Source: an uncultured Anaerolineales bacterium | Lineage (GTDB): Bacteria; Chloroflexota; Anaerolineae; Anaerolineales; UBA11858 | Length of the DNA stretch: 64,000 nucleotides | Reading direction: 5' to 3' | Assembly: GCA_964627755.1 (NCBI GenBank) | Contig: CAZVIH010000076.1 | Coordinates: 23,566 to 87,565, forward strand | Part shown: positions 1-64,000 of the stretch, in pieces | Layout: the number at the start of each line of letters is the position of its first letter | How positions within the stretch are numbered: position 1 is the first letter of the stretch | Position numbers and translations under genes: made by a program | The notes under the pieces: generated by a model | The model's input: the letters and a program-made list of their open reading frames with translations, nothing else | The model's database searches: none | What the model was told of the DNA's origin: nothing

Positions 1-538
1 GCTTGATCAAAACCACCGCCTGTCCTCCGTTTTTTGATAACCATCCTGCAGCCGGCACCAGGATTTTCTTCAAGGAGATAAAGGAAACGTCCGCGGTTAT
101 GAAATCAATCGTTTCGGGTAACTCTTCCAAATTCCTTGCATTGGTGCGCTCCAAAACCTCCACTTTGGGGTTGTTGCGGAGTTTCCATTCCAGGATCCCG
201 TAACCCACATCGATAGTGTACACCCTCTCAGCGCCGTGCTGCAGCAGGCAATCTGTAAAACCACCTGAAGAGGCTCCAATATCGGCGCACACCTTCCCTT
301 CCACATCAAGGGGAAACTGTTCAAATGCTGCCTGCAGCTTATCCCCACCCCTGGATACAAATCTCTGATCAGGGATAAGAGTGATCCCTTCAGGATCGCT
401 GACTCGTTGGGAAGATTGGAATACCAGCTGTCCAAGGTACTGGACCTTGCCTGCCATAACCAACCTGTTTGCTTCCTCAAGATCGTCTGCCAGACCAATG
501 CTGACCAGCGATTGATCAATTCTCTGTTTTTTTGCCAT
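1..538 (-). CDS. tlyA: TlyA-family rRNA 2'-O-ribose methyltransferase (S4 RNA-binding domain + FtsJ-like methyltransferase); the C-terminus runs off the window
   Basis: Absent from the ORF track because it has no in-window stop. Reverse complement from the ATG at 538-536 reads MAKKQRIDQSLVSIGLADDLEEANRLVMAGKV...VSRGGDKLQAAFEQFPLDVEGKVCADIGASSGGFTDCLLQHGAERVYTIDVGYGILEWKLRNNPKV, which includes the GASxGGFTD SAM-binding motif. The track ORF 97..576(-) is another frame with no family signature. Confidence 0.85.
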   Translation of the reverse strand, partial: MAKKQRIDQSLVSIGLADDLEEANRLVMAGKVQYLGQLVFQSSQRVSDPEGITLIPDQRFVSRGGDKLQAAFEQFPLDVEGKVCADIGASSGGFTDCLLQHGAERVYTIDVGYGILEWKLRNNPKVEVLERTNARNLEELPETIDFITADVSFISLKKILVPAAGWLSKNGGQAVVLIK

Positions 539-615
539 ATACCTATTTTAACATTACCTGCGCGAAGCTGAATCATTCCCTCCCCTTCCCAATTGATTCA
601 TGCTATGATTTCTTT

Positions 616-1482
616 ATGTTAATCGCCTTACTGAAAACCATGCGGCCTAAACAATGGGCTAAGAATGTTTTCGTATTTACAGCCCTGGTTTTTGATCGAA
701 AACTATTGAACCTTTCAGCCTTCCTGTCTACACTGGCAGGAGCGGCCATATTCAGTCTAATTGCCAGCGCGGTTTATATCTTCAATGATATCGCTGATAG
801 TGAATCTGACAAACAACATCCTACTAAGAAGAATCGTCCTATAGCATCGGGGAAGCTCTCCCTGGGAGCTGCCTGGGCAGCAGCAATTCTTCTTTTAATA
901 ATTGCGTTCCCTCTGGCATTTCTATTGGACCCTGGATTTCTGGCCATCTGCCTGGTTTATTTTGTCCTCAATTTGCTTTATTCCACAAAACTTAAGCACA
1001 TCCCATTGATTGATGTGCTCGTTCTGGCATCTTTTTATCTGCTGCGTGTCGTCTCCGGAACTGCCCTGATCGAGGTAAGGCGCTTTTCCCCCTGGTTATA
1101 TGTGGTCACTTCACTATTTGCCCTGTTTATTGGCCTGGGAAAACGACGGGCAGAGTTAGTATTGCAGAATGATAACGAGGGGAAAGTCCGTCCGGTTCTT
1201 GAAGGATATACGATTGAACTGCTCGACCAACTCATTATCATTGTCTCCGGGACAACAATCGTCTCATACAGCCTGTATACTTTCTCTGCACCCAATCTGC
1301 CTGAAAATCATTCCATGATGCTCACAATTCCTTTTGTTTTATATGGTATCTTTCGGTATCTCTACCTGCTCCAGGCCGGGAAAGGCGGCGCTCCTGAAGA
1401 TATCGCTCTGACCGATCGACCGCTGCAGGCGGCAATTTTGCTCTGGTCTGTGGTTGTCATGCTTGTTTTTTATTTCTTCTAA
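616..1482 (+). CDS. UbiA-family prenyltransferase, decaprenyl-phosphate phosphoribosyltransferase-like
   Basis: Polytopic membrane protein. It has the UbiA motif NDIADSESDKQHPTKKNRPIASG (NxxxDxxxD followed by the HPTK.NRPIA block typical of DPPR-synthase-like members). Start moved to the ATG at 616 (MLIALLKTMRPKQWAKN), since the upstream 28 codons overlap the tlyA start region. Confidence 0.75.
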   Translation: MLIALLKTMRPKQWAKNVFVFTALVFDRKLLNLSAFLSTLAGAAIFSLIASAVYIFNDIADSESDKQHPTKKNRPIASGKLSLGAAWAAAILLLIIAFPLAFLLDPGFLAICLVYFVLNLLYSTKLKHIPLIDVLVLASFYLLRVVSGTALIEVRRFSPWLYVVTSLFALFIGLGKRRAELVLQNDNEGKVRPVLEGYTIELLDQLIIIVSGTTIVSYSLYTFSAPNLPENHSMMLTIPFVLYGIFRYLYLLQAGKGGAPEDIALTDRPLQAAILLWSVVVMLVFYFF

Positions 1483-1485
1483 GAT

Positions 1486-2442
1486 ATGCCTGCATTTTCA
1501 GCTTCATCACCTGGAAAGATCATCCTCTTTGGCGAACACGCAGTTGTTTACGGGGAACCGGCAATTGCTATTCCGGTTTTTTCTACCCAGGCCAAAGCTA
1601 TTATCAACGCGCGCATCCAGGGTAGACCGGGGGAAATTTGGATAGAGGCGCCGGATATTTCTCTCTCTGCTCCAATAGACCAACTTGAATTGGACCACCC
1701 ATTGAGGACTGCCGTCCAGGTGGTTATCGGCGAAAATGACCTCGATCAAGTCCCCTCCTGTAATATTCTGATCACATCAGATATGCCTCCATCATCCGGG
1801 TTGGGTTCCAGCGCGGCCATATCAATATCCCTCATCCGGGCTTTTTCCGCCTTTTTGGGAAAACGCTTGAGTGAGGAACAGGTATCAGATTATGCTTATG
1901 AGGTAGAAAAGATCCATCACGGCACTCCATCAGGTATTGACAACACTGTTATCTCCCATCAGAAACCAGTCTATTATCGGAAGGGAAACCCATTCGAATT
2001 CCTCGAGATTGGGGAGGAGTTTTCGGTCCTGATCGTTTACTCCGGCATATCTGGCAATACCAAGGAAGCTGTGGAGGGAGTACGGGAAAGATGGCAAAAA
2101 GAACCTGATCTATATAACCAGATCTTTTCAAGAATTGGAGAGATTACACAGGCGGCCAGAGGGATCATTGAAACTGGAAGCCCGGATCAACTTGGAGCCT
2201 TGATGACCGAGAACCACCAGCTGCTGCAGAAAATTGGAGTCTCCTCACCTGATTTAGACCAGTTGGTTCTGGCAGCAATAGAGGCTGGCGCGCTGGGCGC
2301 CAAACTATCAGGGGGAGGCCTTGGGGGTCACATCATCGCCCTGGTTAAATCGGATGCAGATTATATTAGTGAGGAATTGCTTAAAAAGGGTGCGGTTTCT
2401 ACCTTGATCACACCAGTAAAAAACCGCGATTTAAACAAATAA
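1486..2442 (+). CDS. mvk: mevalonate kinase (GHMP kinase)
   Basis: N-terminal GKIILFGEHAVVYG and GHMP motif PPSSGLGSSAA. A C-terminal KLSGGGLGG block is present. It starts 4 nt after the upstream gene. Confidence 0.85.
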   Translation: MPAFSASSPGKIILFGEHAVVYGEPAIAIPVFSTQAKAIINARIQGRPGEIWIEAPDISLSAPIDQLELDHPLRTAVQVVIGENDLDQVPSCNILITSDMPPSSGLGSSAAISISLIRAFSAFLGKRLSEEQVSDYAYEVEKIHHGTPSGIDNTVISHQKPVYYRKGNPFEFLEIGEEFSVLIVYSGISGNTKEAVEGVRERWQKEPDLYNQIFSRIGEITQAARGIIETGSPDQLGALMTENHQLLQKIGVSSPDLDQLVLAAIEAGALGAKLSGGGLGGHIIALVKSDADYISEELLKKGAVSTLITPVKNRDLNK

Positions 2443-2549
2443 TCTGCCTTATTTGGCTAACTTTAGCGATGATCTTCTCCATTGATCAGGGGCAATAACC
2501 CTGTGGTATGATTATGGGCGAATTATTAGTTGAAGGAGATTGAGTCAGT

Positions 2550-3563
2550 ATGAACATATCAATGTGGCGTAAAGCATTGCAGATCATTCCCAAGATCACC
2601 AAGGAAGAGTGGGATGAATTGGATCTGATCTCACGCTGGCTGATTGCTACCAGGGCTGCTGTTCTGGTGACAACATTCCTTTCAGCTGCTTTTGCAGGCA
2701 TCTTTGCTATCAGAGTTGGGGCATTTGATTTCTGGCGCTGGGTTCTAGTCACCGTTGGTTTATACCTGGCGCATGGAACAAATAATTTCCTGAATGATTA
2801 CACTGATTTTGTAAGAGGGGTGGATGTTGATAATTACTACCGGGCCCAGTACGGCCCCCAACCTCTTTTGCATGGGTTAATGACTAAAAAAGAACTCCTG
2901 ATCTATGCCGCTGTGACTGGCACTATTGCTGCAGCCTGCGGAATCGCTCTGGGAATCATGCGGGGTGAAGGGACCTGGATCCTGATGGGGGTGGGAGTGC
3001 TTTTTGTGCTCTTTTATACCTACCCACTGAAATATATCGCCCTGGGTGAACTGACAGTGTTTCTCGTCTGGGGCCCACTGATGATTGCTGGCGGCTATTA
3101 CGTGATCACGGGTTTGCCCTGGGATTGGACGATCGCCCTGGCAAGTTTACCGCACGGCGTTGGGGTGACATCGATGTTATTTGGAAAACACATCGATAAA
3201 CTCAAACAGGACAAGGATCTCAAAATCCACACTTTGCCAGTTGTTCTGGGCGAAAAGCTCGCTCGCTGGTTTATGACTGCCCTGTTAATCCTGTCCTATG
3301 TGATTGTTATCTTCTTGATCTGGACCCGCTTTTTTACCCCGGTCATGCTCCTCTCCTTGCTGGCAATCCCAACCCTGGTTGAGATCTGGCCCATTCTCTC
3401 TAACCCAAAGCCAGACGAGAAACCGGAAGAGTTTCCGGATGTCTGGCCTAATTATTATGTCGCTGCTGCCTTTCATCATACCCGCCGCTTTGGGAGCCTT
3501 TTCCTGATTGCTGTCATCCTCGATACAATAGTAAAGCTGATCTGGCCTGGATTCTGGATCTAA
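2550..3563 (+). CDS. UbiA-family prenyltransferase, MenA-like (1,4-dihydroxy-2-naphthoate polyprenyltransferase-like)
   Basis: Multi-TM protein with the motif NNFLNDYTDFVRGVD, matching the ND[YF]xDxxxGxD form seen in MenA-type enzymes. Confidence 0.7.
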   Translation: MNISMWRKALQIIPKITKEEWDELDLISRWLIATRAAVLVTTFLSAAFAGIFAIRVGAFDFWRWVLVTVGLYLAHGTNNFLNDYTDFVRGVDVDNYYRAQYGPQPLLHGLMTKKELLIYAAVTGTIAAACGIALGIMRGEGTWILMGVGVLFVLFYTYPLKYIALGELTVFLVWGPLMIAGGYYVITGLPWDWTIALASLPHGVGVTSMLFGKHIDKLKQDKDLKIHTLPVVLGEKLARWFMTALLILSYVIVIFLIWTRFFTPVMLLSLLAIPTLVEIWPILSNPKPDEKPEEFPDVWPNYYVAAAFHHTRRFGSLFLIAVILDTIVKLIWPGFWI

Positions 3564-3667
3564 TCCAGGTCCATATCTGATCAGAACACACAAAATAACA
3601 GGGCCGGGAGTTCTCAGCCCTGTTTCTCTCTCTTGACCCTGAACTCAGGCCTGACTACAATAAATTC

Positions 3668-4492
3668 ATGGATGAATCCGGAAACACACCAACTGGGAAG
3701 AAGCTGACATTTCTAAAACTGGGTGGATCGCTGATCACCGATAAACTTACCCCTCGAACTGCCCGGATTGAGGTCATCCAGCGCATTGCAGCGGAAATCA
3801 AATCTGCCCTTGAGAAGGACCCCTCTCTGCAAATCCTTCTCGGACACGGTTCAGGTTCATTCGGGCATTATTCCGGTAAAAAATATAAAACCAGGGAAGG
3901 TGTTTCCAGCCAGGAGGATTGGCGGGGATTCGCAGAGGTCTGGTATGATGCAACCTCGTTAAATCAGCTGGTGATAACGGCCCTGAAGGACGCCGGTACC
4001 TCCCCCGTGGCATTTCCACCCTCAGCATCGGTACTCTCATCCAACGGGCAGATTACATCCTGGGATCTGCGACCTATCCGGTCCGCATTGGAAAAAGGCC
4101 TTTTACCGGTTGTATATGGTGACGTGGTTTTTGATTCCAAACTAAGTGGAACAATCCTGTCAACCGAAGATCTTTTTGTGCATCTGGCCAGAAAACTTGA
4201 ACCAGGCAGAATCTTGCTGGCCGGGCAAGACCCGGGCGTCTGGCGGGATTTTCCTGCGTGCACCCAGCTTTATGACAAGATCAGGCCCGCAGATCGAGAT
4301 ACACTTGGCCAGACAGTCAGCCAATCTCAAGCGCCAGATGTCACTGGCGGGATGGCAGATAAAGTTGAACAGATGTTATGTCTGATCGAGCATATCCCGG
4401 AATTAGAGTGCCTGATCTTCTCCGGTGAAGAACCTGAAAGCATTTCAAATACACTTTCAGGCCATGATATAGGTACTCTACTCACCTTGTAG
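3668..4492 (+). CDS. isopentenyl phosphate kinase (amino-acid-kinase fold)
   Basis: LTFLKLGGSLITDK, HGSGSFGH, LPVVYGDVVFD and DVTGGMADK blocks align with archaeal-type IPK. Confidence 0.8.
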   Translation: MDESGNTPTGKKLTFLKLGGSLITDKLTPRTARIEVIQRIAAEIKSALEKDPSLQILLGHGSGSFGHYSGKKYKTREGVSSQEDWRGFAEVWYDATSLNQLVITALKDAGTSPVAFPPSASVLSSNGQITSWDLRPIRSALEKGLLPVVYGDVVFDSKLSGTILSTEDLFVHLARKLEPGRILLAGQDPGVWRDFPACTQLYDKIRPADRDTLGQTVSQSQAPDVTGGMADKVEQMLCLIEHIPELECLIFSGEEPESISNTLSGHDIGTLLTL

Positions 4493-4578
4493 TAATTTTA
4501 TTAATTCCCCGTAAGTAAACAAATCCAAATATCCTATCAGTTATAATGAATAGACACATTCAGATAGAATGAGGATGC

Positions 4579-6300
4579 ATGGATATTTTAACTAAAAAAC
4601 AGAAAGAACTACTCAGCAGGGAGCGTGAACTGCTGAACAAGATCCAGATCACACTGGTGGAGTATGGTGTGGCTGAGAAAGATCAAAAAGCCTTGATGGA
4701 TTCCATCCAGCAGCTGGATGATTTCTTTTTACTGGTTGTAGTTGGCGAATTTAATGCTGGTAAAAGCGCATTTATCAATGCCCTGATGGGAGAGAGCCTC
4801 CTGGAAGAGGGAGTAACCCCCACAACAACAAAAGTGAATATCCTGCGGTATGGGAAAGAGAAAGGCAAAAAGACCCTCTCCGAAAACGTCGAGAGCCTGA
4901 TCCTGGATGCAGAATACTTAAAAGAGATCAGTATTGTTGATACTCCCGGGACCAACGCGATCGTTCGTGAACATGAGGAAATCACTTCCCTCTTTGTACC
5001 GCGATCTGATCTGATCCTGTTTGTCACATCAGCAGACCGCCCTTATACAGAAAGTGAACGGATCTTCCTGGAACAGATCCAATCCTGGGGGAAGAAGGTT
5101 GTTCTGATCATCAACAAGATCGACAACCTGCAAACCCCTGAGGCTTTGGATGAGATCCAGACTTATGTGGCAGAAAATGCCAAAAAGATCCTTAAGGTCG
5201 ATCCAGAAATATTCCCGGTCAGCGCTCGGCAGGCACTTAAGGCAAAAAGCGGTGAACCATCCCTGTGGGACGAAAGCCGGTTTGAGGCCCTGGAAAATTA
5301 CATCCTGAAAACTCTAGATCAGGAAAGCCGCTTGAAGCTCAAACTGATGAACCCTCTCGGCGTTGGCAAACGACTGGCCAATCAGTATGGGGAGTTTTTT
5401 GAAGACCGTTTGGAAATACTGAAAGATGACCTGGCTTTGATCAAAGATGTTGAAGAGCAATTAATTGTTTTCCAGAAAGAAATGCTGGAAAGTTTTAATT
5501 TGAGAATATCAGATATCATTAAAATCCTGCTGGAAATGGAACAAAGGGGAGAGGACTTTTTCTCTGAATATATCAGGCTGGCGCGGATCATTGACCTGAT
5601 GAAAAAAGAAAAGATCCAGCAAATTTACGAGGATCAGGTTATTGCGAACGTTCCCGAGATGGTAGAAGCCAAGGTAACAGCGATCATAGACTGGCTGGTC
5701 GATGCTAATTTAAGACAGTGGCAAGCGATCACAAACCATATTGCAGAAGGCCGACAAAAACACAAAGGCAGAATGGTTGGGGATATCGGCAATTTCATAT
5801 ATGACCGCGAACGTTTGATCACCAGTATTCGGGATGAAGCTACCCGGGTGATCGATGGCTACGACAAGACCCGGGAGGCTGATGAGATCGCCCGCCGCTC
5901 CCAGAATGCTGTTGCTGCCACCGCTGCAATCAGCGCAGGCGCACTAGGACTGGGAACACTGGTAACCATCCTGGCGACCACTATGGCAGCTGATGTCACC
6001 GGCATTCTACTGGCTGGCGTTATGGCAGCTCTGGGGCTATTTATCATCCCAACCCGGCGCAGAAATGCCAAAAAAGAAATGCGCCAAAAAGTTGAGTCCA
6101 TGCGGAACCAGCTTACAAAATCACTTACAGATCATTTCAGCCATGAGATCGACCGCAGTCTGCAGGAGATTAGAGATACGATCACACCCTATACCAGGTT
6201 TATCAGGTCCGAAAACGAGAAGAATCAACAGGCTCATCAGACCTTAAGAACCTATTTGACTGGGATTGTCCAGCTGATTGATGAGATCGAAAGCTTGTGA
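4579..6300 (+). CDS. bacterial dynamin-like GTPase with a C-terminal membrane hairpin
   Basis: G1 GEFNAGKSAFINAL, G3 DTPGTNA, G4 NKID. Long coiled-coil stalk. Hydrophobic AVAATAAISAGALGLGTLVTILATT...LLAGVMAALGLFIIP segment near the C-terminus. Confidence 0.8.
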   Translation: MDILTKKQKELLSRERELLNKIQITLVEYGVAEKDQKALMDSIQQLDDFFLLVVVGEFNAGKSAFINALMGESLLEEGVTPTTTKVNILRYGKEKGKKTLSENVESLILDAEYLKEISIVDTPGTNAIVREHEEITSLFVPRSDLILFVTSADRPYTESERIFLEQIQSWGKKVVLIINKIDNLQTPEALDEIQTYVAENAKKILKVDPEIFPVSARQALKAKSGEPSLWDESRFEALENYILKTLDQESRLKLKLMNPLGVGKRLANQYGEFFEDRLEILKDDLALIKDVEEQLIVFQKEMLESFNLRISDIIKILLEMEQRGEDFFSEYIRLARIIDLMKKEKIQQIYEDQVIANVPEMVEAKVTAIIDWLVDANLRQWQAITNHIAEGRQKHKGRMVGDIGNFIYDRERLITSIRDEATRVIDGYDKTREADEIARRSQNAVAATAAISAGALGLGTLVTILATTMAADVTGILLAGVMAALGLFIIPTRRRNAKKEMRQKVESMRNQLTKSLTDHFSHEIDRSLQEIRDTITPYTRFIRSENEKNQQAHQTLRTYLTGIVQLIDEIESL

Positions 6301-6374
6301 TAGGTGAAGTTGATAGTCAGATAAGCCTGAATTAGACTTGTTCTGTTGAATAACCTGGGGAAAGCGAGGAAAAT

Positions 6375-7526
6375 ATGTCGATTAAACGAGAAAAGCGTGA
6401 AAAGCTGGAAGATTATTGCCTGGCTCCCTATGGAATCCGAAGCAAAGACAGCAAAGGGCGGAAATATCCTGACGACGAACCAATTTATCGTACCGCCTTT
6501 CAACGTGATCGTGACAGGGTTTTGCATACCACAGCTTTCCGCCGCCTGGAATATAAAACCCAGGTTTTCCTCAATACTGAGGGAGACTATTACCGCACCA
6601 GATTAACCCACACACTGGAAGTGGCTCAGATTGGTCGAACGGTTGCCCTGGCTCTGGGGGCTAACGAAGATCTTGAAGAGGCGATCTGCCTGGCCCACGA
6701 TCTGGGACATTCCCCCTTCGGTCATTCTGGAGAGCGAATCCTGGATCAGCTCATGGAAGATCAGGGAGGGTTTGACCACAATAAACAATCCTTACGCATC
6801 GTAACCAAGCTGGAAAAACGGTTTGAGAATTTTCCCGGCCTCAATCTGACCTGGGAAACCCGGGAAGGTATTGTAAAACATGAGACCGAATATGACATCT
6901 CTGACGCCGAGGATTATGATCCCGAACTGCGAGGTCACCTCGAAGCCCAGATTGCCAATGCCGCGGATGAACTGGCTTACTCAGCTCACGATCTGGATGA
7001 TGGGCTCCGGTCAGGATTGATTTCAACATCTCAATTAAATGACCTGGAACTGTGGAAAATACTCATAAAGAGTGTGGGATGGAAAGGAAATCATCTTAAT
7101 GAACTGGACCGGAAACGAGTCATTCGCAGGATGATCGGCATTGAGGTCAGGGACCTGATTGAAACCACTGACAAAAAAATCGAGAAGAGCGGCATCACCT
7201 CAGTTGAAGATCTGCAAAAACTTTCCTATAATGTGATCTCTTTCAGCGATGAGGTGAAAAAGAACAACCGGGAATTGAAAGATTTCCTCTTTACGAATCT
7301 ATATAAGAATCACCGGGTAGTTCGTATGCAGGTCAAAGCGGAGGGGATCATCAGCGATCTGTTCACTGCCTATGAAAAGAATCCCCTGATGCTGCCGGAA
7401 CACATCCAGACCGGGATCGAGAAAAAAGGGCTTCAGCGATCAATCTGTGATTATATTGCAGGCATGACAGATCGGTATGCAGTTGAAGAACACCAAAAGT
7501 TATTTGACCCAACTCAAAGGCCCTAA
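6375..7526 (+). CDS. dGTPase-like triphosphohydrolase (HD domain, Dgt type 2)
   Basis: FQRDRDRVLHTTAFRRLEYKTQV, then the HD motif RLTHTLEVAQ...AHDLGHSPFGHSGE. C-terminal DYIAGMTDRYA. Confidence 0.85.
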   Translation: MSIKREKREKLEDYCLAPYGIRSKDSKGRKYPDDEPIYRTAFQRDRDRVLHTTAFRRLEYKTQVFLNTEGDYYRTRLTHTLEVAQIGRTVALALGANEDLEEAICLAHDLGHSPFGHSGERILDQLMEDQGGFDHNKQSLRIVTKLEKRFENFPGLNLTWETREGIVKHETEYDISDAEDYDPELRGHLEAQIANAADELAYSAHDLDDGLRSGLISTSQLNDLELWKILIKSVGWKGNHLNELDRKRVIRRMIGIEVRDLIETTDKKIEKSGITSVEDLQKLSYNVISFSDEVKKNNRELKDFLFTNLYKNHRVVRMQVKAEGIISDLFTAYEKNPLMLPEHIQTGIEKKGLQRSICDYIAGMTDRYAVEEHQKLFDPTQRP

Positions 7527-7549
7527 ACATCAGATTGAAGGAATGAAAA

Positions 7550-8023
7550 ATGCAGGATGGAGAAAAAATCTACTTAACAAAAGAAGGTAAAGAGAAGCTG
7601 CAGCGCGAGCTGGCAGATCTTGAAGGACCTCAGCGGCAAGATATCGCCGCCCGTTTAAAATCAGCTATTGAAATGGGTGACCTATCAGAAAATGCTGATT
7701 ATCACAAAGCTAAAGAAGATCAGGGTTTCCTGGAAGGGAAAATACTGGAGATCAAGTATACACTTGACTTAGCCATTATCGTGGAAGATAACATTAAAGG
7801 GCAGGATAAAGTCGGGGTAGGATGTAAGGTCACTGTCCAAGAAGAGGATCTTCCCCCTGAGACTTATTATCTGGTTGGCGGCAGGGAAGCGGATCCCGCA
7901 CAGAATAAGATCTCACATGTCTCACCTATTGGTAGCGCTCTGATGGATAAAGAAGTGGGTGAAATAGTTGAGATTAAAACCCCAGGGGGAAAATACTCGG
8001 TCAAGGTCCTTAATATTCAATAG
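7550..8023 (+). CDS. greA: transcription elongation factor GreA
   Basis: 157 aa. LTKEGKEKLQRELADLEG...RLKSAIEMGDLSENADYHKAKEDQ coiled-coil with the acidic tip, and a C-terminal ISHVSPIGSALMDKEVGE domain. Confidence 0.9.
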   Translation: MQDGEKIYLTKEGKEKLQRELADLEGPQRQDIAARLKSAIEMGDLSENADYHKAKEDQGFLEGKILEIKYTLDLAIIVEDNIKGQDKVGVGCKVTVQEEDLPPETYYLVGGREADPAQNKISHVSPIGSALMDKEVGEIVEIKTPGGKYSVKVLNIQ

Positions 8024-8172
8024 TTAAAATGATTTGATCAGGACGTTAAATAATAATCCCGGAGTTATTGTTGGACTGAACCCTAAAAACAGGACACAAA
8101 AATAAGACACCTCTCGTACAATCATGAAGTGCACCCAATAGACAAGACACAAAAAGAAAGCCCCTGAAGAGA

Positions 8173-9060
8173 TCACATAGACAGGCACCTGATTTGATAG
8201 GGTGTCTGTCTTGTTTTCAATTGTATCCTCTCGTAATTGTAAAAGTGGATATATTGATCAACAACCTCCTTAGTTTTCTTGAAAGATAGGATCTCAAAAC
8301 GCTGTAGTGCTTCTTCTTTGAGGTGACCAAAGAAGTTTTCCATAGGGGCATTGTCCCAACAATTTCCACGCCGAGACATTGAGGGAGTAATGTTATACTC
8401 CTTAGTAAGGACAAAATACTTTTTGGATGCGTATTGGAGTCCTTGGTCACTGTGGAGGATCAGTCCATCAGTGACCTTTTCTTTTTCTTTAGCTTTTTTC
8501 AGAGTATTAGTAACCAGGTCAATGGATAGCTGACGCCCTAACCGATAAGCGACGATGAAACCATCGAATAGATCCTTGATGGTGGAAAGGTACGCCCATC
8601 CTTCTTTGGTAGAGATGTACGTAATATCTGTGACCCACTTCTGATTGGGCTTGTCAGCCTTGAAGTCTCTGTTGAGGATGTTTTCATAGCGATGATGGAT
8701 ATCATATTGGTTCAGCTTCTTGAAGACCTTCCTTTTCCTGGCGACAGAGCGAATATTCATCTTATTCATCAGGCGTAAAACGGCCTTATGATTGATCCTG
8801 GTATTTGTGTTCTGCTGGATCCAGATAGTAACTCTGCGATAACCATATGTTCTGTGTGACTTCTCCCAGACTTCCTTGATCAGTTTCATTCGCATAGTGT
8901 CTTTATCACCCAGATCGATCCTTTTCCACCAGGCATAATATGCAGCTCGCGATATTTGTAAGAATTCACACATAGCCTTCACCTGGAATTCTTCCTGGTA
9001 GTGATGGATGGCCCGATATTGCGCTTCGCGAGCATATGTTGATGCATATCGGTATGGTAT
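8173..9060 (-). CDS. IS3 transposase OrfB (DDE integrase core), probably expressed as an OrfAB fusion by -1 frameshifting
   Basis: The OrfB frame is open from the slippery site (9060) through the track ORF 8173..8982. After a -1 slip it reads IPYRYASTYAREAQYRAIHHYQEEFQVKAMCEFLQISRAAYYAWW. DDE blocks are WVTDITYI, LHSDQGLQY and NAPMENFFGHLKEE. Confidence 0.85.
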   Translation of the reverse strand: MPYRYASTYAREAQYRAIHHYQEEFQVKAMCEFLQISRAAYYAWWKRIDLGDKDTMRMKLIKEVWEKSHRTYGYRRVTIWIQQNTNTRINHKAVLRLMNKMNIRSVARKRKVFKKLNQYDIHHRYENILNRDFKADKPNQKWVTDITYISTKEGWAYLSTIKDLFDGFIVAYRLGRQLSIDLVTNTLKKAKEKEKVTDGLILHSDQGLQYASKKYFVLTKEYNITPSMSRRGNCWDNAPMENFFGHLKEEALQRFEILSFKKTKEVVDQYIHFYNYERIQLKTRQTPYQIRCLSM

Positions 9061-9326
9061 TTTTTTAGTAAGGCGTTCTCCATGCGCAATCTTTCAATTT
9101 CAGTTTGTGCATTTTCCGGGGATTTGCGAGGGCGCCCTTTTGGCTTGTTGAAAGCTGCGATGCCTTCTCGTCGATATTGTCGAACCCAAACCTTCACCCT
9201 GTCCTTGCTTTTTAACCCAAATTCTTCTTTGATTTGATTGTATGTTTTTCCCTCCTCTAGGAACATCTCTATTGCTCTTAATTTCAATTCTTTTGGATAA
9301 TGTTTCATTCCTTTGATGCCTGCCAT
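8979..9326 (-). CDS. IS3 transposase OrfA (HTH / leucine-zipper part)
   Basis: MAGIKGMKHYPKELKLRAIEMFLEEGKTYNQIKEEFGL...RPRKSPENAQTEIERLRMENALLKK. The slippery run A AAA AAA lies at 9060-9066 (minus strand). Confidence 0.85.
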   Translation of the reverse strand: MAGIKGMKHYPKELKLRAIEMFLEEGKTYNQIKEEFGLKSKDRVKVWVRQYRREGIAAFNKPKGRPRKSPENAQTEIERLRMENALLKKYHTDMHQHMLAKRNIGPSITTRKNSR

Positions 9327-9447
9327 AAAAAAACACCTCCTGTTTTTGATTTTCTCACAGGGGGTGTTTCTTTTCGTGTCTATTTTTTGGGGTTCAGTTC
9401 AAATTGGCCAGGAGCTTTTATTTTATGGAATATTCACTGCCTTTTGA

Positions 9448-12051
9448 TCATTCTTCAGTTTGATCATCTTGATCAGCTAGATATTTTTTCTTCCAGTTGA
9501 ACAACAGATTTAATGCCTCCAGGGGACTGAGTTCATTCATATCCAGCTTCCGCAATTCACCTAACAGCGGATTGGTTTTGGGGAATAAGGCCATCTGTTG
9601 GGGACTCTCCATATCCTGGGTGACTGCTTTGCCAGAAGACTTCTCAAGCTGCTGCAAGATCTCTTCCGCGCGCTGAGTCACAGTTGACGGCATACCGGCG
9701 ATTTGGGCTACATGAATCCCGTAGGATTTATCTGCTCCTCCAGCAGCGATTTTATACAAGAAAACGACCTTGCCATCAATTTCGCTAACAGAAACCCGAT
9801 AATTCCTGATCCCGGGCAGCAGATCTGGCAATTCGGTCAATTCGTGGTAATGAGTTGCAAAAAGGGTTTTAGCTCTTTTTGCAGGATGGTTGTGAATATA
9901 TTCAATCACAGCCCAGGCGATGGAAACCCCGTCATAAGTGCTTGTACCTCGCCCTATCTCATCCAAAATCAATAAACTGCGTGAAGTTGCATGGTTAAGG
10001 ATATTGGCTGTCTCAACCATCTCAACCATGAAAGTAGATTGCCCGGCGTGGATCTCATCCTGGGCGCCGATCCGGGTAAATATGCGATCAATCAAACCGA
10101 TCTTCGCAGCCTCAGCCGGCACGTAGCTGCCCATTTGAGCCAATAATACGATTAAAGCGACCTGTCTCAGGAATGTTGATTTTCCTGACATATTAGGGCC
10201 GGTCAATATCCGAATCCGTTCTCCCATTTCGAATATTGTGTCATTGGGAACAAAACCAGTTCCACTCAGAGTTCGTTCAACAACCGGATGCCGTCCACCA
10301 GTGATCTCCAGCAAATCTTCTTCGACTACTTCCGGGCAGACATATCCCTGGCTTGCCGCAGTTTCAGCCAGTGAGGCCAGAACATCTAGATAAGCCAAGA
10401 CCCGGGCGGTTTTCAACATTCGGTCTACTTGGACAGTCAGCCGTTCACAAACCTCCAGGAATATGCTTCTTTCGATTTCTTTGATCTGGTCTTCAGCATT
10501 AAAGACTTTGATCTCATAGTCTTTTAGCTCTGGGGTGACGTATCTCTCAGCATTCACAAGGGTTTGTTTGCGAATATAATGTTCCGGGACAAGCTCTGAT
10601 TTAGCTCTGGTCACTTCGATATAATATCCAAATATTTTATTGTGGCTCACCTTCAGAGTTTCAATTCCGGTTTTTTTTCTCTCAACTGACTCCAGGTTGG
10701 CAATCCAATCCCGGGCATGTTTTGTGGAGGAAAGGGTTTGGTCCAGTTCTTCTGAATAACCTGTTTTTATAATGCCGATTTTTCCCAGCACTGCAGGCGG
10801 ATCTTCCTCAATCGCAGAATTGATCAATTCAAAAGCATCTGAGCAAAGGGAGAAATTGCCAAAGAGTTCTCCTAAATATGTACCAGCCTCAAATTCATCT
10901 GGCAATAAGGATCGCAGACCAGGAAGTTGGGCCAATGTTTCCCTAATGCCTACCAGGTCACGTGGTTGGGCAGTCCCACCGCTAACCCTGTTGGCTAATC
11001 TCTCCAGGTCCTGGAAGACCTTGAGTTTTTCTCTCAATTCCGCCCGAAGCAATCCATCATTATAAAATACGGTCACTCCTTGATGCCTTTTTCTGATATT
11101 CTTCACATCCAAGAGAGGTTTGCTGACCCATTGCCTAATCAATCGTTTTCCCATGGGTGTTACAGTTTGGTCGAGTATTCCCAAGAGGGATCCAGCCGCA
11201 GTCCCAGCCCGAATGGTCTCTGTCAACTCCAGGTTTCTGCGCGTTGCCGCATCCAGGGTCATGAACTCTTCCAAACTGTACTTAGTTAAACTGGTCAGTA
11301 ATTTCAGCGAATCTGCCCTGGTTTGGGCCAGATACTGGAGGATAGCCCCTGCTGCCCTGATAGCAGATGGAAAACCTCGCACGCCATATCCATCCAGCGT
11401 TTTTACCTTAAAATGGGTCTGCAGCACATCAATACAGCGTTGCTCTTCAAAACGCCAGGCAGGGAACGAAGTAAAATGAGTTTGTAGGCCCTCGCCATCG
11501 ATTTCCGTGTTTTCCGGTAATAAGGTTTCTGCTGGGTTTAATCGTAAGAGTTCTGACCGTATCAGATCTTCCAGATGGTTTTCCTGGATTTCTGTTACTG
11601 CGAATTCTCCAGTTGTGATATCAACATATGCGATCCCGGCTCGATTTTCATCATATACCAGGCTGACGAGATAATTATTTCCATCACCTGGAAGCAAACT
11701 TGATTCCAGGATCGTACCTGGCGTGATCACCCGGACAACTTCCCTGGGCATTAATCCATTAACTGGGACATCACCGATCTGTTCACAAATAGCAACGTGG
11801 TAACCCTTATCGATCAAACGTGATAAATAATTCTCTGCTGCATGATGGGGGATTCCAGCCAGGGGAACCCTGGTACCTTTGCCAACATTACGGGAAGTCA
11901 AAACAATATCCAGAACTCGCGACACTATTTCAGCGTCTTCATCAAAGGTTTCATAAAAATCCCCCAACCGAAAGAAAATGATTGTTCCAGGGTATTGTTT
12001 TTTAATATCCAGGTATTGCCTTCTTACTGGAGTATCTCGTTCTTTGGACAT
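9448..12051 (-). CDS. mutS: DNA mismatch repair protein MutS
   Basis: 867 aa. N-terminal TPVRRQYLDIKKQYPGTIIFFRLGDFYETF mismatch-binding block. Walker A GPNMSGKSTFLRQ. STFMVEM and DEIGRGTSTYDG motifs. Confidence 0.95.
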   Translation of the reverse strand: MSKERDTPVRRQYLDIKKQYPGTIIFFRLGDFYETFDEDAEIVSRVLDIVLTSRNVGKGTRVPLAGIPHHAAENYLSRLIDKGYHVAICEQIGDVPVNGLMPREVVRVITPGTILESSLLPGDGNNYLVSLVYDENRAGIAYVDITTGEFAVTEIQENHLEDLIRSELLRLNPAETLLPENTEIDGEGLQTHFTSFPAWRFEEQRCIDVLQTHFKVKTLDGYGVRGFPSAIRAAGAILQYLAQTRADSLKLLTSLTKYSLEEFMTLDAATRRNLELTETIRAGTAAGSLLGILDQTVTPMGKRLIRQWVSKPLLDVKNIRKRHQGVTVFYNDGLLRAELREKLKVFQDLERLANRVSGGTAQPRDLVGIRETLAQLPGLRSLLPDEFEAGTYLGELFGNFSLCSDAFELINSAIEEDPPAVLGKIGIIKTGYSEELDQTLSSTKHARDWIANLESVERKKTGIETLKVSHNKIFGYYIEVTRAKSELVPEHYIRKQTLVNAERYVTPELKDYEIKVFNAEDQIKEIERSIFLEVCERLTVQVDRMLKTARVLAYLDVLASLAETAASQGYVCPEVVEEDLLEITGGRHPVVERTLSGTGFVPNDTIFEMGERIRILTGPNMSGKSTFLRQVALIVLLAQMGSYVPAEAAKIGLIDRIFTRIGAQDEIHAGQSTFMVEMVETANILNHATSRSLLILDEIGRGTSTYDGVSIAWAVIEYIHNHPAKRAKTLFATHYHELTELPDLLPGIRNYRVSVSEIDGKVVFLYKIAAGGADKSYGIHVAQIAGMPSTVTQRAEEILQQLEKSSGKAVTQDMESPQQMALFPKTNPLLGELRKLDMNELSPLEALNLLFNWKKKYLADQDDQTEE

Positions 12052-12146
12052 GACCCAATTCTATATTGAGAGGGGGTAAATCACAAGGGATAAAGTCATC
12101 CATCGTTTGAACTCAAAATAAAAGATGAAAATTTAGATCAAAGAAC

Positions 12147-12176
12147 TTGTTTTTTTCAAGACACATGTTGTATAAT
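12147..12176 (+). promoter_or_regulatory. candidate sigma70-type promoter for the ABC ATPase gene
   Basis: TATAAT at 12171-12176, immediately preceded by TG. TTGTTT lies about 18 bp upstream. About 55 nt upstream of an AAAGGAG RBS. Confidence 0.4.
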
Positions 12177-12231
12177 AATTTCCGTATGTAAACCATCCGC
12201 CTAAATAACTTTTTAAAAGGAGAAGAGCTTC

Positions 12232-13332
12232 ATGGCTAGCGTTAAGTATGAACACGTATATAAGCGTTTTGACGATGTAGTTGCCGTCAACGACCTCACT
12301 CTTGAAGTTGAGGATAAGGAATTCCTGGTATTAGTTGGTCCTTCGGGCTGCGGGAAATCCACAGCGCTTAGGTTGCTAGCTGGCCTGGAAGAAATCTCTG
12401 AAGGAACCCTGATAATCGGTGACCGCGTTGTGAATGATGTCGCACCCAAAGACCGTGATATCGCGATGGTGTTCCAAAGTTATGCTCTCTACCCCCATAT
12501 GTCGGTTTATGACAACATGGCATTTGGATTAAAGCTGAGAGACTATCCCAAAGACCAGATCGCCGAACGAGTCAATAATGCAGCTGAGATATTGGGCATC
12601 ACAGCCCTACTGGAAAGAAAACCGCGCCAGCTCTCTGGTGGACAGCGTCAGCGTGTTGCCCTGGGTCGGGCTATTGTCCGTGATCCCCAGGTTTTCCTGC
12701 TCGACGAACCTCTTTCCAACCTGGATGCGAAACTTCGCGTTCAAACCCGAGCGGAAATTACCAAACTGCATAAACGATTGGAAACCACTTTCATTTATGT
12801 GACTCACGACCAAACGGAAGCCATGACCATGGCCAGCCGGATTGCTGTCATGAATCATGGTGTGTTAATGCAGATCGACTCCCCTCAAAACTTATACGAT
12901 AGCCCGAATAACCTCTTTGTGGCTGGATTCATCGGTTCTCCTGCCATGAACTTCTTTAATTCAGAGCTTGTCCAGGAAGGCGAGGATATTGTTGTTAAAA
13001 CTGAATCTTTTGCAGTAAAAGTACCACCAGCCCGCCGGGCTTCATTAAAGAATCATGTTGGTAAAACTGTTGTATTTGGACTGCGCCCCGAAGACATTCA
13101 CGATCCCAACTTCGCCCCTCCCGCAATTATTGCTCAAAACGTGGAGACCGTTGTTGACCTCACCGAATTGATGGGTAATGAGATCTTCCTGTTCTTAAAA
13201 AGTGGCGAGGATGAATATGTTGCCCGTGTTGACCCCCGCACAAGCTACAAGATGGGTGATAAGGTCACCATGGCCTTCAACATGAATAACATGCACATTT
13301 TTGACAAGGAAACTGAGCAGGTAGTCCGGTAA
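12232..13332 (+). CDS. sugar (CUT1-type) ABC transporter ATP-binding protein, MalK/MsiK/UgpC family; orphan, with no adjacent permease or SBP
   Basis: Walker A GPSGCGKST, signature LSGGQRQRVALGRA, Walker B FLLDEPLSNLD, plus a C-terminal TOBE-like regulatory domain. Confidence 0.9.
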   Translation: MASVKYEHVYKRFDDVVAVNDLTLEVEDKEFLVLVGPSGCGKSTALRLLAGLEEISEGTLIIGDRVVNDVAPKDRDIAMVFQSYALYPHMSVYDNMAFGLKLRDYPKDQIAERVNNAAEILGITALLERKPRQLSGGQRQRVALGRAIVRDPQVFLLDEPLSNLDAKLRVQTRAEITKLHKRLETTFIYVTHDQTEAMTMASRIAVMNHGVLMQIDSPQNLYDSPNNLFVAGFIGSPAMNFFNSELVQEGEDIVVKTESFAVKVPPARRASLKNHVGKTVVFGLRPEDIHDPNFAPPAIIAQNVETVVDLTELMGNEIFLFLKSGEDEYVARVDPRTSYKMGDKVTMAFNMNNMHIFDKETEQVVR

Positions 13333-13359
13333 GAGATATAGAAAACAAGTAAACCTAAC

Positions 13360-13394
13360 ATCTCCTCGCCGACTGCTTGCGAGGAGATGTTTTC
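13360..13394 (+). terminator. hairpin terminator after the ABC ATPase gene
   Basis: ATCTCCTCGC / GCGAGGAGAT stem (13360-13369 / 13379-13388) followed by GTTTTC. Confidence 0.55.
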
Positions 13395-13408
13395 ATGTAG
13401 GAGGAAAA

Positions 13409-14617
13409 ATGCCATATTCATATATAAAACCCTTATTGGAGGATAATGGATCCAAAATCATCTTATTGGTTTTGGACGGCCTGGGAGATATCGCCACATC
13501 ACCGGAAGGGAAAACTGCCCTCGAATTAGCCAATACACCTAATCTTGACAGATTGGCCAGAGAAGGCACCCTCGGCCAGACCATACCTATCCGCTATGGC
13601 ATCACACCTGGTTCGGGTCCAGCTCATCTGGCTTTATTTGGCTATGAACCGCTGGAATATGTGGTCGGTCGTGGTGCCTTATCCGCGTCTGGGGTCAATC
13701 TCCCTGTTAAGGTTGGTGATATCGCTGCCCGGGGAAACCTCTGCACTCTTGATAAGAATGGAAATGTCACCGATCGGCGGGCAGGCAGGATCTCACAGGA
13801 AGATGCAGCCCCAGTGATCGAAAAACTCAATCAAGTCCAAATACCGGGCGTTGATATAGAAGTCCGCCAGGTGAAGGAATACCGGTTTGTATTAGTAATG
13901 CGGGGGGAAGGTCTTGATCCCGCTCTGAATGACACAGATCCGCAAGAAGAGGGCGTTCCCCCCCTGAAAGTGGAGGCTCAAGAACCTAACGCCGAAAAAG
14001 CTGCCGGACTTGTGCAGCAATGGATAACTAAAGCTCATAAAACACTGGCAGATCAACCTATCGCCAATGGCTTTCTACTGCGGGGTTTTGCAACAGATCC
14101 CTGCCTGCCTTCCTACGAGGATGCCTATCAATTGCAGGCTGCCTGCATAGCCGAATACCCAATGTATAAGGGTGTGTCCAGATTGGTAGGAATGGATGTA
14201 ATCGAAGTAATTGGAGCAGGCGCTGAGGGAGAGTTTAAAACCGCCGAAAAACACTGGGATGAACAGGATTTCTTTTTCATCCACATTAAAAAGACAGACA
14301 GTTACGGGGAGGATGGCAATCTGGAAGGTAAAGCTAAAATCATCGAAGAGGTAGACCAGGCTCTCCCGATCCTGCTGGACCTCAAACCCGATGTCTTGAT
14401 AGTAACAGGCGATCATTCCACCCCCGCGTTGTTAAAGTCCCATTCCTGGCACCCGGTACCGTTTTTGATCTGGGCGCCGGAAACACATCGGACAGATTGG
14501 GAAACTGCCTTTAATGAGAAAAATTGCGCCCGAGGCGGGCTGGGAACATTCCCCGCTGTAGAAACCATGTCCCTGGCCCTGGCACATGCCAGGAGATTGC
14601 AGAAATTCGGCGCCTGA
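13409..14617 (+). CDS. apgM: cofactor-independent phosphoglycerate mutase, archaeal-type (ApgM)
   Basis: KIILLVLDGLGD, TPNLDRLAREGTLG, GSGPAHLALFGYEP and TGDHSTP metalloenzyme-superfamily blocks. Confidence 0.85.
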   Translation: MPYSYIKPLLEDNGSKIILLVLDGLGDIATSPEGKTALELANTPNLDRLAREGTLGQTIPIRYGITPGSGPAHLALFGYEPLEYVVGRGALSASGVNLPVKVGDIAARGNLCTLDKNGNVTDRRAGRISQEDAAPVIEKLNQVQIPGVDIEVRQVKEYRFVLVMRGEGLDPALNDTDPQEEGVPPLKVEAQEPNAEKAAGLVQQWITKAHKTLADQPIANGFLLRGFATDPCLPSYEDAYQLQAACIAEYPMYKGVSRLVGMDVIEVIGAGAEGEFKTAEKHWDEQDFFFIHIKKTDSYGEDGNLEGKAKIIEEVDQALPILLDLKPDVLIVTGDHSTPALLKSHSWHPVPFLIWAPETHRTDWETAFNEKNCARGGLGTFPAVETMSLALAHARRLQKFGA

Positions 14618-14635
14618 TTCTTGACCCTACCTCAA

Positions 14636-14670
14636 TAAAAAAGCAGCGCCATGGGGCGCTGCTTTTTTTT
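14636..14670. terminator. bidirectional intrinsic terminator between convergent genes
   Basis: AAAAAA-AGCAGCGCC-ATGG-GGCGCTGCT-TTTTTTTT. Perfect 9-bp GC-rich stem with an A-run on one side and a T-run on the other. Confidence 0.75.
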
Positions 14671-14687
14671 AGTTAACCTTAATTGTC

Positions 14688-15374
14688 TTATCCCTCTCCA
14701 TCGTTATCACGAGCCATTTTTATTCTGGACGGCAAGATCCAACCCAGCAGAACTCCCCCCGCCAAAGTCAGGATCCCAAATACCAGGAAAATATCCTGCC
14801 AGAATTGAACTGGGAAAAGCCGGATCAGAGAATCTGAATAAAAAAACAACCAGCTATCACCTTCAAAAAATAGCAAATGAAAATTGGTGAATAAAGCCTG
14901 GAAACTGATCAACGTCAAAAACAGAATCATGACCACTAACCCTGCTGTTATTTTTCCCCCCAGGTAAATCGATTTTAAATAAATCTCCTGCCAATTTTTC
15001 ACACTGGCGATCAAACCGCCAAGAACAAATACTGCTCCCGCCCCGTAAAACACCTTGAGGACTCCCTGAAGCACGATCTTCACATCCTCCAGATGAGATA
15101 ATTCACGTTCGATATAGATAGGATCTCCGTTTTCAAAAACCAACAGCTGAAGATCTTCAAGAGTGTCATTGCTGATCAAATAGCGCCGGGTCTGATTACC
15201 AAAATCCAGCCGCTCCGCTGTGGTAAAGCCGTAACTATCATCGGGAAAACCAGGGCGGCGGTATTCCAGGTTTGTGAATATCGGACTCAGCAATACCAGG
15301 ATCGATAAAACGCTGATAATTAGCGGAATTGTCAGTGTAATCAGGACACTGAAACCTTTTCTTAATATAATCAT
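14688..15374 (-). CDS. integral membrane protein, DUF1461/TIGR01906-like
   Basis: N-terminal TM, then LEYRRPGFPDDSYGFTTAERLDFGNQTRRYL, then three further TM segments. Overlaps the upstream gene by 4 nt. Confidence 0.55.
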   Translation of the reverse strand: MIILRKGFSVLITLTIPLIISVLSILVLLSPIFTNLEYRRPGFPDDSYGFTTAERLDFGNQTRRYLISNDTLEDLQLLVFENGDPIYIERELSHLEDVKIVLQGVLKVFYGAGAVFVLGGLIASVKNWQEIYLKSIYLGGKITAGLVVMILFLTLISFQALFTNFHLLFFEGDSWLFFYSDSLIRLFPVQFWQDIFLVFGILTLAGGVLLGWILPSRIKMARDNDGEG

Positions 15375-16933
15375 TGGTTATCTACTCCCAGCAAAGCCGG
15401 ATCTGCAAAAATATTGCTTAATACCATTCGATTGGTTATCTGCTCAATCGGAGCTTTATCATCAGTAAAGACCATGCCGCCAGAAGGCAGAGGTCGTTTA
15501 TTCTCCAGGGCTATTTGGATAGATTGGAGCAGAATTGGATGAGTTTCTTCTTCTGCCGCTAAAATTTTGAAATTCTGTTCCAGATTTTCCCAATTGGTGA
15601 GTTGAACGGTCGCGTAAATAATCGAATTATAGGTTCCCGGCACATCCATTACATGCACCGATCGAAAAACCGTTTGAATAGTAGCTACTAAACCGGACAA
15701 TAATTTCTCGTCCTCAGGAACCCGTCCGACATTTAATACCAGGGCTCCATTTGAATCCAGGTGATTAAAAACTTCCTCAAAGAATTCACTTGTTGTCAAA
15801 TGCCAAGGAATATAAGGTGGTCGATAAGCATCAATACTGATCAGCGAATATTTTTCCTCTGAATGGGACAATCCCCAGCGGCCATCTTGAGCGATAGCAT
15901 TCAGGTTTGGTTCTGTCAGGGCAAAAAAGGTCTCTCCTACCTTGAGAATTTCACGATCGATTTCATAACCGTCAATGGGAATGGGGCCAAATGCGGCTGT
16001 GGCCTGTCTGGCTGAGGTACCCGCTGCCAGACCGATAATGGCCATATCCTCCACATCATGCGGTGTAAATGGCGGGGCGTTGAAAAATGGAGCCGGCAGG
16101 ACTTGCATCCAGGTCCCCCAATAGGCCAGGTGTTCAGGATGGTAAATGGAATGGATACCCTGGCCTTCATTTAACCGTAAATAACGGTAACCTTCCTGTT
16201 CCAATACCTGGATGTAGTTATAGGAGGATTCTTTCTCATAGATCTGGGAAGTGTGAGTTTTCACCGGACCACGGCCCCACAATAAAGCCAAAACAAGGAT
16301 CAAAACAGGCATCCAGATCCATTTCAGTACACATCGCCAACCTTCAGCGAGGAATAATCCAACAAGCGCAATCACAAGAAGGACCAGGGAAAAGACCACA
16401 AAGGTCAATCTGGTTCCCAGCCAGGGGATTAATAACAAATCAGGTGTAAATGTTCCCAGAAATGACCCCAAAGTTGAAATGGCATAGATCCTGCCGGCTG
16501 TCTTTCCTGCATCTTTAGAATCAGTCAAAACCAGGCGAATAGCAAAAGGTGAAACGGTCCCTAGTAAAGTGATAGGGATTACCAATAACACCAAAACAGC
16601 ACTGAATGCGCCTAACAGTACTCCTACCTGAAGCTGGTCAAATGCTTCTGCTGCTGCATATAAAACAGGTCTGGCGATAAAGGGAATGATCCCGGCGCTA
16701 AATGCACCCCAGACAAGGATCGTATAGAAGGTTTTATAATTGGGATTTTTATCAGCCCATCTTCCCCCCAGGCTGTAACCGGCAGTCAGATAAATCAGGA
16801 TCAACCCGATAATTGCAGCCCAGACCAGATTGCTGGTCCCAAAAACGCTGCCCAGCAAGCGTGATGCGGCAAATTCTATGCCCAGGGTAGTCATACCAGA
16901 AATAAATACCGTCAGGTATAAATAACGTTTCAT
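15371..16933 (-). CDS. fused polytopic membrane domain / spermidine-synthase-like aminopropyltransferase
   Basis: About 230 aa of TM helices, followed by a class-I methyltransferase-like fold (IIGLAAGTSARQ...DGYEIDREILKV...ISIDAYRPPYIPWHLTTSEFF). Confidence 0.75.
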   Translation of the reverse strand: MKRYLYLTVFISGMTTLGIEFAASRLLGSVFGTSNLVWAAIIGLILIYLTAGYSLGGRWADKNPNYKTFYTILVWGAFSAGIIPFIARPVLYAAAEAFDQLQVGVLLGAFSAVLVLLVIPITLLGTVSPFAIRLVLTDSKDAGKTAGRIYAISTLGSFLGTFTPDLLLIPWLGTRLTFVVFSLVLLVIALVGLFLAEGWRCVLKWIWMPVLILVLALLWGRGPVKTHTSQIYEKESSYNYIQVLEQEGYRYLRLNEGQGIHSIYHPEHLAYWGTWMQVLPAPFFNAPPFTPHDVEDMAIIGLAAGTSARQATAAFGPIPIDGYEIDREILKVGETFFALTEPNLNAIAQDGRWGLSHSEEKYSLISIDAYRPPYIPWHLTTSEFFEEVFNHLDSNGALVLNVGRVPEDEKLLSGLVATIQTVFRSVHVMDVPGTYNSIIYATVQLTNWENLEQNFKILAAEEETHPILLQSIQIALENKRPLPSGGMVFTDDKAPIEQITNRMVLSNIFADPALLGVDNQ

Positions 16934-16953
16934 AAATTTTAACCAGATGTGTT

Positions 16954-17568
16954 TTACTCAGCGCCCAGCAGGAAGTTAATGGCAATAGCTGCCAGGCCGG
17001 CCAGCAGGGTCTTGAACCCATAACCGATTAAACCCTTCTCAGACACTTTCCCGAGGAACATACCCAGGGCAAATAAGCTTAGTAGAGCTAATCCACCAGC
17101 TAAGGCATAACTCAGGACTGGGTTTTGGATCAAGGATCCGAAGAACAGCGGAGTCAAAACGATCATCGCTGCCAGGGCTGGAGCAACTCCATCAACAATA
17201 GACACCACAATCGCCGCAAAGCGTGATGCTCTGCCGATCGATGTTTCACTCTGGTCGATCAAAGAAATCTTTTCTAAGTCCGCTAGTTCCCGTTCCCTTT
17301 CAGCTGTTTCTGTTAAATAAGCACCCCACAAACCGGAAATTCCCATAGCTATGGATGTAGCAATTCCGGTCCTAATTGGAACGGATAAATCGCGCACTCC
17401 AGCCAGATAATTTCCTGCCAGGACACCGATAGTTGTTAGAACGCCATCAAAGGCATTCATGGCGAAATAACGTCTGGCAATTTCTGCAATTCCGGCGATC
17501 TGGTTATAGTTTTGGATTTCTTCCAGAAATTCAGCTATGGATTTCCAACGTAAACGGTTGTTATTCAT
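16954..17568 (-). CDS. VIT1/CCC1-family (TIGR00267-like) membrane protein
   Basis: ARRYFAMNAFDGVLTTIGVLAGN block, an acidic ERERELADLEK loop and C-terminal TM helices. Confidence 0.6.
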   Translation of the reverse strand: MNNNRLRWKSIAEFLEEIQNYNQIAGIAEIARRYFAMNAFDGVLTTIGVLAGNYLAGVRDLSVPIRTGIATSIAMGISGLWGAYLTETAERERELADLEKISLIDQSETSIGRASRFAAIVVSIVDGVAPALAAMIVLTPLFFGSLIQNPVLSYALAGGLALLSLFALGMFLGKVSEKGLIGYGFKTLLAGLAAIAINFLLGAE

Positions 17569-17858
17569 TAACGGTCTTGATGGGTTTCAACTTCTTCAAC
17601 TGTTCTCTTTCCAGCAGCTACCTCATCAATCGAATGAACAGCTCCCCCGTTCTCGACGATCAGGTCATGCAGTTCCTGATAGGATAGCTGTTCTCCCTCA
17701 ACTGTAATTTTCGCATTCTCTACATGATGATCAATTTCGTAAATCGTGATGTTCACACCTTCCACACCACTGAGGGTGGAAATTTTCCGCACCAAATCAA
17801 CAATATTGGGTTCCAAGGGTTTCAATACATCCAGTACAATTCGCCTTAAGTTGCCCAT
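17568..17858 (-). CDS. DUF211-family small protein
   Basis: 96 aa. RRIVLDVLKPLEPNIVDLVRKISTLSGVEGVNITIYEIDHHVENAKITVEG. Its stop overlaps the VIT gene start. Confidence 0.6.
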   Translation of the reverse strand: MGNLRRIVLDVLKPLEPNIVDLVRKISTLSGVEGVNITIYEIDHHVENAKITVEGEQLSYQELHDLIVENGGAVHSIDEVAAGKRTVEEVETHQDR

Positions 17859-18242
17859 TTCTTTCTTTATCCTCCACGGTAGTGGTTAATTTCTAATCAC
17901 CGGAAAGGTTCTATGCAGTGTTATCCGGATCAGTAAACCGTACAAATTCTACCATATCCAGGGAAAATCAATCTCATTCTGATGTGAGGAGGAACCCTCA
18001 GAAACTTCCGAAAAATAACGCCTGACTTAATTCTTGGTACTAGCCCATGCTCCAACAATCCTGTATAATATCTGGAATGAACAAGATTAATTCCAGGTAT
18101 TATTATCAAAATATTTCAACACCGGCCGCTGCTTTGCAGGCGGCTGCCGTAATCGGCTGCGCAGCCGCCTCAGATACATCATCAGAGCCGGGCAGCACAA
18201 TGCTGGATTGATATGCTTGTGATAAAACGATTCAAGATCTTG

Positions 18243-18275
18243 CCCGGACAGTAACAGCGTCCGGGTTTTGATTTT
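18243..18275 (+). terminator. intrinsic-terminator-like hairpin inside the alaS 5' leader (candidate attenuator)
   Basis: CCCGGAC-AGTAACAGC-GTCCGGG followed by TTTTGATTTT. It ends about 25 nt before the alaS ATG. Confidence 0.5.
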
Positions 18276-18300
18276 ATAAAAAGTGATTGAAGGGATAAAT

Positions 18301-21003
18301 ATGGCTAATAAACCAAAAACCGGAAATGAAATCAGACAATCATATATTGATTTCTTTATTGGTAAAAAACATCATTTTGTGCGCTCCTCCTCGCTGGTTC
18401 CTGGCGGAGATGCCACTTTATTATTTACAAATGCAGGGATGGTTCAGTTCAAAGATGTCTTCCTTGGAACAGATCAGCGTAAGTATAAAAGGGCAACCAA
18501 TTCCCAAAAATGCATGCGGGTTGCCGGTAAACACAATGACCTTGAAGATGTCGGACAGGATGATACTCACCATACCTTTTTTGAGATGATGGGCAACTGG
18601 TCCTTCGGGGATTATTACAAAAAGGAAGCAATCTCCTACGCCTGGGAACTGCTGACTGAAATATGGGAACTTCCTAAAGACCGATTGTATGCGACAGTAT
18701 TTAAAGATGAATTAGGACAGATCCCAACTGATGAAGAAGCGGTCGAATACTGGGCGGAACAGCCCGGGTTTTCAATGGACCGACTCTTTTACCTGGGAAG
18801 AAAGGAAAATTTCTGGGAAATGGGTGATACAGGTCCTTGTGGCCCTTGTTCCGAGATCCATTACGATCTCCGGCCTGAAGAAGGTCCGGTAACCGATAAA
18901 GCCGTATTGGATACGGACCGGTTTACAGAAATCTGGAACCTGGTATTCATTCAATACAATCGTAAGGGACCAGATAAACTGGATCCCCTCCCCAGAAAAC
19001 ACGTCGATACTGGATTGGGACTCGATCGAGTAGTAGCAATTCTGCAGAACGTCAGCTCCAATTACAGGACTGATCTGCTATTACCGCTCGTTGAAGCCGT
19101 CCAAGAATTGACTGGCGATTCAGACCAAGAAAGAGATCAGAATTTCACACCATACAGGGTTATCGCTGACCATGCTCGAGCGGCTGCATTCCTGATTGCT
19201 GATGGCGTAGTACCCGGAAACATGGGGAGAAATTACATCTGCCGGATGATTATCCGGCGAGGGTACCGTTTTGGTGGTCACGTAGGTTTGCACTCCCCTT
19301 TTCTGGGACGCATCGCTGAATTAGCGGTCGATCTCTACCAAGACGCCTATCCGGAACTTAAACAGAACCGGAAGATCATCCTAAATACTATCACCAGGGA
19401 AGAAGAGCAGTTCCAGCAGACACTTGAAAACGCCACCCTCCATCTGGAGGATTTGCTCAACGAATTGAAGGTTGGGGAAACCCTGCCCGGTGAGGTAGCA
19501 GCCAATCTCTACACTACTTTTGGTATGCCACTCGAGATAACCAGGGATATTGCCAAGGAAAGAGGTTTGGCAGTCGATCAAGAAGGCTTCCGTAAGGCCA
19601 TGGAGCTGCACCGTGTAAACTCCGGCGCAGGACATGCGATGGGTGACATTGGGGGAGAAGAAGTAGAATTTTACAGGGAGCTGCTGAACAACCTGCAAAA
19701 AGATAATAAGTTGGATTCAGGCGGCGTACTATACAACCCCTACGAAGAGCTGACCGTTCAGGGTCCGATCCTGGCACTCATTAAGAACGGAAAAGCAGTG
19801 GAAACAGCCAAGGAAAAAGATCAAGTCCAGATCATTCTCGCTAAAACGCCTTTTTATATGGAGTCTGGCGGCCAGGTGTCTGATACCGGAACAATCGAGG
19901 GAGACAACTGGTCAATCGTGGTCCAGGACATCTATCAACCAGCTGCCGGGATGATTGTCCATAAAGGAATTGTGCAGCATGGGAACCCCAAATCCGGCGA
20001 TCAAGCTACGGCAAAAGTGGACCAGAAACGACGCCAGGATATTATTCGCAACCATACTGCTACTCATCTGCTTCATGCTGCCCTGGACAAAATTGTAGGC
20101 GAACATGCCCGTCAGGCAGGTTCCCTGGTTGCCCCGGATCACCTGCGATTCGACTTCACTCACAATCAGGCATTAACGGATGAACAGATCCTGGCTGTCG
20201 AGGAAGAGGTGAACCGCCGAATTTTGGAGGATCATCCTCTGGATATAAAACAAAAACCGCTTCAGGAAGCCATTGATGAAGGCGCCCGGGCTTTATTCGG
20301 GGAAAAATATAGTGACGTTGTCCGTACCATCAAGATGGGAGATTTTTCCTATGAGCTTTGCGGTGGTACTCACTGCAGCCGCAGCAGCGAAGTTGGTTTA
20401 TTCCTGATCACCAGCGAGGGAAGTACAGCAGCCGGAATCCGCAGGATCGAAGCAGTGACAGGCTCTGCAGCATATCAATTAGTACAAAACCGCTTCAAGG
20501 AAATGAAAACAGCCGCTAAATTGCTTTCTACAGGACCTGATCAGCTTGCATCTCAGGTGAGCTCGCTGCTCGATCTGCAGAAAAAAGCTGAGAAATCCAG
20601 AGATAAATTGCTGCGAAAACTGGCGGTAATTGAACTGAAAACTGCTCTGGAGAATTTGGAACAGGTAGATGGTATCAATTTACTTACCAGCATCCTGGAG
20701 GAATCTGACCTCGATACCATGCGCATGATTGCAGATCGTTTTCGCCAAGAGGTATCAAAACAGGGTATTGTTGTCCTGGGCACTGTGATTGATGGTTCAC
20801 CAAGGCTGATCGCAGCTGTGACAGAGGATTTGATCAAGGAAGGGATCAAAGCTGGAGATCTGATCAAACACGTCGCCCAGCAAGTAGGAGGCGGTGGTGG
20901 AGGCCGCCCCAATCTCGCTGAAGCCGGTGGTAAGGATTCGGAAAAGTTACCAGCAGCACTGGACAGCGTCGCTGGCTGGATTAAGGAAAAGAAGAATAGT
21001 TAA
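18301..21003 (+). CDS. alaS: alanine--tRNA ligase
   Basis: IRQSYIDFFIGKKHHFVRSSSLVP, FTNAGMVQFK, HHTFFEMMGNWSFGDYYK, the editing-domain HTATHLLH...CGGTHC, and a C-terminal GGGGGRPNLAEAGG. ATG at 18301 preferred over the GTG at 18283. Confidence 0.95.
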   Translation: MANKPKTGNEIRQSYIDFFIGKKHHFVRSSSLVPGGDATLLFTNAGMVQFKDVFLGTDQRKYKRATNSQKCMRVAGKHNDLEDVGQDDTHHTFFEMMGNWSFGDYYKKEAISYAWELLTEIWELPKDRLYATVFKDELGQIPTDEEAVEYWAEQPGFSMDRLFYLGRKENFWEMGDTGPCGPCSEIHYDLRPEEGPVTDKAVLDTDRFTEIWNLVFIQYNRKGPDKLDPLPRKHVDTGLGLDRVVAILQNVSSNYRTDLLLPLVEAVQELTGDSDQERDQNFTPYRVIADHARAAAFLIADGVVPGNMGRNYICRMIIRRGYRFGGHVGLHSPFLGRIAELAVDLYQDAYPELKQNRKIILNTITREEEQFQQTLENATLHLEDLLNELKVGETLPGEVAANLYTTFGMPLEITRDIAKERGLAVDQEGFRKAMELHRVNSGAGHAMGDIGGEEVEFYRELLNNLQKDNKLDSGGVLYNPYEELTVQGPILALIKNGKAVETAKEKDQVQIILAKTPFYMESGGQVSDTGTIEGDNWSIVVQDIYQPAAGMIVHKGIVQHGNPKSGDQATAKVDQKRRQDIIRNHTATHLLHAALDKIVGEHARQAGSLVAPDHLRFDFTHNQALTDEQILAVEEEVNRRILEDHPLDIKQKPLQEAIDEGARALFGEKYSDVVRTIKMGDFSYELCGGTHCSRSSEVGLFLITSEGSTAAGIRRIEAVTGSAAYQLVQNRFKEMKTAAKLLSTGPDQLASQVSSLLDLQKKAEKSRDKLLRKLAVIELKTALENLEQVDGINLLTSILEESDLDTMRMIADRFRQEVSKQGIVVLGTVIDGSPRLIAAVTEDLIKEGIKAGDLIKHVAQQVGGGGGGRPNLAEAGGKDSEKLPAALDSVAGWIKEKKNS

Positions 21004-21042
21004 CTTTCCAGAAATGGAATCCCTAAATGCAATGGGATATAT

Positions 21043-22617
21043 TTGCCTCTGGGGTTTGCAGCACAGAGGCAACCATATCCTTTTTCTGTTTTTGGTACAA
21101 TAAATTCCGTGAAAACCCAAATCATTCAGCTTGAGGCCCATGACGATACCATCTCCGTGAGAGATAAAATGGACTGGTCTCAAACTCCGCGAGTCCTGCT
21201 GGTCTGGCCAGAACGTGGGAAAGTTCTTCGCAATCGGCTGGATTTGATTTTATTGGAACGGTATTGTTCTTCCAATGGAAGCCAACTGGCCTTGTTAACC
21301 CATGATCCTGAAGTAACATTCCAAGCTCGTGAAGCAGGGATTCCAGTCTTCCAATCCCGAACAACTGCCCAACTTCAACCCTGGCGAAAGTCCTTCCGAG
21401 AATTCAAACGGAGGGATTTAGGAAATAAAACTGTCGAAGCCAAGGATATTGATTTGTTTTCTAGTGAACACAAACCTCTTCAAAAAGACTTGCCTCCCTG
21501 GACCAGGATCTCAATTTTCATCGCGGCAGTTTTAGCGGTCCTTGCCATTGCTGGGATGCTGCTGCCCAGCGCATCCATAACGATTGATAATGAGATCGAT
21601 CAAAAAAGCCTGATCATTCCAATCCGGGCTATCATTGGAGAGGATCAGGTTCAGATTTCGGGTCAGGTACCTGTCCGGGAACTGTCAATCACAGTAGAAG
21701 ATAATCAATCCCTCCCTGCCAGCGGGACAACAGCAATTCCGTTTGGATATGCCGAAGGAGAGGTAGTTTTTACAAACCTTGGTGAAGAAGCCATAACCAT
21801 TCCTGAAAATACAATTCTTAGCACAGACTCCGGAAACCCAGTTCAATTCCTCACATCTGACTTTAGAAAATTGCCAGCGGGTGTAGGTGAATCGATCACC
21901 GTCCAGGTAACAGCCATGTATCCCGGCAAATCAGGAAATATATTATCCAATCAAATCACAACGATCAGCACCTCTTTGGAAGCCGAAGTTGTTGTCAGTA
22001 ATCCGCTACCTATTACAGGTGGAACGGATATTTTTATTCCGGCACCCACCAGTTCAGATCGGCGGCACCTCAGTCGAAATCTATCTTTCAGCTTGAAAGA
22101 TTTAGCTGGAGAAGAGATTGGCAACCTACTGACTCAGAAAGACGTCTTGCTAACACCCAACCTGAGTGATTTTGAAATCATTGAAGAAATATTTACTCCC
22201 GAGGAAGGTGCACCTGGAGCTGTATTACAGGTGGAGCAGAAAGTCCAGTTTATGGTTCTTTACGCGTCTGGAGATGATCTACTTTCCCTGGCGACCAATC
22301 TGGTAATAGCCCAATATCAAGGGGATACATTCGAACCATTGCTGGAGAGTATCACCATATCCCAACTCTCATCCCCGGTTGCGGGGACCACTCAATCCTA
22401 TTCATGGAAAATGGAAGTTACCTGGAATGAACGGAAAGTCATGGATCAAAACGAGATCATACAAACGGTGTTGGGCAAAAAACCAGCCGAGGCGATGATC
22501 TATCTCCAGGAAAGCTTAAATCTCAATCATCCACCCCGGATTGAACTATATCCAAATTGGTGGTTAAGGATCCCGGCCCTGCCATTCCGTATAAATATCA
22601 ACGAGGGAGATAGTTAA
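21043..22617 (+). CDS. hypothetical single-pass membrane protein (cytoplasmic about 150 aa, one TM, about 350-aa beta-rich ectodomain); start uncertain
   Basis: Long ORF with the TM segment ISIFIAAVLAVLAIAGMLLP. I could not assign a family motif. Alternative starts are GTG 21109 and ATG 21169. Confidence 0.5.
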   Translation: MPLGFAAQRQPYPFSVFGTINSVKTQIIQLEAHDDTISVRDKMDWSQTPRVLLVWPERGKVLRNRLDLILLERYCSSNGSQLALLTHDPEVTFQAREAGIPVFQSRTTAQLQPWRKSFREFKRRDLGNKTVEAKDIDLFSSEHKPLQKDLPPWTRISIFIAAVLAVLAIAGMLLPSASITIDNEIDQKSLIIPIRAIIGEDQVQISGQVPVRELSITVEDNQSLPASGTTAIPFGYAEGEVVFTNLGEEAITIPENTILSTDSGNPVQFLTSDFRKLPAGVGESITVQVTAMYPGKSGNILSNQITTISTSLEAEVVVSNPLPITGGTDIFIPAPTSSDRRHLSRNLSFSLKDLAGEEIGNLLTQKDVLLTPNLSDFEIIEEIFTPEEGAPGAVLQVEQKVQFMVLYASGDDLLSLATNLVIAQYQGDTFEPLLESITISQLSSPVAGTTQSYSWKMEVTWNERKVMDQNEIIQTVLGKKPAEAMIYLQESLNLNHPPRIELYPNWWLRIPALPFRININEGDS

Positions 22618-22620
22618 TCC

Positions 22621-23061
22621 ATGGATAAAGATCCCGGCAGGATCCTGGCGGTTGATCCTGGAGAAAAACGACTGGGGATCGCTATCAGTGATCCGTCCCA
22701 GACAATTGCTTCACCACTATGTGTTATCGAACACCAAAACAGGAACAAAGACGCCAAAGCAATTTACACCCTGGCAGAAGAACACAAAGCTGTATTGATC
22801 TTGATCGGTCAACCACTTGATTGGAATGGTACCCTCAATCCCCAATCGGATAAATCTATTCGCCTTGGAGAAGAAATCCAGACTCTAGGAGATATTACAG
22901 TTAAATTCTGGGATGAATATGGCAGCACACAGAAAGCCCAGGATTCAAGACGGAAAATGAACCTACCCCGCAAAAAGAGATCAGGTCATCTGGATCAAGT
23001 TGCTGCCGCTGTGATACTGCAATCCTACCTTGATCACTTGATCGACCAGGAGGTTGAATAA
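22621..23061 (+). CDS. ruvX: Holliday-junction resolvase-like / pre-16S rRNA nuclease RuvX (YqgF)
   Basis: RILAVDPGEKRLGIAISD N-terminus and DQVAAAVILQSYLD C-terminus. Confidence 0.85.
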   Translation: MDKDPGRILAVDPGEKRLGIAISDPSQTIASPLCVIEHQNRNKDAKAIYTLAEEHKAVLILIGQPLDWNGTLNPQSDKSIRLGEEIQTLGDITVKFWDEYGSTQKAQDSRRKMNLPRKKRSGHLDQVAAAVILQSYLDHLIDQEVE

Positions 23062-24161
23062 TGGCAAAGAGGGACTCTCGGGGTAAAAAAATCCTGGTTC
23101 TGTTTATCGTTCTGTTGTTAGTCGTTGCCATGTGCTTAATAGCTGGCATCACAGCCACAATCCCGGCTCGAACTGCACAGTTATTTGGTCCCCCAGTCTC
23201 GGATCTCTCAACAGTAAAACTCTATCAACAATCCCTGGCGCTGCTGCTCTCGAAAAACGATCTATTTGAAATTGGTATTGAAAACAACGCTGAAATCCTG
23301 TTTCCGATAGAACAGGGGGACTCCCTGGACAAGATACTCACAGGATTAACACAACTGGGTTTGATACGCCATACAAGTGAATTCAGAGCTTACTTAATTT
23401 ATTCGGGCATTGATACAAATATCCAGCCTGGTGAATACTTATTCAGTCCAGGTTTATCCGAACTGGAAGTAGCCCAGATACTGGGCACTCCAGCTGCTCC
23501 CGTGACAACGGTATCGATCCTGGCTGGTTGGCGAGCAGAAGAAATCGCACAAACCTTCCCAGGGCTTGGATTGGAACTTGATCCAGATCAATTTCTTCAA
23601 GTCGTAAAGGAAGAAAATAAGGAAGGGTATCTCTTTCCCGGCAATTACCAGGTATCAAGAGAAATCAGCGCAATATCACTGGTAAATCTGTTATATGAGC
23701 GTTTTATCACCCAAATCACTCCGGAAATGGAAGCCAGGATCAGTGAACAGGGCTTATCACTTGATGAGGCGGTCATCCTGGCATCCATTATCGAACGGGA
23801 AGCTGTTGTTGAGGAGGAAATGCCCCAAATAGCATCAGTGTTCCTTAACCGATTGCGCGGAGATCTAAACCTGAGCGCGGATCCGACGGTACAATACGCT
23901 TTGGGATATAACGAAACACAGGGAGTTTGGTGGACTAACCCTCTCTCACTGGATGATCTTAAACTTCCATCTTCCTATAATACTTATGAAAATCCGGGAT
24001 TGCCTCCCGCTCCAATCTGCAATCCAGGTTTAAAAGCATTGCAAGCAGTTGCCAACCCAGCCGATACAAGTTTTTTATTCTTCCGGGCAGCATGTGATGG
24101 TTCAGGACTCCATGTATTCGCAGAGACTTTTGAGGAACATCTGGAAAATGCCTGTGAATAG
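23061..24161 (+). CDS. mltG: endolytic murein transglycosylase MltG (YceG-like)
   Basis: N-terminal TM, ASIIEREA catalytic block, YNTYENPGLPPAPICNPG, and LFFRAACDGSGLHVFAETFEEH. Confidence 0.85.
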   Translation: MAKRDSRGKKILVLFIVLLLVVAMCLIAGITATIPARTAQLFGPPVSDLSTVKLYQQSLALLLSKNDLFEIGIENNAEILFPIEQGDSLDKILTGLTQLGLIRHTSEFRAYLIYSGIDTNIQPGEYLFSPGLSELEVAQILGTPAAPVTTVSILAGWRAEEIAQTFPGLGLELDPDQFLQVVKEENKEGYLFPGNYQVSREISAISLVNLLYERFITQITPEMEARISEQGLSLDEAVILASIIEREAVVEEEMPQIASVFLNRLRGDLNLSADPTVQYALGYNETQGVWWTNPLSLDDLKLPSSYNTYENPGLPPAPICNPGLKALQAVANPADTSFLFFRAACDGSGLHVFAETFEEHLENACE

Positions 24162-24342
24162 CAGGCGTGATCAATCAGTTTGAGATCAATCAGGATACGT
24201 CTGTCTCCAAGGAACTCTTATCCTCTGACTTACTGCCAGTCGAACTCACCCCCGGGTCCGATTTTCAGTTAAATGGATAGGCGGTTTTTAAATCCCTCAC
24301 GCCCGGGGACGTGTGAGAAAGCAATCGAAGTTAGAAAAAATC

Positions 24343-25686
24343 TCACTGCGATTGATCATCAAATTTCTCAAACCAAGCGATCCGGGCACTGGCAGCCACA
24401 AAAATAGAGCCTGCGATCACCACAAGTTTTTCATTCCCTGCCAGACTAAGGGCTCTTGTTAATGCATTCCCCACAATCGGGATAGCTTCCTTCAAACAAT
24501 CATAAGATTCAGCTCTATTTAACAATGCAAACGGATCCATCGCCCTTGGATGATCAGCCTGAGTACAGATCAAGTAAGAGGTCCTTGGTAATATCTCCTG
24601 GTACATCCCATCCAGCTGTTTATCTTCCGATATTCCAAAGACAAGGATCAAAGGTAGATCAGGAAAATACTCAGCAATGGTATCTCTGAGTTTACCCATT
24701 GAAGCCGGATTATGGGCTGAGTCAACGATCAGCGGAGGCTGACGACGCAGGATCTCGAATCTGGCCGGCCAGTTCACTTCTTTAAAACCTTTTTTGATGG
24801 CAGAATTTTCTATCGGAAATCCCTTGGTCCTCAAAGCATCCAGAGCTGCATAAGCTGTTACTGCATTAATAACCTGAAAATCACCCAGGAGTGGAATCTG
24901 GAACACTTCTTCAGTTTGTTCGGATACTTTCAGGTTAAATTTTTGGCCGTCCAGGGTTTTTGAAAGGATCTCATATGGATAATCAAGCTCAACCTGGATC
25001 AGATCGGCTTTATTCCTTGCCGCAATTTCCTTGAGCACAGAAAGCGCGATCTTCTCCTGGGGAGCGCAGATAACAGGAACCCCGGGTTTGATGATTCCCC
25101 CTTTTTCCGCCGCAATTTTATCCAGCGTATCACCCAGAATCGATACATGATCCAGGTACAGCGAAGTGATAACCGCCACCTCAGGTTTGATGATATTGGT
25201 CGCGTCCAATCTGCCGCCAAGGCCTACTTCGATCACCGCAAGATCGACCTTCTCTCGAGCAAAAAAGAGAAAAGCCAAACCGGTCATGATTTCGAAAGTA
25301 GTTAATCCGGTAATGGAAGCTACAGCTGGTTTGATTTCCTCAACAATATCGACCAGGATATCACGTGGGATGGGTACTTGATTGACCTGAATCCGTTCCT
25401 CAAAATCCTTTAGATGGGGAGAAGTGTACAGAGCGACTTTGTATCCAGCAGCCTGCAGAACAGAGGCGCAAAACGCACTGACTGATCCTTTACCTTTGCT
25501 CCCGGCTATATGAATTGAAGGGAAATCATCCTGGGGAGAGCCCAGGATCTCCATCAAACGTACCATCCGTGTTAAATCAAAATTTTCCGGGCTGAGATTA
25601 TCCTGGTGGGTCCGACTGAAGTCCACAAAACTATAGATATAATCAAGAGCCTGTTGGTAATCAGAAGAATTAATCATACGGGGCAT
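24343..25686 (-). CDS. folC: bifunctional folylpolyglutamate synthase / dihydrofolate synthase
   Basis: YQQALDYIYSF, P-loop HIAGSKGKGS, EVGLGGRLDATN, and a Mur-ligase C-terminal domain. ATG at 25686 with an AAGGA RBS is preferred over the GTG at 25725. Confidence 0.85.
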   Translation of the reverse strand: MPRMINSSDYQQALDYIYSFVDFSRTHQDNLSPENFDLTRMVRLMEILGSPQDDFPSIHIAGSKGKGSVSAFCASVLQAAGYKVALYTSPHLKDFEERIQVNQVPIPRDILVDIVEEIKPAVASITGLTTFEIMTGLAFLFFAREKVDLAVIEVGLGGRLDATNIIKPEVAVITSLYLDHVSILGDTLDKIAAEKGGIIKPGVPVICAPQEKIALSVLKEIAARNKADLIQVELDYPYEILSKTLDGQKFNLKVSEQTEEVFQIPLLGDFQVINAVTAYAALDALRTKGFPIENSAIKKGFKEVNWPARFEILRRQPPLIVDSAHNPASMGKLRDTIAEYFPDLPLILVFGISEDKQLDGMYQEILPRTSYLICTQADHPRAMDPFALLNRAESYDCLKEAIPIVGNALTRALSLAGNEKLVVIAGSIFVAASARIAWFEKFDDQSQ

Positions 25687-26045
25687 TTTATCCTTTTGAA
25701 AACTGCTGGACAAGGTACTAATCACCCAATTTGAAAAATGCCTATCCGAAATCTAGCAGGTGATATAATAGAAATCATCCTTGATAGATTCAAAAATAGT
25801 GAGTATGATAATTATTATTGTTCTTCAATCTCGAGGATTGGACATATCCAAAGTTAATAGACCATCACTCACGTATTGAATTTTGCTGCCAACCTATCAA
25901 ATTAGGCACTAATCTCTTGATATGCTGTTTATTACTCTAATTTCTACATTTTTCAGGATTACTTGTAAAGGAGGTGGTAAGACTCAACTATATAGTACAT
26001 CCCCGTATTCCTATTTTATCCAATTAAGATGTAAGGAGTAGAAGA

Positions 26046-28388
26046 ATGAAAACAAAACGTTTCTTTTGGGCGCTGATTGCCCTCTTGATCGTCGGTTCTC
26101 TCGTTCTCAGCGCTTGCGGCGGAGCAAAAGAAACTGCCGCTGTTGAAGAACCTGCTGCTGTCGGACCGATGGATGGTACTTACTACGAACGCGCCATGGC
26201 TGGCGAATTTGCTGGCACTGTTGTTACAATGACTGGCCCCTTCACTGATGAAGATGCTGTTAAATTTGATTCCTCTGTGGCTGCCTTCGAAGAAGCCACA
26301 GGCATTGACATTCAGTATGAAGGTTCCAAGGAATTCGAAGCCACCATCACCCTGCGTGTTGACGCTGGTGATGCCCCCGATATCGTGGACTTCCCTCAGC
26401 CCGGCTTGCTCGCCACTATGGTAGCTCGCGGCGCAGTTGTTGATGTATCCACCTTCCTGCCCCAATCCTCCTTTGATAATTACAATCAAAGCTGGTGGGA
26501 CATGGCCACCATGGCTGGACCCGATGGCGATATCATTGCTGGTGTCTGGCACCGCTTCAACGCCAAGAGCCAGGTCTGGTACCCCCAAGCCCAGTTTGAG
26601 GCTGCTGGTTATACCATTCCAGAGACCTGGGATGAAATGATCGCACTCTCTGACCAGATCGTCGCTGATGGCGACACACCCTGGTGTGTTGGCATCGAGT
26701 CAGGCGCAGCCACCGGTTGGCCTGCCACCGACTGGATGGAAGAAATAATGCTCCGCACAACCTCCCTCGAGAACTATGACGCCTGGGTGAGAGGCGACCT
26801 GCCCTTCAGCTCTCCCGAAGTCAAACACGCTCTCGAAGTTCTGGCCGACCTATGGAAGGATGAGTACGTCTATGGCGGTTCTGAAGCCATTGTCACCACC
26901 TTCTTTGGTGATGCCCCCACCCCCATGTTTGAAGATCCGCCCAAATGCTGGCTCCACAAGCAGGGCAACTTCATCACCAGCTTCTTCCCCGAAGGTGTTC
27001 AGTATGGAACCGATTATGGTTTCTTCTACCTTCCCGGTATTGATGAAGCATACGGTAGCCCATACCTGGTTGCAGGCGACATCATGGCCATGTTCAGTGA
27101 CCGCGATGAAGTCCGCGCTGTCATGGAATTCTTCACCCATGGTGAAGCTTTGAAAGAATGGCTAGCTGCCGGCGGCGCTCTTGCAATGCAGCTGGACACC
27201 GATCTGAACTGGTACAGCGACGAAGTCGAGAGAGGTATTGCCGAACTCGTTAACAATGCCACCTCCGTACGCTTTGATGGTTCCGACCTGATGCCCGGTG
27301 AAGTTGGTTCAGGCTCCTTCTGGACCGGTATGACCGACTTCTTCTCCGGTGTTGCTGATGAGGACACAGTGTTGGCTGAAATTGACGCCTCCTGGCCTCT
27401 GAAGGTTGCCGAAGGTGATCTCGGAAGCGAGACCAATCCAATCCAGGTTCTCTTTGTTCCGTCCGTCGATGCCAACATCATCGTTACCGGTGGTGAGATC
27501 ATGGCCGATGCCCTGTCTGCTGCCACTGGATTGAGCTTTGAGGTTTCAGTACCAACCTCCTACGCAGCGACCATCGAAGAGATGTGCGCTTCCCCGGATA
27601 AATCCATGGGCTTTATCCCAGGCTTGGGCTATGCCCTGGCCAGCCAGCTCTGCGGCGTGGACGTATCCTTTAAAGCTATTCGCTACGGATATCCTGTATA
27701 TTGGGCGGAATACATTGTTGCCCGCGATAGCGATTTCCAGACCCTGGAAGACCTGGAAGGCGCGAGCTGGGGCTACCCCTACCGAGCCTCAACCTCTGGT
27801 TACATGGTTCCCTATGTTGAATTGACCGAGTTGGGTGTTAAATGGGGTGATGAGATTGAGACTGGTGGTCACAACCAGACCGTTACTGCCGTCTACAACA
27901 ATGAAGTGGACTTCGGCACCGTCTTTTACAGTGTGCCGCTGACTCCTGATGGTCCTCCCCTTTTCACCTGGGATGAGTACCTCGCTGGCGACATTACTAC
28001 ACTGGACCAGTATCTACCTCCTGCTGATGTCGTTCCGAACTGTGCCCTCAATGAAGACGGAAGTAAACTCCTCTGCGATGGATACCGCATTCTGGATGCC
28101 CGTGCCAACATTCGCACCGAGGCTCCTGATGTGATACAGAAAGTACGCGTTCTGGCGATCTCCCAGATCGTCCCGAACGACACCCTGGCCTTTGGTCCTG
28201 ATTTCCCCGCGGATGTCCGCGCCAAGGTCGAGTCAGCCCTTCTTTCCTTCGCTGATACTGAAGAATGGAGTGCATCAATCGGCAACAACGACTTCTACGG
28301 CTGGACAGGTATTGAGCCTGCTACCGATGCCGAATACGATGTCGTTCGTCAGATGGTTATTCAAACTGGCTACGAGCTGGAAGAGTAG
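26046..28388 (+). CDS. lipoprotein fusing two substrate-binding domains: an N-terminal CUT1 sugar-type SBP and a C-terminal PhnD-type (phosphonate/phosphite family) SBP
   Basis: Lipobox LVLSAC|GG. Residues about 30-455 look like a family-1 extracellular solute-binding protein (PWCVGIESGAATGWPATDWMEEIMLR). Residues about 462-780 carry PhnD-like blocks (IQVLFVPS...YAATIEEM...GFIPGLGYALA...YWAEYIVARDSDFQTLEDLEGASWGYPYRASTSGYMVP...FGTVFYS). Confidence 0.8.
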   Translation: MKTKRFFWALIALLIVGSLVLSACGGAKETAAVEEPAAVGPMDGTYYERAMAGEFAGTVVTMTGPFTDEDAVKFDSSVAAFEEATGIDIQYEGSKEFEATITLRVDAGDAPDIVDFPQPGLLATMVARGAVVDVSTFLPQSSFDNYNQSWWDMATMAGPDGDIIAGVWHRFNAKSQVWYPQAQFEAAGYTIPETWDEMIALSDQIVADGDTPWCVGIESGAATGWPATDWMEEIMLRTTSLENYDAWVRGDLPFSSPEVKHALEVLADLWKDEYVYGGSEAIVTTFFGDAPTPMFEDPPKCWLHKQGNFITSFFPEGVQYGTDYGFFYLPGIDEAYGSPYLVAGDIMAMFSDRDEVRAVMEFFTHGEALKEWLAAGGALAMQLDTDLNWYSDEVERGIAELVNNATSVRFDGSDLMPGEVGSGSFWTGMTDFFSGVADEDTVLAEIDASWPLKVAEGDLGSETNPIQVLFVPSVDANIIVTGGEIMADALSAATGLSFEVSVPTSYAATIEEMCASPDKSMGFIPGLGYALASQLCGVDVSFKAIRYGYPVYWAEYIVARDSDFQTLEDLEGASWGYPYRASTSGYMVPYVELTELGVKWGDEIETGGHNQTVTAVYNNEVDFGTVFYSVPLTPDGPPLFTWDEYLAGDITTLDQYLPPADVVPNCALNEDGSKLLCDGYRILDARANIRTEAPDVIQKVRVLAISQIVPNDTLAFGPDFPADVRAKVESALLSFADTEEWSASIGNNDFYGWTGIEPATDAEYDVVRQMVIQTGYELEE

Positions 28389-28407
28389 TCCCATCTTGTT
28401 TAAACTA

Positions 28408-28439
28408 AATTGGGGCAGGGAAAATTCCCTGCCCCAATT
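28408..28439 (+). terminator. strong hairpin (14-bp stem) between the SBP gene and phnC; a partial terminator or mRNA stabiliser
   Basis: AATTGGGGCAGGGA-AAAT-TCCCTGCCCCAATT, with only a weak T tract afterwards. Confidence 0.5.
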
Positions 28440-28552
28440 GTGATAAATTTATCCGAGTGAAAAATTTCGACGTATCAGAAAAATCAATCCCATATGCTTT
28501 TTTTAGGCGTGAATTGCGCCCAGAACTTATTTATGAATAAGGATAGTTGCTA

Positions 28553-29305
28553 ATGTTACAAATTCGTAACCTAACCAAGATCTACGAAGGGGGTGTCAAA
28601 GCCCTGGATAATGTCAGTTTTGACGTACCGAATGGTCAATTCCTGACGGTGATCGGGTTGAGTGGATCCGGCAAATCTACATTACTGCGCTGCATCAACC
28701 GCTTGATCGAACCCACAGAGGGACAGATCATCTGGAACGGTGAAGATATTACTAAAGCCTCGCCGGAAGAAATGCGCCGTATCCGCCGCAAGATCGGTAT
28801 GGTTTTCCAACATTTCAACCTTGTACACCGCTCCAAAGTACTTACAAATGTTCTGGCAGGTCGATTGGGTTATGTGAACCCTACCTGGAGTTTGTTGAAT
28901 CGTTTTCCAAAGAAGGATAGTGAAAAAGCCATTAAAAAGATGGAGCGTGTGGGGATCGCTGACAAAGCCCAGAGCCGGGCGGATGAGCTGAGCGGTGGGC
29001 AGCAGCAGCGCGTAGGTATTGCTCGCGCCTTAATGCAGGATCCCGAAATGATCCTGGCAGATGAACCGGTCGCCAGCCTTGATCCAGTTTTAGCCCACAG
29101 TATCATGAAGCACCTTGAAGATATAAATAAAAATGACGGAGTTACAGTATTATGTAGTCTGCACTTTCTTGATCTCGTCCACCGTTATGCCGATTATGTG
29201 ATTGCCTTGAATGAAGGTAAGCTGGTCTTCGAAGGTACACCCGAGCAGATCGATGATAATAAATTTAAGGATATCTACGGCCGCGATGCCGAGCGAGTAG
29301 GATAA
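28553..29305 (+). CDS. phnC: phosphonate-type ABC transporter ATP-binding protein PhnC
   Basis: LQIRNLTKIYEGGVKALDNVSFDV, Walker A GLSGSGKSTLLRCINRL, LSGGQQQRVGIARAL, ILADEPVASLD. Confidence 0.85.
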   Translation: MLQIRNLTKIYEGGVKALDNVSFDVPNGQFLTVIGLSGSGKSTLLRCINRLIEPTEGQIIWNGEDITKASPEEMRRIRRKIGMVFQHFNLVHRSKVLTNVLAGRLGYVNPTWSLLNRFPKKDSEKAIKKMERVGIADKAQSRADELSGGQQQRVGIARALMQDPEMILADEPVASLDPVLAHSIMKHLEDINKNDGVTVLCSLHFLDLVHRYADYVIALNEGKLVFEGTPEQIDDNKFKDIYGRDAERVG

Positions 29306-29311
29306 AGAGTT

Positions 29312-31156
29312 ATGAAGAATAAAAAAGAGAACAAAACCTCCTTATGGAAATCCTTGAAAATCGGGGTGATTACTTTGCTTATTATGATCATCCTGGCCTA
29401 CGGGTTCCAGATCACTCGAGTAGATTTGGAAGAGCTGAGCAGCGAACAACGTCAGGATAGTCTGATCCGAGTAACCCGAGCACTGGCTAAACCCGATTTT
29501 TTTGAATACAACAAGACAGAAGAGATCGTCAATACCCCGTTTTACCTCCCATGTCCTGAAGGTGGTTCAATACCTGAGGTTCCATCACAAGATCAATCCA
29601 ATCCTTATCTGGTTATCACCCCCGCCTGTGCCAGCAGCGGTGATACCATCACGGTCGAGGGATTTAATTTCGCTCCTAGTGCATCTGGGCCCCTGCGCTT
29701 TGTGCCTGGAAGCGACCAAGAGAATCTTGTTACCCTGGGACGTGTATCTGTAAAAACCGATCTTTCGGGCCATTTCATATCCAGTATGGATCTTCCTGAC
29801 CGCGAAAGTGATGAGGTGCAATATATACGCGTCTCACTCTCGCGCAACACGGGAGCACCTCATTTTAGCCAGTCTGCTCGGGACACATTGGAAAAGATCA
29901 TTGAGACGGTCTTCCTCGCTTTGTTGGCAACAATCTTCGGTACGATAATCGCCATCCCGATGAGTTTCTTTGCTGCCCGCAACTTGATGAAACCGGTAAA
30001 AAGCCCATTGTTGAGCATTTCTCTATCTGTCCTGGGCTGGCCTATCGGCATAGCAGTGGGTTTCATGATTATCCAAGCCCTGGGCAATTTCAGCGATTCG
30101 ATCGGTGTGAATGTATGGGTCAACCTGGCAAGTATTGTGATAGCCCTGACCATTATCTGGTTTGCCTTTCGCTGGGCTGTACCACCAGAGGAACTTGTCC
30201 CCCCATCTCTCATCATTCGCGTGGTCCGCATCGCGGTGTTATTCATAGGAGTGGTTTTTAGCTTCTATGGCTTATTCCAACTGATCAGCGTGTTGAGAAC
30301 CCTTGGAGCGAATCTTACTGATAGCCTGGGTTCGTTCGGTTTTTTGGGAAATTTCCTCTTCCAACTCAGTGATATTAGCAAACTTCTGATCCCCGTTCTC
30401 GGAGGTTTGGCAGCCGGGGGCTTTCTGGGCAGCTTCATGGGCCGCATCGGGCAACGAGGCTCAGAGAAAATTGCTGAAAGGGGATTGAAAATCATCAATT
30501 TGATTACTGCGTCCACCGCCGGAGCCACCCTGCTGGTCTTGCTTGGGCAGTTGCTTGAGTGGTTATATCAGATCGAAAATCCTTTATATACTCTTTGGGG
30601 TCCATTAGCTGTTGGCGGATTGATGGGACTCCTACTGGCAATCTTCACTAAAGCCAAGGAGCCTCTGCCCACAGGTCTGGCGATTTATTACATTACCCGC
30701 ACCTTCCTAAATGCCTTGCGTTCGGTAGAAGCTTTAATCATGGCGATTGTTTTTGTCATTGCAGTCGGCATCGGTCCCTTTGCCGGTGTGTTAGCCCTCG
30801 GCTTACATACCATTGTCAGCCTCGCTAAACTCTACTCCGAACAGGTCGAGAGCATCATGTCCGGCCCGTTGGAAGCCATCCAGGCAACAGGAGCCAACCG
30901 CCTGCAAACTATCATCTATGCTGTTGTCCCTCAGATTGTTCCGCCCTATATTTCCTATACCATGTACCGTTGGGATATCAACGTTCGCATGTCCACCATC
31001 ATCGGTTTTGTAGGCGGGGGCGGGATTGGCTTCTTGCTCCAGCAGAATATCAACCTGCTTAACTACCGCGGTGCTAGCGCTCAGATGGTGGCGATTGCCG
31101 TGGTTGTGGCGTCGATGGATTACGTCAGCTCTGTAGTCCGGGAACGTATGGTCTAA
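29312..31156 (+). CDS. phnE: PhnE-type ABC permease, expanded (614 aa) with an N-terminal extracytoplasmic domain and extra TM helices
   Basis: C-terminal EAA-loop block PLEAIQATGANRLQTIIYAVVPQIVP and MSTIIGFVGGGGIGF, typical of PhnE. The N-terminus has one TM, then about 160 aa including ITPACASSGDTITVEGFNFAPSASGPLRF. Confidence 0.8.
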   Translation: MKNKKENKTSLWKSLKIGVITLLIMIILAYGFQITRVDLEELSSEQRQDSLIRVTRALAKPDFFEYNKTEEIVNTPFYLPCPEGGSIPEVPSQDQSNPYLVITPACASSGDTITVEGFNFAPSASGPLRFVPGSDQENLVTLGRVSVKTDLSGHFISSMDLPDRESDEVQYIRVSLSRNTGAPHFSQSARDTLEKIIETVFLALLATIFGTIIAIPMSFFAARNLMKPVKSPLLSISLSVLGWPIGIAVGFMIIQALGNFSDSIGVNVWVNLASIVIALTIIWFAFRWAVPPEELVPPSLIIRVVRIAVLFIGVVFSFYGLFQLISVLRTLGANLTDSLGSFGFLGNFLFQLSDISKLLIPVLGGLAAGGFLGSFMGRIGQRGSEKIAERGLKIINLITASTAGATLLVLLGQLLEWLYQIENPLYTLWGPLAVGGLMGLLLAIFTKAKEPLPTGLAIYYITRTFLNALRSVEALIMAIVFVIAVGIGPFAGVLALGLHTIVSLAKLYSEQVESIMSGPLEAIQATGANRLQTIIYAVVPQIVPPYISYTMYRWDINVRMSTIIGFVGGGGIGFLLQQNINLLNYRGASAQMVAIAVVVASMDYVSSVVRERMV

Positions 31157-31180
31157 AGATCTTTTTACTACCCTTGAACA

Positions 31181-31215
31181 AAACATCCCGGAGGTTTGAA
31201 AACTCCGGGATGTTT
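31181..31215 (+). terminator. 13-bp hairpin between phnE and larE
   Basis: AAACATCCCGGAG...CTCCGGGATGTTT, with no strong T tract. Confidence 0.4.
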
Positions 31216-31237
31216 ACTTAATGGTAGACTAGGTGAC

Positions 31238-32047
31238 ATGAAAAAGAAGCTGGAATCTCTGCGAAAATATTTATCCAAGATGGACCACACCCTGGTGGCT
31301 TATTCAGGCGGAGTGGACAGTACCCTCTTGACCAAAATTGCCCGGGAAGTTCTGGGTGAGAAAGTTACAGCTGTTATCGTTTCTTCTCCCACACTACCAG
31401 CCCGGGAACTTGAGGAAGCCCGCGAAATAGCTGCTTTGATAGGAGTAAACCTGGTTGAGATGGCAAGTGATGAAATTGACCTCCCGGATTATGCCGCCAA
31501 TTCTGAACAACGCTGTTATGTCTGCAAAAACCACCGCTATCAAATGCTGCGGAAATACGCTGCTGAAAACGGTTTTCAAACCATCCTGGATGGCAGCAAT
31601 GCGGATGATCTGGGCGATTTTCGACCCGGCCACCGGGCAGCACTTGAACATGATATATATAGTCCTCTTCAGGAAGTGGGTTTAACAAAATCAGATATCC
31701 GCAGCCTGGCAGAAGAAATGGACCTACCCAACTGGGATAAACCATCCTCCGCCTGCCTGGCATCCCGGATCCCTTATGGCACAAAAATCACACCCGAAGA
31801 CTTATTAAAAATTGAAAAAGCTGAGGATTTCCTTCTTCAGCTTGGTTTCCGACAACTGCGCGTCCGCCACCACGGTGATATAGCGCGCATAGAAATACAA
31901 CCAGAGATGTTTGATATACTGCTAAATAACAGGAAACTGATCACACAGAAACTGAAAGAGATGGGTTATTCTTATATTGCCCTTGATATTCTAGGGTTTA
32001 GGTCTGGCAGCTTAAATGAAGGAATAAGGAATAATGGATCAAATTAA
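31238..32047 (+). CDS. larE: LarE, ATP-dependent sacrificial sulfur transferase (PP-loop) for the nickel-pincer nucleotide cofactor
   Basis: PP-loop VAYSGGVDSTLL and the conserved cysteine block PSSACLASRIPYG. ATG at 31238 preferred over the TTG at 31196. Confidence 0.85.
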   Translation: MKKKLESLRKYLSKMDHTLVAYSGGVDSTLLTKIAREVLGEKVTAVIVSSPTLPARELEEAREIAALIGVNLVEMASDEIDLPDYAANSEQRCYVCKNHRYQMLRKYAAENGFQTILDGSNADDLGDFRPGHRAALEHDIYSPLQEVGLTKSDIRSLAEEMDLPNWDKPSSACLASRIPYGTKITPEDLLKIEKAEDFLLQLGFRQLRVRHHGDIARIEIQPEMFDILLNNRKLITQKLKEMGYSYIALDILGFRSGSLNEGIRNNGSN

Positions 32048-32798
32048 ACTGGAAGAAGTATTATCCTCTGTCAAAAAAGGGGAATTATCTGTTAACGAAG
32101 CTCTGAAACGTCTCAAATCATTACCTTTTGAAAACCTTGGGTTCGCCCGGCTGGATCTTCATCGTGATCTCCGGCAGGGTCTTCCCGAGGTGGTCTTCTG
32201 CCAGAATAAAACCCCGGAGCAGATCATTACGATCATGGAAAGACTCTGGGAACACCATGACCATGTCCTGGGGACCAGGCTTTCTCCCGAGGCCGCCAGT
32301 AATGTTCAAAAAGGATTGCCTCAAGCCCTCTATGATCCTATTTCTAGATTACTGCGTCTCTCGCGAGGAGAACGCCCACTTCCCGAGGATGATGCCCCTT
32401 TTGGAATGGTAATCTCTGGAGGCACCTCTGACCAGCCAGTGGCCGAAGAAGCTGCAATGACCCTGGAATTCCTGGGCAGCCGGGTGATCCGGGCCTACGA
32501 TATTGGTGTATCAGGAGTGCACCGCCTTCTTGACCAGCACGCGCTGCTTACCGAAGCAGACGTGATCATCAGTGTTGCCGGAATGGAAGGAGCTCTCACC
32601 AGTGTTGTGGGCGGCCTGGTCTCCTGCCCGGTTGTTGGTGTACCGACATCAGTCGGGTATGGCGCTAATTTCCAGGGGGTCGCTGCCCTGCTGGCCATGT
32701 TAAACGCCTGCGCTCCGGGTATCGCTGTCGTGAATATTGATAATGGGTTTGGTGCGGCAGTATACGCACATTCGATTTTGAGGAGAATTAACAAATGA
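32034..32798 (+). CDS. larB: LarB, pyridinium-3,5-biscarboxylic acid mononucleotide synthase (AIR-carboxylase-like)
   Basis: ARLDLHRDLRQGLPEVVFCQNK, GGTSDQPVAEEA, VAGMEGALTSVVGGL. Overlaps larE by 14 nt. Confidence 0.85.
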   Translation: MDQIKLEEVLSSVKKGELSVNEALKRLKSLPFENLGFARLDLHRDLRQGLPEVVFCQNKTPEQIITIMERLWEHHDHVLGTRLSPEAASNVQKGLPQALYDPISRLLRLSRGERPLPEDDAPFGMVISGGTSDQPVAEEAAMTLEFLGSRVIRAYDIGVSGVHRLLDQHALLTEADVIISVAGMEGALTSVVGGLVSCPVVGVPTSVGYGANFQGVAALLAMLNACAPGIAVVNIDNGFGAAVYAHSILRRINK

Positions 32799-33970
32799 AA
32801 GTCCTTTACTTTGACCTGATCGGCGGAGCGAGCGGTGATATGATCCTGGCTGCACTGATTGACGCTGGTGTTCCAGCTGATAAATTGGCTGAGATGCTGA
32901 CTGGTTTGAAGTTAGACGAATTCGAACTTAAGTCTGCCTCAATAAATAAAAATGGTTTTCAAGCTACTAAAGTAGATATCCAGGTAGGCAAACAACCCCC
33001 AGAAAGACATTTGAAAGAAATCCTTGATGTGATCCAAAATAGTTCTCTTCCTGGACCGATCCGCGACAGGGCAACCAAGATCTTTCAAAAGATCGCGGCT
33101 GTAGAAGCGGGCATTCATAACAAACCGGTTGATCAAATCCACCTCCATGAACTGGGCAGCACTGACACCATAGTTGATGTGACCGGAGCGCTGCTGGCCC
33201 TCGACTATCTAGGTGTGTCTCACATATATGCTTCTCCCATTCCCCTGGGCAGCGGTTTTATCGATGGTGCACATGGTCAGATCCCCCTGCCGGCCCCAGC
33301 TACTATTGCATTATTAAAGGGTTTGCCGGTAAGGAAAACTGAAATTAAAGCTGAACTCATTACACCAACTGGAGCTGCCTTGCTGGCTGAGCTTGTGGAT
33401 GATTTTTCCCCACCCCCGGAGATGACGATTGACAAAATAGGATATGGGGCTGGAACCCGTGATTTGCCAATACCAAACCTGCTCCGGGTGATGATTGGAG
33501 AAATAGCGGAAAAAAGAAATCAGACCCTAGAAAAATTAATCCTGTTGGAAAGTAATCTGGACGATATGAACCCGGAGATTTATCCTTATGTTATGAATTT
33601 ATTATTTAATGCAGGAGCACTGGATGTCTGCCTGCTTCCAGTTCAGATGAAAAAGAACCGTCCTGGTACTCAGATCCAGGTCCTGGTAAATATTCAAAAC
33701 GTACAAGATATGAAGGATATTCTTTTTCAGGAGACTAGCACGCTGGGTATCAGGCAAACGTTAGTTGACAGATATTCACTTCCCAGGATTATCCAAGAAG
33801 TATCAACTACTTATGGAGTGGTCAGAATTAAGGTTGCTGGGGAAGGGACCAATTATCAAAAAGTATCTCCCGAGTTTGAAGATTGTCAAAAATTAGCCCG
33901 GGAGAATCATATACCCATCCAAAAGGTCTATCAGGAAGCGATCAAAGCCTATTACGAAGGGAATAACTGA
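32795..33970 (+). CDS. larC: LarC, nickel insertion protein (single unfused ORF)
   Basis: MKVLYFDLIGGASGDM, HLHELGSTDTIVDVTG, MKKNRPGTQIQVL. Overlaps larB by 4 nt. Confidence 0.85.
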   Translation: MKVLYFDLIGGASGDMILAALIDAGVPADKLAEMLTGLKLDEFELKSASINKNGFQATKVDIQVGKQPPERHLKEILDVIQNSSLPGPIRDRATKIFQKIAAVEAGIHNKPVDQIHLHELGSTDTIVDVTGALLALDYLGVSHIYASPIPLGSGFIDGAHGQIPLPAPATIALLKGLPVRKTEIKAELITPTGAALLAELVDDFSPPPEMTIDKIGYGAGTRDLPIPNLLRVMIGEIAEKRNQTLEKLILLESNLDDMNPEIYPYVMNLLFNAGALDVCLLPVQMKKNRPGTQIQVLVNIQNVQDMKDILFQETSTLGIRQTLVDRYSLPRIIQEVSTTYGVVRIKVAGEGTNYQKVSPEFEDCQKLARENHIPIQKVYQEAIKAYYEGNN

Positions 33971-34081
33971 TCCCTTTTTACTCAATTTTTGCTGATCTCA
34001 CGCCAGAAATTCCCAATTCCCTGCATGTTAAGATTGGATTAGATAGCCTGTTGAAAAAACTTCTCATGGTACAATTCGCAC

Positions 34082-34723
34082 GTGTTTAAGAAAAGAAGAA
34101 AAATGATCCTCTATCTGCTGCTGTTGATAATTATCGTACTGATCGGCGCCCCGCGCGTCATTATGGTGCAGCAAGCAGGAAAACAAATCTATTCAGCAGA
34201 AGATGTACCCCCTGCCCGGGCAGCTGTTGTGTTTGGCGCAGGTTTAACTTCTTCTGGCGGACCTACAACAGTATTAAAGGACCGGGTGGAAACAGCAGTT
34301 ATCCTATACCAATCCGGGAAGGTCGAAAAAGTCCTTATGAGCGGAGATAACCGCTTCATTAATTACAATGAACCGGGCGCAATGAAAGCCTATGCCCTGG
34401 AACTTGGTATGCCGGAAGAAGATATCGTGCTGGATTACGCCGGCCGCAGGACCTATGATACCTGCTATCGGGCCAGGGATATCTTCCAGCTGGATAATAT
34501 TATCCTGGTCACCCAGAATTTCCATTTATCCCGGGCTTTATATACCTGCAAAACCCTCGGGGTGAAATCTGTAGGAGTCTCAGCGGATCTGCGGCCTTAC
34601 CGCGAAGAAGGGTATTGGAATGTTCGTGAGATTCCTGCTTGTATGATGGCCTTTATCCAGGTCCATATCACAAAACCCGAACCTGTTTTGGGCGATCAGG
34701 AACCTATCTTCCCTTTGGAATGA
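34082..34723 (+). CDS. SanA/YdcF (DUF218) family envelope protein
   Basis: N-terminal TM, AAVVFGAGL, VLMSGDNRFINYNEP, DYAGRRTYDTCYRA, QNFHLSRALYTC. Confidence 0.7.
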   Translation: MFKKRRKMILYLLLLIIIVLIGAPRVIMVQQAGKQIYSAEDVPPARAAVVFGAGLTSSGGPTTVLKDRVETAVILYQSGKVEKVLMSGDNRFINYNEPGAMKAYALELGMPEEDIVLDYAGRRTYDTCYRARDIFQLDNIILVTQNFHLSRALYTCKTLGVKSVGVSADLRPYREEGYWNVREIPACMMAFIQVHITKPEPVLGDQEPIFPLE

Positions 34724-34783
34724 ATCCTGCACTGTTAAATCAAATAGAAAACCTATATCAGCTAAAAAGCTGAGGAGTTTGTT

Positions 34784-35656
34784 ATGAAAGTGTCCCTACG
34801 AAGTATTTTTGTGCTTGTTCTGCTGGCGATTCCTCTCACTGGATGTGGAATCAACATTGAACTACCTTTTAAAACAGAACAAAAAACCGGTCCCTCGGTA
34901 ACCGATAATATCCAGGTACCTATCCCAGACGCGCCAATACCATTGGACGTCAATTTGTCATTCGGCGCCGGAAAAATGACCTTGCTTCCCAATCCCGGAG
35001 AGAATCTGCTCTCAGGCACTGCAACCTATAATGTGTCTGATTTTAAACCGGAAGTGACAGTCGATGAAAATGGAGTGACATTAAAACAGGGTAACCTGAA
35101 GTTCAATGCCGTGCCCACAATCAATGAGACCATCAAAAATGAATGGAGCATCGCCATAAAGAACCACCCTATCGAATTAAGTATCAAAGCAGGTGGTTAC
35201 AGCGGTGATTTTGAATTCGGTGGTCTGGCTATTAGCGATTTGCACATCGCAGATGGGGCAGCAAATGTAAAGCTAAAGTTTTCTACACCCAACACCACCC
35301 CTATGAACGCGTTCCGATATGAGACAGGAGCCTCTAACATCACTATGGATAAATTGGCCAACGCCAATTTCCAGACCATGATCTTTCAAAGCGGTGCCGG
35401 GAATTACAACCTGGACTTTTCAGGTTTATTGCAGCGGGACGCATCCATCTTTATTGAAACTGGACTAAGCCGACTGGTGATCGGTGTTCCAGATGGTGTA
35501 CCCGCCCGGGTGAATTTTGAAGGTCCTTTTTCCAAAGTGAACATTTCAGGTAATTGGGAGCAAGTAGGGAATGAATACTACCTGGAAGGCCAGGGTCCCC
35601 AGCTTTCCTTTACCATTGATACCAAAGCCGGAACAGTCACACTGCAAAATCCATAA
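34784..35656 (+). CDS. lipoprotein with a repetitive beta-strand (toast-rack / LiaF-C-like) domain
   Basis: Lipobox LLAIPLTGC|G. Repeated short beta-strand units (GGYSGDFEFGG..ISDLHIADGAANVKLKF..NITMDK..AGNYNLDFSG). Confidence 0.5.
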   Translation: MKVSLRSIFVLVLLAIPLTGCGINIELPFKTEQKTGPSVTDNIQVPIPDAPIPLDVNLSFGAGKMTLLPNPGENLLSGTATYNVSDFKPEVTVDENGVTLKQGNLKFNAVPTINETIKNEWSIAIKNHPIELSIKAGGYSGDFEFGGLAISDLHIADGAANVKLKFSTPNTTPMNAFRYETGASNITMDKLANANFQTMIFQSGAGNYNLDFSGLLQRDASIFIETGLSRLVIGVPDGVPARVNFEGPFSKVNISGNWEQVGNEYYLEGQGPQLSFTIDTKAGTVTLQNP

Positions 35657-35699
35657 ACTCCAGGGAGTTTTCTGGCTGAAGCAGGACTCACCCTCTCTA

Positions 35700-35728
35700 T
35701 TGACAGGGTGAAAGCCCTCGTGTAAACT
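35700..35728 (+). promoter_or_regulatory. candidate sigma70 promoter for the recombinase-like gene
   Basis: TTGACA (35700-35705), a 17-bp spacer, then TAAACT (35723-35728). Confidence 0.4.
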
Positions 35729-35760
35729 TATGGTATTGGCTATACGAAAGGATTACGGAG

Positions 35761-36693
35761 ATGATCAACGAAGGCGTTTTCCAAATCAATCCCAGGATCA
35801 CTCTCGCTCCCGCCCTCCAGGCCTGGGAGATCTATCTGAATGATCAGGGCAGTTCACCCCATACTATCACTGCCTTCCTGGGTGATTTACGGCTCTTTGC
35901 CTCCTACCTGCCCCCTGATCGCCAGGTCGGTGAGATCAGTCTGGCAGATCTGAATAACTTTCTGCGCTGGATGGAACACGAGCGTGATGTACCCTGCAGT
36001 CCAAAAACACTCGCACGAAGGATCACTTCCCTTAAATCCTTCTTTCGCTGGCTGCATGAAGGTGGAGTGATTCCCTCCAACCCGGCAGAACAAGTAGTTC
36101 AAAAATCTGTCCGCAGTCCCATTCCAGAGATTTTATCCCCTGAAGAGACGGAAAACATCCTCAATACCGCCCTGGCGTACCGTCAAAAACCAGATCCGGA
36201 TCTGCGTTCCTACTTGTTATTTAAACTCATTCTGGAAACCGGTATTAAAAAAGGTGAATGTCTATCATTAAGTCCCAATCACATCCAGCTTGACCCTCCG
36301 GAAGATCCTTTGGTTTTCATCCGTTACGCAAGCCCCCAGAATCGATATAAAGAAAGAAAATTAAAACTCAGCCAGGATTGGATTGCAGCTTATCAGGAAT
36401 ATCGTCTCCACCACAACCTGGATGATCGTCTTTTTCCCTGGTCTGCCCGCATGCTGGAATATATTCTGGAAGATCTCGGTAAGGATGCAGGCATCACAAA
36501 ACGGGTCTCGTTCTCCATGTGCCGCTGGACCTGTGCAGTTCAGGACTGGCGATCAGGAATGGATCCAAATAAGATCAGACAGAAACTGGGAATATCTGAA
36601 GTGCAATGGCGCGAGATCAGCCGCAAACTTCAGATCCTGAGCAAAAATGAGTCCTCAGAAGAGAATCTTGAGGAAATAGAAACTGTAATCTGA
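35761..36693 (+). CDS. XerC/XerD-like tyrosine-recombinase-fold protein with a degenerate catalytic set
   Basis: SAM-like N-domain (AWEIYLNDQGSSPHTITAFLGDLRLFASYL...TLARRITSLKSFFRWL). The C-domain aligns to Xer proteins, but TGIKKGE replaces TGLRxSE, SFSMCRWTCA replaces HxLRHxFA, and LGISEVQWREIS replaces LGHxxxxxTxxYxH. Confidence 0.7.
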   Translation: MINEGVFQINPRITLAPALQAWEIYLNDQGSSPHTITAFLGDLRLFASYLPPDRQVGEISLADLNNFLRWMEHERDVPCSPKTLARRITSLKSFFRWLHEGGVIPSNPAEQVVQKSVRSPIPEILSPEETENILNTALAYRQKPDPDLRSYLLFKLILETGIKKGECLSLSPNHIQLDPPEDPLVFIRYASPQNRYKERKLKLSQDWIAAYQEYRLHHNLDDRLFPWSARMLEYILEDLGKDAGITKRVSFSMCRWTCAVQDWRSGMDPNKIRQKLGISEVQWREISRKLQILSKNESSEENLEEIETVI

Positions 36694-36708
36694 TATTTTT
36701 TCGTTTTA

Positions 36709-38124
36709 TTATTTCCGGCGGATGAACTTCAGTTCCAACAAAGAATCACTTTCCCTGGTGATACTCGCTTCTTGACTTAACCTTCCCCCTGGAACCCAAA
36801 GAACCATGTCATTTCTACTGATCAAGGGCCAGTCTTCCCGATAGGAGGCCGGGATCTTCTCATTGATCATCATATCCGACACTTTCATTGAACTGCCCCC
36901 CATACCAAGGGGCTTGATCATGTCTCCATCCTTGCGGGTTCTAAGTACAGCTTTCCCTGTTATTGCGGATCGATCCATCCAGACCAGGAAATCTTCACCC
37001 GGGATTTCAGTTCGATCGAACTGATCCGGGGAATATTCTACGGGAGATATGATCAGGAACCAATCATTTCCCAGGGAGATCTCTCCCTGATCCGGAATCT
37101 GGTAATGATCATGACCCAAGAGCTGGGGAAACTGATTTTTAACCACATCTGTTTCCCAGGTTGATAACACCACCATTTTGGGGGATTGAGAAAGATTAAC
37201 CTTGGCTACCCAATTAGTGGATTTACGGGTTGGATTCCTAACAAAATCCAGGGCAGCCTCAACCTGTAAGAAACTCAATTCGAGGTAATCCGGACGGAGG
37301 GTTCTTAAAGCCTTGCGGATCAAACGTCTTTGAACAGCCACCGGATAATCCAGCAGCCCATTACGGGAAAGCTGTATATAACTGGCACCCTGACTGTGTC
37401 GACAATTTTTCCAGGCGATATCACAAAAATACTCTAACGCCTGATCTTCTGCAGACAGTATCTGGGCCGTCTGCAGCAGACGTTGATGGAATCCAGGAGT
37501 AAGTTTCTCCAGGAGTGGGACCAACGTATGGCGGATCTTATTGCGAAAATAGATCTCGTCCTTATTAGACAGGTCTTCGATTACTGGGAGTTGATTTTCA
37601 AGCTGATAGGCAACCAGTTCACTTTTTGAAACCTCCAGAAGAGGTCGAACAAGCGGAATAGTATCATGCCAGGGATTAGGGATGGATACAACCTGCATCC
37701 CGGATAAACCCTTGGTGCCTGCGCCTCTGAGCAGGTTCATCAGTATTGTTTCTACCTGATCATCCGCGTGATGGGCAACTGCCACAGCTCCAGCCATTTC
37801 AATAATTGCCACTTCGAATAAAAATTGGTAGCGCAGAATACGAGCTGCTTCCTCGATGGAATATCCTCCTTCACCTGCGAATTGGCGCACATTCCCAGAC
37901 CCAGACCGAAATGGAAGGCCAACTTCCAAACAATAAGTTTGGATTAATTGTGCTTCCTGGTCAGCTTCATCTCGAAGTTTATGATTGAAGTGAGCAGCTA
38001 TGGGTGTATAACCTTTTGTCTGCATGGCATGCAGAAGGACCATACTATCTAATCCACCGGAGATTCCAACAACAATTGGCGGTTCGATAAGTGGAAGCAC
38101 TTGCTCGAGGGATTTGAATACCAT
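36709..38124 (-). CDS. tilS: tRNA(Ile)-lysidine synthetase TilS
   Basis: PP-loop VVGISGGLDSMVLLH, AAHFNHKLR, AHHADDQVETILMNLLRG, and a C-terminal TilS substrate-binding domain. Start set at the ATG 38124, because the upstream 81 codons of the track ORF overlap the divergent gene. Confidence 0.85.
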   Translation of the reverse strand: MVFKSLEQVLPLIEPPIVVGISGGLDSMVLLHAMQTKGYTPIAAHFNHKLRDEADQEAQLIQTYCLEVGLPFRSGSGNVRQFAGEGGYSIEEAARILRYQFLFEVAIIEMAGAVAVAHHADDQVETILMNLLRGAGTKGLSGMQVVSIPNPWHDTIPLVRPLLEVSKSELVAYQLENQLPVIEDLSNKDEIYFRNKIRHTLVPLLEKLTPGFHQRLLQTAQILSAEDQALEYFCDIAWKNCRHSQGASYIQLSRNGLLDYPVAVQRRLIRKALRTLRPDYLELSFLQVEAALDFVRNPTRKSTNWVAKVNLSQSPKMVVLSTWETDVVKNQFPQLLGHDHYQIPDQGEISLGNDWFLIISPVEYSPDQFDRTEIPGEDFLVWMDRSAITGKAVLRTRKDGDMIKPLGMGGSSMKVSDMMINEKIPASYREDWPLISRNDMVLWVPGGRLSQEASITRESDSLLELKFIRRK

Positions 38125-38188
38125 TTTCACATTATAATCTATGGTATAAATTATTAACAGGTTTTGATCGTTAACCCTGAGGTGCATC

Positions 38189-39331
38189 ATGGCACAAACG
38201 ATACTAATCATTGATGATGATATTGATACCTTAAAGCTTGTTGGCATCATGCTTGAGAGGAAAGGTTTTCGTATCCTGGCTTCCACAACCGGGGAGAAAG
38301 GCCTTAAATTGGCTAACAAGGAATATCCTGACCTGATCCTTCTGGACGTTATGATTCCGGATATCAATGGTTATGAGATCGCCAAGTCCATCCGTGCCAA
38401 TCCAGCCACTGAAAACACTCCCATTATCATGTTCACTGCCCGCAGTCAAGTGGATGACAAAGTAGAGGGCCTGGAGGCCGGAGCGGATGCCTACATCACC
38501 AAACCTGCCCGCCCCAGAGAATTATTTGCCCAGGTTAATTCCGTCTTAAAACGTGCTCCACAACGTTCCTCAGCTTCCGCAACATCAGTTGTTGAGAAAG
38601 GCACTCTGATCGGCATCATATCTGCCAAAGGTGGTCTTGGCAACTCTACTCTGGCAACAAACCTGGCGATTGAAATTCACAATCAATCAGATCAAGAGGT
38701 CATTCTATCTGATTTCAGGCCCGGCCAGGGAACGATCGGTATGGATCTTGACATGCAGAACACCAGCGGCTTGATCAAATTACTGGATGAAGAACCTGGA
38801 AGCGATATATCTGATTTCTTCCCGAACATTTTTATGGAACATAAATCCGGTATTAAGACCCTTTTATCATCCCATCATCCTTCGGATTCAAAATACATCA
38901 CTCATGTGGAGCAATTTCACCAGATCGCACAAGAGCTCCCCAAGTGGGCTGCTTATACCATACTAGACCTTGGTCCTTCGTTAACACCGATCAACTCAGA
39001 AATCCTTCCAGTGTGTGACAAGATCCTGATCTGCCTGGAACCAGCACCTGCAAATATTATCCAGACCAGAATCCTGATCCAAGACTTGATCAACAGCGGG
39101 ATAGGAGAGAGCCGTTTCGTGACAATTTTAATCAACCGGCAGATTTCTGGCGTGCAGCTCAGTTGGGAACAAGCTGAAAACCAGCTGGAGAGAAAGATTG
39201 ACCAGATGTTTACACCAGTACCAGAACTGGCTTATCAAGCAGCTCTGAAAAATATACCCATCATTCAGCGTCCTGAAGAGAGCATGACGGCAGATCAATT
39301 CCGTAGCCTTGCGAAACTGGTCCTGGATTAA
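38189..39331 (+). CDS. response-regulator receiver fused to a CpaE/TadZ-like ParA/MinD-fold domain with a deviant Walker A
   Basis: REC domain with the IIDDDID, LLDVMIPD, MFTAR and YITKP residues. It is followed by ISAKGGLGNSTLATNLA, where N replaces the usual GK[ST] lysine. Confidence 0.75.
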   Translation: MAQTILIIDDDIDTLKLVGIMLERKGFRILASTTGEKGLKLANKEYPDLILLDVMIPDINGYEIAKSIRANPATENTPIIMFTARSQVDDKVEGLEAGADAYITKPARPRELFAQVNSVLKRAPQRSSASATSVVEKGTLIGIISAKGGLGNSTLATNLAIEIHNQSDQEVILSDFRPGQGTIGMDLDMQNTSGLIKLLDEEPGSDISDFFPNIFMEHKSGIKTLLSSHHPSDSKYITHVEQFHQIAQELPKWAAYTILDLGPSLTPINSEILPVCDKILICLEPAPANIIQTRILIQDLINSGIGESRFVTILINRQISGVQLSWEQAENQLERKIDQMFTPVPELAYQAALKNIPIIQRPEESMTADQFRSLAKLVLD

Positions 39332-39338
39332 CTGGATT

Positions 39339-40121
39339 ATGCTTCCCATTACAGAAAATAATACCCTGATCCAAAAAGCCTCAAACCTGATCTGTGAGGC
39401 GAATTATTGTGTTGCATTATCTGGTGCTGGAATCTCCACACCTTCTGGGATTCCCGATTTTCGTTCACCGGGCAGTGGTATCTGGACTAAATATTCACCT
39501 ATGGAAGTTGCTTCCCTGAGTGCTTTTCGCTATCATCCTGACCGTTTTTATGATTGGTTGCGACCATTTGTAGGCAGGTTATTCGCGGCGGACCCAAATC
39601 CGGCCCATCATGCTCTCGCCAGATTGGAAGAGAATAACTTTCTGAAAGCCATTATCACCCAGAATATTGATGCTTTGCACCAAAAAGCTGGCTCAAAGAA
39701 TGTCATTGAAGTGCATGGCACATATCAAACGCTCACCTGTCTGGGCTGTTATAAGCAGGTAAATACCAGTCAGGAAATTCTTACTGCCCTATTAAACGAT
39801 GCCAAAAAACCATACTGCCCCTACTGCGGAGAACTGCTGAAACCGGATATCATTCTTTATGAAGAGCAGCTTCCAGCAGAGAAATGGAGGTCTGCCAGAA
39901 AAGAGATTATGGCCTGCGACCTGTTATTAATCCTGGGCTCCTCTCTGACTGTGACACCGGCATGTGATCTGCCGTTAACAGCTCTCGGGAATGGAGCAAA
40001 GATCATCATCCTGAATTATTCCCATACTCATCTTGATGAACAGGCTGACGTCAGCCTGCAGGGAGATCTGGCTGAAGTTTTACCCCTCCTCACCGCGAAG
40101 GTACTCAATGAAAAAGAATAA
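39339..40121 (+). CDS. cobB: NAD-dependent protein deacylase, Sir2/CobB family
   Basis: GAGISTPSGIPDFRS, QNIDALH, EVHGT, and a Zn ribbon CLGC...CPYCG. Starts 8 nt after the REC-CpaE stop. Confidence 0.85.
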   Translation: MLPITENNTLIQKASNLICEANYCVALSGAGISTPSGIPDFRSPGSGIWTKYSPMEVASLSAFRYHPDRFYDWLRPFVGRLFAADPNPAHHALARLEENNFLKAIITQNIDALHQKAGSKNVIEVHGTYQTLTCLGCYKQVNTSQEILTALLNDAKKPYCPYCGELLKPDIILYEEQLPAEKWRSARKEIMACDLLLILGSSLTVTPACDLPLTALGNGAKIIILNYSHTHLDEQADVSLQGDLAEVLPLLTAKVLNEKE

Positions 40122-41301
40122 AACCAAACCGACCCTGATAAATAGCTATCAAAAACTCATCAATATATCTTGTGACCTGGCATCGGAATTGGATCTCAAT
40201 ATCCTGCTATCCAAGATTGTGAATGCAGCCAGTGAGGTTTCAGATTCAGAAGAGGCTTCCATCTTGATGTTCGATCCCGCAAAGAACACACTTTACTTCC
40301 AGGCTGCGACCAATTTGGACACAGGGCTCAAACGGGGATTGGTCGTTCCTCTCGAGGAAAGTATAGCTGGTTGGATTGTTAAAAACCAAAAACCAATTAT
40401 CGTTGATGACCCCCAGAAGGATGTACGACATTTCAACGATATTGACACTATGACAAATATCAAAACCGATTCACTCATGGGTATACCTCTCTTGTCAAAG
40501 GGAAAAGTGATCGGTGTGCTTGAAGTGATTAATAAAAGGGGAGGAAAATTCACCCGAGAAGATCAGGACATTATGCTGGCATTGGGAGCCCAGGCCACAG
40601 TGGCTATCGATAACTCGCGTTTATTCCTGCAGTCTGATCTGATCGGTGAATTTGTCCACCAGATCCGCACACCCCTTTCTGCTTTGAATGCGGCTACTCA
40701 TTTGTTAAAAAGTAACCGAGTAGATGATCAACAAAAGAAGAAGATGATCGATATTATGGAAGCGGAAATAGATGCGCTGTCCGATATGTCAACATCATTC
40801 CTGGACCTGGCTCGTTTGCAATCCGGAAGAAAACAATATTCTGTTTCTGAGTTTAGCATCCGCGAACTGCTTACTGAATGTTACGATATCTTCTTCTCAG
40901 ACACTCAACATCAAGCCATCAAGTTCAACCTTGATCTGCCAGAGACACTCCCCCGTGTCACAGGTGATCGGAAGCAGCTAAAACAAGCCCTTACAAATTT
41001 ACTTAATAATGCCGTCAAATACAATCATGAAGGTGGCGAGATATCCCTCAAGGCCCTGGCAAAGAAGAAACAGGTTATCATCTCGATTTCCGATTCAGGA
41101 TTGGGCATCCCTGAAGATGAACAATCTCTGATCTTCGAAAAATTCTACAGGGTAAGAAGCCACCGGGATCAGGTTCCCGGTACAGGGCTGGGGCTGTCCG
41201 TTGTAAAACAGATCATCACAGACCATGGTGGTGAGATAACACTTACCAGTGAAGTGAATGTAGGAACTACCTTCACTGTTATCCTGCCAACCGATAAATA
41301 A
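40108..41301 (+). CDS. cytoplasmic GAF-domain sensor histidine kinase
   Basis: GAF domain (SILMFD...GIPLLSKGKVIGVLEVINK), H-box FVHQIRTPLSAL, N-box NLLNNAVKYN, G-boxes DSGLGI and GTGLGLS. No TM segment. Overlaps cobB by 14 nt. Confidence 0.85.
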   Translation: MKKNKTKPTLINSYQKLINISCDLASELDLNILLSKIVNAASEVSDSEEASILMFDPAKNTLYFQAATNLDTGLKRGLVVPLEESIAGWIVKNQKPIIVDDPQKDVRHFNDIDTMTNIKTDSLMGIPLLSKGKVIGVLEVINKRGGKFTREDQDIMLALGAQATVAIDNSRLFLQSDLIGEFVHQIRTPLSALNAATHLLKSNRVDDQQKKKMIDIMEAEIDALSDMSTSFLDLARLQSGRKQYSVSEFSIRELLTECYDIFFSDTQHQAIKFNLDLPETLPRVTGDRKQLKQALTNLLNNAVKYNHEGGEISLKALAKKKQVIISISDSGLGIPEDEQSLIFEKFYRVRSHRDQVPGTGLGLSVVKQIITDHGGEITLTSEVNVGTTFTVILPTDK

Positions 41302-41307
41302 TCACCT

Positions 41308-41850
41308 ATGCGATCCTTCCTGAAAAAAAACTGGATATCCTCCCTGCTTCTTGTTGTGATCTTGATTCTGGCATTGATTGCTTATTCACGAGGGGGATGG
41401 CATTTAATATATGAGGGAATCAAAAACGGAATCACTATCTTCGTCACGGAGATCCCCCTGCTGGTGGCCGCCTTTTTAACAGCAGGCCTGATTCAATCCT
41501 TGGTAAAAAAAGAATTTATTACTCGTTGGCTTGGACAGGAAGCCGGCATTAAAGGGATACTGCTGGCTTGCCTGGGAGGTGGACTCATTCCTGGTGGACC
41601 TTATGTCTACTACCCCATCGCTGGTGCTCTTTTATCCTCTGGCGCAGGATTGGGAGTCCTGGTTGCTTTTATATCCGCTAAGAATCTCTGGTCAGTATCC
41701 AGGCTCCCTTATGAATTTGCTCTCCTCGGATCAAGTATCACCATTCGACGATATTTGATTACTTTTTTAATCCCACCGCTGCTTGGTATTCTGGTCGAAT
41801 GGCTTTTCGGTGGATATATTCAAAAGATCCGGGAGAATGTTAAAGAATGA
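41308..41850 (+). CDS. half-size permease subunit (COG0701/UPF0718-like), first of a paralogous pair
   Basis: About 5 TM helices. Conserved block GGGLIPGGPYVYYPIAGALLSSGAGLGVLVAFISA. Confidence 0.55.
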   Translation: MRSFLKKNWISSLLLVVILILALIAYSRGGWHLIYEGIKNGITIFVTEIPLLVAAFLTAGLIQSLVKKEFITRWLGQEAGIKGILLACLGGGLIPGGPYVYYPIAGALLSSGAGLGVLVAFISAKNLWSVSRLPYEFALLGSSITIRRYLITFLIPPLLGILVEWLFGGYIQKIRENVKE

Positions 41851-42332
41851 GTACCTCTACAATCATTCTCTGGATTATCACTCTGATCTTGTTGATTTTC
41901 AGTTGGAAAAAGGGAGCAGATTCGATCAAACGGGGAACTCAGTTAGCCTGGTCAACTACAAAAAAGAACGGTCTGTTAATTATTCTGGCCTTTATTATCG
42001 CAGGATTTGTAAATATACTCTCCCCCAAAGACCTGGTGACCGCCTGGATCGGGCCTGATTCAGGCTGGCGGGGTATCATAGCAGCCGAATTCTTTGGTAC
42101 TCTTCTTCCAGGTGGACCTTATGTTGTTTTCCCAATTATCGCCGTTCTGGTCCAGGCCGGGGCCGGTCTCGGCCCGGCAATCTCTCTCATCACAAGCTGG
42201 TCAACCCAATCGCTTCTGACAATCAGCTTTGAACTTCCCTTTATGGGGTGGCGTTTTACAGCCATTCGCTGGACGATCGGACTATTAGTCCCCCTGCTGG
42301 CAGGATTCACAGCTGTCTTGTTATGGGGATAA
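41847..42332 (+). CDS. half-size permease subunit, second of the pair
   Basis: Block FGTLLPGGPYVVFPIIAVLVQAGAGLGPAISLITS is homologous to the upstream gene. There is a 4-nt ATGA overlap. Confidence 0.55.
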   Translation: MSTSTIILWIITLILLIFSWKKGADSIKRGTQLAWSTTKKNGLLIILAFIIAGFVNILSPKDLVTAWIGPDSGWRGIIAAEFFGTLLPGGPYVVFPIIAVLVQAGAGLGPAISLITSWSTQSLLTISFELPFMGWRFTAIRWTIGLLVPLLAGFTAVLLWG

Positions 42333-42352
42333 TAACCTTAATTTCATCATCC

Positions 42353-43129
42353 CTATAATTTTCCTGGATCCAAATCTGTCCAATCCGATAAACGTTCCCG
42401 GATCTCTTTTTCAAGATCCTCCAGCAAAGCCTCTGCCACTTCCTCGTTTTCAGCTTTGGCTGTGATTCGCACCAGAACATAACCTTTTCCGGCTGCCAAT
42501 CCTACAGTTGGGTTCGCTAATTCTTCCAGATCACTGATCAATTCATCGATCCGGGATTCACCAATCTTCTCCACCCTGATATTGCGGATCAAGATCACAC
42601 CAGTCAAGTCAAAGTGTTTGGTGATCCTGGGAATTACCTGTTCATCAACCATTCCCACCATCTCTCCTGGCACACCGGGCATTGCATAGATCAGGGTATC
42701 TTGAATATCCAGGGCAATGCCGGGAGCTGTTCCCCTGGGGTTTGGAAGGCTATCGGCTCCAGATGGTAAATAAGCCTGCTGCCTGTTATTCTCTGGTGGT
42801 TGGATGCCATATTTTTCGAACCGGCGGACAATCTCATCCCACAGATCCGGATGAAAAACCAGATCAAGGTCAAAAGCCTGGGCAATAGCGTGACGGGTTG
42901 GATCATCAACTGTCGGGCCAAGCCCCCCGGTCAGAATCACGATATCTGCTCTCTGAACGCTTTCCAACAACATTCCAGCAATTCGATCAGGATTATCCCC
43001 AATCATGCCTGTTCGATAAACGTCCACACCAATCTTCCGCAAAGCAAGAGCGATTACTTGTGTGTTAGTATCGACAATTTCCCCCAATAATAATTCAGTT
43101 CCAATGGTTATAATTTCTGCTCGTGGCAT
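42353..43129 (-). CDS. cinA: CinA-like molybdopterin-binding (MoCF_biosynth) domain protein lacking the PncC deamidase domain
   Basis: MPRAEIITIGTELLLGEIVDTNTQVIA, ILTGGLGPTVDDPT, MPGVPGEM. Only 258 aa. Confidence 0.8.
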   Translation of the reverse strand: MPRAEIITIGTELLLGEIVDTNTQVIALALRKIGVDVYRTGMIGDNPDRIAGMLLESVQRADIVILTGGLGPTVDDPTRHAIAQAFDLDLVFHPDLWDEIVRRFEKYGIQPPENNRQQAYLPSGADSLPNPRGTAPGIALDIQDTLIYAMPGVPGEMVGMVDEQVIPRITKHFDLTGVILIRNIRVEKIGESRIDELISDLEELANPTVGLAAGKGYVLVRITAKAENEEVAEALLEDLEKEIRERLSDWTDLDPGKL

Positions 43130-43146
43130 ATCATTAAGTCTCCAGA

Positions 43147-43184
43147 AATAAAAAATCCTGTGGTGTATTTTAACACCACAGGAC
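43147..43184 (-). terminator. intrinsic terminator of the liv operon
   Basis: The minus strand reads TCCTGTGGTGT-TAAAAT-ACACCACAGGA followed by TTTTTTATTT. Confidence 0.7.
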
Positions 43185-43207
43185 TGTTAAGTAACCGGTT
43201 TCCCGGC

Positions 43208-43921
43208 CTATTCCATCCCTAGATAGGCCTTCTGAACCATTTCGTCCTGGCGTAAATTCTCAGCGCTGTCCTTAAGAACGATTTCTCCTGTCTGGAGCAC
43301 ATATCCGCGGTCAGCGACCGCCAAGGCCACTGTAGCATTCTGTTCTACCAATAAAATTGTTGTCCCGGTTTTGTTAATGGCCTGGATAGTCTCAAAAACG
43401 CTTTCCACCAGGATAGGAGCCAAACCCATGGACGGCTCGTCCATTAACAGCAATCTGGGGTTTGCCATTAAGGCCCGAGCTGTAGCAAGCATTTGCTGTT
43501 CCCCACCAGACAGTGTGCCTGAAACCTGTTTTGCCCGTTCCTTCAGTCGGGGGAATAACTGATACACCCTGTCCAGATCATCATCAAATCTGGACCGGTC
43601 AGGTTGGGAATAAGCCCCCATATCCAGATTTTCAAAAACAGTAAGCCTGGCAAATATCCCCCGCCCTTCCGGAACCATCGTAATTCCTTTGTACACAAGT
43701 TCATGCGCTGGTGTACCTGAAATCTTTTCACCTTCAAAATAGATATCTCCAGATCGAGGACTAAGCAACCCGCTGATCGTCCGCAGGGTGGACGTTTTAC
43801 CCGCCCCGTTCCCTCCAATCAAAGTCACGATTTCCTTTTCTTCAACGGTAATCGAGACACCTTTCAGGGCGTGGATATTACCATAATAAGTATGTATGTT
43901 ATTTACTTCTAGCATCGCCAT
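43208..43921 (-). CDS. livF: branched-chain amino acid ABC transporter ATP-binding protein LivF
   Basis: GGNGAGKTSTLRTISGL, LSGGEQQMLATARAL, LLMDEPSMGLAP. Confidence 0.9.
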   Translation of the reverse strand: MAMLEVNNIHTYYGNIHALKGVSITVEEKEIVTLIGGNGAGKTSTLRTISGLLSPRSGDIYFEGEKISGTPAHELVYKGITMVPEGRGIFARLTVFENLDMGAYSQPDRSRFDDDLDRVYQLFPRLKERAKQVSGTLSGGEQQMLATARALMANPRLLLMDEPSMGLAPILVESVFETIQAINKTGTTILLVEQNATVALAVADRGYVLQTGEIVLKDSAENLRQDEMVQKAYLGME

Positions 43922-43956
43922 AATATCATTCCACTTTGGAGTGCATTGCCTTGATA

Positions 43957-44724
43957 TCAGGCAGCTCCCCGTCCTAAATATGATTCAATTACCTGGGGAT
44001 TCTTCTGAATTTCTCCCGGGGTTCCTTTAGCAATTAACTGGCCAAAATCCAATACATAGATAAACTCACTGATGCCCATAACTACTTTCATATCATGTTC
44101 GATCAACAGGATTGTGATCTTCAATTCGTCCCGCAAACTTTCAATAAAGCGCATCATGGTTACTGATTCATTGGGATTCATTCCAGCAGTGGGTTCATCC
44201 AGCAATATGATCTTAGGGTTATTCGCCAGCGCCCGGGCCATTTCCAAACGGCGTTGTTCACCATAGGGTAAACCGCTAGCTAATAAATCGCCTTTGCCTT
44301 TTAATCCCACAAAATTCAGTAAATCCTGGGCTTTTTCGAGAGCCTTTTTCTCTTCCGCTCTTTGCCTGGGAGTACGAAGGATCGCATCAACCCAATTAGA
44401 TTTTAATTGAGGGTGAGCACCTACCAGGATATTTTCCAGGGCTGTCATAGCCGGGAAGAGGCGGATATTCTGGTATGTTCGTGATATACCCAGCTTGGTA
44501 ATTCTATCAGGAGATAAACCCAATAGGGATTGACCATTAAACAGCATATCACCCTCATCAGCAGGGTAAAATCCAGTAATACAGTTATATAAGGTGGTTT
44601 TTCCAGCTCCGTTAGGACCAATAATGGCATAAATCGACCCTTCGGGAATCTGAAGAGTAACATTATCGACAGCAGATAAACCACCAAAACGTTTGGTTAC
44701 ATTACGGGTTTCTAGAATACTCAT
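43957..44724 (-). CDS. livG: branched-chain amino acid ABC transporter ATP-binding protein LivG
   Basis: GPNGAGKTTLYNCITGFY, LPYGEQRRLEMARAL, ILLDEPTAGMNP. Confidence 0.9.
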   Translation of the reverse strand: MSILETRNVTKRFGGLSAVDNVTLQIPEGSIYAIIGPNGAGKTTLYNCITGFYPADEGDMLFNGQSLLGLSPDRITKLGISRTYQNIRLFPAMTALENILVGAHPQLKSNWVDAILRTPRQRAEEKKALEKAQDLLNFVGLKGKGDLLASGLPYGEQRRLEMARALANNPKIILLDEPTAGMNPNESVTMMRFIESLRDELKITILLIEHDMKVVMGISEFIYVLDFGQLIAKGTPGEIQKNPQVIESYLGRGAA

Positions 44725-44727
44725 CTG

Positions 44728-46293
44728 CTAACCCTCTTTCCCTACTAAACTATCATCAGTTGGGAGAATTTCCAACTCCTTTTCATGAAGTTCCATCCTC
44801 CTGCGCGGTGCGGGCCAAATCCCTTCTGGACGAATAATCATCATAATGACCAACAGAGCGCCAAATACAAGCAGACGGTAGAGTTCCAGCTCACGAAGGA
44901 TCTCCGGTAGGCCTTTGAGAACAAAAGCGCCGATGATCACTCCAGGTATACTGCCCATCCCGCCAACGATCAACAGACAGAGCACATTAATTGAAACCAT
45001 CAGAGTATGGTCCGCAGGGCCGGTGTATTGGTTCCTAGCCGCAAATAAGGCTCCTCCTAATCCTGCGAAGGCAGCGCCTGTCGCAAATGCCATCAGTTTG
45101 TAATAAAACGTATTAATGCCCATCGCTTGAGCAACTGTTTCATCTTCTCTCATTGCCATCCAGGCCCGTCCTACCCGGGAATTCTGCAGGGAATTGGTAA
45201 AGACAATTGTCAATAAGATAGCCAGGATGATCAAATAAAGGTAAGCTTTTTCAGTGTTAATAGATAATCCAAAAAAACTTGGTCCCGCAATATCCCGGAT
45301 GCCTTGAGGGCCGCCCAAATAGGGCGACATCATATCACTTCTGATCAGGACGCGGATAATCTCGCCAAACCCAAGAGTAACAATTGCCAGGTAATCCCCT
45401 CTCATTCGGAGAACTGGTATCCCAAGGATGATTCCAGCAAAGGCAGCAAACACCACACTCAGAATCAACACAGGCCAGAAGCCGATTTGCAGGGCGATCG
45501 GCGCGGGTGCAGTAAGCAAACCCGCAGTATATGCGCCAATGGCAAAGAATGCCACATAACCGAGGTCAAGCAATCCGGCTAATCCAACTACTATGTTCAA
45601 ACCCAATCCCATTAACACATAAATACCAACTGTTCCCATGGCATAGTTCCAATATTTACCCAAAAACTGGGGCATCAGAAATACCACAATACCTAAAATC
45701 CCATATCCAATCCATTTGGATATGGGATTTTCTTTATACTGAGTTACAAGTTTGGAATCCAGTACCTTTTCCTTCAAAATAAAGACTTGCTTCTGGATGA
45801 CCTCGCCCGCATTCTTGGCTTCAAACCAATAGGCTAACAAAGCTCCCAGGATTCCAAAAAAGAAGAAAATCCCAAAGGTCATTAAAACACCTGGAATGAG
45901 ACTTCTTCCGAAAAGTAAAAATTGGATGGAAAGGTGATCCAGTTGGGCGAGATAATCCCGCATGGCAATCTCTTTGCTGTCCAGGAATCCTACCAGGAGT
46001 ATAAAAGCAGCAACGAATAAACCGATGACCAAACTTGCTGCTGCTCCAGAGACCAGGGCGGATTTCCATTTTGATCTATCCGCCGCTGAAGCCCTGGATC
46101 CTGCCCACAAGCTCAATATGGCAAAAATGATCATTAAGCCGCTTGAGTTACCAGTGCGGGTATTGGAGTCAAGATTAACAAAATCACCCAAAATATCAGA
46201 TAAGGTTGTTGTTAGACCAAACAAGATCAAGAAGATGATCACAACTCCAAATACCAAGCCTAACCGCAAACCCTGTTTAATTAGATCCTTCAT
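44728..46293 (-). CDS. livM: branched-chain amino acid ABC permease LivM with an about 170-aa N-terminal membrane extension
   Basis: Core GLNIVVGLAGLLDLGYVAFFAIGAY...AMREDETVAQAMGINT. Extra TM helices precede it. Confidence 0.85.
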   Translation of the reverse strand: MKDLIKQGLRLGLVFGVVIIFLILFGLTTTLSDILGDFVNLDSNTRTGNSSGLMIIFAILSLWAGSRASAADRSKWKSALVSGAAASLVIGLFVAAFILLVGFLDSKEIAMRDYLAQLDHLSIQFLLFGRSLIPGVLMTFGIFFFFGILGALLAYWFEAKNAGEVIQKQVFILKEKVLDSKLVTQYKENPISKWIGYGILGIVVFLMPQFLGKYWNYAMGTVGIYVLMGLGLNIVVGLAGLLDLGYVAFFAIGAYTAGLLTAPAPIALQIGFWPVLILSVVFAAFAGIILGIPVLRMRGDYLAIVTLGFGEIIRVLIRSDMMSPYLGGPQGIRDIAGPSFFGLSINTEKAYLYLIILAILLTIVFTNSLQNSRVGRAWMAMREDETVAQAMGINTFYYKLMAFATGAAFAGLGGALFAARNQYTGPADHTLMVSINVLCLLIVGGMGSIPGVIIGAFVLKGLPEILRELELYRLLVFGALLVIMMIIRPEGIWPAPRRRMELHEKELEILPTDDSLVGKEG

Positions 46294-47387
46294 CAGACTT
46301 TCTCCTCCGATAAGACTTCACCCATAATGCCCGATGGACGGAAGATCAATACCAGAACCAAGATTGAAAATGCAATCACGTCTTTAAGCTGGAAGTCTAT
46401 TCCCAGGACAGCAGGCCCAAGTGATTCAACAATTCCCAGGAATATCCCGCCAACCATGGCTCCCGGGATATTACCAATACCCCCCAGAACCGCAGCTGTA
46501 AAAGCTTTCAGTCCAGGGATGAAGCCCACATAGTGATAAATGATCCCGTTGTGAATTCCCCACATCACTCCTGCTGCTCCCCCCAGAGCACCACTGATAA
46601 TAAATGTATTGCTGATAATCCGGTCTACATCGATTCCCATCAATGCAGCGGTTTGTTTATTCTCAGCCACGGCGCGCATAGATCTGCCATAGCGGGTTCT
46701 CATAACCAGGGTATAGAGGGCAATCAGGAGAAAGATAGACAATACAAAGGTCAATACACCTGTATAGGTAAGAATAACCTCTTCTCCACCTATCGGGATC
46801 CGCCAACCCTGACTACGGGACAAGGACATGGGATTGTAATAAGTTCTGCGTTTTGGCCCAAACATAACCTGGGCGGCGTTTTGCAGAAAGATAGAAGCAC
46901 CGATGGCGCTGATCAGTGGAATAAGTCTGGGTGCTCCGCGAAGAGGGCGGTAAGCAATCCGCTCCAAAAAATAACCAGACAGGGCAGCCATGAACATGCC
47001 TACAATAAATGCCAGTACTACAGAGATAATTTGATAAGAATCCAAAAAGCTCAATCCGGTGGCGGCTACAGGTACTGATTTCAGGGCTTCAAAAACAAAA
47101 TATCCTGAAAAAGCGCCAATCATCATGATTTCGCCGTGGGCGAAGTTAATCATAAAAAGGATTCCATATACAAGTGTGTACCCGATGGCGATCAAGGCAT
47201 AGACACTGCCAATGATCAGCCCACTCAAGGCAAATCTCACCCAGGTATCCGGCCCGTATACACCAGAATTTATCACGTTATACAACCGCCAGGATAGAAA
47301 CGCAAGAAATAACACAGAAATAATTGCTTGGATAATCGTAAACGAGTTAATGCGTCCGGTTGATTTTTTGGGTTTTGTCTCACTCAT
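46293..47387 (-). CDS. livH: branched-chain amino acid ABC permease LivH
   Basis: YALIAIGYTLVYGILFMINFAHGE, MRAVAENKQTAALMGIDVD, GGIGNIPGAMVGG. Confidence 0.85.
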   Translation of the reverse strand: MSETKPKKSTGRINSFTIIQAIISVLFLAFLSWRLYNVINSGVYGPDTWVRFALSGLIIGSVYALIAIGYTLVYGILFMINFAHGEIMMIGAFSGYFVFEALKSVPVAATGLSFLDSYQIISVVLAFIVGMFMAALSGYFLERIAYRPLRGAPRLIPLISAIGASIFLQNAAQVMFGPKRRTYYNPMSLSRSQGWRIPIGGEEVILTYTGVLTFVLSIFLLIALYTLVMRTRYGRSMRAVAENKQTAALMGIDVDRIISNTFIISGALGGAAGVMWGIHNGIIYHYVGFIPGLKAFTAAVLGGIGNIPGAMVGGIFLGIVESLGPAVLGIDFQLKDVIAFSILVLVLIFRPSGIMGEVLSEEKV

Positions 47388-47434
47388 AAAAACCTTCTTT
47401 AGTCTTTGATATATCCATTACTATAAAGGGATTA

Positions 47435-47463
47435 GCGAGGCAAGCATGAAAAGCTTGCCTCGC
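47435..47463 (-). terminator. hairpin between livJ and livH (intra-operon attenuator or stabiliser)
   Basis: GCGAGGCAAGC-7 nt-GCTTGCCTCGC, a perfect 11-bp stem. Confidence 0.45.
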
Positions 47464-47498
47464 AGTGTTGTATCATGGTTCTGAAACAGACTTAGTGG

Positions 47499-48707
47499 CT
47501 AGGGAATAACCCAGACGCCATCTCGCACTACCTGGAAGGATGGGCCAGAAGCATTGCACTCACCACCATTGCAGGTCAGTACACCAGTCAGACCTTGATA
47601 GCCTTCAAGTCCATTGACTGCATCTACCAGAGCTTCACGAGGAATATAAAGATTTCCATCGTCGCCGAGGATAGCAACAGATTTGATAGCCTGGATTAGA
47701 GCGTCTACGACGTCATAACCATGCCAGGTGAAGGTTGAGACTGCGCCAGGAGCATCACCATAAACGCTCTCGAAGTAAGCATCAAACTCTGCCTTGCGGG
47801 CACTCTCTAGCGGTGCGCCAGTAGCAGCGTAGACACCTTCTGATAGGTCACCAGCTAGTTCGATGAAGGCTTCACCATAACTACCGTCATCGCTGAACAG
47901 GATCACATCCTCCATACCGGCAACGGGCATACCTTGGGCGATCACAGCACATTCTGGATAGTATCCACCAAAGTAAATGGCTTCGGGATCAGCGGAACCA
48001 ATATCTGTCAAAACAGCGCTGTAGTCAGTCTCACCGGGAGTGATGGCTTCTACGGCAACAACTTCACCACCAAGGCTCATAAATACTTGCTGAACTCTCT
48101 CAGCAACACCCTTACCATACGCATCACCATCATGCATGACAGCAAGTTTGGTCACACCTAAAACATTATAGAGGTACTCTGCAGCAAACTGACCCTGCAG
48201 GTCATCGGTGAAGGGGATGCGGTTGAAAACATCCTGGTCACCTTCGGTGAGGTCAGCACGGGTTGCAGATGGGGAAAGCATCGGAAGTCGGGCTGCATTG
48301 TAGATGGGGATTGCAGCTGCTGCGGAACCAGAGAAAGTGTGGCCGGCAATTGCAACCACATCAGGATCAGAAACGTAAAGGTTCGCAACAGAGGCGCCAC
48401 CTTCACCACTTCCCTGGGTATCCTCTACCAGCAATTCGAACTCAAAGCCATCCACTCCACCATCGGCATTAGCGTCATCTACTGCCAGCAAACCAGCATT
48501 GGAGATGTCGGTTCCAAAGGCAGAGTAGTCGCCAGCCATAGGTCCTGCGTAACCAATTTTAACGGTGCTGCCTTCATCAATAACAGCACAAACTGATTCA
48601 TCAGGGTTTTCGGCACAGACATCGGGAGCTTTCGCTCCACCACCACATGCAGCCAGGATCAAGCTGAGGGCGATTACGATACTAAATAGATAATATCTCT
48701 TAGACAT
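47499..48707 (-). CDS. branched-chain amino acid ABC substrate-binding lipoprotein (LivJ/K family)
   Basis: Lipobox LILAAC|GG and type-I periplasmic binding fold blocks (VKIGYAGPMAGDYSAFG, VVAIAGHTFSGS, LGVTKLAVMHDGDAYGKG). AAGGAGG RBS. Confidence 0.85.
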   Translation of the reverse strand: MSKRYYLFSIVIALSLILAACGGGAKAPDVCAENPDESVCAVIDEGSTVKIGYAGPMAGDYSAFGTDISNAGLLAVDDANADGGVDGFEFELLVEDTQGSGEGGASVANLYVSDPDVVAIAGHTFSGSAAAAIPIYNAARLPMLSPSATRADLTEGDQDVFNRIPFTDDLQGQFAAEYLYNVLGVTKLAVMHDGDAYGKGVAERVQQVFMSLGGEVVAVEAITPGETDYSAVLTDIGSADPEAIYFGGYYPECAVIAQGMPVAGMEDVILFSDDGSYGEAFIELAGDLSEGVYAATGAPLESARKAEFDAYFESVYGDAPGAVSTFTWHGYDVVDALIQAIKSVAILGDDGNLYIPREALVDAVNGLEGYQGLTGVLTCNGGECNASGPSFQVVRDGVWVIP

Positions 48708-49190
48708 ACTGTTTTCCTCCTTAGGGAAATTTCTTAAAAACTAAATTGTAAATAAAGGATATTCGTACAATCTCCAATTCACCTCCTTCCTTTTTTATCG
48801 AAGAAAAATTCCTGTACAAGTCATGATTATAGATAATTCTGGTCATCAACTGCAGTTATTAACATCTAACCGAAAAAGATCTACTTGTTTACTGCTCGTA
48901 CAATCGGGATTTCCCTTCCAACTCTTAGGGGGTTTACCCGGTTATTTTATATACGATTCAAAGGTACCAATAGCCAATTTATAAGAGGAAAAAGATATTA
49001 AATTATATTCTGGGAATTATGATAAAAGAATATTATCACTTGGAAGTGGAGTATAACATAATTCGAATATATATCAAGGACGTGATTATTCTCTCAATCG
49101 AAAAGATTTCCTTATCACTTTCATGCCTAATTCTCTTGAAAAGATTTTTCCGAATTCCTATCCACTATGATCAATACGGATAATTTTTAC

Positions 49191-49982
49191 TCAGCTCGGC
49201 CGTTGTAATCCGCTGGCCGGTAGAGTAAAACCACCATCTGCAATGATGATTTGCCCTCTGATCATGAATGCGCCCGGAGAACAAAGGAATGCTACAATCG
49301 ATGCCACATCTTCCGGCACAACGATCCGCCCAGCAGGTGTTTGGTCCGCGATCTCTACCAATAAATCCTCATCCTGCATCGTATTAAAGTGCTGCAGGGC
49401 TTCCGTGGCAACTATACCGGGAGAGACTGCGTTCACAGAAATATTCTTTGGGCCAAATTCCACCGCCATGTAGCGGGTCAGGGCCTCAATTGCCGCTTTG
49501 CTGGCACCCACAACAGCATATTCCGGCAGGACACGGAAGGACCCCGGGGAGGAAATGCTGACAATCGAGCCGCCACCGCGTTTTTCCATTAATGGAACAG
49601 ATTTTTGGGCCAGGAACAGATATGCCCTGGCATTGATATCCATGGTCCAATCCCAGCCTTTGGGACGCTGCTCAAGAATGGACCGATTATATCCAGATCC
49701 CGCATTGCTGATCAGAATATCCAGGCCGCCAAAAATCCGGTCTGTTTCAGCAATCAGCTTCTCCAGATCGTCTATGTCACCTACATTTGCTTTGATGATT
49801 TCAGATCGTACTCCGAGTTCAGAAATTTGCTCGGCGGTTTCCTCAGCGGATCCCCTGTTCCGAAAATAATTCACCACGATATCAGCCCCCAGGGAAGCAA
49901 AATGCAGCGCAATCGCGCGGCCTATCCCCCTGCCGGATCCAGTGATCAGGACTGTTTTCCCGTGAAAGAATTCCTCACTCAT
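49191..49982 (-). CDS. short-chain dehydrogenase/reductase (FabG/FabL-like)
   Basis: TGSGRGIGRAIA Rossmann motif, NAG, and the catalytic S...YxxxK (YAVVGASKAA). Confidence 0.85.
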   Translation of the reverse strand: MSEEFFHGKTVLITGSGRGIGRAIALHFASLGADIVVNYFRNRGSAEETAEQISELGVRSEIIKANVGDIDDLEKLIAETDRIFGGLDILISNAGSGYNRSILEQRPKGWDWTMDINARAYLFLAQKSVPLMEKRGGGSIVSISSPGSFRVLPEYAVVGASKAAIEALTRYMAVEFGPKNISVNAVSPGIVATEALQHFNTMQDEDLLVEIADQTPAGRIVVPEDVASIVAFLCSPGAFMIRGQIIIADGGFTLPASGLQRPS

Positions 49983-50257
49983 TAATTTCTCCTCCAGCTA
50001 TTTCCTTGTATTCTAACAAGGTGTAAACCAAATTACCAGCAGGCAGTATTTAGTATTCAAAATCCTTGACCCCCTAAAGATCCAATCAACTAACAGGGTA
50101 TTTAAAACGATTAACTGGGAATCTTTGTCGGTGGAAAATCCAATCAAGGAGGGTTATAGGTTTCTTCTATAACTACTCATTCACAGTCCCGATAGCATTT
50201 GTGATTAATTGCACTTATTCAAAACAGACCTCAATCCTATACTATCAATTGTCCTGT

Positions 50258-50277
50258 AATTAAATAATCATTTAATT
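50258..50277. promoter_or_regulatory. perfect 8-4-8 inverted repeat, a candidate ArsR-family operator
   Basis: AATTAAAT-AATC-ATTTAATT. It ends 15 bp upstream of the arsR-like ATG at 50293. Confidence 0.5.
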
Positions 50278-50292
50278 GATTGAGAGTTAATT

Positions 50293-50577
50293 ATGAAGCC
50301 TAATGAGATTGTAGAAGCCCAGGAACTGGCGGAATATTGCGGTATCTTGGGAAACGCCCACAGGATTCTTATTGTCTGGGCGCTTGGGAAACGTGAGTTA
50401 ACTGTGAGTGAAATAGCAGAGGAGATTACTGCCTCAATGCAAAACACTTCTCAGCATCTTCGGCTGATGAAAAATAAAGGTGTTTTGCTCTCACGCAGGG
50501 ATGGAAGAGAAATCTACTACAGGATTGCAGATACAAAATTCAACCGGAGCTGTCCAATCCTATCAAAAAACTGTTAA
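50293..50577 (+). CDS. ArsR/SmtB-family winged-helix repressor (no alpha3 ELCVCDL metal site; cysteines at N- and C-terminal positions)
   Basis: LGNAHRILIVWALGKRELTVSEIAEEITASMQNTSQHLRLMKNKGVLLSRRDGREIYYRI. Cysteines lie in EYCGIL and in the C-terminal NRSCPILSKNC. Confidence 0.8.
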   Translation: MKPNEIVEAQELAEYCGILGNAHRILIVWALGKRELTVSEIAEEITASMQNTSQHLRLMKNKGVLLSRRDGREIYYRIADTKFNRSCPILSKNC

Positions 50578-50610
50578 TCCATTTGTTTTATTATAGACAA
50601 GGAGAAAGAA

Positions 50611-50865
50611 ATGTCCCCAGAAGAATTAGAAAAATTAGAAGCTGCAGAAGTTGTTGACGCCCGGGCGATGGCCTGCCCTGGCCCGCTGCTGGAAGCCAAA
50701 AAAAGCATCGGCAAAGTCAAAGTAGATGAAATACTTGAGCTTTGGGCCGGCGATCCCAATACTAAAAATGATATGCCCCGCTGGTGTGCCAAGGTTGGTC
50801 ACGAGTATCTGGGTGAAGTAGTAGCCGACGGATACGAAAGACTTTTCATTCGCCGCAAGAAATAA
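50611..50865 (+). CDS. TusA/SirA-family sulfur carrier protein
   Basis: 84 aa with DARAMACPGPLLEAKKSIGKV (the CPxP active-site motif). AAGGAG RBS. Confidence 0.8.
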   Translation: MSPEELEKLEAAEVVDARAMACPGPLLEAKKSIGKVKVDEILELWAGDPNTKNDMPRWCAKVGHEYLGEVVADGYERLFIRRKK

Positions 50866-50937
50866 ACCGAAACGTTCTAAGTATCCCGCAAGCAAGGATC
50901 TGCGGGATACTTCTATGTCCGCATAGAGGAAGTTAAC

Positions 50938-51390
50938 ATGGAAAATATGTCAGATTGCAATACCCCTAAAATTCTCATCCTGGCAACCACTTCGGGTGGA
51001 TATGCTGGAGCGGATGCAGTGGGACAGCTGCACACAGACTATCCCAACAACACCTATATTCTGCCAGTGCTTTGCCCCAGTATGTTTAACGAGGATTTTT
51101 ATCTCAGGATATTTAAACGCGGTATTGATGGTGTGATCGTCATGTACAGCGGAACAGACAGTCCTTATAAAGGTGGACCCGAACGGGCTGCCGAGTTAAT
51201 TAACAAAACCTACCCGAAAATGAAAGAAAACGGTATAGATACTCGCCGGTTGAAGCTAACCGCGATATGTACAGTATGTACCAAACCTTTCCTGAAAGAA
51301 GTCAATCAAATGAACACGCTGCTCCGGGAAATTGGATTTGTCAAGGATGAAATGGCGTCCTTTTCTGGAGAGGAAGCGGTTGCAGCCTGA
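50938..51390 (+). CDS. MvhD/FlpD-like (hydrogenase iron-sulfur subunit family) protein with the usual cysteine ligands substituted
   Basis: KILILATTSGGYAGADAVG...VLCPSMFNEDFYLRIFKRGIDGVIVMYSGTDSPYKGG aligns with the MvhD pattern K-I-V-x-F-C-C-N-W-C-S-Y-x-G-A-D...G-A-D-G-V-x-V-x-G-C-x-x-G-D-C-H. The Cys positions read A/T/S/G/S/S here. Confidence 0.6.
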   Translation: MENMSDCNTPKILILATTSGGYAGADAVGQLHTDYPNNTYILPVLCPSMFNEDFYLRIFKRGIDGVIVMYSGTDSPYKGGPERAAELINKTYPKMKENGIDTRRLKLTAICTVCTKPFLKEVNQMNTLLREIGFVKDEMASFSGEEAVAA

Positions 51391-51456
51391 TGGCTCGGAA
51401 AAAATGATTAGAAGAATAGGTTTAATAAAGTCGCAAACAAAAGAGGAGATACTGCC

Positions 51457-52779
51457 TTGAGAAAAATTCAAGTTGATGCTCTTGTCGTTGGCGGCGGCAT
51501 CGCCGGGATGCAAACTGCTCTTGATCTCGCGGACCAGGGCTACCAGGTCGCACTGGTAGAAAAGGAAGCCAGTATTGGCGGCAAAATGATTGCCCTCAGT
51601 AAAGTTTTCCCAACCCTGGACTGCTGCAGCTGCATCACAACTCCCAAGATGTCTGCCGTAGCGCATCATTCCAATATTCAATTACTTACCTATCACGAGG
51701 TTCAAACTCTCAATAAGACAGATGCCGGATTCAGTGCTGAGGTGTTGAAAAAACCCCGCTATGTCAATGAAGATGACTGCACCGGCTGCCGGCAGTGTGA
51801 ATACGCCTGCCCTATCAACCTGCCAAGCGCCTTTGATCTTGACTATGGCGCAACCAAAGCTGTCCGGGTCCCATTTTCCACCGCCGTACCACAGTATGCA
51901 GTCCTGGACATCGAAAATTGCATCCTGTGCGGAAAATGTGAAAAAGCCTGTCCGGTGAATTGCATTGATTTCACCCAGCAGCCGGAAACGATTGAGATCC
52001 AGGCCAAGGCAGTCATCCTGGCAACCGGCTTTGAGACTACATCAACACAGGCCAAGAAGGAATACGGCGCAGATAAAAATCGGAATGTCATCAATGCCAT
52101 GTTCATGGAACGCCTGCTGGCGCCCACCGGGCCCTATGGTCGAGTGATTCGCCCCGGTGATGGTAAAGAGCCGGATTCGATTGCTTATGTTCAGTGCGCG
52201 GGATCAAGGGACGCCACCTTAGGTGTGGAGTACTGCTCCCGGGTTTGCTGTATGTACGCAATCAAACAGGCCATGCTCCTGGCGGGTTCTCTCCCTATGG
52301 CAGATATCACCATTTATTACATGGATATCCGCACCTTCGGCAAAGGATATGAACAATTCTTCCAAAATGCCAAGGCAATGGGCATTGAATTTGTGAAAGG
52401 CAAAGTCGCTTCAATAAAGCAGGACGAAAATCAGAACCCGGTGCTCCGGGTAGAACTGATCGATGATGGTTCACGGGTCGAAGAAATTACCCATGATTTA
52501 GTTGTGCTCTCAGTTGGATTGCTGCCCCAGTATGATCCGGAAGCGATTTTCAATGTATCCCCGGGAGATGATGGTTTTATTGATATTCCCAAGATTAATA
52601 CCTCTCCCTGCCTGACAAAACGCCAGGGTATATTTGTCGCTGGCACATCTGGCGGCCCAATGGATATCGTAGACAGTATCATCATGTCTGGATCAGCGGC
52701 AGCAGAAGCAGCGGCTTATATCGAGTCTCAAAAAGAATCCCTGACACTGAGTAAAGAAAGTGAGGATGTCTATGCCTAA
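51457..52779 (+). CDS. HdrA-family FAD/FeS flavoprotein, QmoA-like (440 aa)
   Basis: TTG start after an AGGAG RBS. FAD motif VVGGGIAGMQTALDLADQG. HdrA cysteines LDCCSCITTPKM and CAGSRD...YCSRVCCMYAIK. Inserted ferredoxin CTGCRQCEYACP / CILCGKCEKACP. Confidence 0.8.
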   Translation: MRKIQVDALVVGGGIAGMQTALDLADQGYQVALVEKEASIGGKMIALSKVFPTLDCCSCITTPKMSAVAHHSNIQLLTYHEVQTLNKTDAGFSAEVLKKPRYVNEDDCTGCRQCEYACPINLPSAFDLDYGATKAVRVPFSTAVPQYAVLDIENCILCGKCEKACPVNCIDFTQQPETIEIQAKAVILATGFETTSTQAKKEYGADKNRNVINAMFMERLLAPTGPYGRVIRPGDGKEPDSIAYVQCAGSRDATLGVEYCSRVCCMYAIKQAMLLAGSLPMADITIYYMDIRTFGKGYEQFFQNAKAMGIEFVKGKVASIKQDENQNPVLRVELIDDGSRVEEITHDLVVLSVGLLPQYDPEAIFNVSPGDDGFIDIPKINTSPCLTKRQGIFVAGTSGGPMDIVDSIIMSGSAAAEAAAYIESQKESLTLSKESEDVYA

Positions 52780-54796
52780 CAAAGATAATGAAGAAATCAG
52801 GATTGGCGTATACACCTGTTATTGCGGGGGAAATATCAGCGATGTCGTCAATTGTGAGCTGGTTTCAAAGAAATTAGCCGAATTGCCCAACGTGGTTGTC
52901 TCAAGAACCAATATGGCTATGTGTTCTGATGTAGGCCAGTCACTGATCGAAGAGGATATCAAAGAAAATGGAGTCAATCGAGTGGTGATTGGCGCCTGCG
53001 CTCCCTCCCTTCACGAACAGACCTTCCGCGGCACTGTTGCCAGGGCTGGATTGAACCCATACTTGTATTATCATGTTGGAATTCGGGAACAGGACAGCTG
53101 GGTGCATAGAAGTGACTGTGAAGGTGCAACAGCAAAGGCAATCCGCTTGATGGCCTCCGGTTTGGCTAAAGCCAGATTGCTTGATCCCCTGGCCCCAATT
53201 CAGCTGACCGCAGAAAAACACGCCCTGGTTATTGGTGGCGGAATCGCGGGTTTAAAGGCAGCCTATGATATCGCCCGTAGAGGACTGCGGGTTACATTAA
53301 TCGAAAAAACCCCTTTCCTGGGAGGCAGGGTTGCCCAACTGGACACTCTCTTCCCTACCAATGAAAATGCAAAAGACACTTTACATGACCTGATCAACAA
53401 GGTTGCATCCCATCCCAATATCGTTATCTACACTCAAGCCCAGGTCAAAGGTGTAACAGGATATGTAGGCGACTACCAGATCCAGATCCAACAAGAATCC
53501 CGGGGAGTGGATGATACGAATGCTGAAAAGATCATGGCAGCCTGCGAGCAGACAGTCCCAGACGAGTTCAATTACGGATTAACCAGCCGTAAAGTAGTTT
53601 ACCAGGCCTATCCGGGTTGTTTTCCCCATACTCCAGCAGTGGACTGGGAGAATTATGATGGAAAACCAATCAAGGTAAATGGGGAGGATATCATCCTCAA
53701 GAATGATCCAGTATCCATTCCCCTTCATGTTGGAGCGATTGTTGTCGCAACCGGGTTTGATCCCTATCAACCCCGGCAGGGAGAATTCGGATTTGGTGAA
53801 ATCCCTGAAGTTGTCACCCTCCCGACTCTTATTCGCCATTTATACTTGATGGAAGATGGTCAAGAGTTTGTCTGGAACGGTCACCCCGTGCGTGATATTG
53901 CCATGGTGCATTGTGTGGGAAGCCGGGAAATTGATGGTGTTCATGAACCCCAGGAAGATGGAAAAGTGAACAATTACTGCTCCCGGGTTTGCTGTACTGC
54001 CAATTTACATATGGCGAATACCCTCAATGAACGTTTTCCCGGACTGAATATTTATAATCTTTACGAAGATATTCGGACTTACGGACGCGGCCATGAACAA
54101 TATTATATGGACGCACTGGATCAAATGGTCCGTTTCCTCCGTTTCCATGGAGATGACCGACCGACAGTTAAAAAAGCCCAGGCAGGCGACACTCACCCGG
54201 TGCTGGTCGAGATTCGCGATCATCTGACCAAAGGTCAGGAGCTGGAAATCGCTGTGGATCTGGTTGTTCTGGCAGTTGGCTTTATGCCCAGGGATATTGA
54301 TGACCTTGTAAAGATGCTCAAAATCTCCCGCGGAAACGACCGCTTCCTGGCAGAAATTCACCCCAAACTCCGGCCAGTCGAAACAGCTGTACCGGGAGTG
54401 ATCCTGGCAGGATCTTCTCAGAGCCCCATGAACGTGCAGGAAAGCTGTTCCGCGGCATCAGCAGCGGCAGCAAAAGTATCTGCGCTGCTAAGTTCGGGCC
54501 AGGTGGAACTGGAACCTTTTGTTGCCCAGGTCGATCTGGAAAAATGCACTGGGACGGGAGAATGTGTGACGGTCTGCCTCTATGAAGGTGCCGTCACTCT
54601 CAAGGATGTAGAAGTGAACGGACAAATCCTCAAACGTGCAGTGGTATCCCCTGCAAACTGTACCGGTTGTGGATGCTGTGTCAGCGCCTGTCCCAACCAG
54701 GCCATCGAAGTCCAGGGTTGGACCATCCCGCAGTACGACGCTATGCTGGACGCACTTGCCATGGATCTAGATGAAATGATGGAGGTAGCAAAATGA
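52766..54796 (+). CDS. HdrA-family FAD/FeS flavoprotein, QmoB-like (about 676 aa) with a C-terminal 2x[4Fe-4S] ferredoxin domain
   Basis: N-terminal VYTCYCGGNISD...IGACAPSLHE. FAD motif VIGGGIAGLKAAYDIARRG. HCVGSRE...YCSRVCCTANLH. C-terminal CTGTGECVTVC and CTGCGCCVSACP. Start ambiguous (GTG 52760, ATG 52766 or ATG 52772); it overlaps the upstream stop. Confidence 0.8.
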   Translation: MSMPNKDNEEIRIGVYTCYCGGNISDVVNCELVSKKLAELPNVVVSRTNMAMCSDVGQSLIEEDIKENGVNRVVIGACAPSLHEQTFRGTVARAGLNPYLYYHVGIREQDSWVHRSDCEGATAKAIRLMASGLAKARLLDPLAPIQLTAEKHALVIGGGIAGLKAAYDIARRGLRVTLIEKTPFLGGRVAQLDTLFPTNENAKDTLHDLINKVASHPNIVIYTQAQVKGVTGYVGDYQIQIQQESRGVDDTNAEKIMAACEQTVPDEFNYGLTSRKVVYQAYPGCFPHTPAVDWENYDGKPIKVNGEDIILKNDPVSIPLHVGAIVVATGFDPYQPRQGEFGFGEIPEVVTLPTLIRHLYLMEDGQEFVWNGHPVRDIAMVHCVGSREIDGVHEPQEDGKVNNYCSRVCCTANLHMANTLNERFPGLNIYNLYEDIRTYGRGHEQYYMDALDQMVRFLRFHGDDRPTVKKAQAGDTHPVLVEIRDHLTKGQELEIAVDLVVLAVGFMPRDIDDLVKMLKISRGNDRFLAEIHPKLRPVETAVPGVILAGSSQSPMNVQESCSAASAAAAKVSALLSSGQVELEPFVAQVDLEKCTGTGECVTVCLYEGAVTLKDVEVNGQILKRAVVSPANCTGCGCCVSACPNQAIEVQGWTIPQYDAMLDALAMDLDEMMEVAK

Positions 54797-55083
54797 GCGG
54801 TAAAGAAGATCTAAAAAACAAGGCTCAAATATTGAAAGATCTGCGCGTCGTACACCAAGAATCTGTAGATCGGACACAAGCGCTCTTAAAAGAACAGGGC
54901 AAAATTGAGCGAGAGATCCTTAAAATCATCAAGGATGAATCAATGACCATTCCCGCCATTGCCTCTCAGATCGAGCTGCCAACCCATCGTGTATTATGGT
55001 TCGTTACAGCTTTGAAGAAATACGACCTGATCCGGGAAGACGGCATGGATGGTGAATATGTCCTGTACAGGAAAGAGGAGTAA
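54793..55083 (+). CDS. small (96 aa) winged-helix-like protein embedded in the qmo-like operon
   Basis: ATGA overlap with the upstream gene. The segment EREILKIIKDESMTIPAIASQIELPTHRVLWFVTALKKYDLIRED looks like a MarR/ArsR-type wHTH. Confidence 0.5.
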   Translation: MSGKEDLKNKAQILKDLRVVHQESVDRTQALLKEQGKIEREILKIIKDESMTIPAIASQIELPTHRVLWFVTALKKYDLIREDGMDGEYVLYRKEE

Positions 55084-55087
55084 CAAT

Positions 55088-56263
55088 ATGGCCACTAGAG
55101 TGGATCCAAGTTTAATGTATGAATTGAAAGATTTCGGCGCTGCCGAAATTGAAAAATGTTACAACTGCGGGAACTGCACCGCAATCTGCCCCTTAACAAG
55201 TACAGACCATCCCTTCCCAAGAGATATGATCCGTATGGTCCAGCTCGGATTGGAAGATAATCTTTTGGAGAGCCTTGATCCTTGGCTGTGTTATTACTGT
55301 GGAGACTGCTCCTTGACCTGTCCAAAAGAAGCCGAACCCGGTGAAACTATGATGGCTGTCCGCCGCTGGTTAACCGCACAATATGACTGGACCGGACTGG
55401 CTGGTAAGTTCTATACCTCAAAACTCTGGGAGTTCGGCGCAATGATCCTGACAGCCTTATTTATCATCTTCCTGGCTGTAATCCTGCATGGCCCGATCGT
55501 GACCAGTTCAGTGGAGCTGAATACTTTTGCTCCTGTAAAACTTATGCACACTGCAGACTGGATCATGGCTGCAGGGTTGGTTTTCTTCATTGGAACCAAT
55601 ATCCTACGTATGCATCATTTTGTGATCACAAAAGGGACTCCTGTAAAAGTGCCCCTGACTGTTTACATCACTGAAGCCTGGTATTTCATCCTGCATTTGT
55701 TTACTCAGAAGAAATGGAGCGAATGCGCCCAGGACGAAGAGGATCAGAAAGAAAAAAACTTCAAACGACTGCCATGGATCAATCATCTGCTGATGGCCAG
55801 CGGATACGGTTTGATGCTGGTTCTGGTGATATTTTTCCTACCCTGGTTACAGACTGACGAGATCTATCCGATAACAAATCCCCAGCGCTGGTTGGGATAT
55901 TACGCAACCGCAGTTCTGCTGTATGGCGCGGGTTCTGTGATCTACAGCCGGATCAAACAAGGGAGACCTATTCATAAATTCTCCCACGCCAGCGACTGGA
56001 TTTTCCCTGTATTACTGTTTTTTGTGAGTCTGACAGGTATCCTCCAGCACACCTTCCGGTATCTGGGTTTACCTCTGGCGACCTACTATACCTATGTCAT
56101 TCACCTGGCCGCCGCCTTCCCGATGTTGGTCCTGGAGGTGCCATTTGGAAAGTGGGCTCACCTCTATTACCGCCCTCTGGCAATATATTTCCAGCAAGTA
56201 AGATTAAAAGCTGTTGAAATCAGCAAACGGCCCAAAGAGGAAATGGTCCCGGCGGGTCAATAA
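55088..56263 (+). CDS. QmoC-like fusion: HdrC-like 2x[4Fe-4S] domain + NarI/HdrE-like multi-His membrane (heme b) domain
   Basis: CYNCGNCTAICP and CYYCGDCSLTCP, followed by about 6 TM helices rich in conserved-looking His (MHTADW, RMHHFV, ILHLF, INHLL, LQHTF, VIHLA, KWAHLYYRP). AGGAG RBS before the ATG at 55088. Confidence 0.75.
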   Translation: MATRVDPSLMYELKDFGAAEIEKCYNCGNCTAICPLTSTDHPFPRDMIRMVQLGLEDNLLESLDPWLCYYCGDCSLTCPKEAEPGETMMAVRRWLTAQYDWTGLAGKFYTSKLWEFGAMILTALFIIFLAVILHGPIVTSSVELNTFAPVKLMHTADWIMAAGLVFFIGTNILRMHHFVITKGTPVKVPLTVYITEAWYFILHLFTQKKWSECAQDEEDQKEKNFKRLPWINHLLMASGYGLMLVLVIFFLPWLQTDEIYPITNPQRWLGYYATAVLLYGAGSVIYSRIKQGRPIHKFSHASDWIFPVLLFFVSLTGILQHTFRYLGLPLATYYTYVIHLAAAFPMLVLEVPFGKWAHLYYRPLAIYFQQVRLKAVEISKRPKEEMVPAGQ

Positions 56264-56380
56264 AGCAGCACAGTCGTGAGCAATGCAGAAAAAAGGAGTG
56301 TAACGAGTTAAAAATTCAAATAAAAAATATGCCAAGTTTTAAAATATCTATCAATCAAACATTCAATAAGGAGAAAGAAA

Positions 56381-56740
56381 ATGGCTAAAATGGCAATTAC
56401 CTGTAATGGAGACGGTCCAGTCAATATCATGCCCACCCTGATCATGGCTTCTTCCGGTTTGGCGCTTGACAATGAAGTAGTGATTTTCGTCTGTCCTGCC
56501 GGCGCCCGCTGGATGTTAAAAGGCGAACTGGAAACCCTGGGAACCCCCAAGGGCCTTCCCAATCCTGTTGAGCTCTTCAACACCATTATGGACCTCGGCG
56601 GCGAAGTGATCCTGTGCGAGCTGGCACTGGAAAACAAGGGCGTAGACCCCAAGGATCTGCGTGATGACAGGATCAAGATCACCAAAGCCCCACCCTTCCT
56701 GATGCAGATCGAGGATGCTACCATCACCTTCAGTTTCTAA
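56381..56740 (+). CDS. DsrE/DsrF/DrsH-like family sulfur-relay protein (COG2210-type)
   Basis: 119 aa. MAITCNGDGPVNIMPTLIMASSGLALDNEVVIFVCPAGARWM...GGEVILCELALENKG. AAGGAG RBS. Confidence 0.7.
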   Translation: MAKMAITCNGDGPVNIMPTLIMASSGLALDNEVVIFVCPAGARWMLKGELETLGTPKGLPNPVELFNTIMDLGGEVILCELALENKGVDPKDLRDDRIKITKAPPFLMQIEDATITFSF

Positions 56741-56767
56741 GTAAGTGTGAAGAAATCTTAAAAATAA

Positions 56768-56807
56768 AGGGACGAAATCCTTAAAACCGATCTCGTCCCT
56801 TTTTTTA
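56768..56807. terminator. intrinsic terminator closing the qmo-like operon (also faces the convergent LysR gene)
   Basis: AGGGACGA...TCGTCCCT stem followed by TTTTTTT. Confidence 0.7.
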
Positions 56808-56825
56808 TCTATTAACACAGCTCCA

Positions 56826-57779
56826 TTACAAATCTCGGATGGTATAGTTCAAATCTCCCCTGCTGGCCATTTCAATCAGATCTCGATTTGTTGGATCATG
56901 GATGAATCCCCAGAATGCATCCGCCGGCCGGTGGGATACTTTTAACCTTTTCCGGACCATATATATTGTCCGTATCAGGTTTATACCCTCTACAGGAATT
57001 GCAACTACATCGCCGCGTTCTAGTGCGCAGGCAGCAGCCAACTTCGAGACAAATGAGATCCCATAACCAGCTGCCACTGTGCGGACAATAGCTTCAGCGT
57101 TACCAACCTCCATAAAGTTTTTCAGGTCATCCAGACTGATATCATGGCTGGCCAATTCAGACAGGACAATTTTCCTTGTACCCGAAGTTTCCTCCCGCAT
57201 GATGATCGATTCTCCCAGCAAATCTTCCGGTTGGATCTTTTCCTGTGACACAAAAGGATGGTCTCTGGGCACGATCACTGTGATCAAATCATCGAAGAAT
57301 TCCTGCAGTTCAATTTCCTTTCCCGGGATTTCATAACTGACCACCCCCAGATTAGCATCTCCCTCCAATAAATTCAAAGCTACAGAGGTCGGAGTGCAAC
57401 GCAGCAATTTGGTTCGGACATTGGGGTGCCTGATCGAAAATCGGGCTGCCAAGTGGGGAAGTACGTATTTTCCAGCTGTTGTGCTGCAGGCTATCTGGAG
57501 ATTTCCAGCCATTCCTTCCTTGAGGGATTCCATCATTTCCTGCATCTCAATGGAGTCCTTTAATACCCGCCTGGCCCAGGGAACCAGCAATCTGCCAGCA
57601 TCAGTAAGTTTAATAGTGCCAGCCTGGCGATTAAATAAGGTCACACCCAGCTCTTTTTCCAGGGTTTTTATATGATGGCTGACTGTGGGCTGAGATAAAT
57701 GAAGGATTCTGGCTGCTTCTGAAAAATTGAGGTTCTGAGCGGCGTGTAAAAAAGTTTCGATCCGAAGAAGATCTACCAT
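56826..57779 (-). CDS. LysR-family transcriptional regulator
   Basis: MVDLLRIETFLHAAQNLNFSEAARILHLSQPTVSHHIKTLEKELGVTLFNR, plus a periplasmic-binding-like effector domain. ATG at 57779 chosen. Confidence 0.85.
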   Translation of the reverse strand: MVDLLRIETFLHAAQNLNFSEAARILHLSQPTVSHHIKTLEKELGVTLFNRQAGTIKLTDAGRLLVPWARRVLKDSIEMQEMMESLKEGMAGNLQIACSTTAGKYVLPHLAARFSIRHPNVRTKLLRCTPTSVALNLLEGDANLGVVSYEIPGKEIELQEFFDDLITVIVPRDHPFVSQEKIQPEDLLGESIIMREETSGTRKIVLSELASHDISLDDLKNFMEVGNAEAIVRTVAAGYGISFVSKLAAACALERGDVVAIPVEGINLIRTIYMVRKRLKVSHRPADAFWGFIHDPTNRDLIEMASRGDLNYTIRDL

Positions 57780-58097
57780 TTTTATCCTTGTAAAGTTACA
57801 GTCTAAAATAATCTTACCATACCTCATTTTAATCTTATCCAGACTACTTCTTATAAACAAACAGGCTCCCAGGAATCTGGAAACCTGTTTTTGATTTTTC
57901 AGTCTTAATATAACTTAACCATAAGACGATTCAGCACTTCTATACACTTTTGATTACGTTTTCTTATTGTTCTTTCTTATCTATCTTATAACTAAAAGCT
58001 ATTTAACGGGTGGGTTATTTATAACAAATGCTGATGAATTTGTGCTAACATTCACAAGTAAGAAGAGGATATTACCTTTTAAGAGAGGTTTTTTGAT

Positions 58098-59120
58098 ATG
58101 AAAATAAAAAGAATCGCCCCCGCCCTATTAACCGGTCTGATTGTTGGTTTATTGGCTATGACCTTGTTTACTGGCATGGTTTCAGCAGCCCCAAATACTC
58201 AAGGAGAAGATCCGCCTGAGAAGATATTGACTGACAATGATTGCGTTAAATGTCACCGGAATGTCGCTGATGATTGGTCCCATAGTCCGCATGCTCACGC
58301 TTATGATGATCCGGCTTTCCAGGAACAATGGATCGGTCTGGGCACTCCGGATACATGTCTTGCTTGCCATACCACCAATTTCATGTCAACCACTGGTGAA
58401 TATGAAACCGAGGGTGTTTCCTGCCAGTCCTGCCATGGTGCTGTCACAGAAAATCATCCCGACCAGGTGGTTCCCACAATTGTCGATTCTTATTACTGCG
58501 GCTCCTGCCATACTACAACTTTGAGCGAATGGCGCAGCACAGGACATGCCTCAAGTGACGTAGACTGCATGGACTGCCATAATCCTCACAGCCAACAACC
58601 GCTCTTTAATGATCATGATGATCTCTGCATTAATTGTCACAAAGACAGCATGGGAGATTATCTAAACGATCTCCATGTTCAAGAAGATATTGGCTGCGTG
58701 GATTGCCATGCGCTGGTACTCCCCCCTGATGTCGTCCCAGAAGACGGTATCGTCCCAACTGGACATGGGTTCACTATCTCAGCTGAGACCTGCGTTGCCT
58801 GTCATACAGATTCCCTGCACGCTGGGTTTACATTGCCCGGTTACGAAAACGGCGCAGCTAATAATGAACCTTTCCACACCAGCACTGAAGAACACGGGAG
58901 TACTGAAGGTGCTCAGCCGTTGACAGATACCACTCAGTCAAACGATCTAACAGATACTCAACGCATCCAAACCCTTGAGACTGCTCTTGCCAGCAGTCGG
59001 GTGAGCAATTTGTTCCAAGGCGCTGTGATCGGCCTGGTCCTGGGTGGAAGCACTGCCTGGTTCGTGGGTCAGAATCTTCGCGGCCGGTCAGATGAGGAGG
59101 AAGAGGAAAATGATCTCTAA
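58098..59120 (+). CDS. octaheme c-type cytochrome with an N-terminal signal/anchor and a C-terminal TM helix
   Basis: Eight CxxCH motifs: CVKCH, CLACH, CQSCH, CGSCH, CMDCH, CINCH, CVDCH, CVACH. C-terminal FQGAVIGLVLGGSTAWFVG and an acidic tail. Confidence 0.85.
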   Translation: MKIKRIAPALLTGLIVGLLAMTLFTGMVSAAPNTQGEDPPEKILTDNDCVKCHRNVADDWSHSPHAHAYDDPAFQEQWIGLGTPDTCLACHTTNFMSTTGEYETEGVSCQSCHGAVTENHPDQVVPTIVDSYYCGSCHTTTLSEWRSTGHASSDVDCMDCHNPHSQQPLFNDHDDLCINCHKDSMGDYLNDLHVQEDIGCVDCHALVLPPDVVPEDGIVPTGHGFTISAETCVACHTDSLHAGFTLPGYENGAANNEPFHTSTEEHGSTEGAQPLTDTTQSNDLTDTQRIQTLETALASSRVSNLFQGAVIGLVLGGSTAWFVGQNLRGRSDEEEEENDL

Positions 59121-59952
59121 AAAGGGATCCGCCAAAAAAACTAATAAAAAGAAAGCCCTGGTAACCCGGAAGGAATTTCTACAGATCGCTGGGTCAACAG
59201 GAGCAGCTGCTCTAGTCACCCAGCTGATCACGACGGGACCACTGTCCCCTGACGCAATCCAGGGGATTGGCGAAAGAACCCATGGGGAAGAAGGGAATTC
59301 CGAACATAACTGGTGTATGGCAATTGACCTCAGCAAATGTATTGGGTGCCAATATTGTATTTGGGCCTGCCAGGCAACTAACGATGTTCCAGATGACAAT
59401 ATGCGCTGGAACGTGGGCTACCCCGAACAGACCGAGAACGGAACAGAGTTCTTTATGACCAGGCCCTGCCTGCATTGTGAAGAAGCTCCTTGTGTAAAAG
59501 TCTGTCCGGTAGGTGCAACCTGGAAGCGAAAAGACGGCATAGTCACCATGGATTACAAAAGGTGTATCGGCTGCCGCTACTGCGAGGTTGCATGTCCTTA
59601 TGATGTCAGGCGATTTAACTGGGATGTTTCCGAAAAGGAAAATCCTTATCATCCTACCTGGGGATCGCCTGAAGTTGAGCGCCGTTCCCGGGGAGTTGTT
59701 GAAAAATGCACTTTCTGCAGCCACCGAATTGATCGCGGATTGGCTCAAGGGCTAACACCGGGAATCGATCGTGAAGCCACACCAGCCTGCGTGAATATTT
59801 GCCCAGTGAATGCCCGAATCTTTGGTGATCATAATGATCCCGAAAGCCCAGTATCCATTTTCGTAAAGAATAATGAGACCTTCCGCCTGAGGGAGGATTT
59901 TGGCACTAAACCCAAAATTCATTATGTGCGCCCTGAAAAGGAGGAAGTTTAG
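59110..59952 (+). CDS. periplasmic 4x[4Fe-4S] ferredoxin subunit of the NrfC/PsrB/DsrO/HmcB family
   Basis: Tat-like leader ...LVTRKEFLQIAGSTGAAALV. Cluster motifs CIGCQYCIWAC, CLHCEEAPCVKVCP, CIGCRYCEVACP and CTFCSHR...CVNICP. The ATG at 59110 overlaps the cytochrome gene end. Confidence 0.85.
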   Translation: MISKKGSAKKTNKKKALVTRKEFLQIAGSTGAAALVTQLITTGPLSPDAIQGIGERTHGEEGNSEHNWCMAIDLSKCIGCQYCIWACQATNDVPDDNMRWNVGYPEQTENGTEFFMTRPCLHCEEAPCVKVCPVGATWKRKDGIVTMDYKRCIGCRYCEVACPYDVRRFNWDVSEKENPYHPTWGSPEVERRSRGVVEKCTFCSHRIDRGLAQGLTPGIDREATPACVNICPVNARIFGDHNDPESPVSIFVKNNETFRLREDFGTKPKIHYVRPEKEEV

Positions 59953-61182
59953 ATGTTTAAATTTGATCTTTCCATTCCTAAAGAAGGCCGGGAGCGAGCC
60001 TGGTGGATCTGGATCGGTGTCCTGGGGCTGATGCTGGCTGTTGGATTATTTGGTGCCATCCGGGTCTTGGTTAAGGGTCTGCACGTGACTGGTTTATCTG
60101 ACCAGGTCCCCTGGGGGCTGTGGATTACCCAGGACCTGAGTTCAATCGCAACAGGTGCTGGTGCTTTTACTTTCTCGGCAATTGTCTACCTGTTCAGAAT
60201 CAAAAAATACCAGCCCATCGCCCGGGCCGCTGTTTTTGTGGGTTTCCTTGGTTATTCATCCGCGATGCTTGCCCTGGCCATGGATATCGGTCGACCAGAC
60301 CGGTTCTGGCATCCCCTGGTTTATTGGAATGTTCACTCAGTTTTATGGGAGATCACCTGGTGTGTAATCCTTTATTCCATTGTGCTTGTGCTGGAATTTA
60401 TACCGATCTTACTTGAAGGCAAATATTTTGACCGCTGGCCAAAACTTCGCAAGTATGGAGATTTAATCCACAAGGCATCACCCGTATTTGCCGCTATCGG
60501 GTTGGCATTATCCCTGCTCCACCAATCATCCCTGGGTGCTACTTACGGTGTGTTATCGGGACGGGCTATCTGGTATAAACCTTCCTTGCCGGTTATGTTC
60601 ATTCTCTCTGCTGTTGCAGGGGGGATATCCATGACACTGTTATTGACCATTCTGGTTGGCAAGCTGAATCGCCGGCAAATTATCAAACGTGAACTGCAAT
60701 ATGATATCTCCCGCATCGCCGGTTATGCCCTGCTCGCTTACCTGTATTTAAAGATCTGGGATTGGGCTGCAACATCATATTACAGCTCATCTCCCGGTAC
60801 AACCGAAGCTCTGGCTTTATTACAGTCAACCACGCCCTATACAAAAACCTTCTGGTGGATTGAGATCGTGCTGGGAGGTATAGTCCCGGCCATGATACTT
60901 TTGAATGCCAACTTCAGGAAAAATGACCGCTATACAATACTGGCGTTGGGAGCAATCATCGCAGGCGTGACTGTGAATCGCTGGAATGTTACCCTCTCTG
61001 GTCTGGTCGCTCCGCCTCGCTGGTCCCCGGGAGTTCTTGGTAATTTGATCTCTGCCTCTTATGTGCCCACTTGGAATGAAATTATCGTTTCAATCGGAAT
61101 CATTGCCTATGCCCTGCTGGCTTTCAGTTTTGGCATACGATATCTGCCAATCTACCCCAAAGACAAAGGTTCTGCCCATTAA
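59953..61182 (+). CDS. NrfD/PsrC-family polytopic quinone-interacting membrane subunit (409 aa, long form)
   Basis: Starts 1 nt after the FeS gene stop. About 10 predicted TM helices. DIGRPDRFWHPL loop is typical of NrfD-like proteins. Confidence 0.8.
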   Translation: MFKFDLSIPKEGRERAWWIWIGVLGLMLAVGLFGAIRVLVKGLHVTGLSDQVPWGLWITQDLSSIATGAGAFTFSAIVYLFRIKKYQPIARAAVFVGFLGYSSAMLALAMDIGRPDRFWHPLVYWNVHSVLWEITWCVILYSIVLVLEFIPILLEGKYFDRWPKLRKYGDLIHKASPVFAAIGLALSLLHQSSLGATYGVLSGRAIWYKPSLPVMFILSAVAGGISMTLLLTILVGKLNRRQIIKRELQYDISRIAGYALLAYLYLKIWDWAATSYYSSSPGTTEALALLQSTTPYTKTFWWIEIVLGGIVPAMILLNANFRKNDRYTILALGAIIAGVTVNRWNVTLSGLVAPPRWSPGVLGNLISASYVPTWNEIIVSIGIIAYALLAFSFGIRYLPIYPKDKGSAH

Positions 61183-61208
61183 CCTGGCCCCAGATGGGAT
61201 TTTAGAAT

Positions 61209-61247
61209 ATAAACAAACGCTTCAAAAGTATTGAAGCGTTTGTTTAT
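61209..61247 (+). terminator. intrinsic terminator after the NrfD-like gene
   Basis: ATAAACAAACGCTTCAA-AAGTA-TTGAAGCGTTTGTTTAT, a 17-bp perfect stem. Confidence 0.65.
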
Positions 61248-61339
61248 ATCAGCCAGGATATAGCTTTCACCTAGACGTAATTTATTGATTTCTGATTAGA
61301 AAAATCAGGCCAGGAATCGGCAACCCATAATATTTTCTT

Positions 61340-62290
61340 TTGGATATAATAATGATTACTAATAAATTATCAGATATGATCCTAGAGAATCCAATGTTAG
61401 ATGCTCACCAACTTAACATATTTCTTGTTGCCGCTGAAACTCTGAATTTCACCCAGGCTGCAGAAAGACTCCATATGAGTCAACCAAGCGTCAGCCAGCA
61501 TATACGGTCCCTCGAAAAACACTTTGACGAAATGCTATTTATCAGACAGGGAAGATCCCTGATTCTTTCAGATGCAGGCCGGATATTGATACCAATGGCC
61601 CAGCAGTTTGTTAAGCAGAGCACCAGGATTAACGAAGCCATGTCCTCCCTGAAAGGGCACATCAAAGGCCTGATCAGTATCAGTTGCAACGCCCTCACAG
61701 GTAGATATACATTACCGGAATTCTTTTCCCAGTTCCATCAGAATTATCCAGAAGTGACCATCTCCTGCCGGACAGATGGATGCGGCTACCCGTTAGAATC
61801 TCTCCGAAATGGGGATATACATTTTTTATTCACAAATCTGGAATCCATGATTGAGCCCTGCTACCAAACCCAGCTGCTCCTGACAGATGAGATCATGTTA
61901 ATCACCCCCAAGAATCATCCCTGGGCAAAACGTGAATATATCGAGGTTGAAGAGTTGCTTGAAGAAAAGTTTATCCTGCCCGCCGGAAATACTACAACCT
62001 ACTTAAAAGTGAATGAGGCCCTGGCTGTCAAGAATCTGTCGCTGTTACAGCTGGATTCGTTCCTGACACTGGATAATGCCGAAGCCATCGTTCTTTCTGT
62101 AAATAAAGGCCTGGGACTAAGTTTCAGCTCCACCACTATTTCATCAACGATCAGCGAAACTGTCCCCGTTCCGATCAAAGATATCAAAATCAAACAGGGG
62201 TTGTACATCGTAAGGGATAAAACTCAATTGACTACTGCAGCAAGAGATTCTTTCTGGGATTTCATAATAACAGCCAGCGCAGCCATCTAG
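61340..62290 (+). CDS. LysR-family transcriptional regulator (start uncertain; possibly ATG 61394)
   Basis: LDAHQLNIFLVAAETLNFTQAAERLHMSQPSVSQHIRSLEKHFDEMLFIR HTH, plus an effector domain. Confidence 0.8.
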   Translation: MDIIMITNKLSDMILENPMLDAHQLNIFLVAAETLNFTQAAERLHMSQPSVSQHIRSLEKHFDEMLFIRQGRSLILSDAGRILIPMAQQFVKQSTRINEAMSSLKGHIKGLISISCNALTGRYTLPEFFSQFHQNYPEVTISCRTDGCGYPLESLRNGDIHFLFTNLESMIEPCYQTQLLLTDEIMLITPKNHPWAKREYIEVEELLEEKFILPAGNTTTYLKVNEALAVKNLSLLQLDSFLTLDNAEAIVLSVNKGLGLSFSSTTISSTISETVPVPIKDIKIKQGLYIVRDKTQLTTAARDSFWDFIITASAAI

Positions 62291-62432
62291 GAAAAAGCGG
62301 AAACCGGTTTATATATTAAACCCAGGGCAATTTGCATCTAGCTCAGCTCTGTAATTCATCATCCCCCCACCGATCACTTAAGGTCTCATCGATATTTTCC
62401 ATCTCGCATACTGTAACATGGCTTCTGTTAGT

Positions 62433-62448
62433 GTGTGACATTTGTCAC
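62433..62448. promoter_or_regulatory. CRP/FNR-family-like site TGTGA-N6-TCACT upstream of a TATAAT box
   Basis: TGTGACATTTGTCACT (9/10 match to TGTGA-N6-TCACA). TATAAT lies at 62471-62476, which puts the site centre roughly 40 bp upstream of a likely TSS. Confidence 0.35.
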
Positions 62449-62496
62449 TATCTCGATCTAACCCAGCTGTTATAATCTTCACAAACTTATATACCC

Positions 62497-62508
62497 ATAT
62501 GTACATAT
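62497..62508. promoter_or_regulatory. 12-bp perfect palindrome abutting the second arsR-like start codon (candidate operator)
   Basis: ATATGTACATAT, immediately 5' of the ATG at 62509 and downstream of the TATAAT box. Confidence 0.35.
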
Positions 62509-62862
62509 ATGTCTATAAACAATAATTCCCTTGCGCAGGAAATCAATCAATTACATGCCAGGATCTGTTCAGCAATTTCAGAACCTAATCGTATATTATT
62601 AATATATGCTGTTGCTGAAAAACCCCAAAATGTAAATAATTTGGCGGAAATCGTAGGTATCAGTCAATCTGCGGCTTCACGCCATCTCAAAGTCCTCCGT
62701 GAGCGAGGATTGATCCAGGCCCAGCGTGATGGCGCCCAGGTGATCTATTCCCTGACAGATGAACGTTTTATTCTAGCCCTGGATTTACTTCGCGAGGTTA
62801 TGCTGGACCAGTTATCACAACAAGCCAATCTGATTAAACAAAATCAATCCAATGAGAGGTAG
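62509..62862 (+). CDS. ArsR/SmtB-family winged-helix regulator
   Basis: SEPNRILLIYAVAEKPQNVNNLAEIVGISQSAASRHLKVLRERGLIQAQRDGAQVIYSL. Confidence 0.8.
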   Translation: MSINNNSLAQEINQLHARICSAISEPNRILLIYAVAEKPQNVNNLAEIVGISQSAASRHLKVLRERGLIQAQRDGAQVIYSLTDERFILALDLLREVMLDQLSQQANLIKQNQSNER

Positions 62863-62865
62863 TCT

Positions 62866-64000
62866 ATGAAACAATCCAAATTCAGCTGGATATTTGGTGC
62901 CGTTTTTGTCCTTTTTATCATTGTGATCCCAATTGTGATCTTTTTCCCCCGGGGAGAAAAATCGATCAGTTCCGATCCATGGGAGAACGTGCCCCTGAAA
63001 GTCCCTCACACCGATCACTCTGCAATTGTGACAGGACCATTTGAAAACGGCCCAGATGTTACCAGAGCATGTCTGGAATGCCATGAAGATGCAGCCCAAC
63101 AGGTCATGGCGACAGTCCATTGGACCTGGGAAAGTAAACCATACCAGATCGAAGGCAGAAATAGCACAGTCACTGTTGGAAAAAAGAATTCCATCAATAA
63201 CTTCTGCATCGGTATTCAGGGCAACTGGCCCAGCTGTACTTCCTGTCATGCAGGTTATGGTTGGGAAGACGCCAATTTTGATTTCAACGATGAAGAGCTA
63301 GTGGACTGCCTTGCTTGTCACGATAATACCGGCACTTATGTGAAAGGACTAGCCGGTATTCCAGTTGAGGGAGTGAACTTATTGGAAGTCGCCCAGAGTG
63401 TCGCCGCTCCAACCCGGGAAAACTGCGGCAGCTGTCATTTTAATGGCGGCGGTGGCAACGCTGTAAAACATGGTGATCTAGATGAAACCCTCTATTTCCC
63501 GCCATCCAACGTGGATATTCATATGGGTGAACATGATTTTTTGTGCACAGACTGCCACCAGACAGAAAATCACAATATCATGGGCCGGTCTATCTCAGTC
63601 AGTCTGGATGATGAGAACCAAACCTACTGCACAGATTGCCATACCGAAGATCTTCATGATGATGACCGCATCAATACCCATATTGACTCGGTTGCTTGCC
63701 AAACCTGCCATATTCCAAACGCGGCCACCCGCGATGCAACCAAGATGTACTGGGATTGGTCCACAGCTGGCAGTGACGAGATCGAAGAAAGTGTTCACAC
63801 TTATCTTAAGATCAAGGGCAGTTTTGTATATGAAGGCAATTTCACACCAACTTATATGTGGTACAACGGTGGTGTAGCCGAACGCTATATCCTAGGAGAT
63901 AGGATCAATCCGGATGAACTCGTTCATATCAACTTGCCCGCAGGTGATATCACAGACAATTCTGCCAAAGTTTTTCCTTTCAAAGTGCACGTCGCAAAAC
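62866..64000 (+). CDS. membrane-anchored octaheme cytochrome c of the tetrathionate-reductase (Otr) family; the C-terminus runs off the window
   Basis: Absent from the ORF track because it has no in-window stop. The ATG at 62866, 4 nt after the arsR stop, reads MKQSKFSWIFGAVFVLFIIVIPIVIFF...CLECH...WTWES...NNFCIGIQGNWPSCTSCH...CLACH...CGSCHFNGGGGNAVKHGDL...CTDCH...CTDCH...CQTCH. Seven CxxCH motifs are visible. Confidence 0.8.
   Translation, partial: MKQSKFSWIFGAVFVLFIIVIPIVIFFPRGEKSISSDPWENVPLKVPHTDHSAIVTGPFENGPDVTRACLECHEDAAQQVMATVHWTWESKPYQIEGRNSTVTVGKKNSINNFCIGIQGNWPSCTSCHAGYGWEDANFDFNDEELVDCLACHDNTGTYVKGLAGIPVEGVNLLEVAQSVAAPTRENCGSCHFNGGGGNAVKHGDLDETLYFPPSNVDIHMGEHDFLCTDCHQTENHNIMGRSISVSLDDENQTYCTDCHTEDLHDDDRINTHIDSVACQTCHIPNAATRDATKMYWDWSTAGSDEIEESVHTYLKIKGSFVYEGNFTPTYMWYNGGVAERYILGDRINPDELVHINLPAGDITDNSAKVFPFKVHVAK

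Follow-up and report, generated by a model that had tools for sequence, protein, structure and literature searches.

The three-gene module described here (58098-61182, forward strand) lies in a window of 64,000 nucleotides, the whole stretch of DNA that was analysed, from an uncultured Anaerolineales bacterium, and is a known kind of respiratory module. To judge from its sequence, it represents an Anaerolineae-wide variant, itself uncharacterised, of the NrfCD-type menaquinone:cytochrome c oxidoreductases (Nhc/Qrc-like). The explanation which we favour, and as a whole consider probable, is that it encodes a quinone-linked electron-distributing complex whose ancestral partner, a selenocysteine cytochrome and rhodanese operon, has since been lost. 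Genes for an octaheme cytochrome c, an NrfC-like iron-sulfur protein and an NrfD-like membrane subunit overlap or abut (Table 1), as a sequence-only reading of this DNA had reported. With an 11-nt overlap between the NrfC start and the cytochrome stop, and the NrfD ATG directly 3' of the NrfC stop, the three genes are translationally coupled. That reading had also seen here a quinol-oxidising, electron-distributing core without a catalytic subunit, and the architecture is borne out: the membrane subunit is of the 10-helix QrcD/HmcC/HybB/ActC type, and no gene for a molybdopterin, NrfA-like or cytoplasmic subunit lies between the two LysR genes flanking the module. Of 80 species-level loci in Anaerolineae, 65-70 retain the order cytochrome-NrfC-NrfD, which recurs in distant representatives with a cytochrome identity of 29-37%. 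Since the module proteins fail every curated NCBIfam equivalog cut-off tested except that of DsrO, a marginal pass, function can be transferred at the superfamily level only.

Table 1. Features of the module and its surroundings, in window positions
Feature	Position	Strand	Remarks
Divergent LysR-type regulator	56826..57860	-	Pfam HTH_1 + LysR_substrate; gene-caller start 57779
Deletion scar	57791..57908	.	~118 bp in place of the ~3.5 kb partner operon of relatives
Presumed promoter/operator region of module	57909..58097	+	Conserved; 72.6% nucleotide identity to L004 counterpart
Octaheme cytochrome c	58098..59120	+	340 aa; 8 CXXCH
NrfC/PsrB-type iron-sulfur subunit	59110..59952	+	280 aa; Tat-type leader, RK (TRKEFL) replacing RR
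NrfD-family integral membrane quinone-interacting subunit	59953..61182	+	409 aa, ~10 helices; Pfam NrfD 3.5e-30
Second LysR-type regulator	61340..62290	+	Pfam HTH_1 + LysR_substrate; between module and Otr operon
ArsR-family regulator	62509..62862	+	First Otr-operon gene; Pfam HTH_5 3.9e-14
Otr-family octaheme cytochrome	62866..64000 (window end cuts gene)	+	483 aa full; N-terminal membrane anchor; context, outside module

The cytochrome is rightly called octaheme, with exactly eight CXXCH motifs and the same number in its orthologues. After a putative Sec-type signal peptide comes the compact 8-heme domain (residues ~45-245); beyond it lie a low-complexity linker and a conserved amphipathic stretch, and the chain closes with one transmembrane helix and an acidic tail. 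Of 93 full-length representatives, 69 combine eight hemes with a C-terminal anchor. At the N-terminus, a hydrophobic stretch runs up to a conserved AxA-type site (VSA/AP, in which A30 is invariant) and resembles a cleavable signal peptide. If it is cleaved, the strongly conserved C-terminal helix (FQG..G...G...AW..N) would be the sole anchor, and the earlier description of the cytochrome as doubly anchored is therefore doubtful. Seven invariant histidines and one near-invariant histidine lie outside the motifs (H65, H67, H120, H150, H164, H193, H223, H241), which would allow bis-His ligation at each of the eight hemes. With eight motifs and eight distal ligands packed into ~200 residues, there would be no room or open site for catalysis. 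Alignment to the DmsE/MtrA decaheme family is collinear yet weak (45 bits, cut-off 192), and the predicted structure (pLDDT 42) is of no use.

The iron-sulfur subunit most likely begins at ATG 59110, the start chosen by gene callers on the identical contig and preceded by GGAGGA; GTG 59044, given in the open reading frame list, was set aside on these grounds. Sixteen of its cysteines, retained by 95% or more of 65 orthologues, suffice for four cubane clusters, in agreement with its designation as a Tat-type 4x[4Fe-4S] protein. It matches Pfam Fer4_11 (1e-15) and, among NCBIfam models, DsrO (206.8 bits, cut-off 200), QrcC (170), TtrB (156) and NrfC (141), whilst its PDB matches are PsrB (2vpw_B, 4e-37), ArrB and the C-terminal part of ActB. 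The TRKEFL leader was correctly read: RR is present in 49 of the 65 orthologues, RK in nine, RS in four and RG in one, the nine with RK forming the clade of the window.

The membrane subunit was likewise correctly assigned to the NrfD family with about ten helices. Its AlphaFold (AF2) model, of moderate confidence (pLDDT 66.7), contains ~10 long transmembrane helices, and the best Foldseek matches are the 10-helix ActC subunits of ACIII (6btm_C, TM 0.69). The NCBIfam models rank QrcD first (302 bits), ahead of HmcC (178), HybB (155), DsrP (74) and NrfD (30), all below cut-off. Residues D111, S129, L131, E133 and I58 are invariant and correspond at a constant offset of 9 to D120, S138, L140, E142 and I67 of the QrcD menaquinone site (PMC6303296; PMC8076601), a correspondence based on residue spacing rather than on direct alignment to QrcD. 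Thus the QrcD-type quinone-site residues appear to be conserved.

What accompanies the module in its relatives is a divergent operon, in the layout Rhod< SecMHC< [LysR] MHC8> NrfC> NrfD>. Among 46 species-level relatives with both module flanks available, 42 have a selenocysteine multiheme cytochrome and/or tetra-rhodanese operon beside the module; consistent linkage to another catalytic gene in relatives, which the sequence-only reading had named as telling against its own proposal, is thus what the loci show. The products of the operon are two lipoproteins: a 12-heme cytochrome, its gene bearing an in-frame UGA and a SECIS-like hairpin, and a rhodanese of four domains; the layout extends to L090, where the cytochrome is 37% identical. 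In 46 of 52 partner cytochrome genes the in-frame TGA lies within an invariant context; a conserved hairpin with compensatory changes follows. No NCBIfam family was found for this cytochrome.

At this locus the ~3.5 kb partner operon has been cleanly deleted. By blastn, window positions 57700-57791 match the 5' end of the LysR gene of L004 (4343-4436) and positions 57909-58198 match L004 7950-8241, whilst tblastn with both partner proteins found no remnant in the window. Close relatives form a decay series: the rhodanese is reduced to its last 219 aa in L008 and to 33 aa in L051, and the selenocysteine codon is replaced by TGG in L009.

In the mechanism that we propose, the three products would form one membrane complex, an NrfCD-type menaquinone-pool:multiheme-cytochrome c oxidoreductase. 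The 10-helix subunit would bind menaquinol or menaquinone near the outer membrane face, the Tat-exported subunit with its four iron-sulfur clusters would sit on top of it, and the octaheme cytochrome, held by its single C-terminal helix, would serve as an all-bis-His heme wire giving electrons to, or taking them from, other membrane-anchored redox proteins outside the cell. Such a complex would distribute electrons rather than act as an enzyme and, like Nhc, Hmc and Qrc, would have no catalytic subunit "missing". Two of these, Nhc and Qrc, work as cytochrome:quinone oxidoreductases and have no catalytic subunit (PMC8076601), and clusters of NrfD, iron-sulfur and multiheme cytochrome genes have already been interpreted as MK:cytochrome c oxidoreductases (PMC7327174). 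Across Anaerolineae the dedicated ancestral partner would have been the divergent operon of the selenocysteine cytochrome and the four-rhodanese lipoprotein. By analogy with MccSep/ExtH of Geobacter, the two proteins probably act on polysulfide/sulfane-sulfur (or selenium) as an oxidoreductase, which the module would link to the quinone pool. After the loss, the module may have been kept inside a sulfur-compound island, probably serving another extracytoplasmic cytochrome.

A number of parallels can be drawn with known systems. NhcABCD and HmcABCDEF of Desulfovibrio, which are cytochrome c3:quinone oxidoreductases, likewise join a multiheme cytochrome in the periplasm to a 4x[4Fe-4S] protein and an NrfD-like subunit of ten helices (PMC8076601), and also lack a catalytic subunit. 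Their cytochromes however are soluble and carry 9 or 16 hemes, whereas the module has eight and its own C-terminal helix anchor, is without NhcD or HmcDEF, and belongs to the phylum Chloroflexota. Three Hmc models score under their cut-offs against the module proteins (HmcC, second best for the membrane subunit, cut-off 550; HmcB, 87 bits, cut-off 420; HmcA). QrcABCD, the menaquinone reductase of sulfate reducers, supplies the best curated model for the membrane subunit over its full length and the second best for the iron-sulfur subunit, although its cut-offs (570 for QrcD, 400 for QrcC) are far above the module's scores. Qrc too has a membrane-anchored multiheme cytochrome, but QrcA has six hemes rather than eight with a C-terminal anchor, and QrcB, a cofactor-less molybdopterin-like subunit, is absent from the module. 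To our knowledge, QrcD has so far been reported from Desulfobacterota alone.

In ACIII (ActABCDEF), quinol is oxidised and c-type hemes are reduced via a membrane-anchored multiheme subunit. Of the solved structures, that of ActC comes closest to the NrfD-like model (TM 0.63-0.69), albeit with marginal sequence similarity (profile, E 0.0045), and for the iron-sulfur subunit the match is to the C-terminal part of ActB (1e-34 to 2e-36). By contrast, the module has neither the molybdopterin-like domain ActB1 nor a second NrfD-like subunit (ActF), ActD or ActE, and ActA has five hemes against eight. In the MccACD/SirACD octaheme sulfite reductase, an octaheme cytochrome is again encoded with NrfC-like and NrfD-like subunits. 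MccA is a large cytochrome of ~700 aa with a special CX15CH heme. The module cytochrome instead has a ~200-residue heme domain with eight ordinary CXXCH motifs and eight conserved distal histidines; MccA is itself the enzyme of its system, and MccD is of the 8-helix type, unlike the 10-helix subunit here (PMC8076601).

The lost partner, as distinct from the module, invites comparison with a system of Geobacter sulfurreducens, MccSep/ExtKL and the rhodanese ExtH. MccSep, which reduces polysulfide and is required in sulfur respiration, is, like the partner, a multiheme cytochrome c with a UGA-encoded selenocysteine, a downstream SECIS-like hairpin and a neighbouring gene for a rhodanese-family lipoprotein (PMC13510729). 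Despite this, no sequence similarity to MccSep (PDB) is detectable. The partner has 12 CXXCH motifs against five, its selenocysteine lies near the N-terminus in a G-x-G-U-G-G motif rather than at position 325 (U325), and its rhodanese has four domains, unlike ExtH; the partner operon is, moreover, absent from the window.

The most serious alternative, which we regard as possible but tentative, reverses the electron flow in the manner of Qrc and Nhc: the octaheme cytochrome would receive electrons from reduced sulfur compounds oxidised outside the cytoplasm, or from other cytochromes, which the complex would use to reduce menaquinone, with energy perhaps conserved, as part of the same reading, via proton uptake from the cytoplasm. 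The ranking of QrcD, HmcC and HybB is consistent with this, as QrcD and HybB are quinone reducers, the direction of HmcC being uncertain (PMC6303296); so is the apparent conservation of the quinone site, and the rhodanese, TusA, DsrE and YeeE genes nearby fit sulfur oxidation as well as reduction. The sequence, however, is silent on direction; ActC, the closest solved subunit by structure, is a quinol oxidiser, and MccSep, alone among multiheme selenoproteins in having been characterised, works as a reductase (PMC13510729), as do Otr and the Phs-like enzymes nearby.

It is unlikely that the module is the dedicated quinol dehydrogenase of Otr. The sequence-only reading had proposed such a Nrf-like chain built from different cytochromes, from quinol via NrfD/NrfC and the octaheme to an Otr 1.7 kb downstream at 62509-64000+. 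The distance is sound (1.68 kb from the end of nrfD) and so is the family (TIGR04315, 446.9 bits, cut-off 375), but the first stretch of that interval, 62509-62862, is the ArsR gene. In the window, as in eight other related species, the Otr operon lies next to the module, both systems are extracytoplasmic and membrane-anchored, and with the usual partner absent the module needs some acceptor. Against this, Otr belongs to a separate, tightly packed operon led by ArsR, which on the full contig (L001) runs ArsR, 3 nt, Otr, 16 nt, a 910-aa fusion, YeeE and YeeE-rhodanese, and a LysR gene with intergenic gaps of 157 and 218 nt separates it from the module. The fusion joins a 7-heme cytochrome c to a PhsC/FdnI-type cytochrome b and is found in all eight loci where the downstream flank of Otr is intact and readable; Otr therefore has a quinol-dehydrogenase candidate of its own. 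Furthermore, Otr is present in only seven of the 46 well-flanked relatives, which form a single clade (at least 75% NrfD identity) and thus reflect one acquisition event, and in other clades a PhsABC-like cluster with its own cytochrome b holds the same position. The proposed chain is thus unsupported, though electrons may still pass from the octaheme to Otr in this genome.

We think it quite improbable that the module feeds large surface cytochromes as the inner-membrane entry of an extracellular electron transfer pathway leading to minerals or electrodes. The same three-part architecture, by description, occurs in equally uncharacterised clusters of metal reducers and Methanoperedenaceae, for which a similar role, taking electrons from the menaquinone pool out to cytochromes beyond the membrane, has been proposed (PMC7327174). 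Large multiheme cytochromes abound in Anaerolineae (bioRxiv 10.1101/2021.08.23.457424), and 10-heme cytochromes of ~740 aa or extra octaheme paralogues stand beside the module in L026, L036, L058 and L080-L085. Apart from Otr, however, the window holds no further multiheme cytochrome, and the Anaerolineae module, unlike the metal-reduction clusters, is tied to the selenocysteine cytochrome and rhodanese as its dominant conserved neighbours, in surroundings that are sulfur-related rather than metal-related.

That the module is a functionless leftover heading for decay is very improbable. Loss of the partner here, its erosion in the nearest relatives and the drift of the Tat motif from RR to RK in the window clade could be taken in this sense, but RK also occurs in relatives with an intact partner (L004, L011, L013), all three reading frames are intact with their cofactor ligands conserved, and conservation extends to the upstream region. 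Compared with L008, itself without an intact partner, the module genes of the window give a dN/dS of 0.03-0.07, with dS saturated (>1) and possibly including time before the partner loss. Hence the module is probably under purifying selection in this genome, though the low ratio is not strictly tied to the period after that loss. Identity with the DsrOP part of a DsrMKJOP-type complex of dissimilatory sulfite reduction or sulfur oxidation is close to refuted: the narrow DsrO pass and an upstream Qmo-like/Hdr-like cluster with TusA and DsrE are set against a DsrP score far below its cut-off of 350, the absence of DsrM, DsrK and triheme DsrJ at the locus in the window and 80 relatives, and eight hemes with eight conserved distal histidines in place of the three hemes of DsrJ (PMC6303296).

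A scan of the upstream region for a sigma-70 consensus was uninformative. A LysR gene adjoins the module in 58 of 80 loci, and the second LysR of the window falls in the same protein cluster as the upstream one.

The module at 58098–61182 of the window consists, as the sequence-only reading had it, of three co-directional genes, encoding an octaheme cytochrome c, an NrfC-like iron–sulfur protein and an NrfD-like membrane subunit of about ten helices; no further gene belongs to the operon. The architectural class first assigned to it, a quinone-linked core of cytochrome c, NrfC and NrfD, is right, and the module is a known kind of electron-distributing complex, uncharacterised in Anaerolineae. 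Nhc and Hmc are complexes of this composition without a catalytic subunit, and Qrc has the same kind of composition with an inert QrcB (PMC8076601, PMC6303296). Clusters of NrfD, FeS and multiheme proteins have been read as menaquinone:cytochrome c oxidoreductases (PMC7327174). Since complexes of the Nhc, Hmc and Qrc type exist without a catalytic subunit, nothing is 'missing' from the module. It is nevertheless a distinct variant because of its eight hemes, C-terminal anchor, lack of a fourth subunit and Chloroflexota host.

Coordinates of the module, its neighbours and their counterparts in related loci (L001, the same contig running past the window end; other L numbers, related loci)
Feature	Location	Strand	Remarks
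Octaheme cytochrome c	window 58098–59120	+	340 aa, exactly 8 CXXCH
NrfC-like FeS protein	window, ATG 59110 start	+	280 aa; stand-alone
NrfD-like membrane subunit	window 59953–61182	+	begins directly after NrfC stop
Qmo/Hdr-like cluster	window 50293–56740		ArsR-like, TusA, MvhD-like, two HdrA-like (440, 678 aa), 96-aa protein, QmoC-like, DsrE-like
Otr operon	L001:12557–19006; window part 62509–64000		ArsR, Otr, c/b fusion, YeeE, YeeE/rhodanese; prolongs the window past 64000
Predicted selenocysteine (Sec) cytochrome	L004:6407–7891	-	same in 46/52 related loci, e.g. L022, L072, L060
Predicted Sec cytochrome, distant locus	L090:2400–4217	-
Rhodanese lipoprotein	L004:4568–6355	-	four rhodanese domains, ~540–600 aa; counterparts in 49/80 loci
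Alternative downstream cluster	L006:11629–17800; L007:11635–18158		also L018, L050, L054, L056
Decay stage: intact	L004, L011, L013
Decay stage: Sec codon changed to TGG, rhodanese remnant of 51 aa	L009:6216–6356 and 6417–7967
Decay stage: last 219 aa of rhodanese only	L008:7255–7911		93% NrfD identity
Decay stage: 33 aa of rhodanese	L051:7740–7838		95% NrfD identity
Decay end: clean 3.5-kb deletion, no remnant	window 57791–57908

The cytochrome had been described as doubly anchored. Its N-terminal hydrophobic segment, however, ends in a conserved AxA-type site and resembles a signal peptide that is cleaved off; anchoring would in that case fall to the C-terminal helix alone, which is strongly conserved. 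Seven invariant and one near-invariant histidine outside the heme motifs were found among the orthologues, within a heme domain of some 200 residues. With these, each of the eight hemes could have two histidine ligands, and conserved distal histidines in so compact a domain are the signature expected of an electron wire, not of an enzyme. The comparison of heme spacing suggested earlier yielded weak collinear profile matches to the DmsE/MtrA family (45 bits) and NrfB (19 bits, cut-off 167), the NCBIfam scan otherwise returning generic multiheme models only, and the AlphaFold model (32 orthologues; mean pLDDT 42) is unusable for fold comparison with NrfB, MtrA or ActA.

The NrfC-like gene starts at GTG 59044 in the ORF list and at ATG 59110 according to gene callers on the identical public contig; the latter start has GGAGGA upstream and gives an 11-nt overlap with the cytochrome stop codon. 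Sixteen cysteine columns are kept in at least 95% of 65 orthologues, predicted to be enough for four cubane clusters, and PsrB is matched in the PDB (2vpw_B, 4e-37). The leader does read TRKEFL, as claimed; it falls outside the consensus S/T-R-R-x-F-L-K, and export by Tat is putative. Among the 65 orthologues the motif has RR in 49, and RK occurs only in the window's own clade. Four orthologues have serine at the second arginine and one has glycine (e.g. TRSDFL, TRGEFM; alignment including L008–L087); natural Tat leaders seldom depart from the twin arginine in this way.

The NrfD-like subunit was placed by its ranking among NCBIfam models and by fold comparison, instead of by a tree with named references. 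It matches Pfam PF03916 with 106 bits (E 3.5e-30; residues 45–352 on profile positions 2–310 of 313), and its AF2 model (pLDDT 66.7) contains about ten long helices. At E<=1e-3, Foldseek pairs this model exclusively with ActC and ActF from alternative complex III (TM up to 0.69), and eight-helix PsrC is absent from these matches; against the PDB, phmmer found no match and the profile found ActC only (E 0.0045). The membrane subunit scores in the order QrcD (302 bits, cut-off 570), HmcC (178, cut-off 550), HybB (155), DsrP (74, cut-off 350) and NrfD (30, cut-off 348), and the FeS subunit in the order DsrO (206.8, cut-off 200), QrcC (170, cut-off 400), TtrB, ArrB and NrfC (141, cut-off 378), so that DsrO, passed marginally, is the sole NCBIfam cut-off reached by either protein. 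The model points to the ten-helix subgroup of the NrfD/PsrC superfamily, in which, as in ActC, QrcD, HmcC, HybB and DsrP, two four-helix bundles are accompanied by a helix pair. An acidic residue in helix 2–3 and a serine at the quinone pocket are conserved in this subgroup (Asp120 and Ser138 in QrcD). D111 and S129 of the membrane subunit show no variation among 35 orthologues and have the 18-residue spacing of QrcD and NhcC (PMC8076601). Together with the invariant L131, E133 and I58, they have counterparts at a constant offset in the menaquinone-site residues of QrcD, D120, S138, L140, E142 and I67 (PMC6303296; PMC8076601), a match by spacing and not by direct alignment, which suggests a working quinone site. 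The pointers to the direction of electron flow differ: the best sequence match, QrcD, is a quinone reducer and the best fold match, ActC, a quinol oxidiser.

None of the named systems accommodates the module. QrcABCD fails at the cut-offs for QrcD and QrcC, and an ORF of the molybdopterin family, to which the cofactor-less QrcB belongs, was found neither between the LysR genes of the window nor at the module in 80 relatives. Hmc/Nhc fails likewise (HmcB 87 bits, cut-off 420), without an HmcA match of the octaheme in the NCBIfam scan; these complexes have a soluble cytochrome of 16 or 9 hemes and extra membrane subunits, whereas the module has eight hemes and a TM anchor. DsrMKJOP was considered for the DsrO pass and rejected on the DsrP score, and triheme DsrJ, DsrM and DsrK are absent from the locus in the window and in the relatives examined. 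Alternative complex III, which resembles the NrfD-like subunit through ActC at the fold level only, comprises an ActB fusion of molybdopterin-like and FeS parts, ActC with ActF, and ActA/D/E, in contrast to the single NrfD-like gene of the module, where no ActD/E/F was found. The NrfB, NrfC and NrfD cut-offs of NrfABCD were all failed and NrfA, the pentaheme nitrite reductase, was not found among the module genes. MccA of MccACD/SirACD is a large catalytic octaheme; an enzyme of this type was ruled out by the size (340 aa), the eight standard CXXCH motifs and the eight conserved distal histidines of the cytochrome. Furthermore, MccD has eight helices (PMC8076601), whereas the membrane subunit here is of the ten-helix type.

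One genome per GTDB species was searched with an NrfD alignment, and over 580 matches were confirmed; the best 80 all lie in Anaerolineae (50–95% identity). All ORFs adjoining these 80 were clustered: besides the octaheme cytochrome (70 loci) and the NrfC-like protein (68), the neighbours are a LysR gene (58), a cytochrome of ~400 aa with 11 CXXCH (52), a rhodanese protein of ~590 aa (49) and a protein of ~100 aa with one CXXCH (37). Otr and a cytochrome c/b fusion each occur in nine. Typically, the rhodanese, 11-heme and 100-aa genes, in that order, point one way and, beyond an optional LysR gene, the octaheme, nrfC and nrfD genes point the other. Of the 46 loci whose flanks extend to 7.5 kb or more upstream and 6 kb or more downstream, 42 carry the rhodanese gene, the 11-heme cytochrome or both, and seven carry Otr. 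In a library clustered at 50% identity, the octaheme family itself is represented 78 times at E<=1e-30; 69 of the 93 representatives of full length combine eight CXXCH with a hydrophobic C-terminus. In distant members (29–37% identity) an NrfC-like gene again follows, and in one, L090, the divergent partner operon is complete as well. Literature searches on Chloroflexi or Ardenticatena yielded nothing specific on the module. The most distant group by NrfD (L080–L085, 51–52% identity) is without the selenocysteine cytochrome or rhodanese and has tandem and downstream octaheme paralogues about nrfCD, so that the same core may be wired differently there.

What gene callers list as the 100-aa and 11-heme genes is in fact a single gene, cut in two by them where a TGA stands in frame; a lipoprotein signal peptide heads the first part, and the second lacks any. 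This TGA joins both parts in 46 of 52 loci, within the invariant context G-[E/V/P]-G-TGA-G-G-x-V-A-P-L-E-P-W, and a conserved 6-bp hairpin (GGCUCC-GUU-GGAGCC) starts 11 nt after it. Several genomes carry the compensatory variant GCCUCC/GGAGGC, in which two pairs are affected. An in-frame TGA in conserved context with a SECIS-like hairpin marks a predicted selenoprotein, and from the split parts, the TGA and the hairpin the product would be a lipoprotein of ~495 aa containing one selenocysteine and 12 CXXCH. Neither NCBIfam nor the PDB offers a relative for it; MccSep of Geobacter, a polysulfide reductase that is a selenoprotein with five hemes, is among the proteins it fails to match. Literature searches found nothing specific on Chloroflexi selenoprotein cytochromes. 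On sequence, it looks like an unannotated family of selenocysteine 12-heme cytochromes. Two loci have tryptophan, not cysteine, at the selenocysteine position (GEGWGGEVAP in L009, GEGWGSVPP in L075), the codon TGG being one base from TGA; such a replacement is uncommon among families of selenoproteins and may be a mark of inactivation.

The gene for the rhodanese lipoprotein always lies directly after that for the Sec cytochrome, and its product, at 119 bits, clears the 115-bit cut-off of the NCBIfam model 'rhodanese-related (seleno)protein'. The pair recalls the gene arrangement in Geobacter, where the rhodanese ExtH is encoded beside MccSep/ExtKL (PMC13510729). By this analogy alone, the two are a candidate oxidoreductase for polysulfide, sulfane sulfur or selenium; with no sequence kinship to MccSep, they would act as a heme/selenium-based 'Psr without molybdenum', linked to the quinone pool by the octaheme–NrfCD module.

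The operon of Sec cytochrome and rhodanese is absent from the window. The LysR 5' end and the conserved region upstream of the octaheme cytochrome lie 118 bp apart there, as against 3.5 kb in L004, a locus of 87% NrfD identity (blastn), and stages from an intact partner operon to its clean deletion are found among the relatives (Table). The module is intact, with a dN/dS of 0.03–0.07 against L008 at saturated dS. We tentatively propose, at somewhat less than even probability, that octaheme, NrfC and NrfD are the quinone interface of an undescribed Anaerolineae-wide respiratory system with the Sec cytochrome and rhodanese as terminal enzyme, and that the window's lineage deleted this enzyme and re-used the module, possibly with Otr.

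A chain from quinol through the module to Otr, as first proposed, is the weaker reading. Part of the stretch counted with Otr, 62509–62862, is an ArsR regulator; Otr begins at 62866, scores 446.9 bits against TIGR04315 (cut-off 375) though cut by the window end, and on L001 is a protein of 483 aa with eight CXXCH. Its own operon is compact: from gene to gene the gaps measure 3, 16, 74 and 12 nt. The 910-aa protein encoded 16 nt after Otr fuses a seven-heme cytochrome c domain to a cytochrome b of the PhsC/FdnI type (132.8 bits to the thiosulfate reductase cytochrome b subunit model), a design resembling that of Geobacter CbcL, and as a candidate quinol dehydrogenase it would connect Otr to the quinone pool by a separate route. 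Otr-bearing loci, furthermore, all have at least 75% NrfD identity and form one clade, so that the linkage is effectively one acquisition event. The candidate dehydrogenase within Otr's own operon, the confinement of the linkage to one clade, and the deep conservation of another partner beside the module in other genomes all count against the chain. The link between module and Otr is probably a matter of position only, although here, where the partner operon is deleted, electrons may still pass from the octaheme to Otr. A scan of 56700–63000 for sigma-70 promoters and intrinsic terminators gave counts not above those of shuffles and thus says nothing on operon boundaries. In other clades, the genes 3' of nrfD are an ArsR-led set comprising a three-heme protein of ~309 aa, split YeeE genes and a PhsABC-like molybdoenzyme that brings a separate cytochrome b. 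Cassettes for sulfur respiration apparently have a hot spot at this site downstream of nrfD.

Anaerolineae abound in sediments, wastewater plants and the subsurface, but nearly all knowledge of how they respire comes from gene lists. The module defines a conserved, uncharacterised type of quinone:cytochrome complex with more than 580 matches among GTDB species genomes and an octaheme architecture common to dozens of 50%-identity clusters, whose regular partner, a predicted selenoprotein cytochrome split at UGA by gene callers, was previously unannotated. If this partner is a sulfur or selenium reductase, heme and selenium would have been put to use in sulfur respiration a second time, independently, and sulfur cycling by Chloroflexota would be inferred differently from metagenomes. 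The message of the window is more modest: an ordinary electron-distributing complex whose real partner is lost from this locus.

The closest homologues of the window are all in metagenome-assembled genomes of Anaerolineales/Anaerolineae, and its bulk is housekeeping chromosome (MutS, alanyl-tRNA synthetase, Mur ligase, YceG, LarC, ABC transporters). Rfam gave no match on the whole window. Sulfur-related content starts at ~50.3 kb with what is predicted to be a Qmo/Hdr-like complex with sulfur-carrier proteins; its QmoC-like FeS/membrane protein scores 200 bits against a cut-off of 300, and aprAB is absent from the window. After the DsrE-like gene come LysR, the module, a second LysR and ArsR–Otr. 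At the window start, two UbiA-family prenyltransferases (532–1482 and 2550–3563), candidates for prenylation of the quinone, lipid or heme O type, flank a GHMP kinase.
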